A program made the position numbers and the translations under genes. Positions 1 through 64,000 of a stretch of DNA of 64,000 nt are shown piece by piece. Position 1 is the first letter of the stretch, and the number at the start of each line of letters is the position of its first letter. Origin of the DNA: Alphaproteobacteria bacterium (GTDB taxonomy: Bacteria; Pseudomonadota; Alphaproteobacteria; MPNO01); assembly GCA_965200535.1 (NCBI GenBank), contig CBDAUF010000001.1, positions 1,162,102 to 1,226,101 on the forward strand, in the 5' to 3' direction. The notes beneath the pieces were generated by a model. That model searched no databases, had not been told where the DNA came from, and was given only the letters and a program-made list of their open reading frames with translations.

Positions 1-172
1 GATCGACGTCCACCGTCTCGGGGATCGGCAGGATCGGCTCGTCCTCGGCCCAGGCCGGCCCGCAGAGCGCCGCCGCAGCGACCAGTGCGAGAGCGCCGGC
101 AACGGCGCGCCGAAGCGCCGAAACTGTCCGCCGGCGGCAAGGCCGGCAACGCGGAACATGCAGACTGACCAT
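1..172 (-). CDS. exported protein with N-terminal signal peptide, truncated at the window edge (ATG at 172, signal sequence ...RRAVAGALALVAAAALCGPAWA then EDEPILPIPETVDVD)
   Basis: Hand translation of the minus strand gives an ATG 15 nt downstream of the tadC stop, followed by a positively charged then hydrophobic segment ending in AWA. Possibly the next tad-locus gene. It is partial. Confidence 0.35.
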   Translation of the reverse strand, partial: MVSLHVPRCRPCRRRTVSALRRAVAGALALVAAAALCGPAWAEDEPILPIPETVDVD

Positions 173-187
173 CCGACCGATCACGAC

Positions 188-1195
188 CTAACCCCCGGTA
201 TTGCCGAGAGACTTGAGCGCATTGATCGCCGACAGGAAGGCCGGGCCGGCGACCAGCAGCATCGTCCCGGGCATCACGAGGAGCAGCATCGGCAGGGTCA
301 TCAGCACCGGCAGCCGCTCCGCCTGCGCCTGGATCCGCGCCGCCTTCTGGACCCGCGCATCCGCGGCGATGTTCCTCATCGACTGCGACAGCGGCGTACC
401 GTAGCGGTCGGCCTGGATGAGGGACATGGCGAAGTCGCGCATCCCGTCGATCTCGGTCCGCCGGTAGTATTCGCCGAGCACGGCGCGCCGGTCGGAGCCG
501 AGCCTGAGTTCCGCCTCGATCTGCCGGAACTCCCGCGCCACCCCGGGTTCGATCTGCGACAGCCCCTCGGCCACCGTCGTCATCGCGCGCTCCACGGTGA
601 GGCCGGATTCGAGGCACATCACCATCATATCGAGGGCGTCGGGCAGGGCCGACATCACCCGTTTGGTGCGCCGGGCGGCCAGCGCGCGGAGCACGTATTC
701 CGGCACCACCCCGCCGAGGACGAGACCGCCCAGCCCGCCGAGCGTGACGACGAAGAGATTCCCGCCCAGCAGCCCCGAGCCGTAGATCCCGAACACCGCG
801 CCGAGGCCGAGGGCGACCGCGCAGCCGAGCTTGCAGGAGAGGAACACCGACAGCGCCTCGGGCCGGGCGAACCCGCTCTTGCGCAGCAGCCGGGAGAGCT
901 TCTCGCGTTCCCCGGCGCCGACCGGGACCAGCATCGAGCCCGCCCGCAGCAGGGCGAGGACGAACCGCCGCACCAGGTCGCCGCCCGACCGGCGGGCGCT
1001 CCGTTGCGGGCCGCCGACCGGGACGCCTTCCTCGCGCAGCGCGCCGAGCCGCCGGTCGAGCGCCCGCGCGCGGCGCGTCTCGCGGAACAGCAGGGGCACC
1101 ATCAGCAGGACGAACAGGACGCCCGCCGCGATGCTCACGGCCGGCAGCCGGGATTCCGGCATCGGCGTCGCTCTCCTACTTCTCGACGGTTGCAC
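188..1195 (-). CDS. tadC: Flp pilus assembly inner-membrane protein TadC (T2SS-F domain)
   Basis: 335-aa ORF with polytopic membrane character. It is the last gene of the tadZ-tadA-tadB-tadC run and overlaps tadB by 20 nt. Confidence 0.75.
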   Translation of the reverse strand: MQPSRSRRATPMPESRLPAVSIAAGVLFVLLMVPLLFRETRRARALDRRLGALREEGVPVGGPQRSARRSGGDLVRRFVLALLRAGSMLVPVGAGEREKLSRLLRKSGFARPEALSVFLSCKLGCAVALGLGAVFGIYGSGLLGGNLFVVTLGGLGGLVLGGVVPEYVLRALAARRTKRVMSALPDALDMMVMCLESGLTVERAMTTVAEGLSQIEPGVAREFRQIEAELRLGSDRRAVLGEYYRRTEIDGMRDFAMSLIQADRYGTPLSQSMRNIAADARVQKAARIQAQAERLPVLMTLPMLLLVMPGTMLLVAGPAFLSAINALKSLGNTGG

Positions 1196-2131
1196 CCATG
1201 GCCCGCGCCGCCAGCAGGCCGGCGACGGCCAGCCCGACGCCCCAGTGCAGCAGGCTCGCCCCCTCCGGGGTGTTGAACAGGATATGGACCGAATGCGGCG
1301 AGATGAAGCTCTGCGCCGTCAGCACGACCGGCGGCAGGACGCTCAGCACCAGCAGCGTCAGGCGGGTCTGGCCGGTGGCGGCGTGCGCCTTCATCGCCGT
1401 GTTGCGCTGCTCGCGCAGCGCATCGGCGAGGTTGGCGAACGCGGCCGACACGCCGCCGCCGGCGCGCCGCTGCAACTGCAGGACCGCGGCGAATAGGGCG
1501 AACTCGGGGAGCCGCACGCGCTGCGAGACGGTCGCCAGCGCGGTGTCGGCGTCGAGGCCCGCGGTCAGCCCGTCGCTGACGCTCTTGAGCACCGGCTGGA
1601 CCGGCGGCCGCGCGTCCTCGGCGACCACCGCGATCGCCTCGATCGGCGGCACCCCGGCGCCGGAAAGCCGCACGATCTGGTCGATGATTTCGGGGAACTG
1701 GTTGCCGAACTCGGTCGCCAGCCGCTTCTGGCTCCACGAGAACGCGTACCATGCCGCCCCCGCGCCGGCGAGAGCGACGATCGGCCACGTCCACCAGCCG
1801 GTCGGGATCACCAGGAACCGCATCCCGATCCACGATCCCGCCGCCGCCGCGATCCCCAGCAGCAGCGCGCGCGGCAGCGTCCGCCCGACATCGAGCAGCG
1901 GGTAGCGGGCCTCGAGCATCCGCCGCAGCCGGCCGGCCCGCCGGCCGCCTTCGGTGCGGAAGATGTCGACCTCCTCTGCCGCCGCGCCCCCGTCGTCGCG
2001 GCCAGTGAGCGGCCCGGCCGCGCGCCGCAGCCGCCGCCGGAACCCGCTGTCGTCGCGCCGCAGCCGCAGGAACAGGAACAGTCCGAGCAGGGTGCTCGCG
2101 CCGCCCCCGATATAGATCAGCAGGGCCGTGC

Positions 2132-2135
<4 letters not shown>
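1176..2135 (-). CDS. tadB: Flp pilus assembly inner-membrane protein TadB (T2SS-F domain)
   Basis: The TadB-like C-terminal two-thirds of ORF 1176..2501. The likely start is TTG at 2135, overlapping the tadA stop (TTGA). The upstream part of that ORF lies in tadA and is an artefact. Confidence 0.7.
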
Positions 2136-3577
<1,442 letters not shown>

Positions 3578-3580
3578 CGA

Positions 3581-5602
3581 TCAGGCCTCCGCCCAGGCCG
3601 CCGGCAGGTCGGCCGGGGCCGGCGCCAGGATGCGTTCGGCAAGGGCGGCGGCCGGTTTGCGCAGCCGCCGGGGAAGCCGGCCCTGCGGCCAGCCGCGGCC
3701 GGCGAGATCCGGCACGGCGGCCTGGAACGGGACGACGATGCCGGGCGGCCTCTCGACCCCCGCCTCGGCCAGCAGCCCCGCGCCCGCGTTCCGCCGGAAC
3801 GCGCGCGTATGGTTCTGCACCAGCGCCACCGGCGCATTCGCGCCCGTCCCCATCGCCGCGAGGATGTGCGCCGCGCGCTGCGCGCCCGCCGTCGTCGGCT
3901 CGACCACCAGCACCCGCGCGTCCACCTCGGCGAGCAGCGCGAAGCAGGTTTCCGGATCGTCCATCCCGTCCACCAGCACCAATTGCGAGCGCCGCCGCAG
4001 CAGCGCCAGCAACCAGTCGAGCGCCGCCATCGGCGGCACCGGCGGCGGCTCCGGGCCGAGGCGGTAGGCGTAGACCGCGATCCGGTCCGACCGTTCGGTG
4101 CGCACCCCGTCGAGCACCTGCGGGTCGGAGAGGGTCGGCCCCGCCATGTCGAAGAGCTGGTCGAGGCCGGGCGCCGGGTCCACGTCGAGCTGGAGCGCCG
4201 CCGCGGCGACCGTCCGGCCGAGATCGAGCACCGAGACATAGCGCCCCTGTTCCGCCGCGCGCAGCGCGGTCGTGGCGGCGAGCGTGGTCGCCCCGCTGCC
4301 GCCGGTGCCGGCGAACCCGGCGACCCGCCCGCCGGCGTCGAAATCGTCGTCGTCGGCCGTGGCCCGCGCGACGGCCGCGCGCACCGCCGCCGCATCGATC
4401 GGCTTGACCAGATAGTCGCTGACCCCGGCGAGCAGGATTTCGCGCCCCGTGCGCGCCGTGTCGTAGGAGCCGACGGCGATCACCGCCGTGCCGACCTCGC
4501 AGACCTCCGCCAGCTCGTGCAGCGCACCGGCCGGATAGCCGACCCCGTCGATATCGACGATGACGAGCTGGGCCGACTGCCCCTCGCCGAGCGCCGCCAC
4601 CGCGGCGCGCAGTCCGCCCGGCCAGACCTGCGGATCCTCGCAGCCGGGCGCCTGCCCCTCGAAATAGAGCAGCCCCTCGCGCAGCGCATTCTCGGTCTCC
4701 CCGTCCGTCGCGAAGGCGAGCGCCGCCGGCGGCCCCGCGGGCGCCGGCTCGGCGGGCGCATCGGGCGGTGCGGCATCGGCGCCGGGTGCGGTGTCCGGCA
4801 GGGTGTCCGGGGCGATGCCGGGGATGGTCTCCGGCGCGGCAGCCGGGGCGCCGGCGGGACCGGGCGGCGGGTCGGGCGCGAAGTCCGATAGGAGATCGGC
4901 CGCGAGATCGGCCCCGAAATCGTCGGCCTCCGGCGCTTCCGGGCGGTCGGGCGCGCCGGGGGGAAAATCGTCGAGCCCGTCCAGCAGCGCGGCCGCGAAA
5001 TCGGCGCCGGGCGGCTCCGCGCCGGGGTCCGGCTCCGGCGCGGCGCGGTCTTCCGGGTCCCGCACGCCGGCGGCGGCGGGACCGTCGGTCGGTGAAATAT
5101 GTGAAAAGTCGGCCGGATCGTCCTCGAACCCGTCCAGGAGCGCGCTCGCGAAATCGGTGTCGGGCGGGCCTGCTTCCGGCGCCGGCTTCGACTCTGGCGC
5201 GGCGGGGGCGGCGAACGCCGCCGGGGCAGGCGCGGCGTCCGGAGCGGCGGCGGGCGCATCGTCCGGGGGGCGGGCGTCTTCGTCATCGGGCGGAAACTCC
5301 GCGAGGCCGTCGAGCAGCGCGCTCGCGAAATCCGCATCGAACGGATCCGTATCGGACGGGTCTGCTTCGGACGGGGCCGTTTCGTGCCGGGTCCGCCCGG
5401 TATCGTCGGGTGTCGGCGGTTGCGCAGGGTCCCCGGCGTCCGCCGGCGCACCCGCGTCCACCGGCGCATCGTCGACGGGTCTATCGGCGGCGGGCGGATC
5501 GTCGGCCAGCCCCGCCAGCAGGGCGCTTTCGAGGTCGGCATCGACCGGCGGCGGATCGTCCGCCCGTCGCGCGGCTGTGTGCGGGGAGGTGTCGTGTGCC
5601 AT
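3581..5602 (-). CDS. tadZ: TadZ/CpaE pilus-assembly protein (receiver-like plus MinD/ParA-like ATPase) with a ~300-aa acidic repeat-containing N-terminal extension
   Basis: The C-terminal ~370 aa carry a receiver-like fold and the deviant Walker A (AGTGGSGATT). The N-terminal extension is Asp/Pro/Ala-rich and holds 5 copies of a D-[FL]-[AE]-S-A-LL-DG-L-x-[DE]-F-PP motif. The true start within the extension is unknown. Confidence 0.75.
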   Translation of the reverse strand: MAHDTSPHTAARRADDPPPVDADLESALLAGLADDPPAADRPVDDAPVDAGAPADAGDPAQPPTPDDTGRTRHETAPSEADPSDTDPFDADFASALLDGLAEFPPDDEDARPPDDAPAAAPDAAPAPAAFAAPAAPESKPAPEAGPPDTDFASALLDGFEDDPADFSHISPTDGPAAAGVRDPEDRAAPEPDPGAEPPGADFAAALLDGLDDFPPGAPDRPEAPEADDFGADLAADLLSDFAPDPPPGPAGAPAAAPETIPGIAPDTLPDTAPGADAAPPDAPAEPAPAGPPAALAFATDGETENALREGLLYFEGQAPGCEDPQVWPGGLRAAVAALGEGQSAQLVIVDIDGVGYPAGALHELAEVCEVGTAVIAVGSYDTARTGREILLAGVSDYLVKPIDAAAVRAAVARATADDDDFDAGGRVAGFAGTGGSGATTLAATTALRAAEQGRYVSVLDLGRTVAAAALQLDVDPAPGLDQLFDMAGPTLSDPQVLDGVRTERSDRIAVYAYRLGPEPPPVPPMAALDWLLALLRRRSQLVLVDGMDDPETCFALLAEVDARVLVVEPTTAGAQRAAHILAAMGTGANAPVALVQNHTRAFRRNAGAGLLAEAGVERPPGIVVPFQAAVPDLAGRGWPQGRLPRRLRKPAAALAERILAPAPADLPAAWAEA

Positions 5603-5831
5603 CCGGCGCCTCGGCGGCGGGGAGCCCTAAATCGGTTCACCCATGCGTCGGTTCACGCAAAACGGGACGGGAGGGGCCCTGCCCCTCCCGCCCGGCGGGC
5701 GGCGGAGAGCGCGGAAAGGTCCCCGCGTCTCCCGCCGCCCCTGTGTTCCGCGGCTGTTTCTACCCTTCTTCGGGGGTCGGGATCGCGTCCTCGGACTCGG
5801 TCTGGATGCTGGTGCCAATAGCCTCAAGGGC

Positions 5832-5978
5832 CTACTTCATCTGACCGCTGAAAGCGGCGATCCCTGCCCCGGCGGCGGTGACGACCACACCGGCGAGGAT
5901 TGCGTATTCGAGGGCGGAGACGCCCTTGTTGCCGCGGAGGAAGGGACGGACGCGCCGCCATACATGCTCGATCTTCAT
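5832..5978 (-). CDS. flp: Flp/Fap-family pilin precursor (MKIEHVWRRVRPFLRGNKGVSALEYAILAGVVVTAAGAGIAAFSGQMK)
   Basis: 48 aa with the G/xxxEY prepilin motif (KGVSALEYAIL) followed by a hydrophobic helix. This is the C-terminal part of ORF 5832..6431. The printed sequence has a 1-nt discrepancy in this stretch. Confidence 0.8.
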   Translation of the reverse strand: MKIEHVWRRVRPFLRGNKGVSALEYAILAGVVVTAAGAGIAAFSGQMK

Positions 5979-6298
5979 CTCAGAGGTCCTTTCCTGGGTT
6001 GGAGAGAGAAGGGTGGTGAAGGAAGGGGTCGCGGCCCGCCCGGCGGGCGGACGCGGTGGATACGCACGCACGAAAAATTCGGCAGCGACGGGGAAATTGC
6101 GCGATTTTTCCGGCGGAACCGGAAATTTCGCACTGCGCGGATCGGGACAGGATCGCCATCGCCTCTTCGCACTCCCCGCCGTCGGGTTCTGAAAGCTCTC
6201 GTTGCCAACGCAACTGTTGCCGGTGCAATGGATGCGTTCGCAACTGCTTTCGCAACGCTGCGACAAGACATCGAATCCGGGAGCGATGCACTTTGGCA

Positions 6299-6589
6299 GG
6301 GTGTCGCACCCCCGCCCGGCGGCGGGTTCCGGGGGCGGAATCGCCGCCCGCGGCGGGGCGCGCGCCCGCCGCCGCGCCGGCCCGCCCGGCCGCACCGCAA
6401 CCCGCCGCCGCAACCCGCACCGTCTCATCACGCCATTGATTTACAACGGTTTTTCAGACCGCCTTCGGTGCCGCACGGGGCTTCGCGAGGGTCCGCGCGC
6501 CGGGCGCAAGCGTCCGCACTGCGTCACGGCGTCGCACCCCCCGGCCGGTGCCCCGGCGGGCGCGCTGCGTCACGGAGTCGCACCCCCGG
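6299..6589. promoter_or_regulatory. three copies of GTCGCACCCCCGG, two of them within near-identical ~25-nt direct repeats (CTGCGTCACGGCGTCGCACCCCCGG / CTGCGTCACGGAGTCGCACCCCCGG), in the 620-bp region upstream of flp
   Basis: Direct reading shows copies at about 6305-6317, 6526-6545 and 6572-6589. They lie between the TadE-like gene and flp, on the flp promoter side. Confidence 0.3.
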
Positions 6590-6600
6590 AGGGGCCGGAG

Positions 6601-7299
6601 TCAGGGGGTGGGCTGGCGGACCGGCGCCGCCGGCTGGCGGCGGAAGTCGCGGACGGGCAGGATGTGGACCCGGTAGAGATCGCCGGCGATCAGCCGGTTG
6701 GAGAGCATCCCCTCGCGCAGCGGGCGCGAGCAGACCTCGACGATGACCGCCGTCTCGCCCTCGCCCAGGCTGTCGCTCGCCTGCGGGCCGAGCAGCCGCG
6801 TCTTCCAGCCGTCGGCGGCGCCGGCGGTGCACTTGGCGGCGAGCTCGTCGGTGGCCTCCTTGGCGCCGATCCGGATCGTGTCGTCGGTCCACAGCGGCGC
6901 CGTCGGGTTGCCGCCCTGCGGCTGGTGGACGGCGGAGACGGCGATGACCGCCGCCGCCGGGGCGGCGAAGTCGTGGCGGTGCAGGAACTTGCCGAGCGCC
7001 TCCATCCCGTCGCCGTCGGGATCGGTCTCGAACGAGACGTACTCCGCCACCGCGACGGCGCTGCGCGCGCTGGCGGTGTCCACCCGGAGCAGCGAATAGA
7101 GGTCGAAGCAGACCGCCGACACCGCCAGCAGGCAGACCGCCCCGAGGGCCATCTCGAGGGTGGCGGCGGCGCGGGTCCCGCACACGAGCCGGCGCAGCGA
7201 ACGCCGCAGCCGGACGGTGCGCAGCAGGGCGGGCGGCCTGCGGAAGGGCGGAAACGGCAGCGCGGGCAGAGCGGGCATCTCAGCCGTCCGGCGTTTCAT
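6601..7299 (-). CDS. TadE/TadF/TadG-family pseudopilin-like protein
   Basis: N-terminal TadE-like segment RRLVCGTRAAATLEMALGAVCLLAVS. The start is uncertain, with ATG candidates at 7299 and 7278; the ORF extends to 7353. Confidence 0.55.
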   Translation of the reverse strand: MKRRTAEMPALPALPFPPFRRPPALLRTVRLRRSLRRLVCGTRAAATLEMALGAVCLLAVSAVCFDLYSLLRVDTASARSAVAVAEYVSFETDPDGDGMEALGKFLHRHDFAAPAAAVIAVSAVHQPQGGNPTAPLWTDDTIRIGAKEATDELAAKCTAGAADGWKTRLLGPQASDSLGEGETAVIVEVCSRPLREGMLSNRLIAGDLYRVHILPVRDFRRQPAAPVRQPTP

Positions 7300-7381
7300 G
7301 GCGCGCCACCGCGACCGCGACATTCTGCCCGGCCTCGTCCCCGCCGCCGGCAAGCTGGCCGAACTCCCACGGCTCGGGGGT

Positions 7382-7810
7382 CTAGGCGAGGCGGACCAGG
7401 ATCATCTCGCCGCCCCCGCCGGCGCCCGAGCCGGTCCCCGCGCCCGTCCCCGCCGCGTCGAGCAGGGCGGAAGGCGCGAGGCCGGTCTCCACGGTCAGCG
7501 TCCAGCGGTTGGCGCAGTCGAAGTCGTCGGCGAGGTCGAGTTCGCGGCGGATCGCGGCGCAGGCGGCCTGCGCGCCGTCCGCCGCCGCGTCCGGGGTCAG
7601 CGCCACGGCGCGCGCCGCCGCCCACGCCGCACGCCCCATCATGTCGCCGACATAGCTCGCGCGCACGATCTCCGCCAGACCGGCGAAGGCGATGACGAGA
7701 ACGGAGATGGCCAGCGCCGCCTCGAGGGTGACCGCCCCCCGCCGCGATCCGGCGAAGGGGAGAAGCGAGGCGGCCGCAGCCGCCCGGCCACGGGCGAAAA
7801 TCCGGTTCAC
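7382..7810 (-). CDS. TadE-like pseudopilin protein
   Basis: SRRGAVTLEAALAISVLVIAFAGLAEIV TadE-like N-terminus. The likely start is GTG at 7810 with GGAGG placed 5 nt upstream; the track ORF extends to 7915. Confidence 0.6.
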   Translation of the reverse strand: MNRIFARGRAAAAASLLPFAGSRRGAVTLEAALAISVLVIAFAGLAEIVRASYVGDMMGRAAWAAARAVALTPDAAADGAQAACAAIRRELDLADDFDCANRWTLTVETGLAPSALLDAAGTGAGTGSGAGGGGEMILVRLA

Positions 7811-7970
7811 GCGACCTCCGTTTGCCGCTGCGGAGTGCAGCCCGTCTACGCGCTCCGGCGGAAGCGAGTCAAGCGCGCGGCGGCCGGGAACCGGCGGTGC
7901 GGGGTTTTGTCGCACCGGCGGCAGGTCCGGCCGCTTGCCTTGGCCGCGTGTGCCGGTCGCTCGCCCGCGG

Positions 7971-9140
7971 TCACTCGCCGCGGTCGCTGCCGACCAGCGC
8001 GACCGCCCGCTGCATGGCCTTGCGGTAGGCGCGGCCCGGCCGGCCGGCGGCGCCGCCGGTGGCGCCCGCGTGCAGCGCCCGCTCGAACGGGATCACCGCA
8101 CCCGGGCGGCGGTCGGCGAGGGCGTAGCGGATATGCGCCGGCGACAGGGTGTAGCGGCGCATCCGGGTCGAGCACTGGACCAGCAGCGCCGGGGAGTCCG
8201 CCCCGAGCCGGGCCAGCAGGCGCACCGCGGTCGAGATGCTGGGCAGGGTGGGTTCGTAGACCAGCACCCTGCCGTCGGCCTGGCGCATGACCGCGAGCTG
8301 GGTCTCGGGGTCGGGCATCCCGGTCGCCAGCACGACATGGGTGCGGTTGGCCAGATACTTGAACAGCGCCGCCAGCACCGGCGCGGTGCGCGGCTTTTCC
8401 AGCCCGGCGGCCGGCGGGTGCGCGACCAGCGAGATGCCGGGGGCGGCGGGCGTCGTCAGGCCGCCGATCCGGTCGGGGTCGATCTCGAGTTCCGCATCGC
8501 CCTCGCCCTCCCCCTCGGCAATGGCGGCAGCGGCGGCGGCGGGCGTCCCCAGCAGGGCCGGCAGCCCGCCCACCGGCTCGGCCCCGAGCAGCGGCGGCAG
8601 CCGGCCCGAGACGGGGTCGAGATCGACCACCGAGGCGGTGCGGCCGTCCGCCGCGATGCCGCGCGCGACCGCGGCGACCAGGGTGGAGGTGCCGCTGCCG
8701 GGGCTGCCGGCGAAGGCGATCACCTTGCCGGCGTAGAGATGCTCGGGCGCATCGTCGGCGACCGCCGCCGCGGCCTCGCGCACCGCCGCCGCGGTCACCG
8801 GCTTGACCAGATAGTCGGCGATGCCGCACTGCATCAGCGTCCGGCCGAACTGCGCGGTGTCGGTCGAGCCGAGGGCGACCAGCGCGGTGTCGAACGCGCA
8901 GACACCGGTGAGCTGCCGGGCCGCCTCGCCGGGCTCGGCCGCGCCGTCGAGATCGACGAACACCAGCTTCGCCGGCGGCTCCGCGGCCAGCGTCCTGACC
9001 GCGGCCGCCAGGCGTCCGCGCTGTATCCGCGCATCGCGGCCGGCGAGCCCGGCGCGCAGCGCTCGCTCGGTCGCCGCGTCGGCCGCGAAGCCGCGCGCCC
9101 ACGGGCGCTTCGAGGGGCTGCGCCTGGGCGAGGTCGCCAT
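7971..9140 (-). CDS. second CpaE/TadZ-family protein (receiver-like plus MinD-like ATPase)
   Basis: Deviant Walker A (AGSPGSGTSTL), receiver-like segment KLVFVDLD...YLVKP. The ATG at 9140 (MATSPRR...) was chosen; the ORF upstream to 9572 is Arg/Gly-rich junk. Confidence 0.75.
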   Translation of the reverse strand: MATSPRRSPSKRPWARGFAADAATERALRAGLAGRDARIQRGRLAAAVRTLAAEPPAKLVFVDLDGAAEPGEAARQLTGVCAFDTALVALGSTDTAQFGRTLMQCGIADYLVKPVTAAAVREAAAAVADDAPEHLYAGKVIAFAGSPGSGTSTLVAAVARGIAADGRTASVVDLDPVSGRLPPLLGAEPVGGLPALLGTPAAAAAAIAEGEGEGDAELEIDPDRIGGLTTPAAPGISLVAHPPAAGLEKPRTAPVLAALFKYLANRTHVVLATGMPDPETQLAVMRQADGRVLVYEPTLPSISTAVRLLARLGADSPALLVQCSTRMRRYTLSPAHIRYALADRRPGAVIPFERALHAGATGGAAGRPGRAYRKAMQRAVALVGSDRGE

Positions 9141-9175
9141 CGTCGGTCGGCCCGGCCGCGCGGCGGCGGCGCGGC

Positions 9176-9532
9176 CTAGCCGTCGCCGGCGGCGCCGGCC
9201 GCGGTGGCCGACGCCTTGGGCAGGGTGCGCACCTTGTCCTCGGTCCAGCGCCGGTAGGCGTTGGCGATGCCGCCGTCGGCCGCGGTGACGGGCGGGGGGC
9301 GGCCGGCGCACACCCGGTCGGCCGCCGCGGCGCCGGCGCAGGCGAGCTTCTCCTGCTGCACCGCGCGGCCGTGCCGCACCGCGTCCAGCGCCTCCGCATG
9401 GTGGGCCCGGGCGGCGGCGCTGCCCGGCGCGAAATAGGCATCCTGCAGGGCGAGCGGCAGATAGCACCCGCCGGCCAGCGGCAGCGGCGCCAGCACCGCT
9501 AGAACGCGGAGACCGCGGCACAGAAACCGCAT
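9176..9532 (-). CDS. small lipoprotein, CpaD-like by position (signal peptide LAVLAPLPLAGGC)
   Basis: ATG at 9532, lipobox LAGGC, 118 aa. It is the first gene of the minus-strand tad run. The family assignment rests on position only. Confidence 0.4.
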   Translation of the reverse strand: MRFLCRGLRVLAVLAPLPLAGGCYLPLALQDAYFAPGSAAARAHHAEALDAVRHGRAVQQEKLACAGAAAADRVCAGRPPPVTAADGGIANAYRRWTEDKVRTLPKASATAAGAAGDG

Positions 9533-9814
9533 TTCGGGCACAGCCTCTCCCCACCGATGCAAAGGGCGGCACGCAGGATAACCGACGAGCCCGCCGCCTG
9601 CGAGAGGGGGATTTCGGGGGCGCTCTTTGCCGCCTGCGCCCCCGCGGTCCCGGTCAGGGATGGGGTGCCCAACGAATGGATCGACTGCGTGGCGCAGTCC
9701 GCGGCCGGGCACGCCTTGCGCGACGCCGACGCGGCGGACCGGACGGCGGCCGCGGCCACCGGGATGGTCGGGCGGAGGATCGGGTAGCGGGAACCGGCGG
9801 CGGGGTCGGGAGGA

Positions 9815-10138
9815 TCACCTGCCGCGGTCCGGGGCCGGAACCGCGGGCACGGCGCCGGCGGGGAGGACCAGCGCCGGGAACTTTTGCCAGATCACGTTCG
9901 GCGGCACCGGTCCCTCGGTTCCCTCCGCCGTCATGACCGGGGCCACCTCCACCTCACCCGCATCCTCGAACCGCTTGCGGATGTCGGCGACCTGTCTGGA
10001 GAGATCGGAAAACCCGGTTTCGAGAGTCCCGATGTCTGCGGCGAGAAGGGTGACACGCTCGTCGAGCATGGAGAAGGCGAAGGCGGTGACCAGGCTCGGA
10101 ACCACGGTCGGAACGAGGATGCGCGCCCATTCCTTCAT
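9815..10138 (-). CDS. small membrane-anchored coiled-coil protein (MKEWARILVPTVVPSLVTAFAFSML... then DLSRQVADIRKRFED)
   Basis: Lower-GC gene. Its ATG at 10138 overlaps the stop of the upstream 34-aa ORF (ATGA). It is related to the second half of the 80-aa protein at 10453..10695. Confidence 0.45.
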   Translation of the reverse strand: MKEWARILVPTVVPSLVTAFAFSMLDERVTLLAADIGTLETGFSDLSRQVADIRKRFEDAGEVEVAPVMTAEGTEGPVPPNVIWQKFPALVLPAGAVPAVPAPDRGR

Positions 10139-10239
10139 ATCCGTTCTCTCCACCCGACCGGTTCCACGTGCTCCTTCGCGGCCTCGTTCACGATCCCGGC
10201 GATACCGTTCTCCAGCGCCCGAACGATGGCTTCCGCCAT
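10135..10239 (-). CDS. 34-aa peptide MAEAIVRALENGIAGIVNEAAKEHVEPVGWRERI, a paralog of the N-terminus of the 10453..10695 gene
   Basis: Hand translation. About 43 nt of near-identical DNA is shared with 10633-10676. It is translationally coupled to the downstream gene. Confidence 0.35.
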   Translation of the reverse strand: MAEAIVRALENGIAGIVNEAAKEHVEPVGWRERI

Positions 10240-10452
10240 CGCGCGAAGCCTTTAGCCGGCGTAGCCGGCGTTTATCGTCCAGCCGCGACGCGGTCCTGCG
10301 AGCCGCCGCCGGCGGTTCCGGTCAGGGATCGGGTCCCCTTTGAAACGGCGCTCGAACCCGTGCCCTGCGACGGTCCCGGCGCCCTCGAGGGGTTGCCCGT
10401 TCGGGGGCCGTCGTCCGGACGGGCGGTCCTGCACGACCGGCGGACCGTGCGT

Positions 10453-10695
10453 TCAGACCGATTTGTCCGGCCAGTCGCCGGTGCCCCTGGCATAGGCGAT
10501 CTCGCCCCGGATCTCCGCTATATCCGACTTCAGGTCGGCGATGTCCTGTTTGGTCGCCATGTTGGCGGCTATGGAGTGCCGCAGCGCCTCCACCGACGCC
10601 TTGACCGGTTCTATGTTCTTCTTGACGATCTCGGTGATGCCGTTCTCCAGCGCCCGAACGATGGCTTCCGCCATCGCGTCATCCTTGGCCGACAT
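10453..10695 (-). CDS. 80-aa coiled-coil protein, DUF1640-like (…MATKQDIADLKSDIAEIRGEI…)
   Basis: Lower-GC ORF. It has an N-terminal MAEAIVRALENGI segment and the ATK-DIA-L heptad segment reminiscent of DUF1640 proteins such as 53916..54383. Confidence 0.5.
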   Translation of the reverse strand: MSAKDDAMAEAIVRALENGITEIVKKNIEPVKASVEALRHSIAANMATKQDIADLKSDIAEIRGEIAYARGTGDWPDKSV

Positions 10696-10983
10696 TTCCT
10701 ACGCTCCGGTTGACGAGCCGACTATCGGTTCGCCCCATATACTGCATCGGGATGATCCTGTCAATCACTCAACCGGGGATAGCGGTGCGCACGAAGACCC
10801 GCATGAAGCGGGAAACGGGCCCCTCGCCGAACCGGGGGGACGGGCAGGGCTTCGGTGCGGGAGATAACGGATCGCAGGGTGGACTTGGCATAGCTCTCTC
10901 ATGCCGGCATTCGCAGGGCCGGCTAATCTGGTACTGAAAAATACTCGATAATCCGGCGTTCGACCGCGCCAACGGGCGGCCGT

Positions 10984-12129
10984 ATGCTGCGGGCGCGGCC
11001 CGGCGCGTCAGGCGCCCGCCTCTCCCCGCCGCCGGCGCAGCGAGGACACCGGTTGACGCTCGAGAACGTCGAGGCCATCGCGCCCAATCTGAAACGCCGG
11101 CTGTCGGGCATCACCGCGACGGTGGTGCGCCTGCTGCCGGTGCAGGCGCGGTCGATCGGCATCGCCGCGACCGGGCCGGGGCTGCCGCCGCAGGTGCCGC
11201 AGGTGCCGCTCCGCTCCGTGCTGCTGATGCCGGGGCGGAAACGCCGGGTGTGGCATGCGCGGCGCAACAACGAGATGCTGCTCGGGCTGGTCCTGCGCCA
11301 CGTGCTGGGCAAGCGCCTGAAGCTCGTGTTCACCTCGGCATCGCGGCCCGAGCACAATCATTCCCGATACAAGCGCTGGCTGCTCTCGCGCATGGATGCG
11401 GTGGTCGCGACCTCGGACGGCACCGCATCCTACATCGGCGCAATCTCCCGCTTGCGGCAGCCCCCGCAGGTGATACCGCACGGCATCGATACCGGGGCCT
11501 TTTGCGCGCCCGCCGACCGCCGCGAGCAGCGGCGCGCGCTGGGCCTGCCCGAGGGCGTGACCGTCGGCTGTTTCGGGCGCATCCGCCGCCACAAGGGCAC
11601 GGATGTGTTCGTCGATGCGATGCTCGACGTGCTGGCGCGCCGCGCCGATGCGGTCGCCCTGGTCATGGGCCGCGCAACCGGGAAGCACCAAGCCTATCTC
11701 CGGGCGCAGCGCGCCAAGGTTGCTGAGGCGGGGCTGGAGGGCCGCATCCTGTTCCTGCCCGAGGCGCCGGTGGACGACATGCCGCGCTGGTACCGGGCGC
11801 TCGACCTGTTCGTCGCCCCGCAGCGCTGGGAGGGGTTCGGCCTCACCCCGCTGGAGGCCATGGCCTGCGGCGTCCCGGTGGTGGCGACGACGGCGGGCGC
11901 GTTCGAGGAACTGGTGGTCGATGGCGGGACCGGCCGCCTGGTGCCGCCCGGCGACGCCCGGCGGATGAGCGCGGCGGTGGGCGAGGCGCTCGATGCCCCC
12001 GGCACCCTCGCCCGGTGGTCGGCGGCGGCCCGCCGCCATGTCGAGCAGGGCTTCCGGATCGAGGACGAGGCGGCGGCGCTGAACGCGCTTTACCGCAAGT
12101 TGCTGGACGGTGATGACGGGGGTGGTTGA
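10984..12129 (+). CDS. GT4-family glycosyltransferase
   Basis: EGFGLTPLEAMACGVPVVAT motif and a Rossmann-like GT-B C-terminal half. The start may instead be TTG at about 11053. Confidence 0.8.
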   Translation: MLRARPGASGARLSPPPAQRGHRLTLENVEAIAPNLKRRLSGITATVVRLLPVQARSIGIAATGPGLPPQVPQVPLRSVLLMPGRKRRVWHARRNNEMLLGLVLRHVLGKRLKLVFTSASRPEHNHSRYKRWLLSRMDAVVATSDGTASYIGAISRLRQPPQVIPHGIDTGAFCAPADRREQRRALGLPEGVTVGCFGRIRRHKGTDVFVDAMLDVLARRADAVALVMGRATGKHQAYLRAQRAKVAEAGLEGRILFLPEAPVDDMPRWYRALDLFVAPQRWEGFGLTPLEAMACGVPVVATTAGAFEELVVDGGTGRLVPPGDARRMSAAVGEALDAPGTLARWSAAARRHVEQGFRIEDEAAALNALYRKLLDGDDGGG

Positions 12130-12376
12130 GCTGGCCGATAATGGCGGGAAACCGTCGCCGCAGTACCCGAGTCGCTGCGCACATTGATTGGAAAGCCCGG
12201 CCCCGTGGAGAAAGCGCGTATCGAGGAGTTTCTTTCTATAGCGAACCCCGACTGGGGTCCGACCGGCGACCGTTTTCCCGAGCACCGCCCGATCGCCCAT
12301 ATTCGCGATCCGGCGGGACAGTTGGTATGATATATCGAGTTGCGTTTACTTCAGCAAAAGCGATCCGGTCGGACGA

Positions 12377-12784
12377 TTGATCGCGTCCTGGGCGGCATTC
12401 TGTCGCGACCATCGCAATGTCTGGGATCAGCTTCTCCTGACCCTGGCGTGGTTTCGCGTGGCAAAACACATGCCAATCGCCAGCCTTTGGCTGAATGAGG
12501 GAATTTTTCGGTTTCCCCGACCGAGAATACGCGACTGGCGCGACCGTGTCTTCTATTACCCATACAAGCGTAAAATTCGACCGTTCATCGATCAGAAACA
12601 AGCCTCGCGCTCGCTAAAATCGTTCATAAATGCATCCGGGAACAGCGCCGGAATGCAAGGGGAAGAACTGGGCTCAGAAAACGTTTCTTCGGGCTTCCGC
12701 AATGCATTGAAACGCTGTGATTTCAGTTTCGATGCGCGAATTGAGACCATTCTACCCCCCCCCCCCCGCGGGGGACAGCGATAG
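12377..12784 (+). CDS. hypothetical protein (low-GC island); its 3' end contains the poly-C tract (…ILPPPPRGGQR)
   Basis: ORF-track entry only, with no recognisable family. It ends in TAG-TAG immediately before the next ATG. Confidence 0.25.
   Translation: MIASWAAFCRDHRNVWDQLLLTLAWFRVAKHMPIASLWLNEGIFRFPRPRIRDWRDRVFYYPYKRKIRPFIDQKQASRSLKSFINASGNSAGMQGEELGSENVSSGFRNALKRCDFSFDARIETILPPPPRGGQR
12755..12767. repeat. homopolymeric C13 tract followed by GCGGGGG
   Basis: Counted directly in the sequence. It lies 21 nt upstream of the ATG at 12788 and inside the last codons of ORF 12377..12784. Confidence 0.9.
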
Positions 12785-12787
12785 TAG

Positions 12788-13546
12788 ATGACAGCCAGGC
12801 GAAAATCGCGCCTGGAGCGCCTTCTGTCCTTGAACTGGCACCGCAAGCGCTGGGGTGCTTCGAAGCATGTCGCCGCCGGCGGGAGAGGCGACCTCTCCGC
12901 CATGAAGACGGATATCGTCGAGGCGGGAACGCCGATACAGACACGCGGTTCCGAGAAGTCGCTCGATCTCCACCTCGCCAATCTCCGGGACGAGTTCTCG
13001 GGACAACCGGAATTGATTTGGTACCATGCCAAGCTGATCGTCCTGATCAGACGCGAGTTCCGCACATCGGAAAACTATTCACAATTTCGGTTGCTTTGGG
13101 ATGCCGAACACACTTTTCTGTGCGAGAATCTGAACATCCGATGGCTGGTTTCGGCAGCGGACACCATTGCTGATCATGACCGGGATCCCGAGATACGCGC
13201 GGCGGCGATGATGGCGACCCTTCTCGTCAACACCATCAAGATGCAGGAAAGCGAGCGCTACGTGTGCGATGCGTCGAGCTTGCCGCCCGATCCTGCTCGC
13301 ATCACCCGTCTCGGGAACGAATTGGTGCCGCTCTTTTCCGGGATGTCCTCTTTCTCGGTAGGCACCGACGATACGCTCAGGAACATGTACTGGCGGCTTG
13401 AGCCGTTCTTCGGGGCCGGACCGGGGGGAAAAATCCTGAAGACAGTCTGGTCCCGGCTCCAGGTCGAAGACACGGTTTTCGCCCGAATGCGCAAACTGCA
13501 CCGCCGCAACCGTACGCGCTGGTGGGACGATACCGATCAGCGCTGA
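12788..13546 (+). CDS. hypothetical protein (252 aa, low-GC island)
   Basis: Longest ORF in the region, preceded by GGGGGA 12 nt upstream. No recognisable family. It is convergent with the GT25 gene. Confidence 0.4.
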   Translation: MTARRKSRLERLLSLNWHRKRWGASKHVAAGGRGDLSAMKTDIVEAGTPIQTRGSEKSLDLHLANLRDEFSGQPELIWYHAKLIVLIRREFRTSENYSQFRLLWDAEHTFLCENLNIRWLVSAADTIADHDRDPEIRAAAMMATLLVNTIKMQESERYVCDASSLPPDPARITRLGNELVPLFSGMSSFSVGTDDTLRNMYWRLEPFFGAGPGGKILKTVWSRLQVEDTVFARMRKLHRRNRTRWWDDTDQR

Positions 13547-14328
13547 CCGCCGATGAAATGGCTGCGGTCGAGGCGGATTTGACGGCGTCGGGCATGATGC
13601 GCATGGCACAGCACCCGGACCGCGATCCCCATCTCGATCCCTATGCGACGCAGCCGGAAACCGGGGGTCCACCGTCTTACTCGCTTCTCGCGGTCGGCAC
13701 CGATAGTCGAGGGAGCCCGGATCGGCGCTGCCAGACCGTACCTGGCGGCGCGGTCGAGTTGTACCGCACAGGCCGGTTCGATCTGGAAGCTGCGCAGTTC
13801 GTACGCCAGACTGATTACAGCATCGGCAGGCCCGGCCCTGCGCGACGCGTTCTCCAGAAGCATCCTCGCCCCGGACGGCCATAACAGATAGGCAACCGCG
13901 CCGCTGCGGTCCTGGAAGAGCCTGTGAAGCCGATGTTCCGGCGTGAGGTGCCGGCCCGCGCGTGCAACGGTCTTGCGCTGCTGCCGAACTTCGAGCGTCA
14001 GGCGATCGATCTCCGCAAGTTGTCCGGCTGCCGCCAGAACGCCGGGTGTATGCGCTGACAGGATGGCGTCGTCCTCGAGGATGAGAACCGGCATTTCCAT
14101 CTCGGCGACCCGGTTCCAGGCGGCGATATGGCTGAGGAGACAGGCGCGTTCGGCGTCCCCCAGCGGCCTTGCCCAACTGTTCCAGTAGCTGTCGCTTCGC
14201 GCCGTCGAGGCGTCGCCGGACTCGACGGCCTCGAGTCTCTCGAATTTCAGCCCGAGCCTGTCGAGCTGCTCGCTCATGAATTTCATGCGCTCCGTTTCGG
14301 CGGCGAGATTGATTACCAGACAATGCAT
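13537..14328 (-). CDS. GT25-family glycosyltransferase (LPS/LOS core galactosyl-transferase-like)
   Basis: MHCLVINLAAETERMKFMSEQL N-terminus typical of GT25. The ATG at 14328 was chosen; the upstream MDRIRTNCEDRP segment is a translated copy of the 44-bp repeat. Confidence 0.75.
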   Translation of the reverse strand: MHCLVINLAAETERMKFMSEQLDRLGLKFERLEAVESGDASTARSDSYWNSWARPLGDAERACLLSHIAAWNRVAEMEMPVLILEDDAILSAHTPGVLAAAGQLAEIDRLTLEVRQQRKTVARAGRHLTPEHRLHRLFQDRSGAVAYLLWPSGARMLLENASRRAGPADAVISLAYELRSFQIEPACAVQLDRAARYGLAAPIRAPSTIGADREKRVRRWTPGFRLRRIGIEMGIAVRVLCHAHHARRRQIRLDRSHFIGGQR

Positions 14329-14448
14329 GCCAGTCTTTGACAACGGTATCGGGGCGTGGTGCGGGGTCAGGAACGGCGCTCTCGCTTCCACGGACGGGTA
14401 AGGCCCGACCGGGATTCCTTGAGCGCCGAATCTCCGGTCTCGACTACC

Positions 14449-14492
14449 GGGCCGATCCTCGCAGTTCGTCCGGATGCGGTCCACCGCCGGCG
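14449..14492. repeat. 44-bp direct repeat, copy 1 (GGGCCGATCCTCGCAGTTCGTCCGGATGCGGTCCACCGCCGGCG), 121-164 nt upstream of the GT25 start
   Basis: 42 of 44 positions are identical to copy 2 at 16405..16448. Confidence 0.8.
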
Positions 14493-14548
14493 TGGCGAGC
14501 CCGTACCGCGCGGGACGTCGAGAAGCGCTTCTCGAAGCCGCGGCTGCC

Positions 14549-15151
14549 TTACCCCGCCGCTCCCGAGACCCGGAGCAGTCGGCTCACATCCCGCCACAGC
14601 TTGTCGAAGGAGGGCGCCGCCGCGCGCGCCGCGTCCATATCGAAGCGGGCGGTAAACGAAGCCTGGTGGAGTGTTTCGCGATAGGTCTTGCCCGGCCGCA
14701 TCCGCGCGGCCAGCCAGCCTTTCGCATTCGCGATCGCCTCGGGGTTGCCCGGCGGCGCGACGGCGGGATCGGCGTCCCGCCATTCGATCAGCGACGCGGC
14801 CGCCGCGATAAACCAAGCCTCGTATTCCATCTTCGCCAGCACCGCGCAGACGGTCCGGTCCGGTCTGGCGTCGCGGGCGCGCTGCAGGAGTTCCGGCGCG
14901 AGCCTCGCCGGGCAATCGCCGTTGGCGTCGAACAGGAGCAGGATACAGCCGTTCGCTGCCGCCCTTCCGGCGGCGAGGTCGATGGTGCGTTCGAGTTCGC
15001 CGCCTCGCAGGATGCGGTTGCGGCTCACCCGGATCGGCCTCGGGATGTCGAGCGCGATATCGGGCGACACCTGTGCGGCGATCCGGCGCAGCAGCACCGG
15101 AACCGCCCGGACCTCGCCATGCCCCTCGACGACGGTCGCTATTCGATGCAC
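14549..15151 (-). CDS. DUF4276-like protein (possible Toprim-like partner of the upstream ATPase)
   Basis: GTG at 15151 overlaps the ATPase 3' end by 13 nt. N-terminal VHRIATVVEGHGEVRAVPVLLRRI and C-terminal MEYEAWF motifs as recalled for DUF4276. The remaining 5' part of ORF 14549..16090 is artefact. Confidence 0.6.
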   Translation of the reverse strand: MHRIATVVEGHGEVRAVPVLLRRIAAQVSPDIALDIPRPIRVSRNRILRGGELERTIDLAAGRAAANGCILLLFDANGDCPARLAPELLQRARDARPDRTVCAVLAKMEYEAWFIAAAASLIEWRDADPAVAPPGNPEAIANAKGWLAARMRPGKTYRETLHQASFTARFDMDAARAAAPSFDKLWRDVSRLLRVSGAAG

Positions 15152-16362
15152 GCGCCGGGACCCGGGCCGAACAGATCGATGCGGCGCGGCGCCGGCCTCG
15201 AAGCCTCGGGATCCGGCTCGATCTGGTCCATCCTGAGCAGTTCGCCCGCGGTGTACAGGCGCTTCTTCAGGGCCGCACGGCCGACCTCGTCGAGCGGGCC
15301 GATACGGCTCTCGCCGTGCTCCAGCGCGACGGCAATAATCGATTCCGCAGGAATATCCTCGTCGTCGAGCAGGTCGGGGCTGTGGCTGGTCACCAGGATC
15401 TGCGCGTTGTCCGCGGCATCCCTGAGGCTGTCGATCAGGACGCCGAAGGCGGCGGGGTGAAGGGCGATCTCCGGCTCCTCGATACCGACGAGCCGCCGCG
15501 CCGCCCCGGCGGTTCCGGCACCCTGAAAGACCGCGGTCAGCACGCCGAGCGCGCGCAGGGTGCCATCCGACATGTTGGCGGCGAGAAAGCGCCACGGATG
15601 CTGCGCACCGCGAACCTCCTGGCGAAACTCCAGGGTCTCGCGCGGTCCCACCGGGCGCCGGTCGACGCCGTCGATGCCCGGCGCGACCTCGCCCAGATAG
15701 TCCTCGATTCTCCGCTTGAAATCGGGTGCGCGCGCGGCGAGGCCGGAGAGGACGCTCGCCAGATTGCTCCCGTCGCGTTTCAGCAGCGTTCCCGGATCCG
15801 GCGGCTGGAGGTCGCGGATGGCTTCCGGGTTGAGATTGTAAACCCCCGTCGACGACAGCGCCTCGTAGACCGGGCGGAAGGCATCGATCCCGGAGACCGC
15901 GACCAGATACAGGCGGTCGGCGGCGGCGAGCGGGGCCGGCGAGACGGTGATCCGGCGAACCCGGCCCTTCTCCACCCTGAAATAGTGCGAACCCGATCCG
16001 TCCCGCGCAATCGACAGGCACTCCTCGCTGCGCACCGCGTATCCACGGTCGGGCATGGAGCCGACCGTGAAGGCGTAGTGTCCGCGCCACGCCTCCAAGC
16101 CGAATTCGACGCGAATCCCGAAATGGTTGGGATGGCCGCCCGAGCGCCGGCGCACCTCGCCGATGCCGCCGCGGTCGCGCAGCGCGTGGTCGATCGAGAA
16201 GCGGAGCGCATCGGCGACGAAGTGGAGGGCGTCGAGAAAATTGCTCTTCCCCGATCCGTTCGGCCCGACGAGGAAGGAGACCTGCGCCGGCGAAATGTCG
16301 CAGGCGCCGATGCTCTTGTAGTTTCTGAGCCTTATCCGCGTCAGTAGTCGGCGGTCAGGCAT
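15139..16362 (-). CDS. AAA_21/AAA_15-type ABC ATPase (OLD/AbiLi/AriA-like)
   Basis: Walker A GPNGSGKSN, Walker B IGIEEPE, TSHSP. ATG at 16362 with GGAGG upstream. The first 26 codons of the track ORF are a translated repeat copy. Confidence 0.8.
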   Translation of the reverse strand: MPDRRLLTRIRLRNYKSIGACDISPAQVSFLVGPNGSGKSNFLDALHFVADALRFSIDHALRDRGGIGEVRRRSGGHPNHFGIRVEFGLEAWRGHYAFTVGSMPDRGYAVRSEECLSIARDGSGSHYFRVEKGRVRRITVSPAPLAAADRLYLVAVSGIDAFRPVYEALSSTGVYNLNPEAIRDLQPPDPGTLLKRDGSNLASVLSGLAARAPDFKRRIEDYLGEVAPGIDGVDRRPVGPRETLEFRQEVRGAQHPWRFLAANMSDGTLRALGVLTAVFQGAGTAGAARRLVGIEEPEIALHPAAFGVLIDSLRDAADNAQILVTSHSPDLLDDEDIPAESIIAVALEHGESRIGPLDEVGRAALKKRLYTAGELLRMDQIEPDPEASRPAPRRIDLFGPGPGACIE

Positions 16363-16404
16363 CTCCAGCCCTCCAGTCGGTCGGTGCGCCGGCGCCGGGA
16401 CGGC

Positions 16405-16448
16405 GGGCCGATCCTCGCAGTTCGTTCGGGTGCGGTCCACCGCCGGCG
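16405..16448. repeat. 44-bp direct repeat, copy 2, 43-86 nt upstream of the ATPase start
   Basis: See copy 1 at 14449..14492. Confidence 0.8.
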
Positions 16449-16458
16449 GCAGCGCGGG

Positions 16459-16992
16459 CTATGCCCCGCCGACGAATTCGGGCATGGCTTCGGCCGGCGC
16501 CCAGGGGCCGCCGCCGAGCTTCAGCTCCTTGCCGGCGATCAGGTTGGCGGCCATGCGCGCGCCGGCGCCGACGATGAGTTCCGCCGTCACCCAGTCGCCG
16601 CGCCGGCGCAGCCTCTTGAGTTCGCCGACCACCATGTCGATTTCGCGCGCGGTCAGCCGGGCGGCCTTGCCCGCCGCGTGCTTCGACAGCATCTCGCGGG
16701 CGGCGCGCTCGAACTCCTTCTCCGGGATGGCGCTGGCCGGGTAGCGCAGGTGCACGACCTGCTGGACGAAGGATCCGTCCCGCGTCACCGCATCGTCCAC
16801 CCGCGCCTGTCTGCCGAGGCTGGAGGACTGCACCTTGACCTCGAACCCGGCGCTCCGGGTCCGGGGGTGGAAGAGTTCCGCGCCGCGCGTGAAGACGCTG
16901 TGCTCGACCTCCTCGACGACGGCGTCGTAGCGGCGCCTCACCGTCCTGCCGCCGACCGCCGCCCTCCCCGTCCTCGGGCCCGCGCCGCGCAC
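16459..16992 (-). CDS. hypothetical protein (…VVEEVEHSVFTRGAELFHPRTRSAGFEVKVQSS…), possibly the C-terminal part of a frameshifted gene
   Basis: Protein-like composition. The true N-terminus appears to lie in the other frame (17000..17626). Confidence 0.4.
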   Translation of the reverse strand: MRGAGPRTGRAAVGGRTVRRRYDAVVEEVEHSVFTRGAELFHPRTRSAGFEVKVQSSSLGRQARVDDAVTRDGSFVQQVVHLRYPASAIPEKEFERAAREMLSKHAAGKAARLTAREIDMVVGELKRLRRRGDWVTAELIVGAGARMAANLIAGKELKLGGGPWAPAEAMPEFVGGA

Positions 16993-16999
16993 CCGGCCG

Positions 17000-17626
17000 C
17001 AGCGCGGGGATGCCGGCCTCCATGGCGATCATCCCCGACCCCCGCAGGTCGTCGGCGAGTGCGAGGATCAGCGTGCGCGGGAAGCGGCCGATCTCGGTCT
17101 TTCCGTCGGCGTCGGTGATGCGGACGAAATAGCCGCCGTGCTCGGGCGGAAAATCCACCCGGAGGTTGGTCCTGCGGCCGAACTCGGCCAGCGCCGCCGC
17201 GTCGCTGTCGGAGACCGGGGAGAAGGCGGGCGCTGCGCCGTCCGCGCCTGCGGCGGGCCAGTACGCCTTGGTCTCCACCAGCGCCCGCTCGCGCACCCGG
17301 AAGTCCCACAATGCGCGGGTGGTCTCCTCGCGCCGGCGGTTGGACTCGCGCCACGCTTCCGCCGGCGCCGGCTCGGCGGCGGGCGCCGGGCCGGGGGGCG
17401 CCGCCAAGGCCTGCACTAGGCGGCGGACGATGTCGGGATGGCGTTCCGGGTCGATCCCGGGGACAGGGGCGGGGGCGAGGCCGGGGCCCGGCCCCGGGAT
17501 CGACCCGGCTTGCGGCGCGGCCTCCGGGGCGGCGGAGTGCCCGGCGAGGGGCGGGAGAAGCAGCGCCGGCAGGGGCAGGCGTGCGGGCGGCGCGGCGCGG
17601 CGCCCGGCCGCGGACGGGTGGATCAT
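17000..17626 (-). CDS. exported protein N-terminal portion (signal peptide MIHPSAAGRRAAPPARLPLPALLLPPLAGHSA, Pro-rich linker); frame continues as junk after ~17000
   Basis: Part of ORF 16355..17626. The protein-like part ends where ORF 16459..16992 begins, suggesting a frameshift in a G-rich run near 16940-17000. Confidence 0.35.
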
Positions 17627-17817
17627 GGCGGTCTCCAGCGGGTCGGGAAACGGGGGGCTGCGAACGAGAAACGCCGCCGGTGCGGAGGCCGGCGGCGCTA
17701 TCTCGCGAGCCTGGCAAATCTACCCCGGATCGCGTCCCGCGTCAAGAGATTTTTTCATATGAGGAAAATTACTGCTCGGTATATCGGATACAGGCGCGCC
17801 ATTTTGCGGTATGGGGA

Positions 17818-18345
17818 TCAGAACGGGATCGAGATCGCCTCGTGCACCGCATCGCAGTTGAGCAGCGTCGCCTTCTTGGCGGCGATCAGGAAACTGCCGC
17901 CGCTGCGCACCAGCCGATAGTCGTAGCGCCCGCCGAAGCAGCGCTGGCCGTGGCCCGGCCGGTAGTCGAGCATGACGAACCGCGCGCTCACCTCGTAGGC
18001 CCCGGCCGCCGGATCGGGCGGCTCGACGAGAAGGTTGCCGAGCGTGTGGCTGGTCCGGCTGTGCGGAATCTGGGCGTGCACCCTGGGGTGGCGCAGCCGG
18101 GCGAGGCGAGTGGTCATCAGCTCGCGGTCGTCGAAGAACAGCGAGACGTGCTCCCACGGGTCGTCCTGGTCGACCGCCGCCGGCGCCCAGTAGGTCCCGT
18201 CTTCGGTGAACAGGGCGGTCCAGTCCTCGAAACGGCGGTCGTCGAGCAGCCCGACCTCGCCGATCAGGAAGCGCTCGATCTCGCGCGTCAGCAGCAGTTC
18301 GGCAAGCGCCGCCCCGCCCGCCGCCGTCTCTCCGCCCCCCGGCAT
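17818..18345 (-). CDS. aromatic ring-hydroxylating dioxygenase beta subunit
   Basis: 175 aa, NTF2-like small-subunit pattern. It sits immediately downstream of the alpha subunit. Confidence 0.75.
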   Translation of the reverse strand: MPGGGETAAGGAALAELLLTREIERFLIGEVGLLDDRRFEDWTALFTEDGTYWAPAAVDQDDPWEHVSLFFDDRELMTTRLARLRHPRVHAQIPHSRTSHTLGNLLVEPPDPAAGAYEVSARFVMLDYRPGHGQRCFGGRYDYRLVRSGGSFLIAAKKATLLNCDAVHEAISIPF

Positions 18346-18358
18346 CAGACGCGCGGCA

Positions 18359-19648
18359 TCAGGTGCGCGACATCATGGCGAGCCAGGCCGCGTACTGGTT
18401 GCGCATCGCGACCTCGCTGGTGCCGATCGAACTCACCCGCCCGGTCTCGGGATCGGTGGTCTCCGCGCCGGCCCGGGCGAGCAGGATCCAGTCGTTGCCG
18501 GCGGTGGCGAGCCCTTCCTGCGCCCGGGCGAAGGCTTCGACGTCGTCGGTCTGGACCATCGAGGACGCCGAATGGGTGCCGTTGAGGATGCGGATCTGCT
18601 CGCGGAACATCTGTTCCGGGGCGCCCTTGAGGCGGATCGGATAGACGAAGATCTCGGTCAGATCGACGCTCACCGGGCGGATCACGCGGATGTGCGGGTT
18701 GAGTTCCTGCATCGCCATGTTGGGGTAGAAGATGACGTTGTGGCGGGTCTTGTCGAGGATCGCGCGGGTGCGCTCCGCCCCGTGGCGCGCCTCGAGCCGG
18801 GCGACATAGTCCCGCTGGAGGTCCGAATCGTTCTCGATGCGCGGCAGCCCGCCCTGCCACGAATGGCCGTTGGGCAGCGCCGAGACGCCGAGCGGGTCGA
18901 GGGATTTGGCGCGGCCCTTCTTCTCGAAGAACTGGATGCCGCCCTTGTCGCCCTTGCGCCGCACGAACTGCTGCCCCGACGGGCGCGACGACGATTCGTG
19001 GCTGTAGGCGGGGTGGTACATGTCGGACAGGTTGTCGACCTGGAACTTCCAGTTGCCGCGGTACATGTAGCGGTGGACGCCGCCCCGGATCTCGACCTCG
19101 CCGTCAGGGGCGCTGGCCGCCAGATCGTCGAGGCAGAGCACGTTGGCGCCGAGATAGTCGCGCAGGCCCGGCCCGCCAGGGGCCAGGCTGGCGAACACGA
19201 AACCGTGCACGCTGTCCACCCGGGCGACCCGCCCCATGCCGTCGCGCACCGTGTCCGGCCGGCGCCCCTCGGGATAGCCCTCGGGCTGGGTGACGAAATC
19301 GAGGTCGCCGTTGGTCAGGTAGGTCCAGCCGTGGTACATGCACATGAACCGCTTGGCGTTGCCCGCCTCCTCGGCGACCACCTTGACGCCGCGGTGGCCG
19401 CAGCGGTTGTACAGCACATGGACCTCGCCGTCGGTGTGGCGGGCCATCACTACCGGCTGGGCGCCGATCCGCGTGCACAGGAAGTCGCCCGGCTCCCGCA
19501 CCTGCGAGGCGTGGCCGACATAGACCCAGCAGCGGGCGAAGATGCGCTCCATCTCGAGCGCGAAGATCGCCGGGTCGCGGAACACGTCGCGGTGGACCCT
19601 GGTGCCGGTCACCAGGCGGGAGAGATCCCGCGCCTCGCCGTTCAGCAT
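18359..19648 (-). CDS. Rieske non-haem iron ring-hydroxylating oxygenase alpha subunit
   Basis: Rieske motif CGHRG…CMYHGW and a mononuclear-iron catalytic domain. 429 aa. Confidence 0.85.
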   Translation of the reverse strand: MLNGEARDLSRLVTGTRVHRDVFRDPAIFALEMERIFARCWVYVGHASQVREPGDFLCTRIGAQPVVMARHTDGEVHVLYNRCGHRGVKVVAEEAGNAKRFMCMYHGWTYLTNGDLDFVTQPEGYPEGRRPDTVRDGMGRVARVDSVHGFVFASLAPGGPGLRDYLGANVLCLDDLAASAPDGEVEIRGGVHRYMYRGNWKFQVDNLSDMYHPAYSHESSSRPSGQQFVRRKGDKGGIQFFEKKGRAKSLDPLGVSALPNGHSWQGGLPRIENDSDLQRDYVARLEARHGAERTRAILDKTRHNVIFYPNMAMQELNPHIRVIRPVSVDLTEIFVYPIRLKGAPEQMFREQIRILNGTHSASSMVQTDDVEAFARAQEGLATAGNDWILLARAGAETTDPETGRVSSIGTSEVAMRNQYAAWLAMMSRT

Positions 19649-19791
19649 GTCGTCCTCCCGGAGCCGCCGGCCGATCCCCGATCATGCGGTCCGGCGGGCC
19701 GCCGTTCAACCGGTCCGGGGAATTGGCGGCGCGGGCATCATCGACGGCTGACCCGCACCCGGCGAGGCGGTAGACTGGCGGCCGTCGGAAT

Positions 19792-19995
19792 TTGGGGACG
19801 ACTCCGCCCGTGGCACCTCCCGAACAACCCGCCGCGACCCTGCTGGACGGCCCGGTCGTCGCCGTCAATATCGGGCTCGCGGCGTTTGCGCAGACGCTGG
19901 AGCGGGAGGGGGTCGCCGCGGTCCAGGTGGACTGGACGCCGCCGGCCGGCGGCGACCGGCGGCTGATCCGCCTGCTCGACAGGCTCGGCGCGTGA
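19792..19995 (+). CDS. small ORF (67 aa) translationally coupled (ATGA) to allG/ylbE
   Basis: Ends …VQVDWTPPAGGDRRLIRLLDRLGA. No family recognised, so it could be spurious. Confidence 0.3.
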   Translation: MGTTPPVAPPEQPAATLLDGPVVAVNIGLAAFAQTLEREGVAAVQVDWTPPAGGDRRLIRLLDRLGA

Positions 19996-21260
19996 TGGCG
20001 GGCGACGCGGCCGGCCGGATCGAGGCGGCCAACGCCCGCGCGGTCGAGCGCATGCTGGCGGCCGATCCGGTGCTCGTCGATGTCGCCGTCGCCGGCGAGG
20101 CGATCGGCGGCCTCGGCGACCGCACGATCCTCCACGCCGGGCCGCCGATCGCCTGGGCCGACATGTGCGGCCCGCTCAGGGGCGCGATCGCCGGCGCCGT
20201 CGTCCTCGAGGGCTGGGCGGAGGATCTGGAGAGCGCGGCGGCGCTCGCCGCGGGCGGCGGCATCGCCTTCCACCCCAACCACGACTTCGACGCCGTCGGA
20301 CCGATGACCGGCGTGATCACCCCCTCCATGCCGGTGATGGCGGTGGAGAACCGCACCTTCGGCAACCGTTCCTGGTGCACCCTCAACGAAGGCCTCGGCA
20401 AGGTCATGCGCTTCGGCGGCAACGACGCCGGGGTGCTGGAGCGGCTGCGCTGGCTCGCCGATGCGCTGGGGCCGGCGCTCGGCGCCGCCCTGCGCGAGTC
20501 CGGCGGCGTCCCGCTCAAGGCGCTGGTCGCGCGCGGCCTGTCGATGGGCGACGAAATGCATCAGCGCAATGTCGGCTGCACCGGTCTCCTCTTGCGCGCG
20601 GTCGCGCCGGCCCTGGTCCGCGCGGTCGAGGACCGCGAGCGGCTGGCCGAGCTGTTCGCCTTCATCGGCGGCAACGACCAGTTCTTCCTCAACGTCGCGA
20701 TGGCGATGGGCAAGGCGATCATGGACCCGGTGCGCGGCATCGCCGGCGCCAGCGTGGTCACCGCGATGTGCCGCAACGGGACGGAGTTCGGCATCCGCGT
20801 CGGCGGCCTCGGCGACCGCTGGTTCACCGCCCCGGTCGAGATGCCGCGCGGGCTCTACTTCCCCGGCTTCTCGGAGGCCGACGCCAACCCCGACATGGGG
20901 GATTCGACGATCGTCGAGACCGTCGGGCTGGGCGGGTTTGCCATGGCCGCTTCGCCGGCGGTGGCGGGCTTCGTCGGCGCCGGCGCGGCGGCCGACGCGC
21001 TCGACTACACCCGCGCGATGGAGGAGATAACGCTCGCCCGCAACCCGGAATGGACGATCCCCGCGCTCGACTTCGCCGGGGTTCCGACCGGCATCGACAT
21101 CCGCAAGGTCGTCGCCAGCGGCCGCACGCCCACCATCAACACCGGGATCGCCCACCGCGAGGCCGGCGTCGGCCAGGTCGGCGCCGGCGTGGTGCGCGCG
21201 CCGATGGCCTGCTTCGAGCGCGCGCTGGAAGCCTTCGCGGCCGAAATGGGCGTCGCATGA
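19992..21260 (+). CDS. allG: DUF1116 protein, YlbE/AllG-like (oxamate carbamoyltransferase subunit)
   Basis: Collinear similarity to E. coli YlbE recalled from memory (ILHAGPP…NEGLGKVMRFG…NPDMGDS…INTGIAHREAGVGQVGAGVVRAP). Confidence 0.8.
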   Translation: MMAGDAAGRIEAANARAVERMLAADPVLVDVAVAGEAIGGLGDRTILHAGPPIAWADMCGPLRGAIAGAVVLEGWAEDLESAAALAAGGGIAFHPNHDFDAVGPMTGVITPSMPVMAVENRTFGNRSWCTLNEGLGKVMRFGGNDAGVLERLRWLADALGPALGAALRESGGVPLKALVARGLSMGDEMHQRNVGCTGLLLRAVAPALVRAVEDRERLAELFAFIGGNDQFFLNVAMAMGKAIMDPVRGIAGASVVTAMCRNGTEFGIRVGGLGDRWFTAPVEMPRGLYFPGFSEADANPDMGDSTIVETVGLGGFAMAASPAVAGFVGAGAAADALDYTRAMEEITLARNPEWTIPALDFAGVPTGIDIRKVVASGRTPTINTGIAHREAGVGQVGAGVVRAPMACFERALEAFAAEMGVA

Positions 21261-22759
21261 GCGCAGGCGTCGCCGCCGCCCGGATGCGCGCCGGCTTTTA
21301 CCTCGATTCGGTGGCCCTGATGCGGATTTCCCGCACCGTGGAGGCCCTGCCCGGGGTGTCCGCGGCCTCCCTGATGATGGGGAGCCCGTCCAACAAAGAG
21401 CTGCTGCGCGACGCCGGCCTGCTGGAAAATGACGACGACGCGGCCGGGCCGAACGATCTGGTGATCGCGGTGCGGGCGCGGGATGCGGACGCGCTGCGCG
21501 CCGCCTTCGATGCGGCGGACAGCGCGCTCGACGGCCCGGCGGCGCGGGGCGCGCCGGGCCGCGGACCGCGCTGGAACCCGCGTTCGCTGGAGACCGCGCT
21601 GCGGACGAGGCCCGACGCCAACCTCGCCATCGTCTCGGTGCCGGGCGAATTCGCCGCGCGCGAGGCCCGCCGGGCGCTGGAGCGGGGCCTCAACGTGCTG
21701 CTGTTCTCCGACAATGTGGACATCGCCGACGAGGTCGCGCTCAAGACCTACGCCCGCGAACGCGGCCTGCTGATGATGGGGCCGGATTGCGGGACCGCGC
21801 TGGTCGCCGGCGCGCCCCTCGGTTTTGCCAACGCGGTGCCGCGCGGCGGCGTCGGTCTGGTCGCGGCCTCGGGCACCGGGCTGCAGGAGGTCGCCTGCCT
21901 GGTGGCGCGGGCCGGCGGCGGCATCAGCCACGGGATCGGCGTCGGCGGGCGCGATCTGGGCGCCGCGGTGGGCGGCGCGATGACCCTGGCGGCGATCGAT
22001 GCGCTCGACCGCGACGCGGCGACGGCGCGCATCGTCCTGATCTCGAAGCCGCCCGACCCCGGCGTCGCCGGGCGGATCGCCGACCGCATCGCGCGCAGCG
22101 CGAAGCGCTTCACCCTCTGCTTCATCGGCATGGACGCCATCGCCCTGCCGCAAAACGCGCGCCAGACGGCGACGCTCCGCGCCGCGGCGGACGATGCGCT
22201 GCCGGGCGCCGGCGCCCGCGAACCGCCGGCGACGCTGGACGAGGCGCGGGCGCGGGTCTCCCGCAGGGGCGGCGTCCGCGGCCTGTTCAGCGGCGGTTCG
22301 CTGTGCGGCGAGGCCCAGGCGGTGCTGACGGCGGCCGGACTCGCGGTGTCGTCCAACGCGCCGATACCGGGGGCCGCGGCGGCCGGCGGCGATGCCGGGG
22401 GCCACCTGCTGATCGATCTCGGCGCCGACGAATACACGCGCGGCCGGCCCCACCCGATGATCGAACCCGGGATTCGCGACGCGCCGCTCCGGGCCGCGCT
22501 GGCCGATCCGGATGTCGGGATCGTCCTTCTCGATGTCGTGCTCGGCCACGGCGCGCATGCCGACCCGGCCGGCGCGCTCGCCGCCGCCCTGGCCGCGCAC
22601 GAGGGCGGCCGCCCGGTGGTCATCGCCTCGGTCTGCGGCACCGACGCCGACCCGCAGGATCGCTCCGCTCAGGTCCAGGCGCTGCGCGATTCCGGCGTGG
22701 TGGTGGCGGAGTCGGCGGCCGGCGCGGCGGAAACCGCGGCGGCGCTCCTCGCCGGCTGA
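21257..22759 (+). CDS. fdrA: FdrA-family protein (succinyl-CoA synthetase alpha-like; AllF-like)
   Basis: MSAGVAAARMRAGFYLDSVALMR N-terminus, CoA-binding/ligase-like domains, and an ATGA overlap with allG. Confidence 0.8.
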   Translation: MSAGVAAARMRAGFYLDSVALMRISRTVEALPGVSAASLMMGSPSNKELLRDAGLLENDDDAAGPNDLVIAVRARDADALRAAFDAADSALDGPAARGAPGRGPRWNPRSLETALRTRPDANLAIVSVPGEFAAREARRALERGLNVLLFSDNVDIADEVALKTYARERGLLMMGPDCGTALVAGAPLGFANAVPRGGVGLVAASGTGLQEVACLVARAGGGISHGIGVGGRDLGAAVGGAMTLAAIDALDRDAATARIVLISKPPDPGVAGRIADRIARSAKRFTLCFIGMDAIALPQNARQTATLRAAADDALPGAGAREPPATLDEARARVSRRGGVRGLFSGGSLCGEAQAVLTAAGLAVSSNAPIPGAAAAGGDAGGHLLIDLGADEYTRGRPHPMIEPGIRDAPLRAALADPDVGIVLLDVVLGHGAHADPAGALAAALAAHEGGRPVVIASVCGTDADPQDRSAQVQALRDSGVVVAESAAGAAETAAALLAG

Positions 22760-23682
22760 GCGGCGAGCCGCCGCTCGATCCCTGCCAGGCTGGAGACCGC
22801 GCCGGCCAGCGCGTCCCAACCCGACGAGTGACCGATCGACTCCAGGCCCCGGAGCGCGTCGGCCAGCGCGGCGCCGCCGCCGCGGGCGAGCGCGTCGATC
22901 GCCCGATGGAGGGCATCGGCGCCGAGACCGTCCGCCGCCGCCCAGAGATGCGCGGCGCTGATCCGGTTGGTCGCATGCGCCGCCGCGGACAGCACCGGCC
23001 CGGCCAGCGCGGCGGCGGCCCCGGCGCGGCCCGACATCGAGAGCGCGATCGCCATCCCGCCCAGGAAATCGTCGCCCGAGGGGGTGAGGCCGGGGCCGAG
23101 GCCGACCAGCGCCTCCACGGCATCTTGCGGCGGGGCCCCGGCTGCCGCCGCCAGCCAGCTCTCGAGCGCCGCAACCGCCGGCCCGGCGCGGCGGACGGTC
23201 GGTGAAGCCGGCGGGGGTGCACGCCGCGCCGGATCGGCGAACGGCGCCAGCCCCTCCCCCAGATCGAACGGCGCGAGCGCCGCCGACAAGTGTGCGAACG
23301 CGGCGGCGAGGCCGGCCCGGTCCCAGGCGAGGGGGCCGCGCGGCGGATCGTGGAGGCGAGCGCCGGAATAGGCGAGCGCCCCGGCCGCGCCTATGGCGAT
23401 TCCGCCGCCTTGCGGGATCGCGGGATCGCCCGGTGCCAGCCCCGCATCCTGCCAGTCGGGCAGGCCGCGGTCCGATGCCGGCGCCGCGAGCGCGTTGAGC
23501 GGCCCGGCGCCGAGGCTCGACGGGCCGACGCAGACGATCTCCCCCGAGCGGTCGTGGCAGAGATAGACGGTGCGGCGGAAGACCGCGAGGACCGACCCGC
23601 CGTCGGCGGCCAGGGCGTGCAGACAGGCCGCCGCGCGGCGCCCGGCGAGGGCGATGCGGAGCGCCGCCCGCCGGTCAGCCAT
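22669..23682 (-). CDS. DUF2877 protein, YlbF/AllH-like
   Basis: TPSGDDFLGGM motif. ATGA-coupled to the carbamate kinase upstream. Its 3' end overlaps the fdrA 3' end by ~90 nt. Confidence 0.7.
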   Translation of the reverse strand: MADRRAALRIALAGRRAAACLHALAADGGSVLAVFRRTVYLCHDRSGEIVCVGPSSLGAGPLNALAAPASDRGLPDWQDAGLAPGDPAIPQGGGIAIGAAGALAYSGARLHDPPRGPLAWDRAGLAAAFAHLSAALAPFDLGEGLAPFADPARRAPPPASPTVRRAGPAVAALESWLAAAAGAPPQDAVEALVGLGPGLTPSGDDFLGGMAIALSMSGRAGAAAALAGPVLSAAAHATNRISAAHLWAAADGLGADALHRAIDALARGGGAALADALRGLESIGHSSGWDALAGAVSSLAGIERRLAAQPARSAAAVSAAPAADSATTTPESRSAWT

Positions 23683-24637
23683 CGCGCACGATGTGGGTCC
23701 CGGTCGTGCCGTCCAGCGCCTCGGCCGCCCGCTCCAGCGGCCCGATGACGACCCGCCGGCCGCCGCGCTCGATGAAATCGACCGCCGCGTCGATCTTGGG
23801 CCCCATACTGCCCGCCGGGAACTGCCCGTCGCCGCGGTGGCGCAGGATCTCGGCGAGCGTAACGGTCTCGAGGCCGCGCTGCGCCGGGGTGCCGAAATCG
23901 ACCGCGACCCTGTCGACGCCGGTCAGGATCATGATCGTGTCGATGCCGAGCGCGCGGGCCATCAGCGCCGATGTCAGGTCCTTGTCGATGACCGCCTCGA
24001 TCCCGGTGCGGGTGCCGTCGGGGCGGCGCACCACCGGGATGCCGCCGCCGCCGCCGGCGATCACCACCGCGCCGCGGGCGGCGATGTCGCGGACCAGCGC
24101 AAGATCGGCGACGTGCCGCGGTCTGGGCGAGGGCACCACGTGGCGCCAGCCGCGCCCCGAATCCTCGCGCATTTCCCAGCCGGTCTCGCGGGCGAGCGCC
24201 CGGGCTTCCTCCTCGGAGTAGAAATAGCCGATCGGCTTGGTCGGATTGCCGAAGGCGGGGTCGCCGGGGTCGACCTCGACCTGGGTGAGGAGGCAGACCA
24301 CGTTGCGCGGGTCGCCTTGGGCGCGCAGCGCATTCTCGAGAGCCTGCATCAGGAGATAGGCGACGCCCCCCTGGCTGTGGGCGACGCAGATGTCGAGCGA
24401 CATCGGGGCGACCCGGCTGCGGGCGATGGCCTGGCGCATCAGGATCTTGCCGACCACCGGGCCGTTGCCGTGGGTCAGCACCAACTGGTTACCGAGGCGC
24501 GCCAGGGGCAGCAGCGACTCCGCCGTCTTCTCCGCGTAGGCGCGCTGTTCGGCGACGGTCCCGGCGATGGTTTCCGGGTGGACAGCGTTGCCGCCGATGG
24601 CGACCAGGAGGCGGTCGGGAATCGGAAACCGTGCCAA
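23675..24637 (-). CDS. arcC: carbamate kinase
   Basis: MARFPIPDRLLVAIGGNAV…HGNGP… amino-acid kinase fold, 320 aa. Confidence 0.85.
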   Translation of the reverse strand: MARFPIPDRLLVAIGGNAVHPETIAGTVAEQRAYAEKTAESLLPLARLGNQLVLTHGNGPVVGKILMRQAIARSRVAPMSLDICVAHSQGGVAYLLMQALENALRAQGDPRNVVCLLTQVEVDPGDPAFGNPTKPIGYFYSEEEARALARETGWEMREDSGRGWRHVVPSPRPRHVADLALVRDIAARGAVVIAGGGGGIPVVRRPDGTRTGIEAVIDKDLTSALMARALGIDTIMILTGVDRVAVDFGTPAQRGLETVTLAEILRHRGDGQFPAGSMGPKIDAAVDFIERGGRRVVIGPLERAAEALDGTTGTHIVRDG

Positions 24638-24822
24638 GACGACTCGCTCCGTGGCGTTGTCGGGCCGTTGCGGTATCGGGGGCGGCCCCGCACCGCTACT
24701 TTGCGGTCCGCGACCGTGTCGCGCAATCGCCGCGGTGCGGGGCGTTGTGGCGCGGGGCGAATTGAGCTATCGCCCCCCGCGAAAGCGGCCCGAGGGGCCG
24801 GTGCCCGGGAGTGTGCAAGCGC

Positions 24823-26067
24823 ATGTCCAGCCTGTTCGAAGATCTCAACCCTCCGCCGCGCCTGCTGATGGGCCCCGGGCCGATCAATGTCGATCCGCGT
24901 GTCCTGCGGGCGATGTCGATGCCCATGCTGGGCCAGTTCGATCCGGTCTTCACCGGCTATATGAACGAGGTCATGGCGCTGTCGCGCCAGGTCTGGAACA
25001 CCGCGAACCACTGGTCCCTGCTGGTCGACGGGACGGCGCGCGCGGCGATCGAGGCGGTCCTGGTGTCCGTCATCGAGCCGGGCGACCGGGTCCTCGTCCC
25101 CGTCTCCGGACGGTTCGGGCAACTCCTCTGCGAGATCGCCGGACGGGCCGGGGCGGACGTGCGCACCATCGAGACCGAATGGGGCTCGGTCTTCGCGCCC
25201 GAACAGGTGGAGGAGGCGCTGCGGCGGGACTCGCCCCGGCTGGTGGCAGCGGTCCACGGCGACACCTCGACGACCATGGCCCAGCCGCTGGCGGAGATCG
25301 GCCCGCTTTGCCGGCGCTACGGCGCGCTCCTGTTCGTCGATGCGACGGCGACGCTGGGCGGGATGAGCCTGCCGGTCGATGAGTGGCAGATCGACGCCGC
25401 CGCGGCGGGGCTGCAGAAATGTCTGTCCGGACCGTCGGGTTCGGCGCCGATCACCTTCAACGAGCGCGTGGTCGAGAGGCTCCGCCCGAGACGCCATATC
25501 GAGCAGGGCATCCGCCCCGAAGGCTTCGCGGCCGGCGAGGGCGCGCAGATCAGGTCCAACTATTTCGACCTGCCCATGCTGATGGACTACTGGAGCGAGA
25601 TGCGCCTCAACCACCACACCGAGGCGACATCGATGCTCTATGCCGCCCGCGAGTGTTTCCGCATCGCCCTCCGGGAAGGGCTCGAGGCGCGGTTCGCCCG
25701 CCACGCGCTGGTCGGGCGGGCGCTGGTGGCCGGTCTGCGGGCGATGGGCCTCGCCATCTTCGGCGACATCGCCAACAAGATGCCCAATGTCACCGGCATC
25801 GAGATCCCCGGCGGCGTCGACGGCGACCGGGTGATCCGCGGCATGCTGGAGGACTTCAGCATCGAGATCGGCACCTCGTTCGGCCCGCTGCGCGGCCGCA
25901 TCTGGCGCATCGGCACGATGGCGTACAACTGCCGCAAGGACGCCGTTCTCACCACGCTTGCGGCGCTCGAAGCAACGCTGCGCCAGTGCGGCTATTCCGC
26001 GCCGCCGGGCGCCGGCGTCGATGCCGCGCTCGCGGTCTTTCGCGCGTCCGGGGACGAGGCGGGCTAG
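24823..26067 (+). CDS. class V aminotransferase (alanine/serine--glyoxylate or ureidoglycine--glyoxylate type)
   Basis: AGXT-family length and motifs. ATG at 24823 with GGGAG 12 nt upstream; the track ORF starts at GTG 24811. Confidence 0.8.
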   Translation: MSSLFEDLNPPPRLLMGPGPINVDPRVLRAMSMPMLGQFDPVFTGYMNEVMALSRQVWNTANHWSLLVDGTARAAIEAVLVSVIEPGDRVLVPVSGRFGQLLCEIAGRAGADVRTIETEWGSVFAPEQVEEALRRDSPRLVAAVHGDTSTTMAQPLAEIGPLCRRYGALLFVDATATLGGMSLPVDEWQIDAAAAGLQKCLSGPSGSAPITFNERVVERLRPRRHIEQGIRPEGFAAGEGAQIRSNYFDLPMLMDYWSEMRLNHHTEATSMLYAARECFRIALREGLEARFARHALVGRALVAGLRAMGLAIFGDIANKMPNVTGIEIPGGVDGDRVIRGMLEDFSIEIGTSFGPLRGRIWRIGTMAYNCRKDAVLTTLAALEATLRQCGYSAPPGAGVDAALAVFRASGDEAG

Positions 26068-26071
26068 CGGT

Positions 26072-26779
26072 TTGCGCCGGTTCTACCGCGCGGCTGCGCC
26101 GGGGCCGGCGGAGGGCGGGTTCGGCCTGTTTCTCGACGCCCGCCCGGTGCTGACGCCCGGCAAGCGGAAACTGGTCCTGCCGACCGCCGGGCTGGCGCGC
26201 GCCGTCGCCGGGGAATGGACCGACCAGGGAGACACGGTCGAGCCGGGCTCGATGCCGCTCGCCCGGCTCGCCAATACCGCCATCGATATCGTGCACGGCC
26301 GGCGGGACCATGCCGTCGCCGAGATCGCGGGTTACGCGGAGACCGACCTCGTATGCTACCGCGCGCTGCGGCCGGCGGCCCTGCGGCGGCGGCAGGAGGA
26401 GGTCTGGGACCCGCTGCTCGACTGGATCGCCGGCGAGTACGGCGCCCGCCTCCGGGTGACCGCCGGGCTGGTTCCGGCGCCGCAGCCGCGCGAAGCCGTC
26501 GATGCCCTGCGCGCCCAGGTCGCGGCGTTCGACGATTTCGCGCTCGCCGCGGTCCAGAGCGCCGCCGGGGCGGCGGGCTCGATCGTGCTGGCCCTCGCCA
26601 TGGCCGCCGGCCGGATCGACGCCGAGCAAACCTGGGCCGCATCGCTGATCGACGAGACCTACCAGTCCGGCCGCTGGGGGCGGGACGGCGAAGCCTGGCA
26701 GGCGCGGGAAGGCACGCGCCGCGAACTCGCCGCCGCGGCGCGTTTCATCGCGCTCAGCCGCCCCGACGGAGAGGCGTGA
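26072..26779 (+). CDS. ATP12-family F1-ATPase assembly chaperone
   Basis: RFYRAA…[35 protein letters not shown] pattern. Putative TTG start at 26072 just after the aminotransferase stop. Confidence 0.65.
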
Positions 26780-27416
26780 CACCGTCGTCCGGCGCCCGCC
26801 CGAAGACCGCCGGAAAATGCTGCGCAAGGGCCGCGTCCACCTCCGCCATCGACGCCGGCACGCCGAGGTCGGCGAGCGAGGTCACCCCGTAGCCGCGGAT
26901 GCCGCACGGCACGATCCCGTCATAGTGCGAGAGGTCGGGCGCGACGTTGAGCGACAGCCCGTGATAGCTGATCCAGTGGCGCAGGCGAATCCCGACCGCG
27001 GCGATCTTGGCCTCTCCGCCCGGGCGTTCGACCCAGATACCGATGCGGCCCGCCCGGCGTTCGCCGCGCACGCCGAACTCCGCCAGAGCCGCGATGAGCC
27101 ATGCCTCGATGGACCGCACGAGGCGGCGGACATCGCGCCCCCGCCGCGTCAGGTCGAGCATCAGGTAGACCACCCGCTGGCCCGGCCCGTGATAGGTGAA
27201 CTCGCCGCCGCGCCCGCTGGCGTGCACCGGGAAACGGCCGGGCGCCAGCAGGTCGCCGGCCCGCGCCGAGGTGCCGGCGGTATAGAGCGGCGGATGCTCG
27301 ACCAGCCAGGCGAGTTCGCCGGCCGCTCCGGCGCGGATTGCCGCGACGCGCCGCTCCATCCGGCGCACCCCGGCGTCGTAGGGCAGCAGTCCCGGCTCGA
27401 CCACCCATTCGATCAT
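26754..27416 (-). CDS. lipB: octanoyltransferase LipB
   Basis: [14 protein letters not shown]…[12 protein letters not shown]…AAVGIRL…NGIVPCGI motifs. ATG at 27416. Confidence 0.85.
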
Positions 27417-27521
27417 CGTCGGCGACCCCGCTGCGCGGCACGAGCCTTGCGGCCGCCGGCGCATTTTGTTATGCCCGCGTCCGGTAATCTGGCGGATGCC
27501 GGCGTTGAGTCCAACCACCTT

Positions 27522-27608
27522 GCGGTCGTGGCGGAATTGGTAGACGCGCAGCGTTGAGGTCGCTGTGGGAGCGATCCCGTGGAAGTTCGAGTCTTCTCGA
27601 CCGCACCA
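27522..27608 (+). tRNA. tRNA-Leu (anticodon GAG), type II with long variable arm, CCA encoded
   Basis: Cloverleaf folded by hand. 7-bp acceptor stem GCGGTCG/CGACCGC, anticodon loop TTGAGGT, T-loop GTTCGAGTC, 3' ACCA. Confidence 0.85.
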
Positions 27609-27679
27609 CTTTCTGGGGCCCGCCCATCCGATGGGCGGGCCCGTTCCGCTTCCGGAGCCCGGTCCGTTCGGAGGCTGCC

Positions 27680-29077
27680 GTGATCCAGACCCCGGACAGT
27701 GCGGCGCGCGACGGCGACGGGGCGGTGCTCGGCGAGATGGTCGGGCTCGAGCCCGCGGTCGCGCGCACGGCGATCGACGCGCTCGACGCCAACCGGATCG
27801 AGAGGGCGGCCGAACTCGTCAAGGCGCTCCATTTCGCCGAGGTCGCCGATCTCCTCGAACAGCTCAGCCCCGACCATCGCGCCGAGATGGTCGATATCCT
27901 CGCACCGGCATTTCCGCCGGAAATCCTGCCGGAACTGGACGACACCGTCCGCGGCGAGGTCGCGGAACGCCTCGGCACCGGGCGCCTGGCCGCGGCGATC
28001 GCGGGGCTCGAATCGGACGATGCGCTGCTCCTGATCGCCGGGCTCCAGGAGGAGCAGCAGCGCCGGGTCATGCAGGCGATCCCGGCGGCGCTGCGCGGCG
28101 CCCTCGAACAGGGGCTCGCCTATCCCGAGGACAGCGCCGGCCGCCTGATGCAGCGCGACCTGGTCGCGGTGCCGACCTTCTGGACGGTCGGCGAGACCAT
28201 CGACTTTCTGCGCGAGGCGGACGATCTGCCGAGCGACTTCTACGACATCTTCGTGGTCGATCCCGCCCACCGCCCGGTCGGCATCGTCGGTCTGAGCCAC
28301 ATCCTGCGGTCCCGCCGCCCGGTGCCGATGAAAGATCTGTCGCGCCGCGAGGCGGTGACCGTGCCCATCGGCATGGACCAGGAGGAGGTCGCCTATGTCT
28401 TCGCGCAGAAAAACCTGGTCTCCGCCCCCGTGGTCGATGCCGGCGGCCGGCTGGTCGGGACGATCACGGTGGACGACATCGTCGACGTCATCCACGAAGA
28501 GGCGGAAGAGGACCTGATGCGGCTCGGCGGCGTCGCCGGGACCGACATCTTCGAGGCGGTCATCGATACGGGAAAGGCGCGGTTCTCCTGGCTTTTCGTC
28601 AACCTGTTGACGGCGATCCTCGCCTCCGTGGTGATCGGACTGTTCGAGGCGACGATCGAGCAGATCGTCATTCTCGCGGTGCTGATGCCGATCGCCGCCT
28701 CCATGGGCGGCAACGCCGGCACCCAGTCGCTGACGGTGGCGGTGCGTGCGATCGCCATGCGCGACCTGACCTCGGCCAACGCGCTGCGCGTGCTGTCGAA
28801 GGAGGGTCTGGTCGGCCTTCTGAACGGGCTCCTGTTTGCGGTCATCGTCGGCCTCGTCGCCTGGGGATGGTCGGGCGAGGTCTCCATCGGTCTGGTCATG
28901 GCGGCAGCCATGACGGTCACCATGCTCGTCGCCGGGCTCGCCGGCACGGCGATCCCGTTCTGCCTGTCGCGCACCGCCATCGATCCGGCCGTGGCCTCGG
29001 GCGTGCTCCTGACCACGATCACCGACGCGATCGCCTTTCTCGCCTTTCTCGGCCTCGCGGCGTGGTGGCTGATCTGA
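27680..29077 (+). CDS. mgtE: magnesium transporter MgtE
   Basis: MgtE N-domain, tandem CBS and a C-terminal TM domain. GTG at 27680 with GGAGG 5 nt upstream; the track ORF start would overlap the tRNA. Confidence 0.85.
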
Positions 29078-29099
29078 CGTCCGGGGCGGACTATCGGGG

Positions 29100-29954
29100 G
29101 TGCAGACCATGATGCAGACCGAACCGCCGCGAGGCTGGCCGGAGGATCGGCCGCTCGCGGTCTCCTTCCATGTCATGTGCGAGGCCTGGACCGACGAGTC
29201 CGCGCCGGGTGTCGGGCCGATGGGCAACCCGATCCGGGCCGGCACGCTCGACACCCAGGCGCAGTCCTGGGCGCGCTACGGCATGACCGCCGGCGCGTGG
29301 CGGCTGCTCGATATCGTCGCCGGAGCCGGGATCCCGTGCACGACCTACGCGAGCGGCATCATCGCCGAGCGGTGGCCGGAACTGCTGCGGCGCATCGATT
29401 CCGACGGCCACGCCGTCGGCGCCCATGCGTGGGCCCAGAACCTGCTCCCGGTCTATCAGGACCGCGCCGCCGAGGAGCGCGACCTGGTGCGCGGGATCGA
29501 GGCGTTCGAGGCGTGCATCGGCAAGCGGCCGCGAGGGTTCATCAGCCCGCGCGGAACCCCCAGCGCGAGCACCGCCGAACTGCTCGCCAAGCACCGGTTC
29601 CGCTGGACCGCCGACGTGTTCGACACCGACCTGCCCTATCTGACACAAACGCCGCAAGGGGCGCTTGCCTGCGTCCCGTTCACGATGGAGGTCAACGACC
29701 TGCCGATCACCATGCGCTACGGGCACGAGCCGGAGGCCTTCACGCGGACGCTCGCCCGCATTCTCGACGGGTGGCAGGATATCGGCAGCCCGTTCGCCAC
29801 GCTCGATGTGACGGCGCATGCCCACGTGTTCGGCCGCCCGGCCGGCGCGGTCGAATTCAAGGCCGCGATCGACATGGTGAAGCGCCGCGACCGGGTCTGG
29901 ATCACGACCCACGACCGCCTGGCCGAACTGGTTTACCCGGGCAAACGCGGCTAG
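29100..29954 (+). CDS. polysaccharide deacetylase-family protein (PuuE allantoinase-like)
   Basis: NodB-homology domain, length ~280 aa. Assignment to the PuuE subfamily is an inference from context. Confidence 0.65.
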   Translation: MQTMMQTEPPRGWPEDRPLAVSFHVMCEAWTDESAPGVGPMGNPIRAGTLDTQAQSWARYGMTAGAWRLLDIVAGAGIPCTTYASGIIAERWPELLRRIDSDGHAVGAHAWAQNLLPVYQDRAAEERDLVRGIEAFEACIGKRPRGFISPRGTPSASTAELLAKHRFRWTADVFDTDLPYLTQTPQGALACVPFTMEVNDLPITMRYGHEPEAFTRTLARILDGWQDIGSPFATLDVTAHAHVFGRPAGAVEFKAAIDMVKRRDRVWITTHDRLAELVYPGKRG

Positions 29955-29972
29955 CGGGCCCCGCGCCTTCCG

Positions 29973-30848
29973 GTGCACGACAACAAAGATAAACCGGCAT
30001 ACCTGTTTCCCTGGCGGGTGAACGCGGCGATCGGCGCCGCCGGCTACGGCTTTATCGCGCACGTTTTTCCGGGCGTGGCCGACAGTCTGGAACTGTTCGA
30101 CGCGCCGATCCAGACCGTCCTCAATACCCACTCCGACCTGTTCGGCCTGGTGTTTGCCGGGGTGTTCGCGGTTGCCGCCGTCGCTTCCCTATTCGAGCAC
30201 CGGCGCCGGAGGCGTTTGCCGGGCCGCCGCGGTCGCCGGACCATCGGAACGCGGCTGTGGCAGCGGCGGCGCGGGAGACGGCGAACAGCCAACACCCCAA
30301 AACCGGGAAAAATATCCGCCCCGCCGCGCGCTGGAGGGGCTCAGACCGGTGCCGGACTCGGCACCCTCCGCGGGCGCGGATACGCGACGGACGGCGACGG
30401 TCTCAGGATCCACGGGCAGGACATTCGTCTCGCGGCCCTCGATGCGCCGGAGCACAAACAGCCAGCATTGACCTGCGAGGGGCGGTGGATCGATCACGGC
30501 AGGCACGTGAAGTCGAGGCTGATCGAGAGGATCAAAGGCCGGATGCTGGAGGTTCGCGTTGTCGATCGGGACAAGTACGGCCGTCTGGTCGGATTCGTGA
30601 CCGACGACCGCGGAGACGACGTGAACGAGTGGCTGGTCCGCGAAGGGCTGGCCATCGCTGCATACCGCGTCGAGTACTTCCGGGCGGAGGCGCACGCCAG
30701 GGCACGCGGGCTGGGCATGTGGGGAATGCGCGAGGCCTACGATCCGCGAGGGTGGAGACGCGGCCAACGTATCCCGGTCCACAATATGCGGACGCATCCC
30801 GCCGGCGGATCGGCGGGGCCGAACCGCAAGGCCCGTCCGTTCCGATAG
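29973..30848 (+). CDS. membrane-anchored thermonuclease (SNase-like) family protein with Arg-rich linker
   Basis: N-terminal TM segments, then RRRRRLPGRRGRR… and a C-terminal SNase-like motif (IRLAALDAPE…DKYGRLVGFV). Confidence 0.55.
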   Translation: MHDNKDKPAYLFPWRVNAAIGAAGYGFIAHVFPGVADSLELFDAPIQTVLNTHSDLFGLVFAGVFAVAAVASLFEHRRRRRLPGRRGRRTIGTRLWQRRRGRRRTANTPKPGKISAPPRAGGAQTGAGLGTLRGRGYATDGDGLRIHGQDIRLAALDAPEHKQPALTCEGRWIDHGRHVKSRLIERIKGRMLEVRVVDRDKYGRLVGFVTDDRGDDVNEWLVREGLAIAAYRVEYFRAEAHARARGLGMWGMREAYDPRGWRRGQRIPVHNMRTHPAGGSAGPNRKARPFR

Positions 30849-30880
30849 CGGTGCGGCAGGGCGGGAAAGAACGTCCGCCC

Positions 30881-33166
30881 CTAACGCGCCGCCTCCCGGA
30901 TCGCCTTCAGCACCTTCGGCGGCGACATCGGCTGTTCGCGGAGGCGGATGCCGATGGCGTCGTGGATGGCGTTCGAGATCGCCGCGATCGGCGGGATGAT
31001 GGGGACCTCGCCGATGCCGCGCACCCCGTAGGGGTGGTTGGGGTTCGGCACCTCGACGATCTCGGTGCCGATGAACGGCACGTCGGAGGCAACCGGCACC
31101 CGGTAGTCGAGGAAACCCGGGTTCTCCAGCGTGCCGGCTTCGCTGTAGATGTACTCCTCGTTGAGCGCCCAGCCGATCCCCTGCACGGCGCCGCCCTGGA
31201 ACTGGCCCTCGACATAGGCCGGGTGGATCGCCTTGCCGGTGTCCTGAATCACCGTGTAGCGGAGAATCTTCACCAGGCCGGTCTTGCGGTCGACCTCGAC
31301 ATCGACGATGTGCGTGCCGAACCCCGGCCCCGCGCCCTGCGCGTTGATCTCCGCATGGCCGGCGATCGGGCCGCCGGTCTTGCCCGCCATGCGGGCGATC
31401 TGCGCGATCGACAGCGGCTCGAAATCGCCGACGTTGGAACTCGCCGGCCGCGCGTGGCCGTCCTCCCACACGACGCCCTCGACCGGCACCTCCCAGACCT
31501 GGGCGGCGCGCTCGCGCATGACGTCGATGGCCTTGCGCGCCGCCACGGTGACCGCCATGCCGCTGGCGAAGGTGCCGCGGCTGCCGGCGGTGACGAAGTT
31601 GAAGCCGAGCGCCTGGGTGTCGCCGATCTGCGGGCGCACCTTGTCGACATCGATGCCGAGCTCCTCGGCGACCATCATCGCCATCGCCGCGCGCGACCCG
31701 CCGGCGACGTCGATGGTGCCGAGGATCACGGCGACGCTGCCGTCCTCGTTGACGTTGAGCGTGGTCGTGGTCTCGTTGCCGATATTGAACCAGAACCCGG
31801 TGGCGATACCGCGCCCCTGGTCGGGGCCGAGCGGCTCCTTGAGATGCGGATGCGCCTGCGCGCGCTTCAGCGTCGCCTCGTAGCCGATCGGCCCGAAGGT
31901 CGGCCCGTAATAGGTCTCGGTGCCCTCCGCCGCGGCGTTGCGGAGGCGCAGGTCGATGGGATCGATATCGAGTTCGATCGCCATCTCGTCGAGGATGCTC
32001 TCGACGCCGAAGATCGAGATCGGCGCCCCGGGCGCCCGGTAGGCGGCGACCTTGGGCCGGTTCACGGTGATGTCGTTGCCGACCACCCTGACATTGTCGA
32101 GGTTGTAGCGGGTAAAGGTGCACATCGACGCCATCGGCACCGACGAGCCGGCGAACGCGCCCGCCTGGAAGTCGAGCTGCGCCTCCGCCGCGGTGATGCG
32201 GCCGTCGCTGCAGCAGCCGATCTTGATCCGGGTGTGCGCCCCCGAGGTCGGGCCGGTGGCCCGGAACACGTCCTCCCGGCTCATCGTCATCTTCACCGGG
32301 CGGTTGGATTTCTTCGACAGGACGATGGCGAGCGGTTCGAGATAGACGTTGTTCTTGCCGCCGAACCCGCCGCCGAGTTCGGTCGGGATCACGCGGATCT
32401 TCGAGATGTCCATCTGCAGCAGCTTGGCGCACTGTGCGCGGATGACGAAATGGCCCTGGGTTGCGGTATAGAGCTCGACCTGGCCGTCCTCGGTGTAACT
32501 GGCGATCGAGGCCTGCGGCTCGATATAGCCCTGGTGAACCGGCTTGGTGTCGAACTCGCGCTCGATCACCAGGTCCGCCTCGGCAAACCCCTTCTCCACA
32601 TCGCCCTTCGAGAAGCGCACTACCTTGGCAAGGTTCGACGGCCTTTCCGGCGCCGGTTCGACGCCCGCGGTGAACTGTTCCTCGTGCAGCAGCGGCGCGT
32701 CGTCGGCCATCGCCGCCACCGGATCGATCACATGCGGCAGCACCTCGTAGTCGACCTCGATCAGCTTCACCGCGCGGCGCGCGATCGAGTCCGTGGTCGC
32801 GGCGACGGCGGCGACCGGATGGCCGTCGTAGAGCGCCTTCTCGCGCGCCATCATGTTCCTGGTCACGTCGCGGAAATTGACGATCAACTCGCCGGCGGCG
32901 GCGTACTCCACCGGCATTTCGGGGAAATCGTCGCGGGTGACGACGGCCTTGACCCCGGGCAGCGCCAGCGCCTTGTCGGTGCGTACGGCGAGCACCCGCG
33001 CATGGGCGTGCGGGCTGCGCAGCACGCGCCCGTACAACTGGCCCGGCAGGTTGATGTCGGCGCCGTAGCGCGCCCGGCCGGTGACCTTGTCGACCCCGTC
33101 CGGGCGGATCGGCCGCGTACCGACGACCTTGAGATCCTTGTCCTCGTACTTGAGCATCGTCGCCAT
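30881..33166 (-). CDS. molybdopterin-dependent hydroxylase large (MoCo) subunit, XDH/aldehyde oxidase/CoxL family
   Basis: 761 aa from ATG 33166 (GAGGAA RBS). Ald_Xan_dh_C/C2 domains. The N-terminal 210 aa of the track ORF are artefact. Confidence 0.85.
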   Translation of the reverse strand: MATMLKYEDKDLKVVGTRPIRPDGVDKVTGRARYGADINLPGQLYGRVLRSPHAHARVLAVRTDKALALPGVKAVVTRDDFPEMPVEYAAAGELIVNFRDVTRNMMAREKALYDGHPVAAVAATTDSIARRAVKLIEVDYEVLPHVIDPVAAMADDAPLLHEEQFTAGVEPAPERPSNLAKVVRFSKGDVEKGFAEADLVIEREFDTKPVHQGYIEPQASIASYTEDGQVELYTATQGHFVIRAQCAKLLQMDISKIRVIPTELGGGFGGKNNVYLEPLAIVLSKKSNRPVKMTMSREDVFRATGPTSGAHTRIKIGCCSDGRITAAEAQLDFQAGAFAGSSVPMASMCTFTRYNLDNVRVVGNDITVNRPKVAAYRAPGAPISIFGVESILDEMAIELDIDPIDLRLRNAAAEGTETYYGPTFGPIGYEATLKRAQAHPHLKEPLGPDQGRGIATGFWFNIGNETTTTLNVNEDGSVAVILGTIDVAGGSRAAMAMMVAEELGIDVDKVRPQIGDTQALGFNFVTAGSRGTFASGMAVTVAARKAIDVMRERAAQVWEVPVEGVVWEDGHARPASSNVGDFEPLSIAQIARMAGKTGGPIAGHAEINAQGAGPGFGTHIVDVEVDRKTGLVKILRYTVIQDTGKAIHPAYVEGQFQGGAVQGIGWALNEEYIYSEAGTLENPGFLDYRVPVASDVPFIGTEIVEVPNPNHPYGVRGIGEVPIIPPIAAISNAIHDAIGIRLREQPMSPPKVLKAIREAAR

Positions 33167-33168
33167 GG

Positions 33169-33645
33169 TCAGGTTCCTCTCATCTCGCGCGCCGCATCGT
33201 CCACCGCCTCGACGATCTTGTGATAGCCGGTGCAGCGGCAGAGATTGCCGGCGAGCCAGTAGCGGATTTCGGTCTCGCTGGGATCGGGGTTGCGCTCCAG
33301 CAGCGCCCGCGCGGCGATCAGCAGGCCGGGCGTACAGATGCCGCACTGGAGGGCCGCATGTTCGAGGAACTTGCGCTGGAGCGGGTGCAGGTCTTCCCCG
33401 TCCGCCATGCCCTCGATGGTCTCGATCCGCTTGCCCGCGGCCTCGACCCCCAGCATCAGGCAGGAGCACACCAGACGGCCGTCGACGGTGACCGAGCACG
33501 CGCCGCAGTCGCCGGTGCCGCAGCCCTCCTTGGTCCCGGTCATCACCAGTTCGTCGCGCAGCGCCGACAGCAGCGTCTGGTCGGCCTCGCACAGGAAGTC
33601 GATCTCGTCGCCGTTGATCGTCGCCGTTACGTGATAGCGCGCCAT
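33169..33645 (-). CDS. [2Fe-2S] small subunit of the molybdenum hydroxylase (CoxS/XdhC-type)
   Basis: CGTGDCGACSV and CGICTPG cysteine motifs. ATG at 33645. Confidence 0.85.
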   Translation of the reverse strand: MARYHVTATINGDEIDFLCEADQTLLSALRDELVMTGTKEGCGTGDCGACSVTVDGRLVCSCLMLGVEAAGKRIETIEGMADGEDLHPLQRKFLEHAALQCGICTPGLLIAARALLERNPDPSETEIRYWLAGNLCRCTGYHKIVEAVDDAAREMRGT

Positions 33646-34505
33646 CACCTTTTCTCCGCCCGTTCGAGGGCGATCCGGGCGGCCCGTTCGGCGAGCACGC
33701 CCGCGACCTCGATCCTGAATTCGCGGGTCCCCCGCTTGTCGTCGATCGGCCGGCAGGCCGCAGACGCCGCCTGCGACAGGTCGGCCAGCGCCGCATCGTC
33801 CACCGCCCGCCCGACCAGCGCGGCGGCGGCCTCGTCCACCAGCAGCGGCCGTTCCGCGACGGCGCCGAGCGACACCCGTGCCGCTGTGCAGACCCCTTCC
33901 CCGTCCAGGGTCAGGTTGATGCCGACCCCGACGACGGCGATGTCCATCTCGGTCCGCGGCGTAAAGCGGAGATAGGCGTCCCCCGAGCGCGGCGGGCGTT
34001 CCGGCAGGTCGAAAGAGACCACGAGCTCGCCGGGCTCCAGGGATGTCCTGCCCGGGCCGACCGCGATGTCCTCGACCGGGACGGCGCGCCGCCCGCCGGG
34101 GCCGGCGACCGCGGCCACCGCGCCGGCCGCGATCAGCGCCGGCACACTGTCCGCCGCCGGCGAGGCATTGCACAGGTTGCCGCCGAGCGTGGCGCGGCCG
34201 CGCACCTGGATCGAGCCGATCAGCTTCGCGCCATCGACGATCCCGGGCCATGCCGCGTTGAAGCCCGCGTGCTCCATGATTTCCATGCCGGTGACCGCCG
34301 CCCCGAGGCGAAACCGGCCGTTCTCCGCGGCGATCTCGCGCATCTCGGCGATGTGCTTGATATCGACCAGCACGGCGGGCTCGACCAGGTCGGCGCGCAT
34401 CTGGATCAGCAGGTCCGTCCCGCCCGCCAGGATCCGCGCGGCGTCCCCCGCCTCCGCCAGCAGCCGTGTCGCCGCGTCCAGCGACGCCGGCGTTTCGTAA
34501 CGCAT
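33645..34505 (-). CDS. FAD-binding medium subunit of the molybdenum hydroxylase (CoxM-type)
   Basis: FAD_binding_5/CO_deh_flav_C pattern. ATG at 34505. The stop shares 1 nt with the small-subunit start. Confidence 0.8.
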   Translation of the reverse strand: MRYETPASLDAATRLLAEAGDAARILAGGTDLLIQMRADLVEPAVLVDIKHIAEMREIAAENGRFRLGAAVTGMEIMEHAGFNAAWPGIVDGAKLIGSIQVRGRATLGGNLCNASPAADSVPALIAAGAVAAVAGPGGRRAVPVEDIAVGPGRTSLEPGELVVSFDLPERPPRSGDAYLRFTPRTEMDIAVVGVGINLTLDGEGVCTAARVSLGAVAERPLLVDEAAAALVGRAVDDAALADLSQAASAACRPIDDKRGTREFRIEVAGVLAERAARIALERAEKR

Positions 34506-34779
34506 CCGGTTCTGCCTCCTCGGTTGGTCCGGGCGCGCCGCTCCGGCTCCTTGCGGTGATATAGCGGTACGCGCGGGGCAAGGTAAAGCGCCGCTCTCCG
34601 GCGGATGCACGGGACGCGGCGCGGGCGCGACGGCATTGCCGCGCCAAAGGCGGCCGTTCCCGGCCGGATCGCGCCTCCTCGTCCGCATGCGGCGCGGACG
34701 AGAAGGGTTTGAAATTCATGATTGCATATTGTATGGATATTTCTACTCTAGATATACATCGAAAGGAAAGGCACTCGCA

Positions 34780-35178
34780 ATGTCGGAACCGGCTTTCATC
34801 CTCGTTGTCGCCCTGCTCACCTTCGCCGTGGTGATCGCCATCCCCGCCGTCGCGGTCTGGCGCGAGAACAGCGCCCTCACGATGGCCAGAAAGGAATTCG
34901 CTCTCTGGGTCGCGCTGGTCGTCGGACTCTCGATCGCCGCGAGCGCCCTGGAGGCGATGGTGCAAAATCCCGCGATCGACATCGCGGCGGCTGTCGGCAT
35001 GCTCTGCATCGGCTACATCTTCTACCAGCGGCTGGTCCGGCGCGCACGGCATGCCGGCATGGGCAAACGCATCGCCTATGTCGGCGTCATCCCGCCGGCC
35101 AATTTCTTTGTCGTCCTGTTCCTGCTGTTCAAGCGGGGCGCCGGCCCGGCCGATCCCGCCCCGGCGGCCGGAGGCTGA
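34780..35178 (+). CDS. small membrane protein (132 aa, 3-4 TM helices)
   Basis: ATG preceded by GAAAGGAAAGG and an AT-rich upstream segment. Hydrophobic. Confidence 0.45.
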   Translation: MSEPAFILVVALLTFAVVIAIPAVAVWRENSALTMARKEFALWVALVVGLSIAASALEAMVQNPAIDIAAAVGMLCIGYIFYQRLVRRARHAGMGKRIAYVGVIPPANFFVVLFLLFKRGAGPADPAPAAGG

Positions 35179-35199
35179 CATCGTCCCACTTCTTCCGAT

Positions 35200-35270
35200 C
35201 TTGACAAACATACGGCAAATCACGTCCCTTGTCAAGAAAAATGATCACAAACGGTAATTTTTCTTGACGG
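35200..35270. promoter_or_regulatory. inverted repeat CTTGACAA-N21-TTGTCAAG plus a third TCTTGAC copy
   Basis: Read directly. It lies in the 460-bp gap between the small membrane gene and the acyl-CoA dehydrogenase operon and may hold stacked -35-like elements or an operator. Confidence 0.3.
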
Positions 35271-35330
35271 CCGGATGGCAGGGCTTCCCCCTCCCGCCAT
35301 CCGGCGCCCCGGACGGGGGATCGGGACAGG

Positions 35331-35368
35331 GGCCTTGCACTCGACGTCAGGACGCCGAGTGCAAGGCC
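35331..35368. promoter_or_regulatory. perfect 13-bp inverted repeat GGCCTTGCACTCG-N12-CGAGTGCAAGGCC (stem-loop)
   Basis: Read directly. No T-run follows. It lies 270 nt upstream of the acyl-CoA dehydrogenase start. Confidence 0.4.
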
Positions 35369-35637
35369 CGCGGGACCCGACGGGTCACCGCTTCTCCCCC
35401 GTTCGCGGAGGAGAGACAAGCGGGAAGGACGGCGTCGCCGCAACCGTTTGCCTGCATGGCAGGCCGAACGGGAGCGAAACGTCGTCCTATCTCGTCGGAC
35501 CGTTCTGCGGAACGGTCCGGAATGCCGCTGGCGGCGGGTCGGCAAGACCGCACCGCCGGACGATACACTCCGGGGCGGCCCGTTGAGGATCGGCGCGGAG
35601 ACGGCTAGGGTCCGGCGGAACGGGAGGACCGGCGGCC

Positions 35638-36783
35638 ATGGATTTCGCCCTGTCCGAGGAGCAGATCGGCTTTCGCGAGGCGGCGCGGGCCTTCGCCGGG
35701 GGCGAGCTTGCGCCGCACGCCGCCGCGTGGGACGAGGAGTCCGTCTTTCCGGTAGACGCACTGCGCGCCGCCGCCGCGCTCGGCTTCGCCGGCCTCTATG
35801 TGCGCGAGGATGTCGGCGGCACGGCGTGCAGCCGGCTCGACGCCGCGGTGGTGCTCGAGGAACTCGCCGCAGGCTGCACCTCGACGGCGGCCTATCTCTC
35901 GATCCACAACATGGCGGCGTGGATGATCGACGCCTACGGCACCGGGGACCAGCGCCGGGCATGGCTGCCGAAGCTCAACCCGATGGAGTGGTTCGCGAGC
36001 TACTGCCTCACCGAACCCGGCGCGGGATCCGACGCCGCCGCCCTCGCCGCCCGGGCGCGCCGCGACGGCGGCACCTATGTCCTCAACGGCGCCAAGGCGT
36101 TTATCTCGGGCGCCGGCAGCGCCGATCTCTACGTCGCCATGGTGCGCACCGGCGGCGAGGGGGCGGACGGCATCTCCTGCATCGTTGTCGAGGACGGAAC
36201 CCCCGGCCTCTCCTTCGGCGAGCAGGAGAAGAAGCTGGGCTGGCATTCGCAGCCGACCGCGATGGTCTATTTCGACGATTGCCGGGTGCCCGTTTCCAAC
36301 CGCCTCGGCGCGGAGGGCGAGGGGTTCAGGATCGCCATGCGCGGGCTCGACGGCGGGCGGATCAACATCGGCGCGTGCTCCGTCGGCGGCGCGCGGGCGT
36401 GCTACGAGGCGGCGCGCGCCTATGTCGGGGAGCGCCGGCAGTTCGGCCGTGCGATCGCCGATTTCCAGGTGACGCAGTTCAAGCTGGCCGACATGGCGAC
36501 CGCGCTCGAGGCGGCGCGGCTGATGGTGTGGCGCGCCGCCGCCGCACTCGACGCCGGCGAAGCGGACGCGACGCTGCGTTGCGCGATGGCCAAGCGGGTC
36601 GCCACCGACGCCGGGTTCGAGGTCTGCAACGAGGCGCTGCAACTGCACGGCGGTTACGGCTATCTTCGCGACCACGCGGTCGAGCGCTACCTGCGCGACC
36701 TCCGCGTCCATCAGATCCTCGAAGGGACCAACGAAATCATGCGGGTCATCATCGCCCGGCGCCTTCTGGCGGGGGCTCCGTGA
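35638..36783 (+). CDS. acyl-CoA dehydrogenase (isobutyryl-CoA dehydrogenase-like)
   Basis: ACAD N/M/C domains, 381 aa. First gene of the valine-catabolism-like operon. Confidence 0.85.
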
Positions 36784-37829
36784 CCGGCCGCATTGCATTC
36801 GCCGTGGAAGGCGCGGTCGGCAAGGTGCTGCTCAACGCGCCCGAAACCTTCAACGCGCTGACGCGCGAGATGTGCATCGCCTTCCGCGGCAAGCTGCTGG
36901 CATGGGCGGACGATCCCGCCATCGCCGCTGTCACGATCGCCGGGGCGGGCGACCGCGCGTTCTGCGCCGGCGGCGACATCCGCGCGCTCTACGACTCCTG
37001 GCGCGCCGGCGACGGCGAGACGGAAACGTTCTTCTGGCACGAATACCGGCTCGACCGCGCCGTCCACCGGTTTCCCAAACCCTGCATCGCCCTGATGGAC
37101 GGTATCGTGATGGGCGGCGGCGTCGGCGTCTCGGTTCACGGCTCGCACCGGGTGATGACCGAACGCACGATGTTCGCCATGCCGGAATGCGGCATCGGGT
37201 TGTTCCCCGATGTGGGCGCGACCGCGTTCCTGCCGCGCGCACCGGGCCATCTCGGTATGTATCTCGCCCTGACCGGCGCGCGCCTGAAGGCGGCGGACGC
37301 GATCCGCGCCCGCATGGGCACCCACTACATGCCGAGCAGCGATCTCGCGGCGTTCGAGGCAGCCCTCGCCGAAGCGGATCTGACGGCGGGCGCCGCCGCG
37401 GTCGATGCCGTCCTCGCCCGGTTCGCCGGGCCGCCGGGCCCGGTCCAGCTGCGCGAGCACGCGCCGGTGATCGACCGCTGCTTCGCGGCGCCGACGGTCT
37501 CCGGAATCGTCGATGCGCTGGATGCCGAGGACGGGTATTTCGCGATGGAAACGGCCGATGCGCTGCGCTCCAAGTCGCCGACCAGCCTGCTGGTCACCCA
37601 CCGGCAGCTTCGCGGCGGGGCGGACCTCGACTTCGACTCCGTCATGCGGCGCGAATACCGCATGGCCTGCGCCTTCCTGGCCGGGCACGACTTCTTCGAG
37701 GGAATCCGGGCGGCGGTGATCGACAAGGACCGCAAGCCGCGTTGGCGGCCCGACCGGCTCGAGGATGTCGGCGAGGAGGATATCGCGCGCTATTTCGCGC
37801 CGGCGGCGCGCGAGCTGGCGTTCGACTGA
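36780..37829 (+). CDS. 3-hydroxyisobutyryl-CoA hydrolase (enoyl-CoA hydratase/isomerase family, ECH_2)
   Basis: GTG start overlapping the ACAD stop (GTGA). HIBCH-like length and motifs. Confidence 0.8.
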
Positions 37830-37856
37830 ACACGCCGGACCGGGCGGGGGGAAATC

Positions 37857-38744
37857 ATGGCGGAGATCGGCTTCATAGGGCTCGGCAACATGGGGCGGCC
37901 GATGGCGCGCCGGCTCGCCGCGGCCGGCCATGCGGTGCGCGGTTTCGATACCGCAGCGCCCGCGCGCGAGGCGGCCGGAGCGGCCGGGATCCCGTTGGCG
38001 GACAGCCTCGCCGCCGCCGCCGCAGACGGGGCGGAGGCCGTGTTCACCATGCTGCCGGCCGGGACCGACGTGCGCGCGGTCTATTGCGGCGCGGGCGGGC
38101 TTCTCGAGACGGCGGGCGGGGACACGCTTCTCGTCGACTGCTCGACCATCGATCTCGAGACGGCGCGCGCCGTCCATGCCGAGGCCGCGGCGGCGGGTCT
38201 CGCGATGCTCGATGCCCCGGTCTCCGGCGGGGTCGGGGGAGCGGAGGCGGGCACGCTCACCTTCATGGTCGGCGGCGGCGACGCATCGGCCGAGCGCGGC
38301 AGGCCGCTGATGACGGCGATGGGCCGCAACATCGTCCACGCCGGCGGGCCGGGCAACGGCCAGGCCGCGAAGATGTGCAACAACATGATCCTCGGCGTCT
38401 CGATGATCGCGGTGTCGGAGGCGTTCGTGCTGGCGGAACGGGTCGGGCTCGACGCCCAGACCCTGTTCGACATCGTCTCCACTGCATCCGGCCAGTGCTG
38501 GTCGCTCACCAGCTATTGCCCGGTCCCGGGGCCGGTGCCATCGTCGCCCGCCAACCGCAGCTACCAGGCCGGTTTCACCGCGGCGATGATGCTGAAGGAC
38601 CTGCGGCTTGCGCGCGGCGCGGCCGCAGCGTCGGGCGCCGGCACGCCGCTCGGCAGCCACGCGGCCAGCCTCTACGAACAGTACTGCGCCGACGGGGAGG
38701 AGGCGTCCGACTTCTCCGGCATCGTCCGGATGCTGCGCGGCTGA
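37857..38744 (+). CDS. mmsB: 3-hydroxyisobutyrate dehydrogenase
   Basis: MAEIGFIGLGNMGRPMA NAD-binding N-terminus. 6-PGDH-like fold, 295 aa. Confidence 0.8.
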   Translation: MAEIGFIGLGNMGRPMARRLAAAGHAVRGFDTAAPAREAAGAAGIPLADSLAAAAADGAEAVFTMLPAGTDVRAVYCGAGGLLETAGGDTLLVDCSTIDLETARAVHAEAAAAGLAMLDAPVSGGVGGAEAGTLTFMVGGGDASAERGRPLMTAMGRNIVHAGGPGNGQAAKMCNNMILGVSMIAVSEAFVLAERVGLDAQTLFDIVSTASGQCWSLTSYCPVPGPVPSSPANRSYQAGFTAAMMLKDLRLARGAAAASGAGTPLGSHAASLYEQYCADGEEASDFSGIVRMLRG

Positions 38745-38868
38745 TCCCGCCGGGCGGCGCCCCGGGGACGCCGGCCGCGCCGCGCGCCCGGGCATGGCCG
38801 CCCGCGGTTGACTCGGTCGGGGGCCGCTTCGATAGTCGCGCCCGGCAGGATCGGGAGCCGGGCGGGGT

Positions 38869-40956
38869 ATGACAGAACCGGAAGCCCTGGGCGCCGGGCT
38901 CAGGCTCGCCGCCGACATCGGCGGTACGTTCACCGACATCGCTGCCTTCGATCCGGCGACCGGCGCTCTCCGGCTCGGCAAGGCGCTGTCCACGCCGGCG
39001 CGGCTGGTGGACGGAATCGCGGCCGGGGTCGGCCGGGCCGGGGTCTCGTTCGCCGACGCCTCGCTCTTTCTCCACGGCTCGACGATCGCGATCAACACGA
39101 TGCTGGAGCGGACCGGCGCCCGTGCCGCGCTGGTCATCACCAAGGGCTTTCGCGACATCTACGAGATCGGACGGGTCAACCGGCCGGATTCCTACAACCT
39201 GTTCTTCAAGAAGCACCGCCCGCTGATCGAGCGTGCGATGTGCTTCGAGATCGACGAGCGGATGCTGGCGGAGGGCGAGCCGCTGACCCCGCTCGACGAG
39301 GACGAGGTCCGCGCGCTGGGCGGAAGGCTCGCCGCGCTCGATGTCGAGGCCGTCGCCATCCTGTTGCTGCACAGTTACCGCAACCCCGACCACGAGCGGC
39401 GGGCGAAGGCGATACTCGAGGAATGCCTGCCCGGCGTCTTCGTCACCGCCTCCTGCGAGCTCTCGCAGGAGTACCGCGAGTTCGAGCGCTGCTCGACGGT
39501 CGCCGCGAACGCCTATATCGGCCCGCGCGTGCGCACCTACCTCGACGGGATCGGCGCCCATCTCGATAGCCACGCCTTCCCCGGGGCGTTCCTCGTCGTG
39601 CAATCGACCGGCGGCCTCTACGACGCGGCCCAGGCCCGGCACGACTGCGTCCACATGCTCGAATCCGGGCCGGCCGCAGGGGTCATCGCCGGCCGCGCGC
39701 TGGCCCGCGCGGTGGAGATCGACAACGCGATCACCTTCGACATGGGCGGCACCACCGCGAAGTCCGGCGTCATCTACGGCGGCGAGGCGCTAACCACGGG
39801 AAGCGCCAAGATCGGCGGCTACGAACAGGGGCTGCCGGTACAGATCGCGATGATGGACATCTTCGAGGTCGGCACCGGCGGCGGGTCGATCGCCCGCGCC
39901 GGGCCGCAGGGCGCGCTTCGCGTCGGGCCGGAGAGCGCCGGCGCGGTCCCGGGGCCGGCCTGTTATCCCGCCGGCGGCGATGCGCCGACGGTGACCGATG
40001 CCAACCTGATCCTGGGCCGCATCGCCCCGGACCGGTTCCTCGGCGGCGCGATGACGCTCGACCGCGACGCCGCGGTCCGGGCGATGAAGGCCGGGATCGC
40101 CGACCCGCTCGGGATGGGGACGGTCGAGGCGGCCGCCGGCGTCCTGCAGATCGCCGCGACCGCGATGTCGTTTGCGGTCAAGGGCGTGTCCACCGAGCGC
40201 GGCCTCGATGCGGGCGCGTTTGCCATGGTCGCCTGCGGCGGCGCGGGACCGCTGCACGCGAGCGCGGTGGCGCGCGAGATCGGCATGCGGGAGATCGTCG
40301 TGCCGCAGGCGCCGGGGCATTTCTCCGCCATCGGCATGCTGCACGCCGACCTGCGTTACGACTATGTCCGCACCTGGTTCGCCCGCCTCGCCGAGGCGCC
40401 GCTCGACGAGGTGGAGCGGATCTATGCCGAGATGGAGGCCGAGGGCCGCGCGGCGGTGGCCGCCACCGGCGCGGACGTCGAGGCCGCGGTGGCCGCGCGC
40501 GCCGCCGACATGCGCTATGTCGGCCAGGAGCATGCGGTGACGGTGGACCTGCCTGCGGCCCTGTTCGCCGCCGGCGACCGGGAGGCGATCAAGACCCGCT
40601 TCGACGAGGTGCACGCGATCCGCTACGGCACCTCGGCGCCGGAGGAACCGGCCGAGCTGGTGAGCCTGAGGGCGACGGTCACCGGCGTGCTGCGCAAGCC
40701 GCCGATGGTGCGCGCCGCGGGCGGAGGATCGCCCGACCCCGCGCCGGCGGAGAGGCGCCGGGTCTACTTTTCGGAGGCGCGCGGTTTCGTCGAAACGCCG
40801 GTCTATCCGCGCCGCGCGCTCGGCGCCGGGGCGGCGGTGGACGGCCCGGCGGTGATCGAGGAGGAGGCCTCGACGACGCTTTTGCTGCCGGGCGACAGCC
40901 TCGCCGTGGACGAGTACGGCAACCTCCGCATCCGGGTCGGGCCGCGCGGATCGTGA
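38869..40956 (+). CDS. hydantoinase/oxoprolinase A subunit (HyuA-type)
   Basis: Hydant_A_N plus Hydantoinase_A domains, 695 aa. Confidence 0.85.
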   Translation: MTEPEALGAGLRLAADIGGTFTDIAAFDPATGALRLGKALSTPARLVDGIAAGVGRAGVSFADASLFLHGSTIAINTMLERTGARAALVITKGFRDIYEIGRVNRPDSYNLFFKKHRPLIERAMCFEIDERMLAEGEPLTPLDEDEVRALGGRLAALDVEAVAILLLHSYRNPDHERRAKAILEECLPGVFVTASCELSQEYREFERCSTVAANAYIGPRVRTYLDGIGAHLDSHAFPGAFLVVQSTGGLYDAAQARHDCVHMLESGPAAGVIAGRALARAVEIDNAITFDMGGTTAKSGVIYGGEALTTGSAKIGGYEQGLPVQIAMMDIFEVGTGGGSIARAGPQGALRVGPESAGAVPGPACYPAGGDAPTVTDANLILGRIAPDRFLGGAMTLDRDAAVRAMKAGIADPLGMGTVEAAAGVLQIAATAMSFAVKGVSTERGLDAGAFAMVACGGAGPLHASAVAREIGMREIVVPQAPGHFSAIGMLHADLRYDYVRTWFARLAEAPLDEVERIYAEMEAEGRAAVAATGADVEAAVAARAADMRYVGQEHAVTVDLPAALFAAGDREAIKTRFDEVHAIRYGTSAPEEPAELVSLRATVTGVLRKPPMVRAAGGGSPDPAPAERRRVYFSEARGFVETPVYPRRALGAGAAVDGPAVIEEEASTTLLLPGDSLAVDEYGNLRIRVGPRGS

Positions 40957-42731
40957 GCGCCGCCGCCCCCCGCGTCGATCCCGTCGTCACCGAACTGGTG
41001 CGCAACGGGCTGATCGCCGTCACCGAGGAGATGAAGACCAACCTGACCCGCACCGCCTACAACATGATCATCTACGAGGCGCTCGACTTCACCGTCGGGC
41101 TGTTCACGGCGGAGGGGGAGACGGTCTCGATCGGCCTTGGCCTGCCGATGTTCATCCGCGGCATGGCGGAAACGGTGAAGGCGAAGCTGCGCCATTTCGG
41201 CGGCGACATCGGGCCGGGCGACATCTTGTTGACCAACGACGCCTATATCACCGGCAGCCATCTCAACCACCTGACCTTCAGCCAGCCGATATTCGACGGC
41301 GATGTCCTGGTCGGCTTTTCGGTCTGCATGGCGCACTGGCCCGACATCGGCGGGACGCTGGACGGGATGACCACCGACATCTATTCGGAGGGTCTCCAGA
41401 TCCCGATCCTCAAGTTCCAGCGCACCGGCGCCGTCAACCAGGACCTGCTCGACATCCTGAGGATGAATGTCCGCCTGCCGGAGCGGGCGATGGGCGACCT
41501 TCGCGCGCAACTCACGGCGATCGCGACCGGCGAGCGGCGCTTTCTCGAGCTCATCCGGCGCTACGGCCGCGGCGCCGTGCTCGACGGCATCGCGGCGATC
41601 ATGGACCAGTCGGAGGCCGCCGCCCGACAGCGCACCCTGGCGATACCGGACGGCGTCTACGAGGCCGAGTCCTTCATGGACGACGACGGTGTGGATATCG
41701 CGAGGCCGGTTCCCATCCGCGTCCGGGTGATCGTCGAGGGCGACAGGATGACGGTCGACCTGTCCGACGTGTCGGAACAGGTCAAGGGGTTCTACAACTC
41801 CGGCGTGACCACCGGTCACGCGTGCACCCAGGTCGCGTTCAAATGCCTGACATCGCCCGTCGACTACCCGATCAACGACGGCAGCTTCCGCAACCTCGAT
41901 ACCGTCGTTCCCATGGGGCGGGTCGTCAGCGCCCGCAAGCCGGCGCCCATGCGCTGGTGGATGACCTTCCCGATGACCATCGTCGATACCGTGTTCCGGG
42001 CGTTGGCGGACGCGATCCCGGAACGCGTCGTCGCCGGACATCACGCCGACCTGATTATCGCCATGCTGAACGGTGTGAACCCGCAGACGTCGGAATTCTA
42101 CATCGCCTTCATCGGCCCCACCGGGGGCGGCTGGGGTGCGAAACGGGCGGAGGACGGCAACAGCGCCACCATCTGCATGAACGACGGTGACACCCACAAC
42201 AGCCCGGTCGAGCAGCTCGAGGCCAAGTATCCCCTGCTGTTCGAGGCCCACGCGCTGCGCCCGGATTCCTGCGGCGCGGGGCGGCGGCGCGGCGGGCTCG
42301 GCATCGAGAACATCGTCCAGGCGCGCGCCGACCTCACGCTGAATACCCAGATCGACCGCGTGCACTGCGCGCCCTGGGGGCTTGCCGGCGGCGGCGACGC
42401 GATGGGCAATGCGGTCGCGGTGCGACGCGGCGGCGCCTGGCAGGACGATTTTCCCAATGCCAAGGTACTGACCGCGCGCCTCAAGGCGGGCGAGGCGTTC
42501 GCCCTGCGCTCGGGCGGCGGCGGCGGCTTCGGATCGCCGCTGGAACGGCCGGTCGAGGACGTCGCCGGCGACGTCCGCCAGGGTTATGTCACGCCGGACG
42601 CCGCGTTCCGCGATTACGGCGTCGTCTGCGACAACGCGACGCTTGCCGTGGATGCCGATGCATCGGAAAGGGTCCGCGCGGCCAAGCGCGCGCTCGCCGG
42701 CATCGCCCCCGCCCCCGCCACGGGCGGCTGA
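40953..42731 (+). CDS. hydantoinase/oxoprolinase B subunit (HyuB-type)
   Basis: Hydantoinase_B domain. GTGA overlap with the A subunit. Confidence 0.85.
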   Translation: MSAAAPRVDPVVTELVRNGLIAVTEEMKTNLTRTAYNMIIYEALDFTVGLFTAEGETVSIGLGLPMFIRGMAETVKAKLRHFGGDIGPGDILLTNDAYITGSHLNHLTFSQPIFDGDVLVGFSVCMAHWPDIGGTLDGMTTDIYSEGLQIPILKFQRTGAVNQDLLDILRMNVRLPERAMGDLRAQLTAIATGERRFLELIRRYGRGAVLDGIAAIMDQSEAAARQRTLAIPDGVYEAESFMDDDGVDIARPVPIRVRVIVEGDRMTVDLSDVSEQVKGFYNSGVTTGHACTQVAFKCLTSPVDYPINDGSFRNLDTVVPMGRVVSARKPAPMRWWMTFPMTIVDTVFRALADAIPERVVAGHHADLIIAMLNGVNPQTSEFYIAFIGPTGGGWGAKRAEDGNSATICMNDGDTHNSPVEQLEAKYPLLFEAHALRPDSCGAGRRRGGLGIENIVQARADLTLNTQIDRVHCAPWGLAGGGDAMGNAVAVRRGGAWQDDFPNAKVLTARLKAGEAFALRSGGGGGFGSPLERPVEDVAGDVRQGYVTPDAAFRDYGVVCDNATLAVDADASERVRAAKRALAGIAPAPATGG

Positions 42732-42792
42732 AAGGGCGCCTACGCGGCGGGACCCCGCCTGCATTTGCGCGATCGCGTTCCCCGGCGAATGC

Positions 42793-43098
42793 TCAGAAGC
42801 CGGCCTGCGACGCGGGCTTGATCGAGATCGCGAAACTCGCGCCGGTGCCGCCGCAGCAGGGGCACGCGATCGCATCGAGCACCGCCTGCCTGCGGTCCGG
42901 GGCGATGTCGGCGTCGGCCAGCAGCGCCTCCACCTGGCGGCGGACCGCGGTGTGGATCGGATCCGGCGGTGTGGCGGGCCGGTCGGACTGGGCGGGCGTC
43001 CCGGCCCGCTCCCTTTCCGCGGTTCGTGCGGCGCGGTAGAGCGCGCGGAACGGGCCGGTGAGGTTGAGATAACGGGCGTCGTCCGCCGGCCCCGCCAT
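42793..43098 (-). CDS. small Cys-containing protein (…IACPCCGGTGASF…), last gene of the TPP-decarboxylase operon
   Basis: ATG at 43098, 101 aa. No family recognised. Confidence 0.35.
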   Translation of the reverse strand: MAGPADDARYLNLTGPFRALYRAARTAERERAGTPAQSDRPATPPDPIHTAVRRQVEALLADADIAPDRRQAVLDAIACPCCGGTGASFAISIKPASQAGF

Positions 43099-43112
43099 CG
43101 GCCCTGCGGGCC

Positions 43113-43721
43113 TCAGTTCTGCGGCGCGCCGGGATGGATGACGACCCCCTCCAGCTTCTCCACGTAGCGCAGGAAGCGGTACTTGTCCTCGATCCCGTCG
43201 GTCGGCTTGCGGTCCTTCCACTCCCACGAATGTTTGCCCGGCTGGATCCGAGCGACCAGATAGCCCATCTCGCCGTCGTCCAGCATCGCCGCGAGCCGGT
43301 CCGCAAGCGCGCCGGTCTCGTCCGCCGTCGCGCAGTTGAGGCAGCCGGCGCCCTCCGCCATGCGGGCGAGATCGGTGTTTTTCGAGGTCAGCGTCGGCGG
43401 CCCGCCGATGTTCTCGTAGATGCCGTTGTCGAAGACCAGCACCGTCAGGTTGGGCGGGCGTTCGGCGCCCAGGGTGCACAGGATGCCGGTGTTCATCAGC
43501 ATCGACCCGTCGCTCTCGAAGGCGACGATGCGGCGGTGCGGCAGGGCGACGGCGAGGCCGAGCGCGGTCGAGGTGACGGAGCCGAGCACCCCGGTGAAGA
43601 ACGTGTTGTCGGCGGGCTTCAGGTTCCACCAGTCGTCCCAAGTCGCGCCGATCGACGTCGTGACCAGGTCGTCGGCGGTGATCAGCGGCGCGATCGCGCC
43701 GAAGGCGTCAATCCTGCGCAT
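43113..43721 (-). CDS. thiamine-diphosphate enzyme, C-terminal TPP-binding half (sulfopyruvate/phosphonopyruvate decarboxylase beta, ComE-like)
   Basis: GDG…NN TPP motif region (ESDGSMLMNTG…VFDNG). Confidence 0.65.
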   Translation of the reverse strand: MRRIDAFGAIAPLITADDLVTTSIGATWDDWWNLKPADNTFFTGVLGSVTSTALGLAVALPHRRIVAFESDGSMLMNTGILCTLGAERPPNLTVLVFDNGIYENIGGPPTLTSKNTDLARMAEGAGCLNCATADETGALADRLAAMLDDGEMGYLVARIQPGKHSWEWKDRKPTDGIEDKYRFLRYVEKLEGVVIHPGAPQN

Positions 43722-44253
43722 AGGCGGGGCGCTCCACGCAGTTGCCCGAAAGCACCAGTGCAACCGGCCAGTTGCTGCCGTCGGCGTGCAGGAACGCGCG
43801 GCGGATCGCCGGCTTGATCTCCCCGGGTTCGGTGACCTCCCGGTAGGGGATGCGCAGCGCGTCGAGGATCGGCGCCATGGTCTGCGCGTGGTTGTGGCCC
43901 CACCAGTTCTGCTCCCCCCATTCGCCGCGGAAGCTCATCACCATCACCATCGGCATGGCGTGCTGGAAGGCCAGCCGTGCGACCGGCTCGCAGCACTGGC
44001 GGATGCCCGAGTTTTCCATGATCATCAGCGCCCGCTTGCCGGCGAGATAGGTCCCGGCGCAGATGCCCGGCATGTCCGCCTCGTTGGAGACTTGGATGTA
44101 GCGAATCGCGTTGTCCGCGGCGCACAGGCGGTAGACGCTCGCCAGCAGCGACTCGGGCAGGGCGGCGACGACGCTGACGCCGGCGTCCTTGAGCCCCTCG
44201 ACGAACAGCCGCGCGTATTCCGGAACCGCCGGCCCGTCGGCGCCGCCGTTCAC
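43708..44253 (-). CDS. thiamine-diphosphate enzyme, N-terminal pyrimidine-binding half (ComD-like)
   Basis: GTG at 44253 overlapping the CoxG-like stop (GTGA). TPP_enzyme_N-like, 181 aa. The upstream part of ORF 43708..44724 is junk. Confidence 0.65.
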   Translation of the reverse strand: MNGGADGPAVPEYARLFVEGLKDAGVSVVAALPESLLASVYRLCAADNAIRYIQVSNEADMPGICAGTYLAGKRALMIMENSGIRQCCEPVARLAFQHAMPMVMVMSFRGEWGEQNWWGHNHAQTMAPILDALRIPYREVTEPGEIKPAIRRAFLHADGSNWPVALVLSGNCVERPAYAQD

Positions 44254-44699
44254 GACGGGGCCTCGGCCTTTTCGCGGAAATTCCCGGCGAATGTGCGCCC
44301 GAGGTCGCGCGCCTTCTTCTTCATCACGCCCAGCCCGAACTTGCCGAGGCGGCCGAAGACCGAGACATCCGAGGCGTAGGCGATCTCGGTCCCGTCCTCG
44401 ACCTCGGAGAGAGTGAGCGTGCTTGCCGCATTCAATGTGCTCGCGCGGCCGCCTTCCTCGCCCGTCGTCGTGGATGCGGCGTAATGAGGCGGGCGTTCCT
44501 CGGTTTTCTCGACGATGACCGAGAAGGTCGTCTTGATCGGGCCCACGGCGACCCTGATGTCGGCCTTGTAGGTTGCCGCACCCGTCGCCTCGACCCGTTC
44601 GCAGCCGGGGATGCACGGCCCCACGATCTCCGGGTCGGTAATCATCGCCCAGACCCGTTCGATCGGCGCATCGACGGTGAAACTGTCCTCGATCTTCAA
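44250..44699 (-). CDS. SRPBCC-family protein, CoxG-like
   Basis: LKIEDSFTVDAPIERVWAMITDPEIVGPCIPGCE N-terminus. TTG start with GGGAGA upstream. Confidence 0.65.
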   Translation of the reverse strand: MKIEDSFTVDAPIERVWAMITDPEIVGPCIPGCERVEATGAATYKADIRVAVGPIKTTFSVIVEKTEERPPHYAASTTTGEEGGRASTLNAASTLTLSEVEDGTEIAYASDVSVFGRLGKFGLGVMKKKARDLGRTFAGNFREKAEAPS

Positions 44700-44916
44700 T
44701 CCGGGTCTCCCGATCCGCGCCCATCCTACGGGAGCGTCCGACCGGGCCGCAACGGCGCAGTTTTCCTCGTGCGCTGCGCGTCGGACCTCCTTTCCTGACG
44801 CGCGCGCAACGTCATCGTATGGTCGGCAGTCGCCACGGTCTTTCTCCGGTCGGGCGGACTCACGACGGTCGGGAACACAGTCGGGACTTGCCGAGACAGA
44901 GATAGGACCGCCGCCC

Positions 44917-46452
44917 ATGCCGCGAACCCGCCGCCCGGCCGCCTTCGCCGCCGCGTTGCTGGCCCTCCTCGCGACGCTCTGGCTGCCGGCAGCCGCCGAG
45001 CCGCTTTCCCTGACGCTCATCCATGTGAACGACTGGGACCGGATGGAGGGCGTGGACGGCCGGGGCGGGGCGGCGAAGATCGCGGCGGTCGTTGCCGAAG
45101 AGCGCGCCCGCGCCGAGGCGGAAGGCGGCCTGGCCCTTGCCACCTTCGGCGGCGACATGATCTCGCCGTCGATGCTTTCCGGGCTGGACAAGGGCGAACA
45201 CATGATCGAGCTCGCGAACGCCATCGGGTTCGATCTCGCGGTCCCGGGGAACCACGAGTTCGATTTCGGCCCCGAGAGCCTCATGCAGCGGCTCGAACAG
45301 TCCGCCGCGGTGTGGCTCGCCGGCAATGTCCGCTACCGGGGCAAAGCCGGCTTTCCCGGCGCCCGGACCACCAGGATCGTGGAGCACGGCGGATTCAGGA
45401 TCGGCTTCCTCGGCCTCGTCACCCCCGAGACCGCCTTCATCTCGTCCCCCGGCAAGGACGTCTCCTTCACCCCTTTCGTGGAAACCGGCGCTGCGCTCGC
45501 GGCCGAATTGAGGGATGCCGGGGCCGACTTGGTGATTGCGCTCACGCACAACGATCTCGCGCACGACATCGAACTGCTGCGCGCATCGGACAAGATCGAC
45601 GCCGTTCTCGGCGGCCACGACCATCTCGCCGTCGCCTGGTTCGATGGGCGGCAGACGGTGCTGAAGGCCGGCTCGCAGGGCATCCATGTCGGCGTACTCA
45701 GGATTGCGCTCGACCGCATCGAGGATCGCGACGGCAGGTCCCGCGTGGTGTGGACGCCGGACTACGAACTCCGCTCGACCGACGGTGTGACGGGCGCGGC
45801 GGCGCTGGCGGCAAAGGTCGAAAAACACCGAAAACGGCTCGACGGCCGCCTCGCCATCGCCGTGGGCAAGACGGCGACCGAACTGGACACGCGCCGCGCG
45901 TCGGTCCGGTCGGGCGAAAACGCCTTCGGCAATCTGGTGGCCGACGCCATGCGGGCCGCCGTCGGCGCCGACATCGCACTCACCAATGCCGGCGGGATTC
46001 GGGGCGACACTGTCTATCCGGCCGGTTCCGAAATCACCGGCAAGCTGGTGCTGACCGAACTGCCCTTCGGCGACAGAACCGTGAAGCTCGCGCTCTCCGG
46101 CGCGCAGGTCAGGGCGGCCCTGGAGCACGGCGTTTCCGGCACGGAAGGCATGAGCGGCGCCTTCCCGCATGTTTCCGGCCTGACCTTCTCCTTCGACGCA
46201 GGCCGGCGGAAAGGCGGCCGGGTCGTCGATGTTGCCGTCGGCGGCAAACCGCTGACGGAGGAGAGGATCTATACGCTCGCCACCAACGACTTCCTCGCCG
46301 AGGGCGGAAACCGCTATTCCATGTTCGCCGGGGCGGAAAGGCGCATCGCCGCCAGGGACGGTTCCTTCGCGGCCGTCCAGGTGATGGAATTCGTCGAGGC
46401 CGCCGGCACCGTCTCGCCCGCGGTCGAGGGGCGGATCGTCCGTCTCGATTGA
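44917..46452 (+). CDS. bifunctional metallophosphatase/5'-nucleotidase (UshA-like), secreted
   Basis: Signal peptide, GNHEFD metallophosphatase motif and a 5'-nucleotidase C domain. Confidence 0.8.
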   Translation: MPRTRRPAAFAAALLALLATLWLPAAAEPLSLTLIHVNDWDRMEGVDGRGGAAKIAAVVAEERARAEAEGGLALATFGGDMISPSMLSGLDKGEHMIELANAIGFDLAVPGNHEFDFGPESLMQRLEQSAAVWLAGNVRYRGKAGFPGARTTRIVEHGGFRIGFLGLVTPETAFISSPGKDVSFTPFVETGAALAAELRDAGADLVIALTHNDLAHDIELLRASDKIDAVLGGHDHLAVAWFDGRQTVLKAGSQGIHVGVLRIALDRIEDRDGRSRVVWTPDYELRSTDGVTGAAALAAKVEKHRKRLDGRLAIAVGKTATELDTRRASVRSGENAFGNLVADAMRAAVGADIALTNAGGIRGDTVYPAGSEITGKLVLTELPFGDRTVKLALSGAQVRAALEHGVSGTEGMSGAFPHVSGLTFSFDAGRRKGGRVVDVAVGGKPLTEERIYTLATNDFLAEGGNRYSMFAGAERRIAARDGSFAAVQVMEFVEAAGTVSPAVEGRIVRLD

Positions 46453-46575
46453 AGAGGATCGGTATTCCGGCATGATGGCACCCCGGCCGCCGGCGGAGAG
46501 GTCAGTCCCTGCACCGCGTCCGGCGGCCGAATGCGGGCGGGGCGGCCGGCGGGGCGTGTCGGGAGGAACGGGGGT

Positions 46576-47073
46576 ATGAAACGAACCTATCGGGGCTCCT
46601 GTCATTGTGGCAACGTCCGCTTCGAGGTCGAGGCCGATATCGACCACGTGCGGGTCTGCAACTGCTCGGTCTGCCACAAGCGGGGCGCCCTCATCCACCG
46701 GGTGCCCGAGGAGGCGGTTCGCCTGCTGACCCCGCTGGACGACCTCACCCTTTACCGGTGGGGATCCTTCACGGGCGAAGACTATTTCTGCCCCATCTGC
46801 GGCATCCTTCCCTTCCGCCGTCCCAGCTATCCGACGGAAGAGGAAATCGGGCGCGGCATCGCACCCTTCTCGGGCTGGGCCGTCAACACCCGCTGTCTGG
46901 ACGGGTTCGACGCCGCCGGCGCACCGGTGAGGCCGATCGACCGCCGGGATACGCCTGTGGAGAATGTCAGGAGGCGTTTCGACCGGAACAAGGGACATGC
47001 AGCCCCGAGCCCCGTTACGCGGACCGCGTCCGATCGCGGACGCTCCCGCTCCGGGCTGCGCGACCGGAGGTGA
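46576..47073 (+). CDS. GFA-family (CENP-V/glutathione-dependent formaldehyde-activating) zinc protein
   Basis: CHCG…CNCSVC…CPICG cysteine pattern. GGGAGG RBS. Confidence 0.7.
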   Translation: MKRTYRGSCHCGNVRFEVEADIDHVRVCNCSVCHKRGALIHRVPEEAVRLLTPLDDLTLYRWGSFTGEDYFCPICGILPFRRPSYPTEEEIGRGIAPFSGWAVNTRCLDGFDAAGAPVRPIDRRDTPVENVRRRFDRNKGHAAPSPVTRTASDRGRSRSGLRDRR

Positions 47074-47080
47074 CCCAGCC

Positions 47081-48376
<1,296 letters not shown>

Positions 48377-48554
48377 GCCATACGGCGTACCCGGACGGGC
48401 GCTCGTCCGGGCGCCGGGTTCGCGGTTGACGGGCGAACAACGCCCGGCGGCGGCTCGGGGCCGCGCCAACGCCCCTGCTCAAAAGAACCCGGAAAATCCA
48501 ACTTGCGCGAACAAATCAAGCTGCGACGGTCGACGAACGCAAGGCTGCCGGCCC

Positions 48555-49760
48555 TCAGACCGGGGCGCGATCAGGCCGGGAGGCGCCCCCTTGCCGCGGC
48601 AGTTGCTGTTCGACCAGCGCAACCCAATAGCTTGCGCCGAGCGGAAGGATGGCGTCGTTGAAATCATATTCCGGGTTATGGACAAAACAGCCGCCCTCGG
48701 AACCCGTGCCGTTGCCGATGAGAATGTACGCGCCGGGGCGTTTCTGCAGCATCCATGCAAAATCTTCCGACGCCATGAGCGGGCGGGCGCCGCTGTCGAC
48801 ATGCCCGGCCCCGACCAGACTGGCCGCCGCCTCGGCCGCGGCGCAGGTTTCTCCAGGATGGTTGATCAGGATCGGATACTGGCGACGGTAATCGACGTCG
48901 CAGTCGACGCCGTAGGCGGCGCAGATGCCGTTCGCAATCCGCACCATCGAGGCTTCCATATCCGCCTGCGCATCCTCGCTCAAGGTACGCACCGTCCCCT
49001 CGATGACAGTGTCTTCCGGAATGACATTGACGGCGCTGCCGCCGGCGATGCGGGCGACGCTCATGACCAGGTCGTCGGATCGCGAACGCCGGGAACCGAG
49101 ATATTCGTTGAGGGCCGACACGATGGCGCAGGCGGGGAGGATCGGGCTGCGCGCCTTTTCCGGGAAGGCGCCGTGGCCGCCGAGGCCCCGAACCGTGATC
49201 CTGAACACGTCCATCGATGCCATGAAGGCGCCCGGGGCGATGGCGAACCGGCCGGTTTCGATGCCCGGGAGATTGTGCATGCCGTAAAGGGCCTCCGGAT
49301 GGATCAGCTCGAAGAGCCCGTCCTCCATCATCGCCAGTCCGCCGTTCCCCGCTTCCTCCGCGGGCTGGAAGATGAAGTGGACAATGCCGTCGAATGCGCG
49401 TGTCTTGGCGAGATACCAGGCCGCACCGAGCAGCATCGCCGTATGGCCGTCATGCCCGCAGCCATGCATCTTTCCATCCGTTTGCGAGCGGTGCTCGAAA
49501 TTGTTCTCCTCATGAAGATTCAGCGCATCGAGATCCGCTCTCAGGGCGATGCAGCGATCCGATTGCCCTGCCCTGAGCGTTCCCACCACACCGGTGACAG
49601 CCATGCCGCGGTTCACGGTCAGACCGAATTGGGACAGTTTTTCCGCGACGATCCGGCTGGTCCGGTGTTCCTCGAACCCGATCTCCGGATGTCTGTGAAA
49701 ATCCCGGCGCCAGGCTGTCATCTCGGGATGGATATCGACAATTCCATCGATGAGTCTCAT
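48555..49760 (-). CDS. M20D amidohydrolase (hippurate hydrolase/N-acyl-amino-acid amidohydrolase type)
   Basis: Peptidase_M20 plus M20_dimer. It is operonic with the TRAP transporter genes. Confidence 0.8.
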   Translation of the reverse strand: MRLIDGIVDIHPEMTAWRRDFHRHPEIGFEEHRTSRIVAEKLSQFGLTVNRGMAVTGVVGTLRAGQSDRCIALRADLDALNLHEENNFEHRSQTDGKMHGCGHDGHTAMLLGAAWYLAKTRAFDGIVHFIFQPAEEAGNGGLAMMEDGLFELIHPEALYGMHNLPGIETGRFAIAPGAFMASMDVFRITVRGLGGHGAFPEKARSPILPACAIVSALNEYLGSRRSRSDDLVMSVARIAGGSAVNVIPEDTVIEGTVRTLSEDAQADMEASMVRIANGICAAYGVDCDVDYRRQYPILINHPGETCAAAEAAASLVGAGHVDSGARPLMASEDFAWMLQKRPGAYILIGNGTGSEGGCFVHNPEYDFNDAILPLGASYWVALVEQQLPRQGGASRPDRAPV

Positions 49761-49806
49761 TTCGTATCCCAACGGGCCGGCTGTCCGCATCTCCGCACGC
49801 GGCTTG

Positions 49807-51096
49807 CTACATCAGGGAGGGCAGTAAGAGAGACAGCCACGGCACCAGCACGATCAGCATCAGCCGCAGGATGTCCACAACCCAGAACGGAGTCACGCCG
49901 GAGAAGATGGTGATTGTGGAAACGTCCCGGAGGACGCCTTTCAGCACAAACACGTTCATGCCGATCGGCGGTGTGATCAGGCTGATTTCGGTCACCACGA
50001 CGATGACGATGCCGAACCATATCAGGTCGAATCCGAGAGCGCTGACGATCGGTACGAAGACCGGAACCGTCAGAAGGAGCATGGAGAGACTCTCGAAGAC
50101 ACAACCGAGGCCGAGATAGATCAGCAGGATGACGGCGAGCACCAGCATCGGCGGGATGCGCATGTCCTGTATCATGGCGGCGAGCTGGTTGGGCATGTCG
50201 GTTTCGTTGATGTAATCGGCGAAGATCAACGCACCGATGAGAACGAAGAACAGCATCGCCGTGGTGGCGGCGGTCTCCGCGAAAATGCTGAACAGGCGCT
50301 GCCAGGTTACGTTGCCCGAGGCTAGGGCGAAGACGAATGCGCCGAAAGCGCCGATTCCGCCGGCCTCCGTCGGCGTAAAGACACCGAGATAGATTCCGCC
50401 GATGACGAGCACGAATAATGCGGCGACGCCCCAGACCCGGGCGAGGGCGCGCAGGCGCTGGTTCCATCCTGTGCGTTCCGCCACCGGTCCGAGGGACGGT
50501 TTCCACCACACAACGACGCGAATGGCGCCGAGATAGAACACGATGCCGATAATCCCGGGCAGCAGGCCGGCGATGAAAAGGAGGCTTATGTCCTGGCGCG
50601 CCATTATCCCGTAAAGAACCAGTATGACGCTCGGCGGAATGAGTATTCCCAGCGTGCCGCCCGCGGCGATGGCTCCTGCGGCTAGGCCGTCGCTGTAGCC
50701 GTAGCGGCGCATTGACGGCATGGCGACCCGGGCCATGGTCGCCGCCGTAGCGAGGCTCGAACCGCAGATTGCGCTGAAACCGCCGCAGGCTACGACGGTC
50801 GCCATGGCCAGGCCGCCGCGCAGGTGGCCGAGGAAAGCGTTGGACGCCGCGTACAATCTTTCCGACAGGCCGGCCCGCCCTACCAGGACACCCATGAGGA
50901 TGAACAGGGGAACAACCGACAGTTCGTAGTTCTCGGCGCCTCTGCGCGCCTTCTCGCCGATGATCGAGAAGGCGGGATCGAGGCCGCGCATCATGACGAA
51001 GCCCGTCGCGCCGACCAGCGCCATGGAGAACGCGATCGGTATCCGCACCAGCACCAGAACGATGACTGCGACGAAGGCGATTGCCGCTTCAAGCAT
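49807..51096 (-). CDS. dctM: TRAP transporter large permease DctM
   Basis: 429 aa, polytopic, DctM family. Confidence 0.85.
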   Translation of the reverse strand: MLEAAIAFVAVIVLVLVRIPIAFSMALVGATGFVMMRGLDPAFSIIGEKARRGAENYELSVVPLFILMGVLVGRAGLSERLYAASNAFLGHLRGGLAMATVVACGGFSAICGSSLATAATMARVAMPSMRRYGYSDGLAAGAIAAGGTLGILIPPSVILVLYGIMARQDISLLFIAGLLPGIIGIVFYLGAIRVVVWWKPSLGPVAERTGWNQRLRALARVWGVAALFVLVIGGIYLGVFTPTEAGGIGAFGAFVFALASGNVTWQRLFSIFAETAATTAMLFFVLIGALIFADYINETDMPNQLAAMIQDMRIPPMLVLAVILLIYLGLGCVFESLSMLLLTVPVFVPIVSALGFDLIWFGIVIVVVTEISLITPPIGMNVFVLKGVLRDVSTITIFSGVTPFWVVDILRLMLIVLVPWLSLLLPSLM

Positions 51097-51105
51097 GTGT
51101 CGGGT

Positions 51106-51639
51106 TCAGATAAATCCGGGTTCGGGGCGCCGGGCCCCGCGCGCGTAGCGCAGCATGTTGAACAGAAAAACCAGCGTTCCGATCAGCGAAAAAAGACACA
51201 TGAGATAGACCAGCGGAAAGCGGTGCCAGGTCAGGTATTCCCATGTTTCCCCCACCTCGCGAAGATCCTCCGCAAGAAGCCACAGGCACCAGGTCACCAC
51301 GCCGAGCATCATCATGGCGACTAGGTTGACGGCCAGCTGGCGAACCCGCACGAGCGTCCGGGGCACCGCGGAATCGAGCAGATCGACCACGATGTGCCCT
51401 TCCTGCCGGTTCACGGAAGGAAGGGCGCTGTAGATGGTCGCGGCCATGGTCAATTGCACGATTTCGTTGCCGCCCGGCAACGGTGCGCCCAACAGGTACC
51501 GCCCCGCCACGTCAACGACGGTTATGCCCATCAGGCAGAACAGCAGAACACCGGAAATTCCCCCGAAGACGCCGTGGACGACGGTCGTGAAACGGCTGCC
51601 GGTCCGCCACGGCTCTTCGGGCGGCGGGTTGGCTGACAC
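51106..51639 (-). CDS. dctQ: TRAP transporter small permease DctQ
   Basis: 177 aa, 4 TM helices. Assigned by position and pattern. Confidence 0.75.
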   Translation of the reverse strand: MSANPPPEEPWRTGSRFTTVVHGVFGGISGVLLFCLMGITVVDVAGRYLLGAPLPGGNEIVQLTMAATIYSALPSVNRQEGHIVVDLLDSAVPRTLVRVRQLAVNLVAMMMLGVVTWCLWLLAEDLREVGETWEYLTWHRFPLVYLMCLFSLIGTLVFLFNMLRYARGARRPEPGFI

Positions 51640-51651
51640 GATCGCTCCGGT

Positions 51652-52677
51652 TTATCCCTTGATCTTTGCGACCTCGTCGCGCAACGCCTTCAGCACCGGC
51701 CCGGCATCCTTCAGGCCGGCCTTCGTGGCGCGCGCGATCCATTCGCCGTCCAGATCGGAAAGCAGAGAGCGAATTTCCGCTGCGGTGTCCTTTTCGAATG
51801 AGGATATGGTATTGCCGGCGTCGCCGAGACCCTTGACCGCGAGCTTGTCGGCGCGGTCCCAGACGGATCCGAACATCGCCGACAACCGTTCTCCCGATGC
51901 CCGCATGAGCGCCGCCTGGTCGTCTTTCGACAACCCGTCGAACCTGTCCTTGTTGATGATGGCCGCAAAGCTCGCCGTATACAGTCCGCCGGGATAGGCG
52001 TAGTGGAACTTGACGGCGTCGCCGAGGCGGAAACTCCAGATGGTCTCGATCGAGAAGAAGATACCGTCGGCAACGCCGCGCGAGAGAATTTCATGCGCCT
52101 TCGTCGCCGGCGCCGACACCGTGACGATGCCCAGCCGCTTGGCAATCGCGGCCTGCGTGCCGCCGCCGGTCCTGACCTTGAGCCCCTTGATCGACGCCAG
52201 GGAGGCGATCGGCTTCCGCGTGTGAAGCATTCCCGGCCCGTGCGTAAAGAGCCCGAGAAGCTTGACGCCCTTGTGCTCGCCGAACCCCAGCAGCCGCTTG
52301 GTATAGACACGCCAGTAGGCGCGCGACATCTGCTCGGCATTTCCGTCCAGCCCGGGCAGTTCGACCATATCGGTGAAGACGAAACGGCCGGTCGTATAGC
52401 CGTGGGTAATCCATGCGACGTCGGCGATTCCCTTGCGGACACGGTCATACAGATCGCGCGGATTGATGGGAGGGTAGGTCATGCGGACATCCAGCCGCCC
52501 GGCGCTTTCCTCCTTGACCCACTTGATCCATTGCGGCCATCCATCCGTATTCATCGCGTGTTTCGGACCGGCATAGGTTTCCAGCTTGAGCGTCTCCGCC
52601 TGGGCGGCGCCGAGCGGAATCATCACCGCCCCCGTCAGGGCAAGGCCGCCCGCGATCGATCGCAACAGGGTGTTCAT
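51652..52677 (-). CDS. dctP: TRAP transporter substrate-binding protein DctP
   Basis: ATG at 52677 with GGAGGA upstream, signal peptide. The upstream 97 codons of the track ORF are artefact. Confidence 0.85.
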   Translation of the reverse strand: MNTLLRSIAGGLALTGAVMIPLGAAQAETLKLETYAGPKHAMNTDGWPQWIKWVKEESAGRLDVRMTYPPINPRDLYDRVRKGIADVAWITHGYTTGRFVFTDMVELPGLDGNAEQMSRAYWRVYTKRLLGFGEHKGVKLLGLFTHGPGMLHTRKPIASLASIKGLKVRTGGGTQAAIAKRLGIVTVSAPATKAHEILSRGVADGIFFSIETIWSFRLGDAVKFHYAYPGGLYTASFAAIINKDRFDGLSKDDQAALMRASGERLSAMFGSVWDRADKLAVKGLGDAGNTISSFEKDTAAEIRSLLSDLDGEWIARATKAGLKDAGPVLKALRDEVAKIKG

Positions 52678-52883
52678 TTGGTTTCCTCCATTATCCAGTT
52701 GGCGAGCCTCCGGATCGGTTGACCCGGTACAACGCTCCGCTTCGCCCGATCCGGCGTCACGTCGTGCAGCGCCGGCCCGGCCCGGATCGTCAAACCGCCA
52801 AGTGCTGCATCGAGAGCCGCAGGGTCGGCGTTCCCGGACGACCGTTCCATCCATCGAACGCGGACTCTTGCCGATCGACGCCG

Positions 52884-53084
52884 TCAAGTCACCCCCCTGC
52901 CGTAACGGGTCCCGGCGGTCGTTGACGGCAGTTCTCCAAATCTTCTCTTGTTGTCCTTTCGGAAGCACGCCTCGAACGGTTCGCGACAGCGGCGTGCCTG
53001 TTCGAGGCCGAAGGTCTCGATGGTGTGGTCGGCGATCGTGGCAAGGTCGGTTTCGGCGAGAGAGGCGAGCCGATAGTCAGTCAT
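52884..53084 (-). CDS. parE: ParE/RelE-family toxin, apparently C-terminally truncated or degraded (66 aa)
   Basis: MTDYRLASLAETDLATIADHTIETFGLEQARR… ParE-like N-terminus. The C-terminal third is missing or diverged. Its ATG overlaps the parD 3' end by 8 nt. Confidence 0.45.
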   Translation of the reverse strand: MTDYRLASLAETDLATIADHTIETFGLEQARRCREPFEACFRKDNKRRFGELPSTTAGTRYGRGVT

Positions 53085-53331
53085 GCCGCGCGCGATAGCG
53101 CTGCTCCGCCTCGGCCCACACTTCCGCTACCGTCCTGTCGCTCGCACCGCCTTCCAGACCGTCCTGGACGGCCCGTTTCAAGGCGCGGAATTGCGCATTC
53201 TGTTCCTGGTCTCGGCGGATCAGATCGCGAAAATACTCGCTGTCATTTCCGTACTCGCCGCTGGCAACCAGGGTTCGGATCCATTGCTCCTGCCGATCCG
53301 TCACGGTGATGCTCTTCTTGACCAGCGGCAT
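53077..53331 (-). CDS. parD: ParD-family antitoxin (CC2985/PF03693-like)
   Basis: MPLVKKSITVTDRQEQWIRTLVASGEYGNDSEYFRDLIRRDQEQ… ATG at 53331 with AAGGAA upstream. Confidence 0.75.
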   Translation of the reverse strand: MPLVKKSITVTDRQEQWIRTLVASGEYGNDSEYFRDLIRRDQEQNAQFRALKRAVQDGLEGGASDRTVAEVWAEAEQRYRARHD

Positions 53332-53339
53332 GTTGGTTC

Positions 53340-53370
53340 CTTTCGACGATCGGAATATATCCGAATATAT
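53340..53370. promoter_or_regulatory. AT-rich near-palindrome TCGGAATATATCCGAATATATCGGA immediately upstream of parD (putative autoregulatory operator)
   Basis: Read directly. Its position is typical for ParD operators. Confidence 0.4.
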
Positions 53371-53545
53371 CGGATGACACGCTCTGCGCCAACGGCGCGG
53401 CATCGGGGAAGCCTTCGGCCTAGCCAGCGTGTTCATCACCGCAGGGCTGGCGTTGGCCCGGATCGACCGTTCGGTGACCGACATCGATCACGGTGCATCC
53501 GTGCCGCCCCGGTTCGATCCCGATGACTCATTGCGGGACTGCTAG

Positions 53546-53803
53546 ACGGCGCCCGGCTGGGCCATCGGCGTCGGCCATGAGACGAAACTGTCGGATACCT
53601 GGATGGTGCGGCTGGAGGCGTCCTACATGGACTTCGACAGCAGCACTCATCACGTGAACCGGTCTGGCGACAACCGCTGCGGGCCGGAAGGGCCCAACAG
53701 ACCACGCCCCTGCGAGGTCGCGCATTCCGTCGGCACGATCCGCGCGACGATTGTCCATCGCTTCGGGAATGATCTCGGAACTGGTATACGGCCGGGAAGC
53801 TGA
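53546..53803 (+). pseudogene. 3' fragment of an outer-membrane beta-barrel (OmpA/Omp25-like) gene
   Basis: Hand translation gives …WAIGVGHETKLSDTWMVRLEASYMDFDSSTHHVN…VGTIRATIVHRF. This resembles C-terminal strands of OMP_b-brl proteins, but there is no start and no upstream barrel. Confidence 0.35.
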
Positions 53804-53915
53804 GGCTGACGGAACTCCTGATTGAGTTCGATTTCAACGAATGCGCGCCGCGCAGCCGGTGACGGCTCGAGCGCCGATCCTTGTCCGATGCCGGGGGAGT
53901 TCCTATGATCGGCGC

Positions 53916-54383
53916 ATGACCGGGGCGATCGCCTTCGACACCCACCGCTTCGTCAAACGTCTGACGGAGAGCGGCTTCACCGAGAGGCAGGCCGAGACGC
54001 TGGCGGAAGAGCATGTCGCCCTGCTCAACGCCAATCTTGCGACCAAGGCCGACAGCGCGGCGATCCATGCCGAGATAACGCGGGTCGAGGCCGGCATCGA
54101 GACGCTGCGTCAGGAGACCCGGGCCGACATAGCGCAGGTCGAGGCCGGCGTCGAGACGCTGCGTCAGGAGACTCGGGCCGACATAGCGCGGGTCGAGGCC
54201 GGCATCGAGGCGCTGCGTCAGGAGACCCAAGCCGACATAGCGCGGGTCGAGGCCGGCATCGAGGCGCTGCGTCAGGAGACCCGGGCGGGCATGGAGGCCG
54301 TGAAGGCCGATTTGCTGAAATGGCTGTTCGGCGCGCTGGTTGCCCAGGGAGGTCTGATCGTCGCCCTGGTCAAGCTGCTGTAG
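53916..54383 (+). CDS. DUF1640 coiled-coil protein with C-terminal TM anchor
   Basis: MTGAIAFDTHRFVKRLTESGFTERQAETLAEE…LATKADSAAIHAEI… then four 17-aa repeats and a TM tail. Confidence 0.7.
   Translation: MTGAIAFDTHRFVKRLTESGFTERQAETLAEEHVALLNANLATKADSAAIHAEITRVEAGIETLRQETRADIAQVEAGVETLRQETRADIARVEAGIEALRQETQADIARVEAGIEALRQETRAGMEAVKADLLKWLFGALVAQGGLIVALVKLL
54082..54290 (+). repeat. 4 x 51-bp near-perfect tandem repeat inside the DUF1640 gene (17-aa unit RVEAGIEALRQETRADIA)
   Basis: Read directly. The antisense ORF 53436..54230 (GLLTQRLDAGLDPRY repeats) is its mirror artefact. Confidence 0.85.
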
Positions 54384-54627
54384 CGCCGCGCGCCTGCGCC
54401 GACAGGGGCTGTGACGGCGGCCGCTTCCGCGGCGCCCTTGCCGGGCGCGGGGTCGTGTCCCGCCTCCCCGATCGTCGCAACCGCAAACACCGGTCGATTA
54501 TGACCAAGGGCTTGTACAAGCGCCCAAACCTCATCGAACGCATGTGCAGCAGCCGTCATCTTCCGGTCATGATTCCTGAGCCGATACCGAGGCATTCGCA
54601 TTCCCTGCTGCACCCGCCGGCAGCACG

Positions 54628-55464
54628 TCATCTCGACCGGCGGTTGATCGCGTAGCCGCCCCGACCGCCCTTGAAGGGTTGGATGAGCAGGTTGTGGAGG
54701 TGGAGTTCGGCCGGGTCGCGGAAGCGGTCCAGGCCGATCGTCATCGACTCGTGGCCCAACTCCGGCTGCGCCCGATAGGTGCCGAAGAGACGGTCCCACC
54801 AGGGGAAGTTGAAACCAAAATTGCTGTTGGTCTCGGCGTCGATGTCGGAATGGTGGACGCGGTGCATGTCGGGGGTCACCACGAACAGGCGGAGTCCCCG
54901 GTCGAGTCCCTCCGGCATACGCAGGTTGCCGTGATTGAACATCGAGGTTCCGTTGAGCAACACCTCGAAAACGACCACGGCGAGCGCCGCCGGGCCGATA
55001 ACGATCACAGCCGCGAGCTTCAACAGCACCGACAGCAGGATCTCGAACGGGTGGAAGCGGGCCCCGGTGGTGACGTCGAAGTCCAGGTCGGCGTGATGCA
55101 TGCGATGCAGCCGCCACAGCACCGGCACGGCGTGGAACATGACGTGCTGGAGGTAGACGACGAGATCGAGGATGACCACCGCGATCAGAACTTCCAGCCA
55201 GAACGGCAGCGCGACCAGGTTGAGCACGCCCCAGCCGCGTTCCCCTGCGGTGGCCGCCAGCGCGACCGGAACCATGGGGACGAGCAGCCGCACGGCTGCG
55301 GTGTTCAGCGCGACGATGGCGATATTGGCGTACCACCGCTTCCAGCGCGGCTGGCTCAATACCCGCCTCGGTGCGGCCAATTCCCACAGCGCCACCACGG
55401 CGAAGATGCCGACGAAGAAGCCGAGCCTGATCGCGGGCTCGCCGGCGGCGATGAACTCCGGCAT
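54628..55464 (-). CDS. fatty-acid hydroxylase/sterol desaturase-family membrane protein
   Basis: His boxes HRMHH and HRVHH, polytopic, 278 aa. Confidence 0.75.
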   Translation of the reverse strand: MPEFIAAGEPAIRLGFFVGIFAVVALWELAAPRRVLSQPRWKRWYANIAIVALNTAAVRLLVPMVPVALAATAGERGWGVLNLVALPFWLEVLIAVVILDLVVYLQHVMFHAVPVLWRLHRMHHADLDFDVTTGARFHPFEILLSVLLKLAAVIVIGPAALAVVVFEVLLNGTSMFNHGNLRMPEGLDRGLRLFVVTPDMHRVHHSDIDAETNSNFGFNFPWWDRLFGTYRAQPELGHESMTIGLDRFRDPAELHLHNLLIQPFKGGRGGYAINRRSR

Positions 55465-55467
55465 CCT

Positions 55468-55815
55468 TTACCCCGGAACGTTATCGTCCATCGTCACATC
55501 GAGCATGACGGCGAGCTTGCGAAGGGCTTTCACCGAGCCCTCATCACGGCCCGCTTCGATCTCGACAATCCGCACCCGATTGACGCCCGAGACGCGCGCG
55601 CGCTTCGACCGGGAACGGTCACGGTATTCGCCCCAGACCCGGGGCGGCGATGTGCCCGCGAAGAGGCGGTCCGCGACATGGGACGGGACCGGTTCTTCCT
55701 CTCCGGCCGCGATCCATGCCTTGAAGTCCGGCGCTGCGTGCAAGTCATCAGAGTCTTCTTCCGCGGCGCACAGGCGGTCATGCCCGGCTCTTGGGGCGGC
55801 CACGGTTTGGATCAT
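55468..55815 (-). CDS. putative XRE-type HTH regulator
   Basis: C-terminal VNRVRIVEIEAGRDEGSVKALRKLAVML resembles an XRE helix-turn-helix. It lies 3 nt upstream of the desaturase gene. Confidence 0.35.
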   Translation of the reverse strand: MIQTVAAPRAGHDRLCAAEEDSDDLHAAPDFKAWIAAGEEEPVPSHVADRLFAGTSPPRVWGEYRDRSRSKRARVSGVNRVRIVEIEAGRDEGSVKALRKLAVMLDVTMDDNVPG

Positions 55816-56086
55816 CGCGGTTTGTCTCCGGCAACGGCGCCGCTCAGCTTGGCAAACAAACAGTACCAGTGTTGGGCACCGAACGAGAATGGTCGGGGTG
55901 TCTGCGGATGCTCCATTCGCGTTGGGGAGGACCTGCGCAACGTTTGCGCTGCTCTACGGGATCTATCGCGTCGTCTGGTCGATCGCCCACCGGATGGAGC
56001 GGCGGCCGCGCGCGACGCTCGAAGAGCGCTGGCTGCCGCGACAGCTCTACCCGGAGATGTCCTGAGCGGGGAGCGGCCCGTCCGTG

Positions 56087-57370
56087 TCAGGCGTCGAGCC
56101 TGCGGTTGCTCCAGAAATGCTCGGCGCGCCGGGCGAGGCGTTCGTCGAGATAGCGCCTGGCAAGGCCGCTGTCACCGCTCCTGAGCGCCGCCTCGAGCAG
56201 GGTGTCGTGAAAGGCATCGCGCTGGGTCTTGCTGCCGCCGAGCCGGATAATCTCATCCCATATGGGCTCGGTCTTCGCGACGACGCGGCCCCACTCGCCA
56301 CGGATGAAAGCGTGCTGCGCTTCGTTGAGCGGGATCACCACCCGCTCCCAGATGTCGTTGCCGGACGCCCGTCCGCGTGCGCGCAGACTGTCGAGATGGG
56401 CCTCCGCGGTCTCCCAGTCGCGCCCCCCGGCCAGCGCCATCCCGACATGCGAATGGTGGAAGGGCGAATCTTCGGGCCGGTCGAGCTGGTCCCTGAGAAT
56501 GTCGGCGAAGGGTTGCCAGCGCTCGCCTACGTCCATGCCGTAAAGTTCGAAGCGCCAGAGCGTGGAAACTGTGTTGCGCAAGTCGAGCCCGCGCGGCGAC
56601 GGCTTGCGTTCGAACCAGCCGCGGCACATCTCGGAAGCCTGCTCGTAGCCGCCGACCGCGATGCGGTAAAGCACCAGGTGCCACAGCATGTGGTTGCGGT
56701 AATAGTTCATGTGGACGCAGGCATCGAGCGCCGGCGGCACGCGCTCCAGCGCCTCGTCATAGGCCTGCAGATCGTAGAGCGCGTGCGTCAGCGCATGAAC
56801 GCCCCAGGTGTCCTCCGGGTTCCGCGCGATGCAGCGCTCGGCCCAGCGCACCGCCGCTTCGCCCTCGCCCTGCTCCTCGAGGACGAAGGCGAAGAGGCCG
56901 TGCACGAAGGAGTCCTCGGGCAGCGCCTGCAGCAATGTCTCCGACAGCTCTCGCATGTCGGCGAAGCGCCCCTGGAAAAACCACATCAGGTAGAGCCGCT
57001 GTGCGATCATGAGGTCCGCCGGCCAGGCGCCGAGATGGGCGCGCATCGCCGCCTCGGCATCGCGCGGGCGCAGATTCACATAGTGGTCGAGCGCGGCCAC
57101 CAGGCTCTGCTCCCGCTCGGAGCCCCGGTCCGCCGCCCGCTTTGCCGCGATTATCGCGGCCCGCGCCTCGCCGAAGTCCTCTTCGACGAAACAGGCCGCC
57201 GCGAGCCCGGCGTGAGCGGCCGCGAGACCCGCGTCCCCGGCGACCGCATCGCGGAAAAAATCCACCGACCGGACGTCCCACGAAAGAAGACCCTTGACCC
57301 CCCGGTCGAAGGCGTCCGCTGCGTCCCCGGATGCGGTCGACAGCGAGAGCCCGTAGGCATCGAGCTGCAT
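56087..57370 (-). CDS. TPR-like helical repeat protein (paralog of 59625..61331)
   Basis: ATG at 57370. Helical repeat composition, with motifs shared with the second TPR protein (DTWGVHALTHALYD / DNLWAMHGLLECV). Confidence 0.55.
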   Translation of the reverse strand: MQLDAYGLSLSTASGDAADAFDRGVKGLLSWDVRSVDFFRDAVAGDAGLAAAHAGLAAACFVEEDFGEARAAIIAAKRAADRGSEREQSLVAALDHYVNLRPRDAEAAMRAHLGAWPADLMIAQRLYLMWFFQGRFADMRELSETLLQALPEDSFVHGLFAFVLEEQGEGEAAVRWAERCIARNPEDTWGVHALTHALYDLQAYDEALERVPPALDACVHMNYYRNHMLWHLVLYRIAVGGYEQASEMCRGWFERKPSPRGLDLRNTVSTLWRFELYGMDVGERWQPFADILRDQLDRPEDSPFHHSHVGMALAGGRDWETAEAHLDSLRARGRASGNDIWERVVIPLNEAQHAFIRGEWGRVVAKTEPIWDEIIRLGGSKTQRDAFHDTLLEAALRSGDSGLARRYLDERLARRAEHFWSNRRLDA

Positions 57371-57463
57371 GATGTCCCTTCCGGCCCTGCGGTGTAGCAT
57401 GGATCAGTTTAGCGGCGCTCCGAAAACGCGTGCAACGTCGTCCGGCCGCGAGGAGGTGTCGTC

Positions 57464-58279
57464 ATGGATGGGATGATCGGCTCGGCCCGGCTATACGAAT
57501 GGTCGCCCGGCCTCGGAACCGCCTGGGGCGACTTGCTGCGCTGGGTGAGCGAGACGGCCGGCGTCGTCTACGAGGTCATCCCGCGAGACGTGCCGATGGG
57601 GCTCGACGAGCTCTGGGCGCGGGGCGACATGGGGTGCGTGGCGATGTGCGGCTACCCCTGGGTACTGGCCGAGGAACCGCCGCGTCTGCTCGCCGCGCCG
57701 GTGCCCGCGCCGCCGCGCTACGGCGACCGGCCGGTCTACGTCAGCGACTTCGTGGTGCCTCCCGACAGCCCGTTCGGGGCCCTGGAGGACACGTTCGGCC
57801 ACCGCTTCGCCTACTCCACCGAGCACTCCCAGTCGGGCTACAACGCGGCGCGCTACCACCTGCTGTCCTATCGGACGGCGGATCGGTCGTCGCTGTTCGG
57901 CAAGGTGCTGGGGCCCTATATGCGCCAAGGCGCGGTGCTCGACGCGTTCGCGGCGGGCGAGGCGGATGTCGCCGCCGTCGACGGTTTCGCGCTCGACTTG
58001 CTGCGCCGTCACGACCCGGATTCGGCGGGCCGGGTGCGGGTGATCGCGACCACCGAGGCGGCGCCGATCCTGCCCATGGTGACCTCGCTCGCTGCAGACG
58101 ATGCGGACCGGCGGCGCCTCATCGACGCGCTTCTCGCCTTCGGTGCGGCGCCCGAGATGGCGGCGACGCGCGATGCACTGCTGCTCAGCCGGTTCGAGAC
58201 CGTGTTGCCGGAGATATTCGACGAGCTGATCGACCGCCAGCGTGCGGCGGAAGATGCGGGCTACGCGAAGATCGCCTGA
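57464..58279 (+). CDS. PhnD/SsuA-like substrate-binding-fold protein without an obvious signal peptide
   Basis: YHLLSYR… pattern of COG3221-type binding proteins. The assignment is tentative. Confidence 0.5.
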   Translation: MDGMIGSARLYEWSPGLGTAWGDLLRWVSETAGVVYEVIPRDVPMGLDELWARGDMGCVAMCGYPWVLAEEPPRLLAAPVPAPPRYGDRPVYVSDFVVPPDSPFGALEDTFGHRFAYSTEHSQSGYNAARYHLLSYRTADRSSLFGKVLGPYMRQGAVLDAFAAGEADVAAVDGFALDLLRRHDPDSAGRVRVIATTEAAPILPMVTSLAADDADRRRLIDALLAFGAAPEMAATRDALLLSRFETVLPEIFDELIDRQRAAEDAGYAKIA

Positions 58280-58304
58280 CCCCGCTTCGATTGACTGACG
58301 CCGG

Positions 58305-59426
58305 TCAATCGTTGCCCCAGACCTCCCTGGCCACGTCGACCACGAGGCCGAGCTTGGCCATCTCGTCGGCCTCCGCGATGGGGTTGCCCTGGTAGATGCT
58401 GGCGAAGCCGCATTGCGGGCTCAGCCCGAGCTGTTCCATCGGCACGTAGCGGGCGGCCTCGTCGATCCGGCGTTTCAAGTCGTCCTTCGGTTCGAGCGCC
58501 GCCTTCTTGGTCGTGACGAGCCCGAGCACAACCAGCTTGTCGTCCCGCTGGAGGTGGCGCAACGGCGTGAAGTCGCCCGCCCGCGGCTAGTCGTATTCCA
58601 TGAACAGGGCGTCGACCTCGAGGTCGTTCAGCAGGGCCTCGGCGACCGGCTCGTAGCCGCCCTCCGCCACCCAGGCGCCGCGCACGTTCCCGCGGCACAT
58701 ATGCAAGCCGACGCGCTGACCGGCGGGCCGGTTGCGGATGCAGGCGTTGATGATCTTCGCATAGAAGCCCGGCAGCTCGTCCAGATCCTCGCCGATGCGG
58801 CGGTACCGGTCGTGGAACTTCGGGTCGCACATATGGGCGAAGTTGGTATCGTCGATCTGCACGAAGTCGCAGCCCGCATCCCACAGCGCGTGAAGCTCGG
58901 CGTTGTATACCTCGGCGAGCCCGGCAATCAGCGCGTCCTTGTCGGGATAGAGCGCCTTGTTGATTCCGGCCCAGCCGCCCCGGGCGTACATGTAGGTGGG
59001 CGAGGGGATGCACGTCTTGACCGTGCGGTCGGTCAGTGCGCTGGTGAACTTGTAATCCTCCACCGCCAGTCCGCCGGGCGGATGCCCCAGCCGACCGGTG
59101 ACCTCCAGCACCGGCGGGGCGTATTCGATGTCCTCGTCCTCGTAGTGGAAGTGGAACTCGACCCGGCCGGTCAACTCGACGCCCTCGATCCGGGTCAGGA
59201 TCGGGGTGTGAAATTCGTAGCGACGAAACTCGCCGTCGGTCACCGTCGGGATGCCGGTCTCCTCCTGGAGCGACACGACCCGGCGGATACAGCGGTCCTC
59301 GACCTCGCGCCGCGCCCGGTCGTCGATCTCTCCGCGTTCGTGCGCCTCAAGCGTCCGCTGCAACTCCATCGGGCGCAACAGGCTGCCAATATGGTCGGCG
59401 CGGAATGGCGGCTTTCCCGGTTGCAT
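58305..59426 (-). pseudogene. cobalamin-independent methionine synthase MetE C-terminal-domain-like (UROD/MetE-like) gene interrupted by one in-frame TAG at 58587-58589
   Basis: ORFs 58587..59567 and 58305..58562 are in the same frame, separated by TAG plus 8 sense codons. ATG at 59426 with GGGGAGAG RBS. The conserved …CGF… zinc-site region lies in the downstream part. Confidence 0.65.
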
Positions 59427-59624
59427 GACGGCAACTCTCCCCAAGTCCAGCGTCCCTAGACGATCCAGCGTGACAGCCGCCGGGTCCCCGGGCAAGCGGC
59501 GTCCGAACGATACCATCGGAGCGACGGCCCGAACCTGAACCAGAGCCGGCGCCCGCTTCATCCGCACACGGCGATGAAGACAACAGGGGCCCGAAGGCTT
59601 TCGCGATCGGCGGGCCAGTGTGCC

Positions 59625-61331
59625 TTATTGTACTCGGCAGTAGCATGACGACGTAATGGCAACGTCGGCTCTTGCCAAAGCAAACCCGAGCTTCTGTTCG
59701 AGGATCTGCGCTTCTTTCGAATCGCGATTTTCTCGCACACATTCCAACAGCCCATGCATAGCCCACAGGTTATCCGGATGCTGGCTACAGCGGGCGATCT
59801 CGTCGGTGTAGCCGAGATCTGCTCTGTAAACGGCTTCCGCTTCTTCCAACCGACCTCGCTGCAACAACAGTGCACCCAGGGCATGACGCGGCGGATGCAT
59901 CCACGCCCACGGTTCGGTGAAGTTCAGATTGTCGTCCCTCTGAACAGCCAAGCGCAATAAATCAAAGGCGAGATCGTAGTTTTGCTTCCTATATTCCAAT
60001 TCCCCTTCCAGCATGGCCTTGCCGACAAGCAGGATATCACGCACAAAATTGCTGAGGAAAATTTCGTTTTCGGGAATCGCTTGAAGACGCCTTTCGAACT
60101 GTACCCTGGCGGCTTCCGCGCTTTCGATATCGCCCAAGGCGGAATATGCCACCCCCTTGCCGTAGTAATGCATGGCAGTCCGGATCGGGGTTCCTTCCGG
60201 GCGTTCCGGCAATCCGTCTTCAATCAGCTCTCGCCATTTTCCAAAACGCACGTATACATGGGTTCGCATCGCCGAATAACCATCCAGGATGTTAGCCATG
60301 AATGGGTAGCTTGAGGCAATTAATTGCGGGGTTGCCGTGGTGCAAATTCGGTTTGCGGCGTTGATCGCGTCCACGTAGCGGCCAAAAAACATGGCGGTGT
60401 ACATGTATAGATGAAAATCGTGGCATCGAGCGGTAGTGTAAAAGTTATTGGGACCGGCAATGTCCAAATATTTGTCGTCCGCACGAACGGCGCGACGGGA
60501 CTGTTCCATTGCCTGTGCGTAATCGCCGCACAGCACGTAAATATGCGCCGCTACATGCTCTATGTGACCTCCGTCCGCCACCAGTCCGCGCAGCATGTCC
60601 GCGGCGCGCAGAGCCCGTTCAGGAAATGGCGACATCTCCATCGCGTGGATATACATATGTAGAACACCGGGATGGCGGATCCCCGTCTTATCGGTTTCCC
60701 GGACCGCAGTCTCCAGAACGGAAATTGCTTCCTCGGTCAAGGCGTCCGGATTCGGTCTCCCGGTCTTGAGATTCCACAAACGCCGAGGCGTGCAGGTTAT
60801 AGCCGCCTCCGCAAACAGAGCAACTACATCAAGGTCGGTCCGGAAAGCGGCGTAAACCGCTCGCATTTCATCGGTAAATTCGCGATGCCATCGATCCAAT
60901 ACTCGATGCTTGTTTTCGCTTCGAGATTGATAGCGGGCCGATATTGCCCGTATCAGCGCACGCTCGTCCGGTCTGTCGTTATCGGCTCTATCCAGCGCGC
61001 GGCATGCTTCTTTTGCAGCGTCATAGCATTGCGGCAATGTCTCGGTAATCTCTCGCTCGGTATAGCGGATCCAGGGGCGGTTGTAGAATGGTCCGCCGGC
61101 ATAGGCGATGCCCCACCAAGCCATCGCACAGTCGGGGTCGTGTCGGAGCGCTTCACGGAAACACGATACGGCCTCTTCATGATTGTAAGCGTATGTCCAG
61201 TTCAGCCCTAAACTGAACCACGCCTTTGCTTCTGGCGACGCGGCCTTGACGTCTCTTTTCCAAGCGCCGAGATCAAATTCATAACGCGCAGAACTTTTCG
61301 CATGACCAATGCTCGAATAATTCTCTTTCAC
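59625..61331 (-). CDS. TPR-like helical repeat protein (568 aa, ~52% GC)
   Basis: Long helical repeat protein, paralogous to 56087..57370 and of markedly lower GC than its surroundings. Confidence 0.55.
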   Translation of the reverse strand: MKENYSSIGHAKSSARYEFDLGAWKRDVKAASPEAKAWFSLGLNWTYAYNHEEAVSCFREALRHDPDCAMAWWGIAYAGGPFYNRPWIRYTEREITETLPQCYDAAKEACRALDRADNDRPDERALIRAISARYQSRSENKHRVLDRWHREFTDEMRAVYAAFRTDLDVVALFAEAAITCTPRRLWNLKTGRPNPDALTEEAISVLETAVRETDKTGIRHPGVLHMYIHAMEMSPFPERALRAADMLRGLVADGGHIEHVAAHIYVLCGDYAQAMEQSRRAVRADDKYLDIAGPNNFYTTARCHDFHLYMYTAMFFGRYVDAINAANRICTTATPQLIASSYPFMANILDGYSAMRTHVYVRFGKWRELIEDGLPERPEGTPIRTAMHYYGKGVAYSALGDIESAEAARVQFERRLQAIPENEIFLSNFVRDILLVGKAMLEGELEYRKQNYDLAFDLLRLAVQRDDNLNFTEPWAWMHPPRHALGALLLQRGRLEEAEAVYRADLGYTDEIARCSQHPDNLWAMHGLLECVRENRDSKEAQILEQKLGFALARADVAITSSCYCRVQ

Positions 61332-61793
61332 CGATCATTTCTCACCGTTGCAGCGCCCGACTTGGTGATACACGCGAAAGATAAATTCGTCAACAAGAGA
61401 GATAATGACAAACGCAAACAGCGTCCGGGAAGCCGGCTCTCTTCGAGAACCTGGCAGCGGCATCTGCTGTGCCGCCGCAAAACCCGGCGGGTCAGCCGAG
61501 ACCCTCGCGATGGGAATTATACGCTTGGCTAGCCAGAGTTGGAATCTGTATCAGGATTCCATGGCGATACCAAGCCGAGGCAAAGATCGAGACGCCTAAG
61601 GGTGCTCGGAGCCAAACCTTCGTGAGGCTCTATTCCGGGTTCAAGCACATGGCGCTTGCCGTCGGGGGAGGCCAACCTAGTGAAACCTCCCCACTCGTTG
61701 CTTCCTGCCTGATCTGCTCGACCGCCTTCACCACCCAGTCATTCGCAGTATTCGGCGAAGGTAGGGAACGACTGGAACGGATGCGCGGACACC

Positions 61794-62096
61794 TTAAGCT
61801 GCAAGCTCTAGTTGATTTTCTTCCTTCTCGAAGATTCTTCCCCTTCTGACGCCGGGGGCATCCCACATTTCATGATACCGGGCAGGTGCGGGTTCGATCC
61901 CGTCGAACGGCCTTCCCGACCGGGCACGGGTATCGTCCAACGTTGCCCGATAGGCTGTCCGCAGCCGTTGCTTGACCTCATCCATGCTGCAACCCTGCGC
62001 ACCGATATAGTGTTCAAGGCAGACGGCCACATAGACTTCGTCTTCCTTGAAGATCACGAATCGTATGGCATTGGATTGGTTCATCCTTTCCCCCAT
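61794..62096 (-). CDS. HicB-like (UPF0150/RNase-H-fold) antitoxin-family protein, no HicA partner found
   Basis: IRFVIFKEDEVYVAVCLEHYIGAQGCSMDEVKQRLRTAY resembles HicB N-domains. Low confidence. Confidence 0.35.
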   Translation of the reverse strand: MGERMNQSNAIRFVIFKEDEVYVAVCLEHYIGAQGCSMDEVKQRLRTAYRATLDDTRARSGRPFDGIEPAPARYHEMWDAPGVRRGRIFEKEENQLELAA

Positions 62097-62192
62097 CCCT
62101 TGGAGAGACGATCCAATAGATGGAGATTTTCCTTGTCAAGAGGGTTGACGCTGCCCCCTTTTCTCTTATATTACTAGCCAGAGATAGACGGG

Positions 62193-63191
62193 TTGCAGAG
62201 CATCGAGGGAGTAAGGAAGATGGCAAAGCGGGGTCCGGGCAAGGCGCATCGGGAAGGGATGACGGTCATCGAGCTACTCAAGATGTTCCCCGACGATGCA
62301 GCGGCGGAGAAATGGTTCGAGGCGCAGCGCTGGCCGGAAGGCCGGTTCTGCCCGGACTGCGGCTCCACGGATACCGTCCCTGTCGCCAGCCGCAAGCCCA
62401 TGCCGCACCGCTGCCGGTCTTGCCGGGGTCACTTCTCGGTCAAAAAGGGAACGGTCATGCAGTCCAGCAAGATCGGGCTGCAAAAGTGGGTCATCGCCAT
62501 CTACATGATGACGACCGGACTCAAGGGAACGTCCAGCATGAAGCTGTACCGCGAGGTCGGCATTCGACAAGCGACCGCTTGGTTCATGATGCAGCGCATC
62601 CGCGAGGGTTTCGACCTTGGCTAGGGAAAGCCGTTTCCCGGCCCTGTCGAGGTTGACGAGACCTATATCGGCGGCAAGCGCAAGAACATGCCGAAAGCCA
62701 AGCGCGAAGCGATGACGGGCCGGGGCGCGGTCGGCAAGACCATCGTGGCGGGCGCTAAGGATCGCCAGACTAACGCGGTTTCCGCCCGTACAGTTCCGAA
62801 CACGCAGATGGCCACGCTGCAAGGCTTTGTGAAGGAAAACGCGGTCCCTTGCGCCACCATCTACACTGACGAAGCCCCGGCCTATGTCGGGATGCGGTAC
62901 AACCACGAAAGCGTCAATCACTCGGCTGGCGAATACGTCCGCAACGATGCCCATACCCAAGGGATCGAATCCTTCTGGTCGATGTTCAAGCGCGGCTATC
63001 AGGGCACCTACCACAAGATGAGCCCTAAGCATCTTGAACGGTACGTGACGGAGTTCGCCGAGCGCCATAACGACCGCGACGCCGATACGGTCGATCAAAT
63101 GGGCAAGCTAGCAAAGGGAATGACGGGCAAGCGGCTGCGTTACGAAGACCTGATCGCCGATAACGGGCTGGAGAGCGGAGCGCGGGCGTGA
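62193..63191 (+). mobile_element. IS1595-family transposase gene (Zn-ribbon plus DDE domain) interrupted by one in-frame TAG at 62625-62627
   Basis: CPDCGS…CRSCRGHF zinc ribbon in ORF 62193..62624 and EVDETYIGGK plus a DDE_Tnp_IS1595-like domain in ORF 62688..63191. Both are in the same frame. The IS ends were not identified. Confidence 0.75.
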
Positions 63192-64000
63192 CCGCCAACT
63201 TTGCGAGCGGGACGATTTGGACGGGTGATAACCTGTCCGTCATGCGAGGCATGAACGATGCCTGCATTGACCTGATCTATCTCGATCCGCCGTTCAATTC
63301 GAACCGCACCTATGAAGCGCCGATAGGCAGCAAGGCGGCTGGCGCATCGTTCAAGGATGCATGGACGCTGGCGGACGTGGACGTGTACGAGCATGGCGAA
63401 CTGGCGGATCGCAACCCCGCCGCCTATGCCGTTATCGAGGCTGCCCGTCTCGCTCACGGCAAGGGCATGATGTCATACCTGATATTCATGGCCGTGCGGC
63501 TGCTAGAGATGCAGCGCATCCTCAAGCCGACAGGAAGCATCTACCTGCATTGCGATCCGACCGCCTCGCACTACCTCAAGTTGCCAATGGATGCAATCTT
63601 CGGGCGAGCCAACTTCAAAAACGAAGTCATATGGTCATATCGTCGCTGGCCATCGAAAAGCCGCAACTTCCAGACCATGCATGATGTTCTGTTGTTTTTC
63701 ACCGCCGGTGAGCCGCATATATTCAATGTCGCGTACGAACCGCCGAGCAAAAGCTATCTCAAGCGATTCAAAGGGAAAACCCAAATTCTCGACCCGGAAA
63801 CGCGGACGCGAAAGCTGGTAGTTGAAGCCCCCACCAAGGGATTGCCGAGACGCGATGTATGGGAAATGTCAATCATCGCGGGATCATCAAAGGAACGTCT
63901 CGGCTATCCAACGCAGAAGCCTCTTGCGTTGCTGACCCGGATTATCGAAGCCAGTTCCAACCCCGGCGACATGGTGCTTGATCCCTTCTGCGGGTGCGCG
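63188..64000 (+). CDS. N6-adenine/N4-cytosine DNA methyltransferase (PF01555-type, DPPF motif), 3'-partial at window end
   Basis: …IWTGDNLSVMRGMNDACIDLIYLDPPFNS… …SIYLHCDP… Its GTG start overlaps the transposase TGA (GTGA). Confidence 0.8.
   Translation, partial: MTANFASGTIWTGDNLSVMRGMNDACIDLIYLDPPFNSNRTYEAPIGSKAAGASFKDAWTLADVDVYEHGELADRNPAAYAVIEAARLAHGKGMMSYLIFMAVRLLEMQRILKPTGSIYLHCDPTASHYLKLPMDAIFGRANFKNEVIWSYRRWPSKSRNFQTMHDVLLFFTAGEPHIFNVAYEPPSKSYLKRFKGKTQILDPETRTRKLVVEAPTKGLPRRDVWEMSIIAGSSKERLGYPTQKPLALLTRIIEASSNPGDMVLDPFCGCA

Follow-up and report, generated by a model that had tools for sequence, protein, structure and literature searches.

A two-gene HEC-01 unit, an ABC ATPase with a DUF4276 partner, bracketed by duplicated host DNA in an alphaproteobacterial genome

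The ATPase-DUF4276 gene pair

Two overlapping genes on the minus strand, coding for an ABC-type ATPase and a small DUF4276 protein, lie between the two copies of a 45-nt direct repeat in the window (the whole stretch of 64,000 nucleotides analysed here). In the direction of the genes, the features of the locus are the following.

16404..16448, no strand assigned: upstream copy of the 45-nt direct repeat, 96% identity to the other copy
16363..16403, minus strand: leader, 41 nt from the upstream repeat to the ATPase ATG, 5' end of the putative inserted unit
15139..16362, minus strand: HEC-01A ATPase, ATG start, 407 aa; ABC-type, AAA_21/AAA_15, SMC-head-like
15139..15151, minus strand: overlap of the ATPase stop with the GTG start of the DUF4276 gene, 13 nt, read from the sequence
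14549..15151, minus strand: HEC-01B DUF4276 protein, GTG start, 200 aa; Toprim-like putative metal-dependent nuclease
14493..14548, minus strand: 3' tail of the putative inserted unit, 56 nt, with a perfect palindrome inside
14518-14535: 18-nt perfect palindrome TCGAGAAGCGCTTCTCGA within the 3' tail, a possible hairpin or operator
14448..14492, no strand assigned: downstream copy of the 45-nt direct repeat, from a repeat search of the window

The ATPase carries a Walker A motif (GPNGSGKSN, residues 33-41), a signature-like MSDGT (264-268), a Walker B motif with the D-loop (LVGIEEPE, 291-298) and an H-loop (TSHSP, 325-329), and the small protein contains the motifs VVEGHGE (7-13), FDANGD (74-79) and MEYEAWF (108-114). 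A first-pass annotation of this DNA had described a 407-aa ATPase with Walker A, Walker B and TSHSP, overlapping by 13 nt a 200-aa partner that was likened to DUF4276; the ORFs, the motifs and the overlap (15139-15151) were all verified, and DUF4276 is the sole Pfam match of the small protein (1e-13), covering nearly the whole profile (positions 1-190/192). In the same database, the ATPase matches AAA_21 (3.7e-27) and AAA_15 (3.7e-18), with SMC_N likewise above the cut-off.

The HMM check that had been proposed for the two proteins was run against both Pfam and PADLOC, and in addition to AAA_21/AAA_15 and DUF4276, it identified HEC-01A and HEC-01B. The ATPase aligns with the HEC-01A model PDLC04178 (E=2.4e-155, 515 bits) over residues 4-390 (model positions 6-389/399), and the small protein with the HEC-01B model PDLC04196 (E=9.8e-72) over residues 3-194 (model positions 3-193/197). 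The only other PADLOC model matched by the small protein is PDC-M25B, and none of the NCBIfam models matches it. The remaining PADLOC matches of the ATPase are much weaker: AriA (1.2e-27), AbiLi (2.8e-22), mad3 (6.7e-22), Old (2.4e-19), NsnB (1.1e-15) and GajA (1.4e-12), those to Old and GajA being partial. The pair is a member of the HEC-01 family, which is already catalogued in PADLOC as a candidate anti-phage system and comprises 3,235 clusters at 50% identity, spread across phyla; the anti-phage candidacy that formed the core of the first reading is upheld by these near full-length matches.

As in the HEC-01 definition, the two genes are adjacent and co-oriented, on the same strand and with the 13-nt overlap. 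The ATPase is directly upstream of DUF4276 in 80/80 genomic relatives fetched, from a total of at least 563, and the genes overlap in homologues as well (4 nt in locus L001 and 16 nt in locus L002). The 13-nt overlap suggests that the two genes are translationally coupled in a single operon.

The acidic residues of the small protein are strongly conserved. Among 48 homologues, E9 and D75 are invariant and D79 is nearly so; E9 follows the predicted beta1 (residues 2-8), D75 and D79 follow beta3 (69-75), and the invariant E109 and E111 follow the predicted beta4, that is, these residues are placed after predicted strands where Toprim catalytic residues sit. The Toprim glutamate behind the first strand and the acidic motif of the DxD type behind the third are accordingly present, the latter with DxxxD spacing as opposed to the canonical DxD. 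A sequence search of PDB with the DUF4276 profile yields no meaningful match, and a Foldseek search against PDB returns nothing below E=0.01. Payne et al. (bioRxiv 10.1101/2024.01.29.577857) described HEC-01B as TOPRIM-like in structure and reported that the metal site of OLD is conserved in it. In the literature, DUF4276 is placed in the Toprim superfamily, with the catalytic residues present and as a homologue of Mad4; it is the Mad4 component of MADS and also an effector domain in Menshen NsnC. The statement that DUF4276 has no assigned function is therefore outdated, as is the argument for novelty built on it.

Genomic setting and the flanking repeat

The surroundings of the pair turned out to be different from those initially described. 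The GC content of the pair (0.692) equals the window mean (0.690), with a GC3 of 0.84-0.85, modestly under the 0.89-0.95 of core genes; the low-GC stretch is the neighbouring segment 12130-14330 (0.605), so that the pair does not lie in a 'lower-GC block'. Neither is it located 'between LPS glycosyltransferases' because the GT4 (10984-12129) and GT25 (13540-14328) genes are both on one side, and the opposite side is occupied by an orphan ORF of 160 aa and a gene for a Rieske dioxygenase. The purported 'typical defence-island context' has no counterpart among the neighbours: none of ten neighbouring proteins has a PADLOC match at E<=1e-5, no helicase is found among them, and there is no embedding in an Hma system, the adjacent genes being GT25, the orphan gene and the Rieske dioxygenase. 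The 160-aa protein encoded upstream has no homologue but itself among 5.8 billion proteins, and a search for the empty site of the cassette in the window did not yield one.

The less ordinary feature of the pair in the window is the duplicated 45-bp host DNA on either side of the 1.9-kb cassette. The two copies of the repeat are identical at 43/45 positions, and two matches are observed in the window vs none expected by chance. The upstream copy begins 11 nt past the stop codon of the gene for the orphan 160-aa protein, and 41 nt separate its end from the ATPase ATG; the downstream copy is located 56 nt past the DUF4276 stop and ~120 nt upstream of the GT25 start. With one copy upstream of the ATPase and one downstream of DUF4276, the repeat brackets a cassette of ~1.9 kb that consists of both genes, 41 nt upstream and 56 nt downstream. 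The '44-bp upstream element' noted previously is thus present ahead of the ATPase, but it is really a 45-nt direct repeat with a second copy behind DUF4276: a duplicated piece of host DNA around the cassette.

Other explanations of the repeat were considered and discarded. As a structured RNA, it folds no better than shuffled sequences (z from -0.07 to +0.86, both strands of both copies), and an Rfam search over 12000-18000 yields nothing beyond one chance match (E=0.97). A role as promoter or terminator was rejected because neither a sigma-70 consensus nor a canonical intrinsic terminator is found in 14200-16600, where a non-consensus promoter might still be present.

Mobility and function of the cassette

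Cassettes with 89-95% identity are found in unrelated, non-syntenic genomic contexts, so that the HEC-01 unit is horizontally mobile in other genomes; the family is patchily distributed across phyla. Host-derived flanking repeats occur in 4 of the 56 independent homologous contexts (~7%) vs none in 214 control windows, and insertions are seen at the 3' ends of acyl-CoA dehydrogenase and AsnC genes and inside a tandem paralogue. Very few plasmid records (3/72,556) and phage records (1/50,697) contain the family. The cassette in the window looks like a horizontally mobile unit without a recombinase of its own, and this copy probably is an insertion that arrived by horizontal transfer.

Eight contexts, including the present window, were inspected by Pfam annotation. 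Most of the homologous pairs are solitary among housekeeping and metabolic genes, and one context (L107/L028) adjoins a helicase with DUF1998/MZB, HATPase_c_3 and an antitoxin gene; the refuting condition set in the first reading, a complete absence of homologous pairs from defence islands, therefore does not apply. In Longimicrobiales, the cassettes at a conserved locus are less similar (64-82% identity) than their flanks (80-90%); this gap and the near-identical cassettes in non-syntenic places are both patterns typical of conflict genes. When the empty site of the L002 insertion was sought, the closest relatives of the acyl-CoA dehydrogenase there (P0272 and P0388) proved uninformative, with 86% amino-acid identity but only 75-81% DNA identity and locations in differing contexts.

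Three apparent cases were set aside. The Rieske dioxygenase found nearby in the window and in L001, L012 and L022 could be taken for synteny, yet the proteins are only 27-33% identical, so the shared neighbourhood is a coincidence. In L052, the cassette interrupts a third tandem AAA-ATPase_like paralogue, whose N-terminus makes up the repeat, and this context is therefore counted as insertion into a gene family and not as a de novo target duplication. The 609-aa protein P0162, a seeming natural ATPase-DUF4276 fusion, contains a linker that resembles out-of-frame translation; it is probably a frameshift artefact and was kept out of the evidence.

We consider it fairly probable that the two-gene HEC-01 operon works as an anti-phage defence in which an ATPase sensor controls a Toprim nuclease. 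The HEC-01A ABC ATPase would be the sensor or regulator, holding or otherwise controlling HEC-01B, the putative metal-dependent nuclease; on detection of a phage cue, HEC-01A would license HEC-01B to cleave either tRNA, the target in PARIS, or DNA, the target in OLD and Gabija, and this would stop the phage from replicating, perhaps at the expense of the cell itself. The ~1.9-kb cassette would have come by horizontal transfer to its present place between the orphan gene and the GT25 gene. For this member, analogy is what suggests the nuclease activity, the division into sensor and effector, the trigger and target, and a defence phenotype. Nearly full-length HEC-01 matches, intact ABC motifs, invariant acidic residues, the constant gene order in the relatives, the recurrence of this architecture in defence, the patterns typical of conflict genes, the one context beside helicase and antitoxin genes and one protective HEC-01 speak for defence; the DxxxD spacing, the defence-free neighbourhood, the solitary homologues, the negative assay of the discoverers and the near-absence from plasmids and phages speak against it.

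The 2024 description presents HEC-01, a candidate system in PADLOC-DB v2, as a pair of ABC ATPase and TOPRIM proteins discovered embedded in Hma systems; its discoverers (Payne et al., bioRxiv 10.1101/2024.01.29.577857) found that the representative they assayed gave Escherichia coli MG1655 no protection against BASEL or classic coliphages. In a 2026 study, one cold-seep homologue was protective in E. coli B against one or more of the phages T4, T5 and T7, a report that is sparse in detail. The phenotypes on record for HEC-01 are thus one negative and one positive plaque assay, both of other members, and lend the first reading of abortive infection no support.

Taken together with its addiction variant, the possibility that the pair is a selfish mobile cassette, securing its own spread or retention with phage defence only incidental, appears unlikely; in the variant, it would act by toxin-antitoxin-like post-segregational killing or would even promote its own insertion. 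This reading draws on the small, self-contained unit with its own promoter-like and hairpin sequences, which moves among unrelated contexts at 89-95% identity without a recombinase gene, inserts at or inside gene ends (acyl-CoA dehydrogenase, AsnC, tandem paralogue) and resides mostly outside defence islands, on the host-derived repeats (4/56 contexts vs 0/214 controls) and on the absence of defence in the discoverers' assay. However, there are no conserved terminal repeats or fixed ends, repeats are kept in only ~7% of the contexts, and host homologous recombination can account for them, the repeat copies in L002 differing at synonymous sites only, as two alleles would. Furthermore, a patchy and mobile distribution of this kind is shared by many defence systems, and one HEC-01 is protective.

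A reading of the pair as an accessory or orphaned part of some larger system (MADS Mad3-Mad4, Menshen or an Hma-embedded unit), inactive or at most modulatory when alone, is quite unlikely. DUF4276 and AAA_21 pairs are indeed the accessory Mad3/Mad4 components of MADS, an operon of eight genes, HEC-01 was discovered inside Hma systems, and the HEC-01 pair alone was non-protective in E. coli. Against this, the NCBIfam MADS3 model gives the ATPase 89 bits where the cut-off is 420, and no NCBIfam model matches the small protein; MAD6-8, Hma and NsnA/NsnC are absent among the ten neighbours, given that these have no PADLOC match. The strict two-gene architecture in all 80 relatives, across many unrelated contexts, and the invariant catalytic residues kept in both genes argue for an autonomous unit under selection.

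A highly doubtful proposal is that the pair is a minimal autonomous ~2-kb mobile element without integrase or transposase, which passes from genome to genome, inserts beside or into gene ends and duplicates 45-130 nt of host sequence. The ABC ATPase and the Toprim nuclease might themselves make staggered breaks, in which case the ATPase-Toprim pair, nominally for 'defence', would also drive its own movement, or the repeats might permit excision of a circle and its re-entry via homologous recombination. Least probable of all is a housekeeping pair for DNA repair or recombination, like RecF-RecR, SbcCD or OLD-like repair nucleases: the domain logic equals that of RecF (ABC ATPase) plus RecR (Toprim), and the ATPase N-terminus weakly matches RecF, SMC and Rad50 models (TIGR00611 5e-9, SMC_N 7.9e-12), but these matches are confined to the Walker A region (residues 7-50) and far below family cut-offs, the distribution is sporadic, with variable location and evident transfer between contexts, and the genuine recF and gyrB are located elsewhere, for example, in L002.

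The gene pair as such adds little because HEC-01 is already in PADLOC and PADLOC-based pipelines would flag it. It belongs, nonetheless, to a large cross-phylum family with conflicting phenotype reports, and, coming from a high-GC alphaproteobacterium and with its catalytic residues intact, it is a reasonable candidate for tests outside E. coli. The movement of very small defence cassettes is usually left at 'horizontal transfer'; the duplications of host sequence, together with near-identical cassettes in unrelated contexts, offer a testable handle on how such cassettes move without a recombinase.

Comparison with known systems

RecF-RecR likewise combines an ABC ATPase with a small protein of the Toprim type. 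Its likeness to the present pair is limited to the Walker A region, and the present pair is sporadic and horizontally transferred. AAA15/21 ATPases with a TOPRIM partner are a recurrent defence architecture in the literature, and the logic that the first-pass annotation saw as shared with OLD, PARIS and AbiL is how HEC-01 itself is described there, as well as MADS3-4. In OLD and Gabija GajA, the ATPase and Toprim are fused in one polypeptide, in contrast to the separate, overlapping genes here; Gabija also needs the helicase GajB, and no helicase is nearby.

Menshen NsnB/NsnC is similar in combining an AAA_21-type ATPase with DUF4276, one of the effector domains of NsnC, but no NsnA or NsnC N-terminal module is found here and the NsnB match is weak (1.1e-15). 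AbiLi/AbiLii (RloB) likewise joins an AAA_21-type ATPase to a small Toprim-superfamily partner, but the small protein has no RloB/AbiLii match and the AbiLi match of the ATPase is weak (2.8e-22). MADS Mad3-Mad4 shares the AAA15/21 ABC ATPase with a DUF4276 partner; however, the ATPase scores 89.2 bits with NF047739 vs the Mad3 equivalog cut-off of 420, mad1, mad2 and mad5-8 are absent nearby, and MAD6-8 are mandatory for MADS according to the paper describing that system.

HEC-01 is alike in gene order (ATPase, then the Toprim-like protein) and in the ABC ATPase features, and differs in context, being Hma-embedded where it was discovered and, here, a solitary cassette amid glycosyltransferase and catabolic genes. 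PARIS employs another partner, AriB being a DUF4435 protein whereas the present one is DUF4276 without an AriB match, and the ATPase matches AriA models via the shared AAA_21 core only (1.2e-27). Still, as a two-gene combination of an ATPase sensor with a Toprim effector, in which, according to the literature, the trigger releases the nuclease AriB and tRNA is then cleaved, PARIS is the best mechanistic template for the pair.

Family assignment and proteins of the gene pair

The gene pair is another member of HEC-01, an already catalogued candidate anti-phage family, and a PADLOC run would reveal it. It consists of two overlapping ORFs:

15139-16362, minus strand: ATPase gene (HEC-01A), ATG start, 407 aa
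14549-15151, minus strand: DUF4276 gene (HEC-01B), GTG start, 200 aa
15139-15151, minus strand: 13-nt overlap of the two ORFs

In PADLOC-DB, the ATPase matches the HEC-01A model PDLC04178 (E=2.4e-155) and the small protein matches the HEC-01B model PDLC04196 (E=9.8e-72), both over nearly the full length. The models of other ATPase-plus-Toprim systems match the ATPase orders of magnitude more weakly (AriA, 1.2e-27; AbiLi, 2.8e-22; mad3, 6.7e-22; Old, 2.4e-19; NsnB, 1.1e-15; GajA, 1.4e-12). The small protein shows no PADLOC-DB match beyond HEC-01B and, marginally, PDC-M25B, and no NCBIfam model matches it. [quoted passage not shown] In a 2026 Nature Communications study, one HEC-01 from a cold seep is reported to have protected E. 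coli B from one or more of the phages T4, T5 and T7, so that the phenotype reports conflict, one being negative and one positive. The first-pass annotation, which had proposed an ATPase-plus-Toprim-like anti-phage pair, was therefore right in kind, judging by these matches and the HEC-01 literature, but its view of DUF4276 as lacking an assigned function is outdated: the domain is now classified in the Toprim superfamily, is homologous to Mad4 of MADS and is an effector domain of Menshen NsnC.

All motifs quoted for the two proteins were recovered in the ORF translations. Those of the ATPase are intact (GPNGSGKSN, residues 33-41; signature-like MSDGT, 264-268; LVGIEEPE, 291-298; TSHSP, 325-329); the protein matches the Pfam families AAA_21 (3.7e-27), AAA_15 (3.7e-18) and SMC_N and, among solved structures, weakly matches the PtuA, OLD and SMC heads by sequence. 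The small protein (VVEGHGE, 7-13; FDANGD, 74-79; MEYEAWF, 108-114) is indeed a DUF4276 protein (Pfam, 1e-13, profile positions 1-190 of 192). The N-terminus lines up position by position with those of 47 homologs that start MxRIATIVEGHGE, so a GTG start is consistent with the family. The public gene call (P0001, 182 aa) starts 18 residues downstream, which would remove the invariant V8, E9, G10, G12, E13 and P18, and this start is probably mis-annotated. The alignment of 48 homologs (55-70% identical to the query) contains 33 invariant columns, E9, E13, D75, E109 and E111 among them, with D79 nearly invariant. In the confident AlphaFold2 model built from this alignment (pLDDT 90, pTM 0.87), strands at 2-8, 69-75 and 100-106 alternate with helices, and the invariant acidic residues are predicted to lie at the C-terminal ends of the strands, the positions of the Toprim catalytic residues; following the third strand, the acidic motif reads DxxxD, not DxD.

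Surroundings of the cassette and its flanking repeat

The setting of the cassette in the window is not a defence island. The features around it are the following:

10984-12129: GT4 glycosyltransferase gene, which passes the Pfam 'GT4-conflict' model (58 bits), lower than its generic glycosyltransferase matches
12130-14330: low-GC stretch (0.605) adjoining the pair
13540-14328: GT25 glycosyltransferase gene, GC3 only about 0.74
14448-14492: repeat copy 2, 56 nt downstream of the DUF4276 stop
14518-14535: 18-nt perfect palindrome, TCGAGAAGCGCTTCTCGA, between the DUF4276 stop and repeat copy 2
16404-16448: repeat copy 1, 45 nt, 41 nt upstream of the ATPase ATG
16462-16941, minus strand: orf160, 160 aa, GC3 0.94 (strongly coding-like)

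The pair had been placed in a lower-GC block between LPS glycosyltransferases, a typical defence-island context. The GC content of the pair (0.692) is that of the window (mean 0.690), and both glycosyltransferase genes lie on one side, with a 252-aa ORF without a Pfam match between them; the low-GC block comprising this ORF and GT25 is itself likely to be horizontally acquired. On the opposite side are orf160, an 870-nt gene-less gap, a two-subunit Rieske dioxygenase and an AllG homolog. Among 5.8 billion proteins, orf160 matched only itself, and it has no Pfam match; by these searches, it is an orphan gene. None of the ten neighboring proteins matches a PADLOC model at E<=1e-5. Neither the contextual argument nor that for novelty survives.

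Several other features of the window were recorded. A 22-nt inverted repeat (17446-17508, 91% complementary, 19-nt spacer) lies within the gene-less stretch, between the dioxygenase beta subunit and orf160, and a 57-nt direct repeat (10187-10243 and 10622-10678, 93% identical, 435 nt apart) lies inside two small minus-strand ORFs without Pfam matches. Farther off are a tad/flp pilus cluster known from translations only (188-7401; TadB/C-like, CpaF-type ATPase, CpaE-like, Flp pilin, TadE-like), a lone tRNA-Leu(gag) (27522-27608) and a second low-GC region (59000-64000, 0.55-0.62). ORFs 62193-62624 and 62688-63191, read as translations without HMM, appear to be an IS1595-type transposase split into zinc-ribbon and DDE ORFs.

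A conserved 44-bp element had been noticed upstream of the ATPase gene. It is present there, but as one copy of a 45-nt flanking direct repeat with a second copy downstream. The copies agree at 43 of 45 positions, lie 1,956 nt from each other and enclose precisely the two genes; there is no third copy in the window, and shuffles yield none. Neither a structured RNA (no significant fold, no Rfam match) nor a promoter or terminator (no consensus of either kind) was recognized in the repeat. The simplest reading is an ancestral order of orf160, one copy of the element and GT25, into which the cassette would then have inserted, duplicating host sequence. The palindrome may serve as a protein-binding site or as a hairpin terminator that lacks a U-tract.

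Horizontal mobility of cassettes of the family

A genomic scan with one genome per species yielded 563 relatives and 80 loci that were kept, in all of which (80/80) the DUF4276 gene directly follows the ATPase gene, so the pairing is strict. With the loci from exact-protein look-ups, there were 106 loci in 60 independent contexts, 56 of them testable; the 600-nt flanks on the two sides of the pair were compared with each other for direct repeats. Repeat scores of at least 37 were reached in 4 of the 56 contexts and in none of the 214 equally spaced controls, whose best score was 21 (one-sided Fisher test, p=0.0017):

The window: 45 nt
L002-L005: 130 nt, 97% identical, 3' end of an acyl-CoA dehydrogenase gene (L002, also in L003-L005: 8382-8511 and 10599-10728)
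L011: 4552-4641 and 6666-6755, 90 nt, about 88% identical, 3' end of an AsnC-family regulator gene
L052: cassette interrupting a third tandem paralog of an AAA-ATPase_like gene

These repeats are mutually unrelated and therefore derive from the host, not from the element. In L002-L005, an arrangement seen in several separate metagenome assemblies, the gene end is intact on one side, and a 47-codon fragment on the other begins 1 nt after the DUF4276 stop; in L011, a decaying fragment of the AsnC gene lies on the far side of the cassette. The four mismatches in the L002 repeat are all synonymous, in third positions and within the first 30 nt, a pattern more reminiscent of two alleles of a working gene than of a fresh duplication in decay. 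Because the mismatches look allelic, a homologous-recombination (Campbell-type) route would be favored over staggered-cut transposition.

The cassette unit is horizontally mobile. Cassettes of different species share 89-95% DNA identity over about 1.95-2.1 kb (L051/L087, 95.5% over 1,949 nt; L025/L045, 93.6% over 2,116 nt; L025/L030 and L025/L026, about 89-91%), with flanks devoid of any similarity. The homology extends from 20-150 nt upstream of the ATPase start to 85-160 nt past the DUF4276 stop and takes in a GC-rich hairpin and a conserved stretch resembling a promoter; the compared cassettes have neither terminal inverted repeats nor fixed ends, and no integrase or transposase gene is found within the unit. 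In three related alphaproteobacterial genomes (L011, L012, L022), the cassette occupies differing positions on the same AsnC/transketolase backbone. At a conserved locus of Longimicrobiales and related Gemmatimonadota MAGs (L016, L023, L029, L032, L038, L077, L080, L083), the cassettes are 64-82% identical in DNA, compared with 80-90% for the 4-kb upstream flank, a difference suggestive of cassettes being replaced at a hotspot or evolving much faster. The duplications of host sequence and the recombinase-free mobility, a secondary interest of this family, are accounted for by no explanation tested here.

An exhaustive profile search found 3,235 clusters (50% identity) at E<=1e-3 and 869 at E<=1e-30. 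The top genomic matches come from Alphaproteobacteria, Acidobacteriota, Gemmatimonadota, Spirochaetia, Actinomycetes, Binatia and others, almost all MAGs, and the unit is nearly missing from plasmid (3/72,556) and phage (1/50,697) records. In two loci, the DUF4276 gene is immediately followed by another, divergent HEC-01A-like ATPase gene, with 36% (L020, 6679-7842) or 48% (L089, 6734-7918) identity to the query; these may be tandem systems. An apparent ATPase-DUF4276 fusion (P0162, 609 aa) was discarded: its linker resembles an out-of-frame ATPase C-terminus, probably a frameshift artefact.

Of eight contexts viewed via Pfam annotation, six are solitary insertions among metabolic or transport genes (the window; Rieske dioxygenase and AsnC; acyl-CoA dehydrogenase; two opp operons; CMD and PQQ propeller; YccV and NHL). 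In L090, AbiEi/AbiEii lie at 4 kb and HigB at 5 kb. The L107/L028 pair directly adjoins a 1,331-aa helicase, a DUF1998/MZB protein, a HATPase_c_3 protein and a PhdYeFM antitoxin, a defence-island-like setting. Because solitary insertions prevail and L107/L028 is island-like, homologous pairs are not uniformly outside defence islands, and the association of this HEC-01 subfamily with such islands is weak.

Possible mode of action and related systems

By analogy, we consider it rather probable that the ABC ATPase (HEC-01A) detects a cue from the phage and governs the putative nuclease HEC-01B, the Toprim-like DUF4276 protein, which would then cleave tRNA or DNA and halt the infection. PARIS, OLD, Gabija and AbiL are the models from which we infer complex formation, nuclease activity, trigger, target and an outcome that may be abortive or other. 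That this mobile unit is a selfish or addiction cassette seems unlikely, and that the strictly paired genes are an orphaned accessory of a larger system, somewhat less likely still; a repair pair of the RecF-RecR type is highly improbable.

The systems made up of an AAA15/21 ATPase and a TOPRIM protein include, according to the PARIS paper, MADS3-4 and AbiL. The pair differs from MADS in that its ATPase scores 89 bits with the NCBIfam MADS3 equivalog, below the cut-off of 420.
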